DNA of 22,315 bases, taken from the NCBI GenBank assembly GCA_039815185.1, contig JBCBZT010000086.1:1-22315 (forward strand). Reading direction: 5' to 3'. The translations under genes were made by a program, and so were the position numbers. The DNA is from Cyanobacteria bacterium P01_A01_bin.123 (GTDB lineage Bacteria > Cyanobacteriota > Cyanobacteriia > Phormidesmidales > Phormidesmidaceae). Under the pieces are notes generated by a model. It was not told the DNA's origin, did no database searches, and worked only from the letters and a program-made list of their open reading frames with translations. Every line of letters starts with the position of its first letter. Within the stretch, counting starts at the first letter, position 1. Shown here piece after piece: positions 1-22,315 of the stretch.

Positions 1-498
1 ACGAGTCTGAACAATTTGGCCAATTTATACTATGCACAAGGTCGCTATGGGGAGGCCGAACCCCTGTTCTTGCAAGCCTTAGAGATCACTAAAGCCAGCC
101 TGGGTGAGGCCCATCCCTATGTGGCCACGAGGCTGAACAATTTGGCCAATTTATACAAGGCACAAGGACGCTATGGGGAGGCCGAACCCCTGTACTTGCA
201 AGACTTAGAGATCACTAAAGCCAGCCTGGGTGAGGCCCATCCCGATGTGGCTACGAGTCTGAACAATTTGGCCAATTTATACTATGCACAAGGTCGCTAT
301 GGGGAGGCCGAACCCCTGTTCTTGCAAGCCTTAGAGATCACTAAAGCCAGCCTGAGTGAGGCCCATCCCTATGTGGCCACGAGTCTGAACAATTTGGCCA
401 ATTTATACTCGGATCAAGGTCGCTATGGGGAGGCCGAACCCCTCTATCTCCGATCAAGGGACATTTTGTTTCAGTCCCTGGGAGAGAGTCATCCTAAT
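1..498 (+). repeat. 126-bp tandem repeat array (TPR units), about 4 copies
   Basis: ctgaacaatttggccaatttatac recurs at 7, 133, 259 and 385 (period 126). Confidence 0.95.
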
Positions 499-627
499 AC
501 TCAGAGGGGGTGGAACAACTTTGTCGGTTGCGTGAGGCAAGCCCTTGACTCTGGGCAAGCCGATGCCCTGTCAGATCACCCCATTACCCAGGACATATTG
601 CAACAGCTATGGTCTGAAGGTGAATAG
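1..627 (+). CDS. C-terminal part of a TPR-repeat protein (42-aa TPR_10/TPR_12-type repeats, typical of NB-ARC-TPR NLR-like proteins); 5' end lies outside the window
   Basis: Frame +1 is open from base 1 (TSLNNLA...) to TAG 625-627. Repeats of HPxVATxLNNLANLYxxQGRYGEAEPL end in the capping sequence LGESHPNT. Confidence 0.93.
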   Translation, partial: TSLNNLANLYYAQGRYGEAEPLFLQALEITKASLGEAHPYVATRLNNLANLYKAQGRYGEAEPLYLQDLEITKASLGEAHPDVATSLNNLANLYYAQGRYGEAEPLFLQALEITKASLSEAHPYVATSLNNLANLYSDQGRYGEAEPLYLRSRDILFQSLGESHPNTQRGWNNFVGCVRQALDSGQADALSDHPITQDILQQLWSEGE

Positions 628-741
628 CTGATACCTGCGGGCTGCCTAAACGCTCACAGCTCCACCCGTGGGCGTCTTGTTTTATGGGGAAATAACAACT
701 CAATTGACATGTAATTGAAATTTGTAAGTGTCAGATTGGAT

Positions 742-773
742 AAATAAAAAGCGAGTGATTTCAGATCACTCAC
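742..773 (-). terminator. Rho-independent terminator of the antirepressor gene
   Basis: GAGTGAT-ttcag-ATCACTC inverted repeat (753-771) overlaps the stop codon and is followed on the minus strand by GCTTTTTATTT. Confidence 0.7.
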
Positions 774-1557
774 CCATCAAGAACTGGCGGTTCCCTCGCT
801 TAGCGCCCATAGCTTGATCCAATTCGTTTAACAAATGGCGCGGCAATTTCTTCGTTACATGTGCACTGGGCTCTTCAATCCATTGCTCATCACCGACGCC
901 GATGGAACGTAGCCATGCCCGACATTGGTCATTCGCCTTCTTGCCCTTGCCGAAACCGTAGCGCTTGGCTAAATAGGTGATGCCCACCTCCTCGAACTGT
1001 TCAACTGGACGCCCTGTGTAGTCCACCATCACCGTAGTGGGGACTTCCACCTCGACGACTGCACCGGGTTGACCGAAGGTGATCGCAGGTAGGGACGGGT
1101 TGATGATGGCCAACATGTGAGTGGCAGAAGCAAGCCGCTCCTGAGCCTTCACCTTGCCTTCTTCAGCGCGGGCGATCGCTAGCTCTAGCTTCAGCTTCTC
1201 AATCTCATGGGCTTGAGCAGGGATGATGGTCTTGACCTGTCGCTCACACTCCAAGAAGTAGCGGCGGATCTCCTTGCCCTTCTGAGTGCCCGCCATCATA
1301 CCCAGGGATTTGAAGCAGTCAATGGTGAGCATGATCTGCTCAGACGGACGACCACCCTGAATCCTTTGCTGTGCGGAGTTTACACTCGTTTGGGTAAAAA
1401 CCCTGTAATCCACATTAGGCTCAAAGTTATTGATCAATCTGTTTTTAGCCTGTTGCTTTTTGTTGTACCCAATCCATCGCCACGCATCATCGAAATCAAC
1501 GGGAAACTCATTCGTAGATTGGGTTAGCGCTAATGCTAGCTCATGCGAAAAATCCAT
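766..1557 (-). CDS. Phage antirepressor (AntA/AntB-like N-terminal DNA-binding domain, coiled coil, C-terminal domain)
   Basis: FPVDFDDAWRWIGY...NFEPNVDY...GGRPSEQIMLTIDCFKSLGMMAGTQKGKEIRRYFLECE matches the antirepressor pattern. ATG at 1557 has AGGTG upstream; GTG at 1566 is the alternative start. Confidence 0.82.
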   Translation of the reverse strand: MDFSHELALALTQSTNEFPVDFDDAWRWIGYNKKQQAKNRLINNFEPNVDYRVFTQTSVNSAQQRIQGGRPSEQIMLTIDCFKSLGMMAGTQKGKEIRRYFLECERQVKTIIPAQAHEIEKLKLELAIARAEEGKVKAQERLASATHMLAIINPSLPAITFGQPGAVVEVEVPTTVMVDYTGRPVEQFEEVGITYLAKRYGFGKGKKANDQCRAWLRSIGVGDEQWIEEPSAHVTKKLPRHLLNELDQAMGAKRGNRQFLMGE

Positions 1558-1599
1558 AGGAATCACCTATAGGTAAATGTTGGTATGTGGAGTTCAGAC

Positions 1600-1682
1600 G
1601 CAATCGCAGGACTTGGAAAGGGTGCGATCGCAACTTGACCCTCTAAGCCAAGGTCAGCGACAAGTCCTTTTGCCTAAGAGGG
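1600..1682 (-). promoter_or_regulatory. Structured leader upstream of the antirepressor (competing stems)
   Basis: AGGACTTG (1608-1615) pairs with CAAGTCCT (1661-1668), enclosing TCGC/GCGA and TGACC/GGTCA stems. Competing hairpin: GCAATCGCA (1600-1608) with TGCGATCGC (1623-1631). Confidence 0.5.
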
Positions 1683-1708
1683 ATGGTGCAGTAGGAAGTA
1701 TGGATGGT

Positions 1709-1984
1709 TCAATCATCTTCCGACCTAAAAACGATGATCTCTTCTAAGCGCACTTCCCTGCCGAGCCACTCAGAAGCAAGCTTTTGAAGCGCTATCAAAG
1801 TATCTATCTGACAGCGATCCAAAAACCCTTTTTTAGCAGACGACAGCGTGCGCCTATCCAATCCTGTCTTCCGAATGGCTTCCGAGATCGGGAAGTCATC
1901 GGGCCAGAATTTGGATAGATCGACGTAATTTGCCATAACCGCGCCTTGCTCAACTATGGCTAGTGTACTGGTGCGCTGAGTCAT
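1709..1984 (-). CDS. Small Cro/C1-type helix-turn-helix regulator
   Basis: ISEAIRKTGLDRRTLSSAKKG...RCQIDTLIAL...VRLEEII resembles an XRE/HTH_26 domain. ATG at 1984 is preceded by GAGGTG (alternative ATG at 1936). Divergent from the early genes. Confidence 0.75.
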   Translation of the reverse strand: MTQRTSTLAIVEQGAVMANYVDLSKFWPDDFPISEAIRKTGLDRRTLSSAKKGFLDRCQIDTLIALQKLASEWLGREVRLEEIIVFRSEDD

Positions 1985-2015
1985 AAACACCTCAATAGCT
2001 CAACGTTATGGGCAA

Positions 2016-2044
2016 ATGTTAGCTTGCAATCAATAATACGTCAA
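2016..2044 (-). promoter_or_regulatory. Leftward sigma70-type promoter for the HTH/antirepressor operon
   Basis: Minus strand TTGACG (2044-2039), 17-bp spacer, TAACAT (2021-2016). Confidence 0.6.
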
Positions 2045-2056
2045 CACACTAAGCTA

Positions 2057-2085
2057 TTGACACGTTGATACGTCAACGTTATATT
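2057..2085 (+). promoter_or_regulatory. Rightward sigma70-type promoter with an operator palindrome in the spacer
   Basis: TTGACA (2057-2062), 17-bp spacer, TATATT (2080-2085). Palindrome ACGTTGA-tacg-TCAACGT at 2062-2079. Confidence 0.8.
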
Positions 2086-2119
2086 GGGGATATAGCAAAC
2101 GGACACACCCACCACCGCC

Positions 2120-2353
2120 ATGAAACTCACCGCAGCCCACAACATCAACGAATTGCGCCAAGCGATTTACGCGGCTTGTGGCGTCGCGGGTTTCAGCAAG
2201 GGCTACCGCTCTCGCAAGCTGCGTAAAGTCTGCCCCTTCGCACAAGGGCTCGACCTGCGTCGCAAAGCAGATGTGGTTGCCTTAGCTGAGCACCTGGGCC
2301 TGATCGCGCCCAAGGTGGTTCATGTGGACTTCGGTGGTGTGCAAGCTGCTTAG
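2120..2353 (+). CDS. Small basic hypothetical phage early protein
   Basis: First ORF after the consensus promoter; ATG start, 77 aa, no family recognised. Confidence 0.7.
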   Translation: MKLTAAHNINELRQAIYAACGVAGFSKGYRSRKLRKVCPFAQGLDLRRKADVVALAEHLGLIAPKVVHVDFGGVQAA

Positions 2354-2370
2354 GGGCATCTACACGAGGC

Positions 2371-2424
2371 AAAACAAATCCCCCGGCTGCGAAGCTTTCT
2401 CAGGGCAACACGCAGCACGGGGGA
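2371..2424. terminator. GC-rich stem-loop; terminator-like on the minus strand
   Basis: TCCCCCG-GCTGCG (2379-2391) pairs with CGCAGC-a-CGGGGGA (2411-2424). The preceding AAAACAAA is a U-rich tail on the minus strand. Confidence 0.55.
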
Positions 2425-2449
2425 GAGCAAAATCTATTGAGATTTGAAC

Positions 2450-3013
2450 ATGATTACAACACAAACACTCAAAAAACGCCAACCCGTCACCCTTGAAACC
2501 CCCGTCTATCGGCTACTCAAAGGTCAACGGGTACTGCACAACGGCACCGTCCTCAAAGTCGCCCGCGTCTTCGCCTGCTTCACCCGTGAAAGTGGCTGGC
2601 ACGTTCACCTACTGCCCCTGGACTATGAACCCCTACCCGGCTGGGAGTCCTACGACCCCAACCCCTGGAGCCAAGCCCAGAGTGCAGCAGAACTCAAAGC
2701 CCGCGCCCATGAAGCACGGTACCTGATCCGCGTCTCTTCCCCTGAAGATGGCACCCTCCCAGTTGTCCTCGAAGACTGGGACTTGCGTACCGACATCCAA
2801 GGCAACGATCACCTCACCCATGGCGAAGAACCCCCCATCTTCTCCTACCGGGTGCAACTCAAAAGCCCAACTACAGACGACGACAACCCGATCGCGCTCA
2901 AGACCTTACACCTACTCACGGATCTGCAACAGTGGCAAATTCCTGAGCTAGTCAATCGCTGCTATCGCGGCTACTGGCTCTATTGCCATGCCCAAGACGC
3001 TCTAGAGATCTAA
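2450..3013 (+). CDS. Hypothetical phage protein
   Basis: Long ORF in the early-gene direction; ATG at 2450 (TTG at 2444 alternative); no family recognised. Confidence 0.7.
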   Translation: MITTQTLKKRQPVTLETPVYRLLKGQRVLHNGTVLKVARVFACFTRESGWHVHLLPLDYEPLPGWESYDPNPWSQAQSAAELKARAHEARYLIRVSSPEDGTLPVVLEDWDLRTDIQGNDHLTHGEEPPIFSYRVQLKSPTTDDDNPIALKTLHLLTDLQQWQIPELVNRCYRGYWLYCHAQDALEI

Positions 3014-3063
3014 GGCAATTGGGGCACCTTTGCCCCTCCTATATCCCTTCACCCCAAAAAACC

Positions 3064-3387
3064 ATGCAACAACCGAACCCATTAACTCAAGCCCAGGCAA
3101 CCGACTTAGAAACGCGTCTGCGTGAATATCAAGCCATTGAAGCGCAGTATCGGCAACTTGAAGCAAAGCGGGCTGATATGATCGCTCACATTTGCCGCAC
3201 TTTAGTAGGTTGCGGGCAAGACAACCACGAATTCACCACCTACATCCTGTTAGATAACGGAGCCCCCGCCCTAGTTACTATTCATGAGCGCTGGGAGAAA
3301 TACGAATGGCAGATGGGTGGTGATCCTGCCTTGGAGGTTGTCCCCCTGCGATCGCTGGTTGATGCATTGGAGGGTAGCAATGAATGA
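3064..3387 (+). CDS. Hypothetical phage protein with N-terminal coiled coil
   Basis: ATG at 3064 (MQQPNPLT) avoids overlap with the previous gene. LETRLREYQAIEAQYRQLEAKR looks like a coiled coil. The stop overlaps the next start (ATGAATGA). Confidence 0.7.
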   Translation: MQQPNPLTQAQATDLETRLREYQAIEAQYRQLEAKRADMIAHICRTLVGCGQDNHEFTTYILLDNGAPALVTIHERWEKYEWQMGGDPALEVVPLRSLVDALEGSNE

Positions 3388-3562
3388 GCTGGCAACCGGG
3401 ATACGCATAGTACGGCTTGACGGCGAAATTCTAGCTTTCGCTGAGTGCTTAGGTACTGCTTTGGACTTCTGGATTGAGATCCATACGGATGGTGATCCGA
3501 AAGACGAGGTAACCATTTGGGCGGATGGATCTCTCGTTGCGACTACAAAAAAGTTGACTTAG
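3380..3562 (+). CDS. Small hypothetical phage protein (60 aa)
   Basis: GGAGGG RBS before ATG at 3380; 8-bp overlap with the upstream gene. Confidence 0.65.
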   Translation: MNELATGIRIVRLDGEILAFAECLGTALDFWIEIHTDGDPKDEVTIWADGSLVATTKKLT

Positions 3563-3595
3563 CAAACATAACCAGATCGAGAAATTGGTTGAGGA

Positions 3596-4561
3596 ATGGA
3601 TATTTTACAAGGATTAGAGTCGGGAAAGCTACGGCTTGGATCGCTCTGCAAACGAAAGCATGACTGGAATGGCACAGGACAAAGTGTAAGGCGAGTTTTG
3701 AAGGGCAGGACAGACGCGCCGTGCGTTGATTGCCAGAAGCTTACTCACTCTAGGTACACCAAGGCATTTAAGTCTCGGCTCAAGGGAAGGACACCTTCAA
3801 GCCTAGAAATTCAGCTTGGAGTTGACTGTCAAGCTTATTACCTGGGTAATTTGACTTGTGGTCATAACTATAAAGATTCGGGCTACTCGTTGAGGCGAAT
3901 AGGCAATAGGCAATGTGTTCAATGTGAATCTGAAAGAGTCAAGGAAAATCGTATTCGTGATCGAAAAAAGTTCTCGGATCGCGGTAAGGAATATTACGCA
4001 AAAAACAGAGAAGAAGTTTTGCGCCGTCAGAAAGAGTACTATTCCATACCTGAAAATGCAGACAAACGCAGAGAAGGTACTCGTGTAGCGACGCGAAAGT
4101 ATAGATCTTCTCTTGAATACAAAAACAAGTTAAATATTTACCGTGAGGCACGTCGGACACAGATCAGGGAGCGTAATCGGCAATATAAACGCACCAAAAG
4201 AGGAAAAGCCTGTCTGGCAAAAAGCAATCATCAACGAAGATGCAAAAAACTCAATCAGCATTTCTCAACATACTCAATAGACGAAATGATGGTTAGATAT
4301 GCTGAGTTTAAGGATCAATGCGCTTATTGCGGCAATATTTCTGCGATAGGCATTGATCACTTCATTCCGTTTACCCTTGGTGGTTCGGATGTTATTGGCA
4401 ATATTATTCCATGTTGTGAGTGGTGCAACTCTAGCAAGTGCAATAGCGATCCCTTTGAGTGGTATTCAAGGCAATCGTTTTATAAAAAGTCACGGTGGAA
4501 AAGAATTTTGAAGGTTTTGGGAAAGACCCAACGAAACTACATGCAAATACCATTGATTTAG
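3596..4561 (+). CDS. HNH endonuclease with two N-terminal Cys/His modules
   Basis: C-terminal CAYCG...IDHFIP...GG...NIIPCCEWCNSSK is an HNH motif. Basic helical linker. AT-rich and HIP1-free. Confidence 0.9.
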   Translation: MDILQGLESGKLRLGSLCKRKHDWNGTGQSVRRVLKGRTDAPCVDCQKLTHSRYTKAFKSRLKGRTPSSLEIQLGVDCQAYYLGNLTCGHNYKDSGYSLRRIGNRQCVQCESERVKENRIRDRKKFSDRGKEYYAKNREEVLRRQKEYYSIPENADKRREGTRVATRKYRSSLEYKNKLNIYREARRTQIRERNRQYKRTKRGKACLAKSNHQRRCKKLNQHFSTYSIDEMMVRYAEFKDQCAYCGNISAIGIDHFIPFTLGGSDVIGNIIPCCEWCNSSKCNSDPFEWYSRQSFYKKSRWKRILKVLGKTQRNYMQIPLI

Positions 4562-5484
4562 TTTTGCCAGCCTTTCGACAATGGTGCCAAGACCCTCTGA
4601 CTTGGGTTCCTCAAGGGATCTTCAGTCCATGCTTTATGACGCTTAGAAATACGAGGCATAACTGGACTCAAGACACTTCGGCAAGAAAAATGCAACGGTG
4701 GGCGATTAGCTTGAATCTGGTCTCCCTTTAAAATTAAACCGTTTCTAGATCGGCAAATATCAGTAGTTCGACTGTCATCAATCGAAAGAAATCGAAACGC
4801 CTCGACCAATTCTGATTGCTGTGCCGTAGCAATTCGCCCCGTGTTATAAGCAAAACCAGTTTCCGTTCTGGAAATATTGCTAGCCCGCGATCGCGATACG
4901 GTTAATGTCCGCTGAATTCGATCCAACAGTTGTCGTCTACTAATCGGCAGCCCGGTTGTGGGCTGCGGAACGATGGCGCTAACTAGATCAAGCTTGAGTT
5001 GGTTGAGCAAGTCGCGCGAGAAGTTGCCCGCGATCGCGATCACTCTATTCAACACTGCTGTTTGGGCTGCCGTGTTGAATAGTATTGCTGGTTGAAGCTG
5101 TAGCATCTGCTGAAGCGCGGCAGCAACTTCAGCACTGATAAATCGGGCAAAGTTTTGGGGTACGACTGATCGCATTTCAGCCAGCATGTCAATGCCGCCC
5201 AATTGATAGCCGCTCTCCCAAAGCTGATAGATGGGGCGTTGGAGCGCTCCGGAGAGTCCCCAGTCCAGCTCGTTAATTGCTTGGATATCTCCACGATCAA
5301 CTGCACGTAAGCCTTGAAACAGAACGCGATCGCCTTCGCGCTCTATCTCTGCCATCTGCCCCGCGATCGCTTGGTCTTCAACCCGATCCAACCCCGACTG
5401 GATATTCTCAAGCGGTATCAGTGGGACATCGTTGGGAAACGGCGTCTCGTTGAATAGGACAGCATCAAAAACCGAATCAATCAC
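4558..5484 (-). CDS. Phage minor head / head morphogenesis protein (Mu gpF, SPP1 gp7 family)
   Basis: RASNISRTETGFAYNTGR...DDSRTTDICRSRNG...PPLHFSCRS is the family signature. Confidence 0.9.
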   Translation of the reverse strand: MIDSVFDAVLFNETPFPNDVPLIPLENIQSGLDRVEDQAIAGQMAEIEREGDRVLFQGLRAVDRGDIQAINELDWGLSGALQRPIYQLWESGYQLGGIDMLAEMRSVVPQNFARFISAEVAAALQQMLQLQPAILFNTAAQTAVLNRVIAIAGNFSRDLLNQLKLDLVSAIVPQPTTGLPISRRQLLDRIQRTLTVSRSRASNISRTETGFAYNTGRIATAQQSELVEAFRFLSIDDSRTTDICRSRNGLILKGDQIQANRPPLHFSCRSVLSPVMPRISKRHKAWTEDPLRNPSQRVLAPLSKGWQN

Positions 5485-5960
5485 ACAGGTTCCAGATCGG
5501 TGAAAGTGAACGTGCCTCGGAGAAAAGGAATTGTGATAAATCCACCATTCCCCTGCACTTCAGCAAAGCGAGTTGTGGCTGAGTAACCACCGTTGCCTTG
5601 TATCTCAACACAGCGATCGCCAGTGTCGGTATATTCAGCAAGGGCGATCGCGATTTGTCGCGCTACCCAATTAAAACGTGCCGACTGCTGGGTTCTAGTC
5701 TTGACAGAAATAGGGAGGAAATAGTCAATATTTGCACTGCACTCTTCAGCTAATTCCCCTGAAAACGAAGTACGGTAAACCATCAGTGCGGGGAAATCAG
5801 TAGCTGTTTTGAGATCAGTTTGATGATCTGCCACAGAACGCACCACGACCAGAATGGGCAATTCTTCAGCGGTGTAATATTCCTCAGCTTTGCTATTGAG
5901 ATGTTCTCTGAGGTAAAGCGCGATCGCTCTAATTACCTCATCAGTGTCAGGATTGAGCAT
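5481..5960 (-). CDS. Putative tail terminator / tail completion protein
   Basis: 159-aa acidic protein with a FPALMVY strand, lying directly after the virion morphogenesis gene and coupled by overlaps. The function is inferred from position. Confidence 0.55.
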   Translation of the reverse strand: MLNPDTDEVIRAIALYLREHLNSKAEEYYTAEELPILVVVRSVADHQTDLKTATDFPALMVYRTSFSGELAEECSANIDYFLPISVKTRTQQSARFNWVARQIAIALAEYTDTGDRCVEIQGNGGYSATTRFAEVQGNGGFITIPFLRGTFTFTDLEPV

Positions 5961-6409
5961 TATTCATCAAGTGCTATAAGCAGTGTGGCTTCAACTTCTT
6001 CCAGTAGTTCATCATGGATAAAGATCATGGGGCGTTTTCGTTGCAACCCCCTTGCTTTCGGGAGCGCCGTCCCAAACTCAATTTCGTTTTTGCCTACGTT
6101 ATAGATTTGCCCATCTCCGGTGAAGCTTTGCTGTAGTTCTCCAGTGTCGCGCAGGACTTGCCCACCTTCCCGTCGCGGATTCGCCTTTAGGTAAGGATCG
6201 GTAAGCGCGGGCCAGTTTACCCCGCCATAGACCACGCCCCCAGCGCGAACCCTAGGAGCGCTGTTGAAGCGTTCATCTACATCAGCAACCAATATTTGCT
6301 GAATTGCTGCTTTGCGCTCTCTGAAATCACTGATTTTTGTAGCGGAATCAATGAGCGCGATCGCTTCTGTTAAACCCTCAATTGTGATTGCATTAGGAGA
6401 TGGTGCCAT
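5960..6409 (-). CDS. Phage virion morphogenesis protein (Mu gpG / P2 gpS-like neck protein)
   Basis: ERFNS...WPALT...LRDTGELQQS...IEFGT...KRPMI pattern. Confidence 0.8.
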   Translation of the reverse strand: MAPSPNAITIEGLTEAIALIDSATKISDFRERKAAIQQILVADVDERFNSAPRVRAGGVVYGGVNWPALTDPYLKANPRREGGQVLRDTGELQQSFTGDGQIYNVGKNEIEFGTALPKARGLQRKRPMIFIHDELLEEVEATLLIALDE

Positions 6410-7107
6410 TACGGTCTAGGAATGAATGTGTAGGATGTGGTGACAGTATTTGACTGTGGTTCAGTTTGACCAATTTCAAGAGAAGTAATCCACTGAAGCG
6501 TGTAACGCTTTGTCTGATCTGTTAAAACAAATGCAAACGATTCTTCATCCGACGGATCATTCAGCACAAATTGTGATTCTAGAATCAAAACTTGGGTATC
6601 AAAATCACGCACTTGTATGACAAATCGCCACCTTGGAGCCCCTGGATCTGGAGCGTTATAAACCACTCGTAAGGATGAACCACCAAATTCAAAAGAACGA
6701 TATGCCATCACGCCATCACCGCCCTCACCCGATTGGCTCAGGGAAACAGTAGCACTCCTAGGTAAGCCCTCATCTAAAGTCGCGACATCCGGCCAGTCCA
6801 ATAAATCAAACTGCCAGTCATTAATCCAACGAAAAAATGCTGTGCGATCGCGCTGCCTACCCTGTCTGTTTTGAATTTCTCTGCCCGCGATCGCGTTTGG
6901 AGCCAACGGCGACAAAGCTAACCACCCTTGCTGAGTTTGAAATAGGGTGCACTCCCCAGGGGGGACAGTGCCACCGCAAGTTGCTCTGATAGGCGATCGC
7001 CCATTCACGCGCACACTGATTTGTTGCCCAGTGTTTCCACCCCCTGGCGATCGCCCATTCAGGACCGACTGGGCTTGTGCGATCAGTTTTGCTAGTGCAT
7101 CCTCCAA
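6409..7107 (-). CDS. Hypothetical phage structural-region protein
   Basis: The 232-aa ORF fills the operon gap. Only a TTG start is available, one codon after and in frame with the upstream TAG. Confidence 0.7.
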   Translation of the reverse strand: MEDALAKLIAQAQSVLNGRSPGGGNTGQQISVRVNGRSPIRATCGGTVPPGECTLFQTQQGWLALSPLAPNAIAGREIQNRQGRQRDRTAFFRWINDWQFDLLDWPDVATLDEGLPRSATVSLSQSGEGGDGVMAYRSFEFGGSSLRVVYNAPDPGAPRWRFVIQVRDFDTQVLILESQFVLNDPSDEESFAFVLTDQTKRYTLQWITSLEIGQTEPQSNTVTTSYTFIPRP

Positions 7108-7110
7108 AGC

Positions 7111-7902
7111 CTAAAACCCAAACACTGTTTGCAAATCATCAACCAAGGTGTTGAAATTGGAAACTTGTGTGGCATCCCATCCACTAGCCAGCCCCATCAT
7201 GGCAAGCTGGCGGCTCGACACATCGGTGGCTGATCCAGCTCTGTTTTCTGCCCCAAAATACATGTTGAGAGATGGGGGAGCGACGCTGCTCTCGGACGCA
7301 GATTGCGACAGAGTTCCGTCCCTGTAAAGAGCATGGGTAGAACTGGATGTGCGGCTAACTACCCACAACCCAGTAGAGTCGGTTATGTTTGATGTGGTTT
7401 CGGCAGTCCCGCTAATGTTAATGCCCCAACGCGCTTGGTTAGCACTAGTGCGTGTCAGGTTTGTCGAGAAATCAGATGGGCTACCCCCATCGTTAATACC
7501 AAATTCACGGCTCGTAGATTGAGAGTTAGTGCGGCTGTAATAGAGCGCCAGCGCGGAATTTTGAGCCCAATTTCCGCCCGCTGTTACTGGGTTAAAGCCA
7601 GTGTTAATTGCCCCGGTAATGCCCTGCCCCGCCACATGGGCGCCGCTGATATTAGATCCGGTAAAGCTTGTGCCTTTGATGTTCAGCAGAGCATCGGTGA
7701 TGTTGTCGAGGAAATTTAGGTAGATCAGATCAATGGTGGTGTACAGCCCATCAGCCTTTAGCCCTACAAAAAAGGCATTGATCGCATCTAGCTCAGCCGT
7801 TGAGTAGGATGCGGTGAGCCTACCTATAAAAGCTTGAGCATCAGCATCAGTTGCGCCGCCGCTGCCCTGAGACGCGATCGCGCCATGTCGCATAACGAGC
7901 AT
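7111..7902 (-). CDS. Putative tail-associated protein with a LamG/concanavalin-A-like domain
   Basis: N-terminal DADAQAFI...AINAFFVGLKADGLY, then beta-rich GLWVVSRTSSSTHALYRDG...MYFGA typical of LamG-like folds. Coupled to the tail fibre gene. Confidence 0.6.
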   Translation of the reverse strand: MLVMRHGAIASQGSGGATDADAQAFIGRLTASYSTAELDAINAFFVGLKADGLYTTIDLIYLNFLDNITDALLNIKGTSFTGSNISGAHVAGQGITGAINTGFNPVTAGGNWAQNSALALYYSRTNSQSTSREFGINDGGSPSDFSTNLTRTSANQARWGINISGTAETTSNITDSTGLWVVSRTSSSTHALYRDGTLSQSASESSVAPPSLNMYFGAENRAGSATDVSSRQLAMMGLASGWDATQVSNFNTLVDDLQTVFGF

Positions 7903-10900
7903 CAGCTAATCCCCCCAGCTAGCCACCACTCATCAGTGCCGATTTTCCAAAGAGTTGCCAACGACCATTGACCGCTAAGCGCGATCGCGGTATTCGCCCC
8001 ATTGATATTGACACCACTAGCAGGCGTAACCGTCACAGTGCCCGCGCCCTTCTGTCCTATCAGGATTTGAGTCCCGACAGGAAAAGTCGTCGTCGCGTTG
8101 TCTGGCAGGTTGAGCGTGATTGGTGATGCGTTGTTGAGCGTCACACCTTTGAACCTATCGGCTAACACCAGGGTGTAACTGGTGCCAGTTTGAGCATTCT
8201 CAACCAGTACTGTTTGAGCAACCTCGTAGGTATCGCCGTTGTTCTCTTGTCTCCATTTGAGAACGTCGCCATTGTTGAAGACCTTTACTTCATCCGTTGC
8301 AGTACTGGGATCTGAGACTTGTTCTTGCAGCACCAATGCACTTGCCGCCGTAACAGCACCAGTTGCACCTGTTGAGCCTTTGATGGCAAATGCCATCCGA
8401 ACGGCATCACCATCGGTAAAGCTGCCGTTGTTGCCAGATGGGTTTACTCCGTATGTGCGATCGCTGCCGTTGTCCGTAATGCTTGAAACTTCAAAGGTTG
8501 CGTAAACTGTGGAGTCGTTTGATTTAATGACTTGTATTGAAGATCCGGCAGTTAGCAGGTTGAGGATCCCGGATGCGTCAATACTATTGGTGTCAGACTC
8601 GTGAACATAAAGTTCTGTCGCGCTGGCTGGGCTAGCGTTATTCCAGCGAATCTCCCCACTAGCGGGGGTTGCGGTTGTTGCTGAATCAAAAGTGTAGTCA
8701 ATCCCAAACCCTGATACCCCATCGGCACCGGTTGCGCCAGTAGCACCGGTTGCGCCAGTGGCACCGGTTGCACCAGTCGCGCCTCGCAAGGTTGGGGTTA
8801 GAAGGACTGATTCAGTATCAACAAAGGTTCCGGTGTGGCTGAGGTATGTAACCGGAACGGTGCGATCGCTGCCGTTATCAACAACTGCCCCACTAACCTG
8901 AAAGTAGGCGTACTCATTGTCGTCAGTCCGGCTACGCAGCGTGATGATCGAAGTATCCTCAACCACTGCCAGGATGGCTGATATATCAACACTATTGGCA
9001 TCCGTCTCGTTGACGTAGATTTCTGTCACAGACGCGATCGCGGCGTTATTGAGCCTTAGCTCTCCAGTTCCCGCCCCTGCTGTTGTGCCAGTATCAAAAG
9101 CATAGACAAGCCCAAACCCGTCCACACCGTTGGGGCCCCGCAAGTTGCCCTGGAGTGTCCAAGTGGTCTCACCAGTCTTTTTGTAATAGTCGCCGTTTGT
9201 GGTGTTGAGGTAGAAGTCTCCGACTTTCCCCAAGCTCCCTGCCGGTGCCCCAGTGTTTGAGTACCAGGTTGAAGCCTGGGTGATCTCCGCCAAAGTTACA
9301 GCGATCTCTTCAATCCAGTCGCTGGATTCTGACTCGTGTTGGATTTGGGTAACTTGGTTGCCATCGTGGACATACGCGATCGCGACCCGATAGTTATCCG
9401 CAGTCAGATCACTGCTGCCTGCATTGGCTGTAAAGCTACCGCTGGTTGGTTTGAACAGCCCGAAGGTTGAGGCGATAGTGGGCAGGTTCGCGATCGCGGT
9501 CCCAGCAGACAGATTACTGATCACAACTTGCTGGGTAGCTGTGTCAGTGACGGCATTACCGTCAAACTCCCACAGTTGCCCATCACCTTCCCGTTGCAGA
9601 TAAACCACAAAATTAGGCGGGTTGAAGACTGCCTCAGTGTTGCCCGCGATCACACTAACTGCTGTACTGGGCTCAGGGTAGTCAGTTCGTATATCTCGCC
9701 CGTTGGTGACGGTTACGGTGAGCGTTTGCCCACTGGTTACCGCGGCATAGCTAGAGAAATCTGAAGCAGGCGATCGCCCCGAGAGAGTCCCCACCTTTGC
9801 CCGGATCGCTTCATTAGCGCCGATAGTGCCGTCACCGACAAATATGTTGCCGTTGCCGTTCACCTCAATAATCTGATCAGCGGTGTTGGCGGTTAGCCCA
9901 GTGACTGCGATCGCGTCCTGAGACGGAAACGACAGTCGTCCCACAGCAGCGGAGCCGGATAAAGCCTTGACGGATAAGCCCGAGTCGGGCACTACCCGAA
10001 GGCGATCGCCGATCGGGAATATTCCGTTTCCGGTGAAGCCTGAGACTGGGTTAACGTCCCCAGACTGACTAAACGATCGGGGGATAACGCTGATTTTTGA
10101 GTCATCAGCAACGTCTTTCAGTTGAGCGCTATTGAACTTGGCTTGAACACTGAACTGTGCTGCTTGCCCAGCGGGTAAATCCTTCTCCAACGCGATCGCG
10201 CCTGCTTTGCCAAACGCAAAAGGGGCAGATCCCCCCGTTGTCATGCCAGAGGTATCAAGGGCTCCAGTAGTTGGATCAACATAGCCATCAAAGGTGATCT
10301 GCAGCAGCCCGTCAAATTGAGAGGTTTTATCAACCCCGTCATCAAACACCCTAAAACCAATGCGGGTACCTTGTGGCGTAATTGCCCCTGCTGCGTTGCG
10401 GGTGCCATACCACCAATACTTGACGGGAGTGTGAAGAGAACCGTCGGCGGCATAGGTGGGAGCTTGAAGAACTGCGGATGGTGGGAGCTGGTTTAGAACG
10501 CGATCGCTTCCCCCTGCATTCTCAGTGTTGCTGACATAGGTGCTAAAGCTGCCTACCTGTATCCAACGTCCTGTAGCTGCGGTGAATACGGTGTCATTGT
10601 CCACAGTGGCAACGCTCTCGGCATCGTAGCGAAGAATCCGCCCCGAGCTGTCGCCGATGTCGGTTACCTGCCGGATTATGCCGTTGATCAAGTCAGCCCC
10701 AGTGGGCAGGTTTGCCAGGGCTGCTACGGTTTGCCCAGAACCGACAACAATATGAGCGTCTTCAGTTAGTTCAATGGTGGCAGGAAGCGATCGCGGCGTT
10801 ACCTGATCAACATCAAACCCTTTATAGATGGCAACTTGGCGAATGCTCGTCAGATCACCTGATGACGTAGCAATGCTGATTACATACCAGTGAATATCCT

Positions 10901-11120
10901 CACCAGCGGCGCGGGCTGTGGCGGGAATGGTGACTTGAATCTTTTGCCCAGCAGTATAAGCAACTGATTGCAGAGAGGTAGGGAGGTTGAAGCCTGCCCG
11001 GTTGCGCCCTTGGATCGAGAGCTCAACGGTACCTGATCCGGTGAGGTTACCCCCTGCTACTGCTGCAATGGTTGGTGCTGGTAACTGCGATCGCAGTGAA
11101 GCAAAAGTAGCTAATCCCAT
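7902..11120 (-). CDS. Tail fibre / receptor-binding protein with a collagen-like segment
   Basis: 1072 aa, G/T/A/S-rich. Contains GAPAGSLGKVGDFYLNTTNGDYY, a (GAT)6 collagen run and a C-terminal QTGTSYTLVLAD...FPVGTQI..QKGAGTVTV...DEWWLAG domain of the kind seen in phage fibres. Confidence 0.82.
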   Translation of the reverse strand: MGLATFASLRSQLPAPTIAAVAGGNLTGSGTVELSIQGRNRAGFNLPTSLQSVAYTAGQKIQVTIPATARAAGEDIHWYVISIATSSGDLTSIRQVAIYKGFDVDQVTPRSLPATIELTEDAHIVVGSGQTVAALANLPTGADLINGIIRQVTDIGDSSGRILRYDAESVATVDNDTVFTAATGRWIQVGSFSTYVSNTENAGGSDRVLNQLPPSAVLQAPTYAADGSLHTPVKYWWYGTRNAAGAITPQGTRIGFRVFDDGVDKTSQFDGLLQITFDGYVDPTTGALDTSGMTTGGSAPFAFGKAGAIALEKDLPAGQAAQFSVQAKFNSAQLKDVADDSKISVIPRSFSQSGDVNPVSGFTGNGIFPIGDRLRVVPDSGLSVKALSGSAAVGRLSFPSQDAIAVTGLTANTADQIIEVNGNGNIFVGDGTIGANEAIRAKVGTLSGRSPASDFSSYAAVTSGQTLTVTVTNGRDIRTDYPEPSTAVSVIAGNTEAVFNPPNFVVYLQREGDGQLWEFDGNAVTDTATQQVVISNLSAGTAIANLPTIASTFGLFKPTSGSFTANAGSSDLTADNYRVAIAYVHDGNQVTQIQHESESSDWIEEIAVTLAEITQASTWYSNTGAPAGSLGKVGDFYLNTTNGDYYKKTGETTWTLQGNLRGPNGVDGFGLVYAFDTGTTAGAGTGELRLNNAAIASVTEIYVNETDANSVDISAILAVVEDTSIITLRSRTDDNEYAYFQVSGAVVDNGSDRTVPVTYLSHTGTFVDTESVLLTPTLRGATGATGATGATGATGATGADGVSGFGIDYTFDSATTATPASGEIRWNNASPASATELYVHESDTNSIDASGILNLLTAGSSIQVIKSNDSTVYATFEVSSITDNGSDRTYGVNPSGNNGSFTDGDAVRMAFAIKGSTGATGAVTAASALVLQEQVSDPSTATDEVKVFNNGDVLKWRQENNGDTYEVAQTVLVENAQTGTSYTLVLADRFKGVTLNNASPITLNLPDNATTTFPVGTQILIGQKGAGTVTVTPASGVNINGANTAIALSGQWSLATLWKIGTDEWWLAGGIS
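8718..8783 (-). repeat. 9-bp collagen-like (Gly-Ala-Thr) repeats
   Basis: GGN GCN ACN x6 followed by GGT GCC GAT GGG on the minus strand. Confidence 0.9.
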
Positions 11121-11193
11121 GTACCCGCTTGAATGCTGGGGTTAGGATGCCTGACTGTGGATTTAGTTGACAAAGCGAGGTCTAATGACCAAC

Positions 11194-11222
11194 TTAGTGG
11201 AATCGTTTAACGATTCCACTAA
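11194..11222. repeat. Perfect 29-bp palindrome between the endolysin and tail fibre genes
   Basis: TTAGTGGAATCGTT-t-AACGATTCCACTAA: 14-bp arms, no mismatch. Confidence 0.9.
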
Positions 11223-11232
11223 AGCGATCGCG

Positions 11233-11988
11233 CTAATATGACCAGCGCGCCCGATACCCCCGCGCATCAATATGGGTAAAGGTGTTAGAGCTGGCTAGCC
11301 CGCCCCGGTTACCCCACCACGGATTGAGGCGCTTATAAACATCTGACGGGTGAATACCACGGACGACAAAATCAACAGCATCACCGGACAAGTGACGCGA
11401 TCGCGAGGCACCACCCACCCTTTGATTGGTTACCGGATCTCGGTACCAAGAATTGACGGTAATAGGGCGATCGCCTAGCAAAGCTCGAACATCCTGCATC
11501 ACTTTGGCGATCCGAATCATGCCATTAACAACATCGGCGTTGACAGGAATGCGATCGCCGCCGTGCGTTGCTTCACCCCATGTGAAATTGCCGTTTGCAA
11601 TGATGGGGTGATGGATATAGTAAACACCTTGAAAGCCAGGAAATTCAAGCGCCTTACCCTTTGGCGTTGCTTCAGGTGGGACGTCAGTTGGATTATTGTC
11701 AGGTTCCTTGCCGATAATTTCTACTGCGTCTTCCTGATTGTAGAAATACCAGTTATGAAATCCCGCGATCGGTTGAACCACAGAAACAAGGACGTGGTTC
11801 CCTTCAGGCTGATCCCAGTGGATATCTAATTCAGTACCAGCAGATAGCAATACCTTTTGATCGTCTGGCAGTTGTGTCGAATCTACCGCACCCCGCTTAG
11901 CCCATGTATCCCAGTTGAGTTTGATTTTCATGGTCGCGTTAAGCTCTGCGGTTTTAGGGTGCACAAACGCGATCGCGGGTTTTGACAT
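11233..11988 (-). CDS. Peptidase M15A (Zn D-Ala-D-Ala carboxypeptidase fold), probable endolysin
   Basis: PITVNSWYRDPVTNQRVGGASRSRHLSGDAVDF...FTHIDARG contains the SxHxxGxAxD and HxD motifs, preceded by an extra N-terminal domain. Start uncertain (11994, 11988 or 11931). Confidence 0.9.
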   Translation of the reverse strand: MSKPAIAFVHPKTAELNATMKIKLNWDTWAKRGAVDSTQLPDDQKVLLSAGTELDIHWDQPEGNHVLVSVVQPIAGFHNWYFYNQEDAVEIIGKEPDNNPTDVPPEATPKGKALEFPGFQGVYYIHHPIIANGNFTWGEATHGGDRIPVNADVVNGMIRIAKVMQDVRALLGDRPITVNSWYRDPVTNQRVGGASRSRHLSGDAVDFVVRGIHPSDVYKRLNPWWGNRGGLASSNTFTHIDARGYRARWSY

Positions 11989-12114
11989 CTGCAAGTTCCA
12001 GTTATGAAGCTTCTGTGAAACGCTTGCGATCGCGCTTGGGATTTGCCATATTTGCTATAGAAAGTTTCGGGTTACCTCAAACCCGTCCGACACATCAAAA
12101 CAAGGATTTTCACA

Positions 12115-12591
12115 ATGCAATACTTAACCGCTGCAATCAATGCTGGCGTTGATTTTCACCGCAATGAGATCGCGTCTGGGCTTATTCAAGATGAAATGAT
12201 CGAAGGATGGCTTAATGCAGTCCTCATGGGCATTGAGGCTTGGGAGAGCTGCGATCGCTTCCTGGATCAGTGGCAAGAACTAGCTGATGAAACCAGAGAG
12301 CTAACCGCCCGATGGTTTGCTCCTGTGTTACCCATCGTCAGCGCGATCGCGTTTTGGCTGTTTCTCGCAACTGCCCGCGCCGCTGGCTGGTGCTGGGGAC
12401 ATACCCAGCGCTGGTGGTGGATGGCTTGGGAAACCGCGATCGCTGAAAGTATTATGTCTGTTTTGGCGGTTGCGACATCGGTGACGGAACGCGCTCACCA
12501 AAACTGCTTTGAGCAGGGTAAAACTTTTCTTCAAATAGCCCAATCGGTCTTATCCAGACTCTGGTTTGATTCAGTCTTGCTGCGACTTTGA
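12115..12591 (+). CDS. Hypothetical Trp-rich protein with a hydrophobic segment, antisense to the late operon
   Basis: AAGGA RBS before the ATG. Candidate promoter TTGCGA (12024-12029), 17-bp spacer, CATATT (12047-12052). Hydrophobic stretch WFAPVLPIVSAIAFWLFLATA. Confidence 0.6.
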   Translation: MQYLTAAINAGVDFHRNEIASGLIQDEMIEGWLNAVLMGIEAWESCDRFLDQWQELADETRELTARWFAPVLPIVSAIAFWLFLATARAAGWCWGHTQRWWWMAWETAIAESIMSVLAVATSVTERAHQNCFEQGKTFLQIAQSVLSRLWFDSVLLRL

Positions 12592-12757
12592 ATAGCCACA
12601 GTGATAGCCATTGCCGAAGCGATCGCGCCTTGGAGTCCATATAAACGATATGCCCAGTCATATCCTCAGAGTGAACCGCAAACGCGATCGCGAGATAGGG
12701 CGTTCTCTTCTTTAAGTTGATGTAGGTTTTCCCAATCTCTACATGGTTAAGCTTCAT
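12452..12757 (-). CDS. DUF1653-like protein
   Basis: GKTYINLKKRTPYLAIAFAVHSED...IVY...VWIRPIGLFEEKF resembles the DUF1653 pattern. ATGA overlap with the upstream gene. Confidence 0.7.
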   Translation of the reverse strand: MKLNHVEIGKTYINLKKRTPYLAIAFAVHSEDMTGHIVYMDSKARSLRQWLSLWLFKVAARLNQTRVWIRPIGLFEEKFYPAQSSFGERVPSPMSQPPKQT

Positions 12758-12930
12758 CTTGCCTGCACTCCCCTTTCAGATGCCTGAGCAGCAAACAGGG
12801 CTAATTTGCGTCGTGCTCCTCTACCTTGCTGTACGATCAGCGATCGCCCGCCTGTCTCTAACGTAATTTGTGGTTGCCCCTTCTGGACGAGGGACTTCAG
12901 AGCCGCGATCGCTTGTTGTCTAGTTGCCAT
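12754..12930 (-). CDS. Small basic hypothetical phage protein (MATRQQAIAALK..., 58 aa)
   Basis: ATG at 12930 overlaps the upstream gene end; its stop overlaps the next start (ATGA). Confidence 0.65.
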   Translation of the reverse strand: MATRQQAIAALKSLVQKGQPQITLETGGRSLIVQQGRGARRKLALFAAQASERGVQAR

Positions 12931-13389
12931 ACTGAGATTTTGAAAACCGAGGAACTGGAGCTTGCGCAAAGAAAAGATTACAAAAGATCTCTAGTGCTGG
13001 ATTAGATAAGTCTAGGTGTTCTGGCACTACCAGATAGCTTGCATCTATATCTATCGAAAATTGCATAGTCTCTGTTTCAGAGACCTCAAATAATTCGGAT
13101 TTAAATTTTGCTGCCTCAACTTTTAGCTTTTTTAGCTCTGGACTTAGATCTTCGGGCTTGAATATTCCTTTCATCCCCGATATGTAACCCAACTTATTGA
13201 CGATTGTCGGATCAAATTTATCTTCTCGCCACAATTTTAGATAACCTGGGGCTGACACTGGATATCCTGAGGCTGACACCGGATTAAAGAAAAGCCGCCC
13301 ATGTGACGTGCAACTAACTATGCCTAGCTCGTCAAGAGACATACTCATTGTGCTATACATAACCGCCTCGCTTGTTGTCTAGTTGCCAT
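12909..13389. repeat. 22-bp perfect direct repeat (12909-12930 and 13368-13389) flanking an inserted gene
   Basis: TCGCTTGTTGTCTAGTTGCCAT occurs at both positions. Confidence 0.92.
12920..13360 (-). CDS. Hypothetical protein, moron-like insertion
   Basis: 146 aa, AT-rich, no internal HIP1, GAGGCGG RBS, bounded by the 22-bp direct repeats. Confidence 0.72.
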   Translation of the reverse strand: MYSTMSMSLDELGIVSCTSHGRLFFNPVSASGYPVSAPGYLKLWREDKFDPTIVNKLGYISGMKGIFKPEDLSPELKKLKVEAAKFKSELFEVSETETMQFSIDIDASYLVVPEHLDLSNPALEIFCNLFFAQAPVPRFSKSQYGN

Positions 13390-14032
13390 TGATCCACCAA
13401 TCCTTTGCCCACATGAAATTAACAGTTACATTCTTGTCTGCGCACTCAGCAAATTTTGAGGCAGCTTGTTTATCCTCAGGGCGATCGCCTACATAAAGCA
13501 ACTCAGTCCCCCTTGCCAAATATTCTTCTGCAAGAGCATCCCGTCGCAGATTTTCCCGAGCGTCTTGGTACCATGTTTGCCATTCTTTCTCTTGAAGCTG
13601 ATGAACCGCGAGTTGCAGCATCCCGCATTCAGGTTTGCGGTAAGCATATTGATAGTAAGGATGATCGCCAAAAGCACCGTACTCATGGATAGCCCATAAC
13701 CATAGAGGACGGCGAACTATTATTACTTCCTGCCCTAGTCCTGTTGCATTAGGGCAAAAGTAAGCCCGATCAATTTCAGGGAAAAAACTGAGGCAGCGCC
13801 TCATAATATTAGCTGCTGTTCTCTTGCTTAAAAATTGTCTGCCAGTGTCAGCGGACAAAGCTTCGCATCCTCCTTGATTAGATGCGATCGAGATCTTCCA
13901 TCCATCCCGACTGTATTTTTGAATAGCGCCGGCAGCGCCTGGAATAGGCTGTAAATCGCTGACAGCATTAACAAAATGCCCCCTTTTGCTAGTGGTCAAT
14001 GTACCGTCGCGATCGCAGATCAGTATTTTCAT
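13379..14032 (-). CDS. HAD-superfamily subfamily IIIA phosphatase (GmhB/HisB-N/polynucleotide 3'-phosphatase-like)
   Basis: Motifs DRDGTL, IASNQGG, RKPECGM and YVGDRPED. Confidence 0.9.
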   Translation of the reverse strand: MKILICDRDGTLTTSKRGHFVNAVSDLQPIPGAAGAIQKYSRDGWKISIASNQGGCEALSADTGRQFLSKRTAANIMRRCLSFFPEIDRAYFCPNATGLGQEVIIVRRPLWLWAIHEYGAFGDHPYYQYAYRKPECGMLQLAVHQLQEKEWQTWYQDARENLRRDALAEEYLARGTELLYVGDRPEDKQAASKFAECADKNVTVNFMWAKDWWINGN

Positions 14033-14044
14033 AAGCTTCCTAAA

Positions 14045-14248
14045 TCAATCTAAGTAAGCACTCCAGTCATTACAGTCAACACGGGCGTGTCTTGTTGCAA
14101 GAGTTGGATTTACAGTGCAGAGCAAATAGCCGCTGTTCGTCCAATAACGACAGTATTCACACCATCCCAACCTTTGATTTGGCACTGCCTCTTGAGGGGC
14201 AGGCATTTCAAACGCGATCGCGTCGGATTCAGAATGCCGTGGACTCAT
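14045..14248 (-). CDS. DUF6464-like Cys-rich cyanobacterial protein, possibly 5'-truncated
   Basis: CEYCRYWTNSGYLLCTVNP...DCNDW. The ATG at 14248 lies inside the transposase remnant; ATG at 14206 is the alternative. Confidence 0.6.
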   Translation of the reverse strand: MSPRHSESDAIAFEMPAPQEAVPNQRLGWCEYCRYWTNSGYLLCTVNPTLATRHARVDCNDWSAYLD

Positions 14249-14933
14249 CCGAGATGAATGCCGTGAGGTGCTGCTGTTTGCGCTCCAAAAGTGTGGTGAG
14301 AAGTACAGCTTTAAGCTCTATGCCCTGTGCATTATGAGCAACCATGTCCATTACCTGCTCGAACCCCAACAGCCTAAGGACTTGCCCCTGATTATGCACT
14401 GGCTCAATTGGTATACTGCCATGTACTTCAATCGGATGCTGAACCGCACGGGACACTTTTGGGAAAAGCGTTACCACAGCACAGGGTTTCCGATCGGTGA
14501 TAAACGCCGTGCCTTAAACACGCTGCGCTACATTCACGCCAATCCCAAAGCAGCCAATATGCAACAGGGCTTTTTCTACGACTACAGCAACTACGGCAGC
14601 TATGAACGGCTGAGCAATGATGGCTTGACCCAATGGCACCCAGCTTTTTTAACCTTGGGCACCACACTGGAAATTTGTGCAGCAGCTTACCGGAGGTTTT
14701 GCCCGAAATATAAGCCGAAGCCAAAGCCAGAGAAGCGTAACCATTGGGGTAGCAAGCTTCTAGCGCAGATCAAAGCCAGGAGTCGTCTGAAGAAGAAGGG
14801 CGCTCCAGGGCAGAAGTCTTTGTGGGATGACTGGAATGCGCCTGAGGCAGAGATCCGCAAGGTTGCAGAGAAATTTGTGTTAGCCAATTGCTTTAATCCA
14901 GACATTGCCCGCTTAAGGTTTGAGCCGCCCTAG
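14244..14933 (+). pseudogene. REP-associated (RAYT) / Y1 HUH transposase, N-terminally truncated
   Basis: Motifs LYALCIMSNHVHYLL (HUH), GHFWEKRYHS and LRYIHANP. The frame extends upstream as LIRDECREVLLFAL, but the usual N-terminal YH(I/V)xxR strand and an ATG start are missing. Confidence 0.8.
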
Positions 14934-15013
14934 CGAAGCGGTGCCAGGTAACGGATCTCGCAAAGGCAGGTAAATCGTGTAAAAAGCAAGCGTTTACAAA
15001 CTTTAAGAAAATC

Positions 15014-17311
15014 CTAGGACTGGCTCGTGCTACAGTTCACAAGTCTCTGTGCGAGAGAAGAGAACCAATCCCAACCCCAAACCCCCAACATCGGTAATTC
15101 TCCTGTGGGAGAATGATGGAGATCCGCTTTTAGGTCTGAGGAGCCCACAAAATCCTCTCCATTTTTCCAGCCGACGCGATCGCAGAATTCTCCCCAGATC
15201 TTATCAAATGGGTACTTTAGGTACTCGCCATCGAGGGTAGCACCACAATCGACATAAATTTGCTTTTGTACGCTGAAGCCAAACTTGCCCTTGCTGTACT
15301 TTACCCAAAGTCCATCGATCGCTTTCAGGTCTTCGCAGGGAAAGTTCAACAGGTCGTCTGGATCAAACCACTGCCCCTCTTCTTTGCCCACAGTGGTAAT
15401 CATCAGCCGATAGGTCTCTTGGTCGGCTTCCTTCCATTGCTGGGCCTTGAGTAGGTCTTTTAAGGTTTGATACTTTGAGTCTTGGGTAACAGCACTCAAT
15501 CTTTGCAACGTGGCTTTCAGCTCATCGCTCAGTTTTTCAGGCCGAGGATATTCTTTCAGGCAAGCATCAGCCAAATCCGCTGCTTCACTGCCCTGTTTGC
15601 AGGCTTCAAGAATTACATGGTTCAGTAACCTAGGCGTGAGCTGGGCCGTGTAAAGCAACGCGGTTTCGCGCCAGATGGCACCAGTCCAGTTTTGCAACAC
15701 AAGCTGGATGCTATTCTGCCTGCTCGCTTTGTCTTCAGGTTTTGCCAATAGCGTTGCTGTAAAAAAGCCTTGAAAACTTGCATGGGGAAACTCATATTCA
15801 CCCGGTTCTCGTTCAACTAATAGTTCGCTGACTTCGACAATTTGCTTGAGCCAGTCTTCTGGGGCAACTTCTTCGTCCTGTAAACGTGACTGTTTTTGTA
15901 AGAAGTTCAGCAATCCTGAGCTAGACACGGTCAGTCGATTGGCCTTGACCATGCCAAAGGCTATCAATTGCAGCAGGGCCATGTTTTTCTCAAAGGGCAG
16001 CAGCATCTGAATCAGTCGTGCCCTAGGGCGATCGTCAAGCTGGAGCTTGCAGATGCCCTGATACAGCCCAAGGCGTTGGCGAGGCAGTTTGGCAGCGGGA
16101 TCGTAGCGGTGAAAGGTGACCAGCATGTTGAGCAGCAATGGATTCTCGGCCATGTAGCCCAGTTCACCTCGCCGCTGTTTTAGTTGGCTGATCAGGCTGT
16201 CTGAACGTTCCTGAGCCACTTCTTGAGCACGTTGCCGCTGTTTTTCGCTACGGCAACACCGTTCCTGACACAAATACCATCGCCTAATAAAATCCTCTTG
16301 CTGGGCTGGGGTGAACTTATTGATGTAGATAGGGATGGCAGGTTTTTGGGCGGTGTAGTCTTTGTAGCCTGCCGGACGCGAGGTAAGGATGAATACTGAC
16401 TGGGCATATTCCTTCATCTGGGCACTCAGCCATTTACTTACATCGGAGCGTTTATCGGTAGGCAATTCATCAAACCCATCGAACATTACTAGAGCTTTAC
16501 CTTGTTGCAACAAAGTTTCTGCCCAGGCTGGAGGTGGAGTGAGGGGATGATTTTTGGAGAGGCTGGGGATATAACACTCAGCGATCAGCTGAGGCAAGCT
16601 GGGCGGTTTGGCCTGAGTGAGTTCGTCTGTCCAGTCGCGCAGGCGCAATAACACGGGCAAAAGCGTGGGCGCATGATAGGGGCGCTGCCGCTGTTTGCGT
16701 TGGCCATAGATTAAGGTAATGTGTCGCAGCAAAGTGGTTTTGCCCATACCTCCCTTGGCCAAAATCACCATTTGCCGGAATTTGCGATCTTTGCGTGATC
16801 TAGCCAGTAGCTTCCAAATGTCTAAGTTTTCAGACATCAGGCTGGGGTCGCGCGGATTGCGCATATCTGCCAGTGCACCACTGCTCAACGCACCGCTCAA
16901 ATCCAGTGGGACAAATACCTCTTCTAGTAGAGGAATAGCAGTATGGTCAGGGTTGAAGCCTTCGACAGTGAATTCTTCGCATAGGCGGGCTTGCTGTTGA
17001 AGGTATAGCCCGGTCGTGTCTGAGCGCAAAGCTGACCAACTATTGAGGAGCGATCGCTCGGTGGTGTTAATCCCTGCTGTGAGTAGCTTCTCTAACTTGG
17101 GTACAAGGATTTTGCCTGCTTTGATACCTATCCAAACGCCAGCAGCCCCAGCAAAGCACCAGAGCGCTTGTTGCCAGTCCCCTACTCTTACCGCGTTTAC
17201 TCCCACAGCACTGATGGCTCCAGGCAACCCAAGCAAAACCAGCCTTTGATCAAGTAGCTCAAAGACTTTCTCAACTGTCGTGGGTGTATGAGTTGGCGGT
17301 TCTTCAGCCAT
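15014..17311 (-). CDS. NACHT NTPase with N-terminal membrane hairpin and C-terminal GUN4 domain
   Basis: Walker A AKGGMGKTT, Walker B LVMFDGFDE, ILTSRP, NPLLL. GUN4 motifs LLKAQQWKEADQET, FPCEDLKAIDGLW, GKFGFSVQKQIY, FCDRVGW, GELP. Start set at MAEEPP (17311). Confidence 0.92.
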   Translation of the reverse strand: MAEEPPTHTPTTVEKVFELLDQRLVLLGLPGAISAVGVNAVRVGDWQQALWCFAGAAGVWIGIKAGKILVPKLEKLLTAGINTTERSLLNSWSALRSDTTGLYLQQQARLCEEFTVEGFNPDHTAIPLLEEVFVPLDLSGALSSGALADMRNPRDPSLMSENLDIWKLLARSRKDRKFRQMVILAKGGMGKTTLLRHITLIYGQRKQRQRPYHAPTLLPVLLRLRDWTDELTQAKPPSLPQLIAECYIPSLSKNHPLTPPPAWAETLLQQGKALVMFDGFDELPTDKRSDVSKWLSAQMKEYAQSVFILTSRPAGYKDYTAQKPAIPIYINKFTPAQQEDFIRRWYLCQERCCRSEKQRQRAQEVAQERSDSLISQLKQRRGELGYMAENPLLLNMLVTFHRYDPAAKLPRQRLGLYQGICKLQLDDRPRARLIQMLLPFEKNMALLQLIAFGMVKANRLTVSSSGLLNFLQKQSRLQDEEVAPEDWLKQIVEVSELLVEREPGEYEFPHASFQGFFTATLLAKPEDKASRQNSIQLVLQNWTGAIWRETALLYTAQLTPRLLNHVILEACKQGSEAADLADACLKEYPRPEKLSDELKATLQRLSAVTQDSKYQTLKDLLKAQQWKEADQETYRLMITTVGKEEGQWFDPDDLLNFPCEDLKAIDGLWVKYSKGKFGFSVQKQIYVDCGATLDGEYLKYPFDKIWGEFCDRVGWKNGEDFVGSSDLKADLHHSPTGELPMLGVWGWDWFSSLAQRLVNCSTSQS

Positions 17312-17420
17312 AGCAACTAATCCGCAGGTTGAGGTGTTTAATCTTACTCTCTCAGTTTTATCCCAAAGAAGAATGAACTGTTCTGATCTAAGGGATTGAG
17401 CTTCAGGCACTTCATAACCC

Positions 17421-17546
17421 CTACTCCCCCACAAAGAACTGCCGATCCCCTCCCTTCCCCTGAAACCGCTGATCCAAGTACCCCAACATCTCCCGTGGCA
17501 GCTTCTTGGTGACATGAGCACTCGGCTCCTCAACCCAGCACTCGCC
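17421..17546 (-). pseudogene. C-terminal 41-codon fragment of a second phage antirepressor
   Basis: Translates as GECWVEEPSAHVTKKLPREMLGYLDQRFQGKGGDRQFFVGE*, 26/41 identical and ungapped against the end of the 766-1557 protein. In-frame TGA just upstream; no start codon at its 5' end. Confidence 0.9.
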
Positions 17547-17605
17547 AACTCAGCCTTGCTATGCCATAAAGGGATAAAATCCCTACCCCATTCCCATGGC
17601 AGATC
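17541..17605 (+). promoter_or_regulatory. Shared leader module, copy 1
   Basis: ctcgccaac.tca.cc.tg..tatgccataa.ggga.a.aa.ccc.acc...tcccATGGCAGATC, similar to 19822-19889. Confidence 0.7.
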
Positions 17606-19764
17606 TGCTGTTGACTGCGCTGCTAGCCCAAGCTAACTCAAATACCCCACCACCAGATCCCACTAAGACAGAGCAAATCCTCGAATTCCTTAACCAAAAC
17701 CCACTTATAGGTTGGGGGATTGCTGGGTTTGCTGTAATTGCTATGGCTACCGCTGCAGTTGCTGCTTGGACAGGCAATCTGGGCAAGATTATCGAGTTCA
17801 TCCGCAACTACCTTGTCCCTACGAAAGCAGAGATCACCGATGAAGTACGCCAAAAGCTGCGGCGACAGCTCATTGAGGTTGTCCTTGAGCAGGTAGTGAT
17901 CCGGTTAGATAGCTCTCTGCATTACAAGGTACGGATGGACTTGAAGCGGGAAGAACAACGTCAACGGGTGGGACGGCGTGATTTACCCCCTGAACAAGAG
18001 GACTCACCACCAGATGACTTAACACCTGCTCGTATCTTCGATCCCTTCAATCCATCTACACCACCAGAACCTATTAAGCCTGATAAATCGACTTTAGAAC
18101 TCTTTGAACGCGAGGATATCCAAGGACGCTTACTGATTTTGGGTGAACCTGGCTCTGGCAAAACCAATGAGTTGCTAGTACTTGCTAAGGGACTCCTACA
18201 CAAAGCCCAACAAGACCCAGACTTCCCTATTCCTATTATCTTTGAGCTGTCAGAGTGGACAAATGAGATTGCCTTTGACAAATGGTTGAGTGCTCAGCTT
18301 TTGGAGAAATACACCGTTCCCAAAGAGGTCTCCCAGCATTGGATTCAGCAGAATCAACTACTGCCGTTGCTCGATGGCTTGGATGAGCTGAGACGGGTGG
18401 ATGGGGCTGATGCATCGACACCCGAGGAAATTAAAGCGCGTCGAAGGGCTAAGCAGATCAAGTGCATTCGGGCCATCAATGCGTTTCTCGATATGCACTT
18501 GATGCCATTAGTGGTGTGTTGTCGGCGCAAGGAATATGAAGCCCTAGAAGCCGAGGATGAATTTTTGAAGCGCTTGAATGGGGCTATCTACCTACAAGCG
18601 TTAGACGATAGCCAGATTGAGACTTACTTTCAGCAGTTGAACCGTACCCCCCAGTGGGGAGCGCTTAAAAGTCAGCCTGAGCTGTTGGAGTTAGTCCGCT
18701 CTCCACTATTCCTGCTCATGTTGGTGGTGGCTAATCCTAGTCAACCGATTACAACTGTAGAAGCGTTGCTAAATACCTATATCAACAAGCAGCTCCTTGA
18801 TTTGAACAATCAAGGGGCTTATCCTCCAGGGCAGGCTCCTAGCCCAGAGCAAACGCGACACTATCTGGCTTGGCTGGCGGGGAAATTGGAGGCTGTAGGT
18901 ACAACGGAGTTTTTGATTGAGTGGTTGCAGCCATCTTGGTTGGATAGACAACGCGATCGGATTTTCTATCGCTGGATGGTCGTGCTGAGTGTTGGGCTGC
19001 TTGGCGGGCTGAGTGTCGGGCTGATTTTCGGGCTGCTTGTCGGGCTGCTTGTCGGGTTGCTTTTCGAGCTGCTTTTCGGGCTGCTTTTCGGGCTGAGTAG
19101 CGGGCTGCTTATGGGGCTGATTGACGGGCTGAGTGATATCAAACTATCAGAAGCCTTGAATTTATCATGGCGAAAGTTTTTGCGTTTTGGGCTGCTTGTC
19201 GGGTTGCTTTTCGGGCTGCTTGTCGGGCTGCTTTTCGGGCTGAGTAGCGGGCTGAGTAGCGGGCTGCTTTTCGGGCTGCTTTTCGGGCTGAGTAGCGGGC
19301 TGAGTAGCGGGCTGCTTATGGGGCTGATTTTCGGGCTGCTTATGGGGCTGAGTGGTATTGAGGTTGATTTGGGTAGCAAGAAATATCCAAATCAAGGAAT
19401 TAAACAATCAACGAAGAATGGGCTGCTTGTCGGGCTGCTTGGCGGGCTGCTTGGCGGGCTGCTTATCGGGCTGAGTGTCGGGCTGAGTGTCGGGCTGAGT
19501 GTCGGGCTGCTTATCGGGCTGAGTCTCGGGCTGAGTCTCGGGCTGCTTGTCGGGCTGCTTTTCGGGCTAGATGCTGCGCTTCAACACTTAATCCTACGCC
19601 TAGTACTCTATTATCGGTCAGGTGTTAGCCCATGGAACTATGCAAAGTTCCTCGAACATGCCGAAAAGCATCGCTTCATCCAGCGTGTTGGGGGACGCTA
19701 TCGCTTCATGCATGATCTGCTACGAAAGCACTTCGCTAGTCTGGAGACGCCATCTGCTGGATAG
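17596..19764 (+). CDS. NACHT NTPase with an N-terminal TM helix and C-terminal Gly/Leu-rich membrane repeats
   Basis: Walker A GEPGSGKT, Walker B LPLLDGLDE, SPLFL, FLIEWLQPSWL, (GLxx)n blocks and C-terminal PWNYAKFL...QRVGGRYRFMHDLLRKHFA. Confidence 0.92.
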   Translation: MADLLLTALLAQANSNTPPPDPTKTEQILEFLNQNPLIGWGIAGFAVIAMATAAVAAWTGNLGKIIEFIRNYLVPTKAEITDEVRQKLRRQLIEVVLEQVVIRLDSSLHYKVRMDLKREEQRQRVGRRDLPPEQEDSPPDDLTPARIFDPFNPSTPPEPIKPDKSTLELFEREDIQGRLLILGEPGSGKTNELLVLAKGLLHKAQQDPDFPIPIIFELSEWTNEIAFDKWLSAQLLEKYTVPKEVSQHWIQQNQLLPLLDGLDELRRVDGADASTPEEIKARRRAKQIKCIRAINAFLDMHLMPLVVCCRRKEYEALEAEDEFLKRLNGAIYLQALDDSQIETYFQQLNRTPQWGALKSQPELLELVRSPLFLLMLVVANPSQPITTVEALLNTYINKQLLDLNNQGAYPPGQAPSPEQTRHYLAWLAGKLEAVGTTEFLIEWLQPSWLDRQRDRIFYRWMVVLSVGLLGGLSVGLIFGLLVGLLVGLLFELLFGLLFGLSSGLLMGLIDGLSDIKLSEALNLSWRKFLRFGLLVGLLFGLLVGLLFGLSSGLSSGLLFGLLFGLSSGLSSGLLMGLIFGLLMGLSGIEVDLGSKKYPNQGIKQSTKNGLLVGLLGGLLGGLLIGLSVGLSVGLSVGLLIGLSLGLSLGLLVGLLFGLDAALQHLILRLVLYYRSGVSPWNYAKFLEHAEKHRFIQRVGGRYRFMHDLLRKHFASLETPSAG
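18982..19568 (+). repeat. Three blocks of 12-bp tandem repeats, GGGCTG(CTT/AGT/ATT)NNN, encoding GLxx
   Basis: Blocks at about 18982-19135, 19189-19352 and 19420-19568. Confidence 0.92.
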
Positions 19765-19821
19765 ACGCCATCCCTCCCCAAGCAAACTCCTCAGCAAATA
19801 ACCCCAAAACTCCACTCCACC

Positions 19822-19889
19822 CTCGCCAACCTCACCCTGCGTATGCCATAACGGGACAGAACCCCACCATTCACCTCCCATGGCAGATC
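19822..19889 (+). promoter_or_regulatory. Shared leader module, copy 2
   Basis: ctcgccaacctcaccctgcgtatgccataacgggacagaaccccaccattcacctcccATGGCAGATC. Confidence 0.7.
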
Positions 19890-20338
19890 CGGTTACCCTC
19901 ACCGTTGGCAGTATTGCAGCCCTCGCCTTCATCAAGTTCATCGAAACCAGCGCAGGTGAAAGCGCCAAAAAACTCACGCCCGCTGTCCTTAGCAAAATCG
20001 ATACCCTGCGCCAGAAGATCTGGGCCAAGTTAAAGGGCATTCCTGAAGTCGATGAACTCAATGCCACGGCTGAACAAGGCGGCAAAATCACCGAGGAAAA
20101 AATCAAGCTGCTGACGCCTCGTTTGGAAGCAGCAATGAAAACTGACGATGCTTTTGCTCAGGAAGTCAGAGCACTGGCGAGTGAGATCGATCAGGAAATC
20201 AATATCGGTGAGATCCTGGGTCGCAACATTCAGAACATCTATGGGGGGTCTCCGGTTCAAATTAATGACCCCAATGCGCCTGTGTTTACGGGAGATATCA
20301 GCGGCGGCACATTTAACTTTACGACCAACAACTATTAG
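19880..20338 (+). CDS. Bell-like (helical, membrane-targeting) effector domain with a C-terminal N/G/Q-rich amyloid-like motif; in frame with the downstream NB-ARC-TPR region
   Basis: MADPVTL...hydrophobic helix...AGESAKKL...LRQKIWAKL...LEAAMKTDDAFAQEVRALA, then NIQNIYGGSPVQINDPNAPVFTGDISGGTFNFTTNNY. The Bell assignment is by pattern only. Confidence 0.7.
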   Translation: MADPVTLTVGSIAALAFIKFIETSAGESAKKLTPAVLSKIDTLRQKIWAKLKGIPEVDELNATAEQGGKITEEKIKLLTPRLEAAMKTDDAFAQEVRALASEIDQEINIGEILGRNIQNIYGGSPVQINDPNAPVFTGDISGGTFNFTTNNY

Positions 20339-22315
20339 CTCCAGCCGTCCGACTCGGCACGGACAAAGCTAACGCCGCCCAACAACATCCCCCGCAAAGG
20401 TACTCAGCACTTCGTCGGTCGTGACGAGGACTTGCAACACCTCCACACGCAATTGCAGCAGTCTCAGCAGGTGGCGATTACGGCCATTGCAGGCATGGGC
20501 GGTATTGGTAAGACAGAACTTGCTCTGCAATATGCCCGTAGTCATTGGCAGCAACATTACCCCGGTGGCGTGTGTTGGCTAGAGGCACGGGATCAAGATA
20601 TTGCGACTGGGATCCTGGGCTTTGCTCAGGCATGGTTAGAGTTAATCCCATCTGATGAACTGCCTGTGAAGGAACGAATTGCCTACTGCTGGCGCAACTG
20701 GCCTGACTTTGGCGATTCTCCCGCAGCAGCCTTGGTGGTCATTGATGATGTAAGCGACTACAAAGCCATTGAAGACTATCTGCCTACCCAAGCGCGCTTC
20801 ACTCTGCTGTTGACTACACGAGCACAAAGACTAGCAGCAACCGTTAAGCCCTTTGCCATTGAGGTATTGAGTGAAGAAGCAGCCTTGGAGCTGTTGACGC
20901 AGCTTACAGAAGACCCTGAGCGCATTGATGCAGAGTTGGAGCAGGCCAAGGCGCTTTGTCAGTGGCTGGGGTATCTTCCCTTGGCTCTGGAGTTAGCGGG
21001 GCACTACCTAGCTCGCAAGCCTACCCTCTCCCTGGTGGACTTTCAAGTGCGCTTAAAGGCTCAGGAACTGGCTGCTCGTGCCCTGGCTAAAGCTGAGTCG
21101 GGGATGACCAATGCTCAGGGGGTTGCTAGTGCCTTTGAGTTGAGCTGGCAAGACCTGAGTGAAGATGCTCAGACGCTAGCCTGCGTTCTCAGTTTGTTTG
21201 CCCTTGCCCCGATTCCCTGGTCTAGGGTTGAAGCGTGCTTGCCCAATGTTGACTCAGAAGACCTAGAAGACCGCAGAGATTATCAGCTCTGCGGGTTTAG
21301 TTTGCTTCAGCATGTGGAAGAGGAACGCTATCAATTGCATCCCTTGATTCACCGTTTCATCCGCACCAAGCTGGCTGACGATTCACCGTTGATTTCAGCC
21401 TACTGTGGGGTGATGGTCAAAGCTGCCCAAGAAATGGATGAAACCCCGACCCTAGCTCAGGTTGCAGCATGGCGTGAGATGGTACCTCATGTGGCAGAGG
21501 CAGCGATTCAGTGGGTATCCAGGGTTAGCAATGAGGATCTGACATGGCCCTTTACCGGGTTGGGACGGTTCTACCAGGGTCAAGGGGTCTATGCCCAAGC
21601 CGAAGTCTGGCGGGAGTGCTGTGTCACGGTCACTCAAGCGCGTCTAGGGCATGAGCATCCCGATGTGGCCAAGAGTCTGAACAATTTGGCCCTTTTATAC
21701 TCGGAACAAGGCCGCTATGGAGACGCCGAACCCCTGTTCTTGCAAGCCATCGACCTCGGTAAAGCCAGCCTGGGCGATGACCATCCCGATGTGGCCACGA
21801 GGCTGAACAATTTGGCCGGTTTATACCAGTATCAAGGCCGCTACGCGGAGGCCGAACCCCTGTTCTTGCAAGCCATCGACCTCGGTAAAGCCAGCCTGGG
21901 CGATGACCATCCCTATGTGGCCACGAGTCTGAACAATTTGGCCACTTTATACCGGGCCCAAGGCCGCTATGGAGACGCTGAACCCCTATTCTTGCAAGCC
22001 TTAGAGATGACTAAAACCAGCCTGGGTGAAGCCCATCCCGATGTGGCCACGAGGCTGAACAATTTGGCCACTTTATACCAGGCCCAAGGCCGCTATGGAG
22101 AGGCCGAACCCCTGTTCTTGCAAGCCATCGACCTCGGTAAAGCCAGCCTGGGTGAAGCCCATCCCGATGTGGCCCTGAGTCTGAACAATTTGGCCAGTTT
22201 ATACCGGGCCCAAGGACGCTATGAAGAAGCCGAACCCCTGTTCTTGCAAGCCATCGACCTCGGTAAAGCCAGCCTGGGCGATGACCATCCCGATGTGGCC
22301 ACGAGTCTGAACAAT
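20339..22315 (+). CDS. NB-ARC (STAND) NTPase with TPR array; not in the ORF track; open to the window end; either a readthrough product or a nonsense-split pseudogene
   Basis: Manual translation of frame +2 shows no stop: PNNIPRKGTQHFVGRDEDL, GMGGIGKTELALQYA (Walker A), LVVIDDV (Walker B), LLTTR, LGYLPLALELAG, FELSW, YQLHPLI, then TPRs. Confidence 0.9.
21656..22315 (+). repeat. 126-bp tandem repeat array (TPR units), more than 5 copies, running off the window
   Basis: catccc(g/t)atgtggcc starts at 21656, 21782, 21908, 22034, 22160 and 22286. Confidence 0.95.

Follow-up and report, generated by a model that had tools for sequence, protein, structure and literature searches.

The closest described systems are the Bell/BASS-NLR pairs of filamentous bacteria (Dyrka et al., bioRxiv 10.1101/2020.01.06.895854); in cyanobacteria, these comprise a short helical effector, ending in an N/G/Q-rich motif, that adjoins an NB-ARC/NACHT-TPR receptor. 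Bell effectors are defined there as proteins of about 120–140 aa whose N-terminal helix is hydrophobic and whose second or third residue is acidic; a five-helix bundle and membrane-targeted cell-death activity are further Bell traits. BASS motifs are also reported on TIR, CHAT, and alpha/beta-hydrolase domains. In the Escherichia coli antiphage system Bab/Agp (bioRxiv 10.1101/2024.11.07.622273), the sharing of an amyloid motif likewise activates a Bell-related effector and causes abortive infection. This system serves here as a functional model; it differs in having two genes, a TPR-GreA/B-PIN receptor, and the BASS11 motif. The terms stop codon, readthrough, in-frame, and pseudogene do not occur in the text of the first paper, nor do readthrough or stop codon in the second. 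Among recoding signals, that of MoMLV gag-pol consists of a stop, an 8-nt spacer, and an H-type pseudoknot from +12 (PMC13517186, Table 1), and its two products share their N-terminus and are made at a fixed ratio. Known leaky signals include UGA-CUA and C at +4 (PMC7026636), shared by the alphavirus-type UGA-CUA, Qbeta coat A1, and Bacillus subtilis sacB; the alphavirus element is a long stem-loop, and no downstream structure is listed for Qbeta (PMC13517186). Orthologous in-frame stops with dN/dS <1 have been claimed to be read through in prokaryotes (PMC7918605); the worked example is a shallow TAG/CAG polymorphism, and NB-ARC, TPR, NLR, and cyanobacteria are not mentioned in that paper. 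No description of an effector and a receptor separated by a stop was found in the literature search.

The locus described here lies in a window of 22,315 nt (contig JBCBZT010000086.1, Cyanobacteria bacterium P01_A01_bin.123). It shares the components of Bell/BASS-NLR pairs, but its receptor has neither a start codon nor a motif copy and follows, in the same frame, a stop and then a conserved RNA structure. Programmed, structure-stimulated stop-codon readthrough is the preferred reading, with a probability of about 80%; it would give a free effector and a rarer effector-receptor fusion. The initial annotation reported an ORF of 152 aa ending in NNY-TAG with the same frame open into NB-ARC and TPR, and the sequence and Pfam matches agree: the ORF (19880–20338) ends with codons AAC AAC TAT TAG, and the frame runs on uninterrupted for 659 codons up to the contig end. 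Its statement that no ATG, GTG, or TTG lies between the TAG and the PNNIP..FVGR entry is also correct, as the first in-frame candidates (TTG 20432, GTG 20471, and ATG 20495, the last inside Walker A) are all 3' of this entry. No promoter-like or terminator-like sites were seen within 19600–20600. The TAG is real and not a lesion. Both paralogues in the same genome (C10 and C35) have TAG-CT in frame with NB-ARC. Together with the 85 of 205 classified homologous loci that show this layout, they put it far outside what coincidence would give. A single assembled contig from run X1 covers 19845–20572 including the TAG at depth 40 with 0 differences, and as this run is possibly the source of the assembly, the contig is no independent check. 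Coordinates of the features are listed in Table 1.

Table 1. Features of the stop-separated effector-receptor locus and of the contig start
Feature	Position	Strand	Basis or remark
TPR tail at contig start	1..627	+	15-nt in-frame terminal overlap
Bell-type helical effector domain (predicted), about residues 1–107	19880..20200	+	hydrophobic N-terminal helix, Asp at position 3, helical bundle (AF2)
N/G/Q/I-rich C-terminal tail, putative BASS-type amyloid signalling motif	20201..20335	+	pLDDT <50, tail likeness
Possible alternative helix P0, 20335–20340 (covers stop) with 20367–20372	20335..20372	+	conserved complementarity
In-frame TAG stop, candidate readthrough site	20336..20338	+	stop is TGA, TAG, or TAA in 85 loci
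8-nt spacer CTCCAGCC, +4 C and +5 U context	20339..20346	+	C at +4 in 81/85 loci
Stem 1 hairpin, 20347–20351 with 20360–20364, 5 bp, 8-nt loop	20347..20364	+	pairing and covariation
Stem 2, loop 20355–20358 with 20374–20377, 9-nt A-rich linker between	20355..20377	+	weaker than stem 1
NB-ARC NTPase domain, Walker A 20492–20515	20423..21031	+	PF00931, E 6e-15; in frame with effector
TPR sensor array, truncated by contig end	21551..22315	+	TPR_12/TPR_10 repeats

The effector starts with M-A-D-P (family consensus MxEP), and its length and N-terminus agree with the Bell definition. Its AF2 model is all-helical, with helices at 9–113, mean pLDDT of 69.8, and pTM of 0.58, while residues 112–152 have pLDDT <50. 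No Pfam family exceeded the cut-off for this protein, the Pfam matches included no Bell model, and no family was common to more than three of 138 effectors compared with Pfam. Two AF2 models were used for fold searches, in which the best Z values were 5.2 and 5.4, neither above background, and a profile search against solved structures gave no match below E 0.026. In the ESM Atlas, the matches were cyanobacterial clusters without a name, apart from one HetE-N lead at 14% of members. The tails of the 85 readthrough-type loci described below contain 14.9% N, 11.2% Q, 11.2% G, 7.8% I, and 7.0% V, the residues enriched in BASS-class C-terminal motifs. The tails of three homologous readthrough-type loci are found verbatim in the PMC8086366 supplement (L319 and L323 as BASS9, L083 as BASS7), and the tail in the window resembles a BASS2 entry by eye only. 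Judged by sequence and, indirectly, by the BASS tails of its homologues, the effector is probably of Bell type with an amyloid-like tail, which may form amyloid and may be toxic.

The receptor part combines an NB-ARC domain with a TPR array, which is the NTPase-plus-repeat architecture (NB-ARC or NACHT with a repeat array) of NLR-like STAND receptors; NACHT and HEAT also occur in relatives. The TPR tail at 1–627 may close either the window gene or the C10 paralogue.

Homologous loci, 205 in total, were classified by gene architecture only, without use of the RNA signal, as 85 readthrough-type loci, 67 classical two-gene pairs, and 53 others. In the readthrough type, a Bell-type effector with amyloid-like tail ends at an in-frame stop, after which the frame stays open, lacks ATG for 30 codons, and usually codes for NB-ARC/NACHT. 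The stops are TGA in 63, TAG in 21, and TAA in a single readthrough-type locus, compared with TAA in 24 of 67 two-gene loci. A separate copy of the effector tail is carried by the downstream protein in 1/85 readthrough-type loci, compared with 47/67 two-gene loci. Kin among the loci are not independent, so such class contrasts overstate significance. The two-gene class, with its paired motifs, corresponds exactly to Bell/BASS-NLR pairs, whereas the readthrough-type loci, with one exception, have no matching motif at the NLR N-terminus in an adjacent gene; readthrough would thus be the sole way for their receptor to gain the motif. The screen of Dyrka et al. needed paired motifs in adjacent genes and would therefore have passed over this class.

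Recurrence of the in-frame stop in independent lineages and purifying selection past it, both of which the initial annotation had named as checks, were found. By the effector profile alone, 67 of 180 loci, from 54 genomes of 11 families, are of the readthrough type. From NB-ARC sequences, the median dN/dS is 0.22 (156 pairs, one of them with a value of at least 1; a quick tree was used), and 74 of 79 readthrough-type NTPase frames stay open for at least 300 codons or to the locus end. The readthrough proposed earlier is supported, with two corrections: the layout of stop and then receptor recurs, but it is not amber-specific, with TGA in 63/85, and not plain leakiness, as there is a dedicated 3' RNA element. 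The predominance of TGA in the family and the conserved RNA structure at 20347–20377 are additions to the initial annotation.

The signal is arranged as stop-CU, an 8-nt spacer, a 5-bp stem from +12, and a loop pairing downstream. The two stems probably form an H-type pseudoknot, as judged from pairing and covariation. C at +4 is present in 81/85 readthrough-type and 16/67 two-gene loci; among 3139 long ORFs in this genome, about 21% have it. Stem 1 (at least 4/5 pairs, fixed register) is found in 76/85 versus 7/67 loci, and stem 2 (at least 3/4 pairs) in 62/85 versus 12/67; slid registers of stem 2 are still 43–60% paired. In 70 aligned junctions, 92% of pseudoknot cells are paired, and covariation is 0.507 against 0.220 when shuffled and at most 0.13 when slid, in rows preselected on stem 1. 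When 37 disjoint neighbour pairs were compared, pairing in stem 1 survived 19 of the 20 double changes; in stem 2 it survived 8 of 17, with compensatory types present. Under nested folding, the median probability for the central pair of stem 1 is just 0.18, and the z value of the window RNA fold is −1.79. Helix P0 has conserved complementarity (81% versus 23–53% slid) with scarce covariation, and its formation would exclude stem 2; that a switch between this stop-sequestering hairpin and the knot regulates the receptor dose is a rather speculative idea.

Rfam gave two chance-level matches over 19700–20700 (E 1.9 and 5), neither at the signal and none over the gathering score, and the signal pattern had no match in viral contigs. 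In a held-out test, the covariance model matched in 28/151 genomes; 29 of its 36 matches were examined, 20 of them new, and all have a stop, an open in-frame ORF, and Walker A. A metagenome pattern permitting TGG in place of the stop recovered 51 open-frame loci, all with TGA or TAG, and eight TGG matches, all with closed frames. Across the 13 codons of the signal, synonymous difference amounts to 0.20, compared with 0.38 in NB-ARC, while non-synonymous difference is higher in the signal (0.23 versus 0.13), and codon 3 is NCG in 81/85 loci; the signal is therefore constrained at the RNA level. The stop type changes in 5 of 37 neighbour pairs, and it always remains a stop.

The in-frame stop, 8-nt spacer, and structure at +12 are those of the MoMLV signal, and readthrough would likewise give two co-N-terminal products at a set ratio. 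MoMLV is a eukaryotic virus with a 50-nt knot and UAG-G context, whereas the signal here is in bacterial chromosomal and plasmid genes, with a knot of about 31 nt and UGA/UAG-CU; homology is not claimed. The context agrees with alphaviruses, Qbeta A1, and sacB, none of which has a portable cassette common to many immune-family loci.

According to the proposed mechanism, most ribosomes would terminate once the amyloid-like tail is made, and the Bell-type effector would be set free. A smaller share would pause at the compact pseudoknot starting 9 nt past the weak stop (U-UGA/UAG-CU), take a near-cognate tRNA, and go on into the NB-ARC-TPR receptor, so that the fusion would bear the identical motif near its N-terminus. 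The TPR array may sense a ligand, by analogy a phage product, upon which the receptor would oligomerise and nucleate the motif; this would convert the more abundant free effector and lead to membrane-directed abortive death. One effector and one receptor peptide of Nostoc PCC 7120 in a published proteomics supplement hint that both parts are translated there; none of three junction peptide strings occurred in the readable files of the PCC 7120 proteogenomics supplements. Stop-hopping was rejected, as residues flanking the stop are identical in 6/152 junctions; a slippery heptamer is present in 1/152.

The signal is also found behind TIR, CHAT, and hydrolase effectors, and it is present in Nostoc PCC 7120 (PCC7120DELTA_RS01200, on pCC7120gamma) and Acaryochloris marina (AM1_RS33650). 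It is likely a portable cyanobacterial cassette of about 45 nt (leaky stop, spacer, and pseudoknot) at the 5' end of NLR modules, which behind any effector (Bell, TIR, CHAT, or alpha/beta-hydrolase) would give effector and effector-receptor fusion at a set ratio and replace the duplicated amyloid motif of two-gene systems. In some cassette-bearing TIR/hydrolase effectors (L294, L360, L403), no amyloid-like tail is visible by eye; the cassette thus has uses besides motif sharing. A sense-codon fusion (P0001; two members, 60% identical over the junction, no TPR match) and a fusion without the cassette (L252) exist, and the stop is thus not absolutely required. The Acaryochloris TIR/TPR pair L321 was rejected as readthrough-type, as its frame closes after 26 codons.

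The best of the alternatives, though improbable, is translational coupling, in which normal termination is followed by re-initiation at a near-cognate codon, tuned by the RNA structure, to give a separate motif-less receptor. CTG or GTG directly follows the stop in 36/85 loci, a near-cognate or internal start codon is available within 28 codons in 80/85, and RefSeq annotates separate CDSs, for which it had to resort to ATT or ATC as the receptor start in three of three checked; the PCC 7120 receptor peptide fits re-initiation and readthrough alike. However, the first codon after the stop is CTA, CTC, CCA, CCG, AAG, CTT, or ACA in the other 49/85, with no start codon in common. Frame 0 would not be needed for re-initiation, yet signal-bearing loci keep the receptor in it, while two-gene loci mostly have offset frames. 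A Shine-Dalgarno sequence is found in 3/85 readthrough-type loci but also at only 6/55 two-gene starts, which does not discriminate between the models. Re-initiation leaves unexplained the near absence of TAA (1/85) and the means by which a receptor lacking the motif would pass its signal to an effector that retains it.

A-to-I editing of the mRNA is very improbable; here a deaminase, to which helix P0 would expose the stop, would convert UAG or UGA to the codon for Trp. A single A-to-G change makes TGG from either TAG or TGA, while TAA, almost missing from the family, needs two; the stop can pair in P0, and editing-mediated readthrough is reported to have a fungal precedent (PMC13123824). Against it, P0 shows little covariation, and the best-covarying element lies 8 nt past the stop at a fixed distance, like signals acting on the ribosome. 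The motif of bacterial TadA is UACG, and it is absent at the stop.

Insertion of selenocysteine or pyrrolysine, a suppressor tRNA, or a reassigned code is hardly credible. A hairpin 3' of UGA does resemble the layout of bacterial SECIS elements (PMC7026636), but the same signal stands behind both TAG and TGA, and the stop in the window is TAG, whereas SECIS-directed insertion is limited to UGA with SelA and tRNA-Sec. In this genome, which is 99.99% complete, SelA was not found, no tRNA-Sec exceeded the cut-off, and none of the 60 tRNAs has a CTA or TCA anticodon; about 34% of long ORFs end with TAG and about 26% with TGA, and the genome has two release-factor genes. A pseudogene, recent nonsense mutation, or sequencing error, the simpler alternative of the initial annotation, could point to the sense-codon relative, the 5/79 NTPase frames ending before 300 codons, and a few broken signal-bearing loci (L134, L220), but it is refuted for the family by the recurrence of the stop at one and the same domain junction in 54 genomes from 11 families, the use of three stop codons, purifying selection, and a dedicated conserved signal.

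If structure-stimulated readthrough is true, a retrovirus-like readthrough pseudoknot would operate in cellular bacterial genes, a use not found in the literature search, and translational recoding would be a design principle of bacterial NLR immunity. A single motif copy would serve both partners, which then could not drift apart, and the effector-to-receptor ratio would be fixed in the mRNA. The family would offer a natural, short, structure-dependent bacterial readthrough signal in more than 150 sequence variants for studies of 3' structure versus RF1/RF2. About half of the NLR loci of the effector family (67 readthrough-type versus 62 two-gene) have probably been annotated wrongly, as two genes with starts that are invented, which conceals their signalling domains from surveys.

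The effector gene ends in TAT TAG, and its frame stays open past the TAG across NB-ARC and TPR domains, as the initial annotation had claimed, for 659 codons to the end of the contig. Its statement that no ATG, GTG or TTG lies between the TAG and the NB-ARC entry also holds, the earliest in-frame starts being TTG 20432, GTG 20471 and ATG 20495, each inside that entry. A contig of depth 40 from sequencing run X1 (possibly the source run) is identical to the window over 19845-20572, TAG included. Contigs of runs X2 and X3, from diverged relatives in another study, span the window from 20311 or 20320 onward, and none of the 40 differences listed affects the TAG (395 further differences exist). 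Both paralogues in the same genome, on contigs C10 and C35, have TAG-CT followed by in-frame NB-ARC.

The window is an entire contig of an 8.09-Mb genome, and named relatives are cyanobacteria. The contig could be a 22-kb circle, or the assembly may have broken within TPR repeats; the C10 paralogue likewise breaks off where its contig does, with 90.8% similarity to the window TPR tail. No capsid, terminase or integrase gene was recognised among the window ORFs scanned. The NACHT-GUN4 protein has a PADLOC PD-T4-6 match, located in its GUN4 part, and the second NACHT protein of the cluster has a long membrane region with GLLFG-type repeats.

Features of the window
Feature	Position	Remarks
TPR tail	1-627	in frame with 15-nt terminal overlap (22301-22315)
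Prophage-like genes	766-11994	antirepressor, HNH endonuclease, head morphogenesis protein, neck-like protein, 1072-aa phage-family protein, M15 endolysin
Small defence-like cluster around locus	14268-19764	IS200-like transposase, NACHT-GUN4 protein, NACHT repeat protein
Effector ORF	19880-20338	152 aa

Among 61 genomes searched, 52 effector matches were found, each in an open frame of 61-211 aa. In total 288 loci were gathered, weaker matches only in part; 235 had an effector match, giving 213 non-redundant entries, and 205 were classified after eight were left out (four fused, three short, one cut). Classification was by architecture alone, readthrough-type loci having at least 100 open codons past the stop and no ATG in 30 codons. 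It gave 85 readthrough-type, 67 two-gene and 53 other loci, or 67, 62 and 51 without those from one search with a junction-spanning query, which enriches the first class. With these removed, the in-frame stop still recurs in independent lineages (54 genomes, 11 families). The median dN/dS of NB-ARC is 0.22 (68 loci, 156 pairs with dS 0.1-1), with one pair at 1 or above; the window and C10 differ by dN 0.097 and dS 0.66. The in-frame stop arrangement is real and conserved. Stops of the readthrough-type loci are TGA (63), TAG (21) and TAA (1), while TAA closes 24 of 67 two-gene effectors. A Walker A was detected in 79 loci, in 75 of them 48-67 codons past the stop. The effector tail is repeated on the downstream protein in 1/85 readthrough-type against 47/67 two-gene loci (47/62 without five signal-bearing or signal-like loci placed there through an early ATG), so the layouts are alternative ways of giving the receptor the motif.

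In the junction consensus (the cassette), the stop is followed by a spacer that begins with CT and totals 8 nt, a 5-bp stem from +12 with a loop of 8 nt, an A-rich linker of 9 nt and a tract able to pair with the loop. In an alignment of 70 junctions chosen for having stem 1, 92% of pseudoknot cells are paired, both sides changed in 100 cells against 26 after shuffling, and covariation reaches 0.507, compared with 0.220 after shuffling and no more than 0.13 in slid registers. When loci are not chosen in this way, stem 1 occurs in 76/85 readthrough-type and 7/67 two-gene loci, and stem 2 in 62/85 and 12/67. Across 37 disjoint neighbour pairs, pairing survives 19 of 20 double changes in stem 1 and just 8 of 17 in stem 2, so that stem 1 is established and the pseudoknot probable. 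Nested folding speaks against the structure, with a median probability of 0.18 for the central stem 1 pair. In a third possible helix, P0, the stop could itself pair with the linker (81% complementarity against 23-53% slid, 152 junctions); P0 is unproven because its columns hardly vary, and from their geometry P0 and stem 2 would be mutually exclusive. Position +4 is C in 81/85 readthrough-type loci, compared with about 21% among 3139 long ORFs in the window genome. In 156 pairs, the 13 signal codons show lower synonymous (0.20 vs 0.38) and higher non-synonymous difference (0.23 vs 0.13) than NB-ARC; constraint on the signal acts at the RNA level. The signal has no Rfam match.

In held-out tests, a covariance model of the signal matched exactly the three known loci in the window genome, 36 sites in 28 of 151 genomes, and 25 of the 79 loci from the junction-spanning search. 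All 29 of the 36 matches examined, 20 of them new, have the stop, open frame and Walker A. A metagenome pattern permitting TGG, as its only sense codon, matched at least 116 stretches; 80 were taken and 73 were non-redundant. The frame is open in 51 of these (48 TGA, 3 TAG) and closed in every one of the eight TGG matches. Upstream domains are mostly of the Bell-type effector family (46/53); TIR, CHAT and alpha/beta-hydrolase domains also occur in this place, some without evident amyloid tail. The downstream side has NB-ARC, NACHT or CHAT domains and, in a few cases, unclassified ORFs. At L305:885-1391, a 169-aa domain without Pfam or PADLOC match precedes the same cassette (TAG) and NB-ARC. 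The stem 1 loop is 3 nt longer in L198, L304, L310, L312, L313, L314, L449 and L450, with frame and second stem kept, and several of these loci sit before NACHT-type receptors. At L184, L187, L193, L133, L173 and L196, stop-CT leads into in-frame short or membrane-like ORFs without NTPase, some with decayed stems; readthrough may join the effector module to non-NLR sensors there. Fusions are rare, with two longer homologues among 2984 candidates in a weak search; P0001, a sense-codon fusion, keeps the linker and has no stop or TPR match, and the L252 fusion has no cassette.

The layouts interleave on a quick tree built from 151 effector cores, with 27 changes (shuffled mean 49), of which starred branches force at least 12; mislabelled two-gene loci inflate this count, and 115 columns leave many forks open. 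The window effector shares about 61-63% identity with the two-gene effector L003 and 48% with the C10 paralogue, whereas the receptors of window and C10 are 75% identical, which suggests that the cassette moves together with the receptor. In the two-gene loci L183 and L046 the receptor has its own ATG and motif, and a cassette-encoded peptide (ERERVKxNPP-like) still stands behind the motif, possibly as a relic of layout conversion. In the two-gene loci L008, L010, L017, L028, L144, L157 and L213, a short helical stretch precedes the motif at the start of the second gene (e.g. MADELVQKLKQL), a different receptor N-terminus. Contig G004:C155 carries three near-identical effector copies in 11 kb (L003, L140, L141), one interrupted by TAG within the match.

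Cultured examples are Nostoc PCC 7120 pCC7120gamma (RS01205/RS01200) and A. marina MBIC11017 pREB4, pREB5 and pREB8; three RefSeq receptor starts checked are ATT, ATT and ATC. The PMC8557916 supplement lists an 8-residue effector peptide of PCC 7120 (two of five search engines, uniqueness unconfirmed) and a modified all8062 peptide (PEP 0.023) 1401 codons past the stop. These weakly suggest that effector and receptor parts are both made; they do not show readthrough.

The arrangement is probably programmed readthrough (probability about 0.8): a near-cognate tRNA would be accepted at the weak stop, with the 3' structure promoting this, yielding free effector and a less frequent fusion receptor with the same motif. 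Activation could follow the Bab/Agp model (bioRxiv 2024.11.07.622273). Re-initiation past the stop is improbable, as no start is common to the loci, and it leaves frame conservation and the loss of TAA unexplained. Editing of the stop to Trp agrees with stop usage but not with the position of the covarying stem, and is still less credible. Selenocysteine, a suppressor tRNA or a code change is not supported, and a pseudogene is excluded at the family level, as is the nonsense mutation or sequencing error that the initial annotation had held to be the simpler alternative.

The proteins of readthrough-type loci group with Bell/BASS-NLR systems, the tails of three such loci recurring unchanged in the published sets for BASS9 and BASS7 (PMC8086366, supplement), but these loci lack the paired motifs that define those systems. 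The MoMLV signal has an 8-nt spacer and a knot at +12 (PMC13517186); the cassette RNA, with the same spacing, is predicted to work alike and is not a member. Neither the readthrough NLR arrangement nor the RNA structure was found described in the open-access literature searched, where the supplements of bioRxiv 2020.01.06.895854 may list such loci and that of PMC12873609 the structure. Nor was the combination of the two found there: NLR-amyloid signalling here would come with a probable RNA recoding element.
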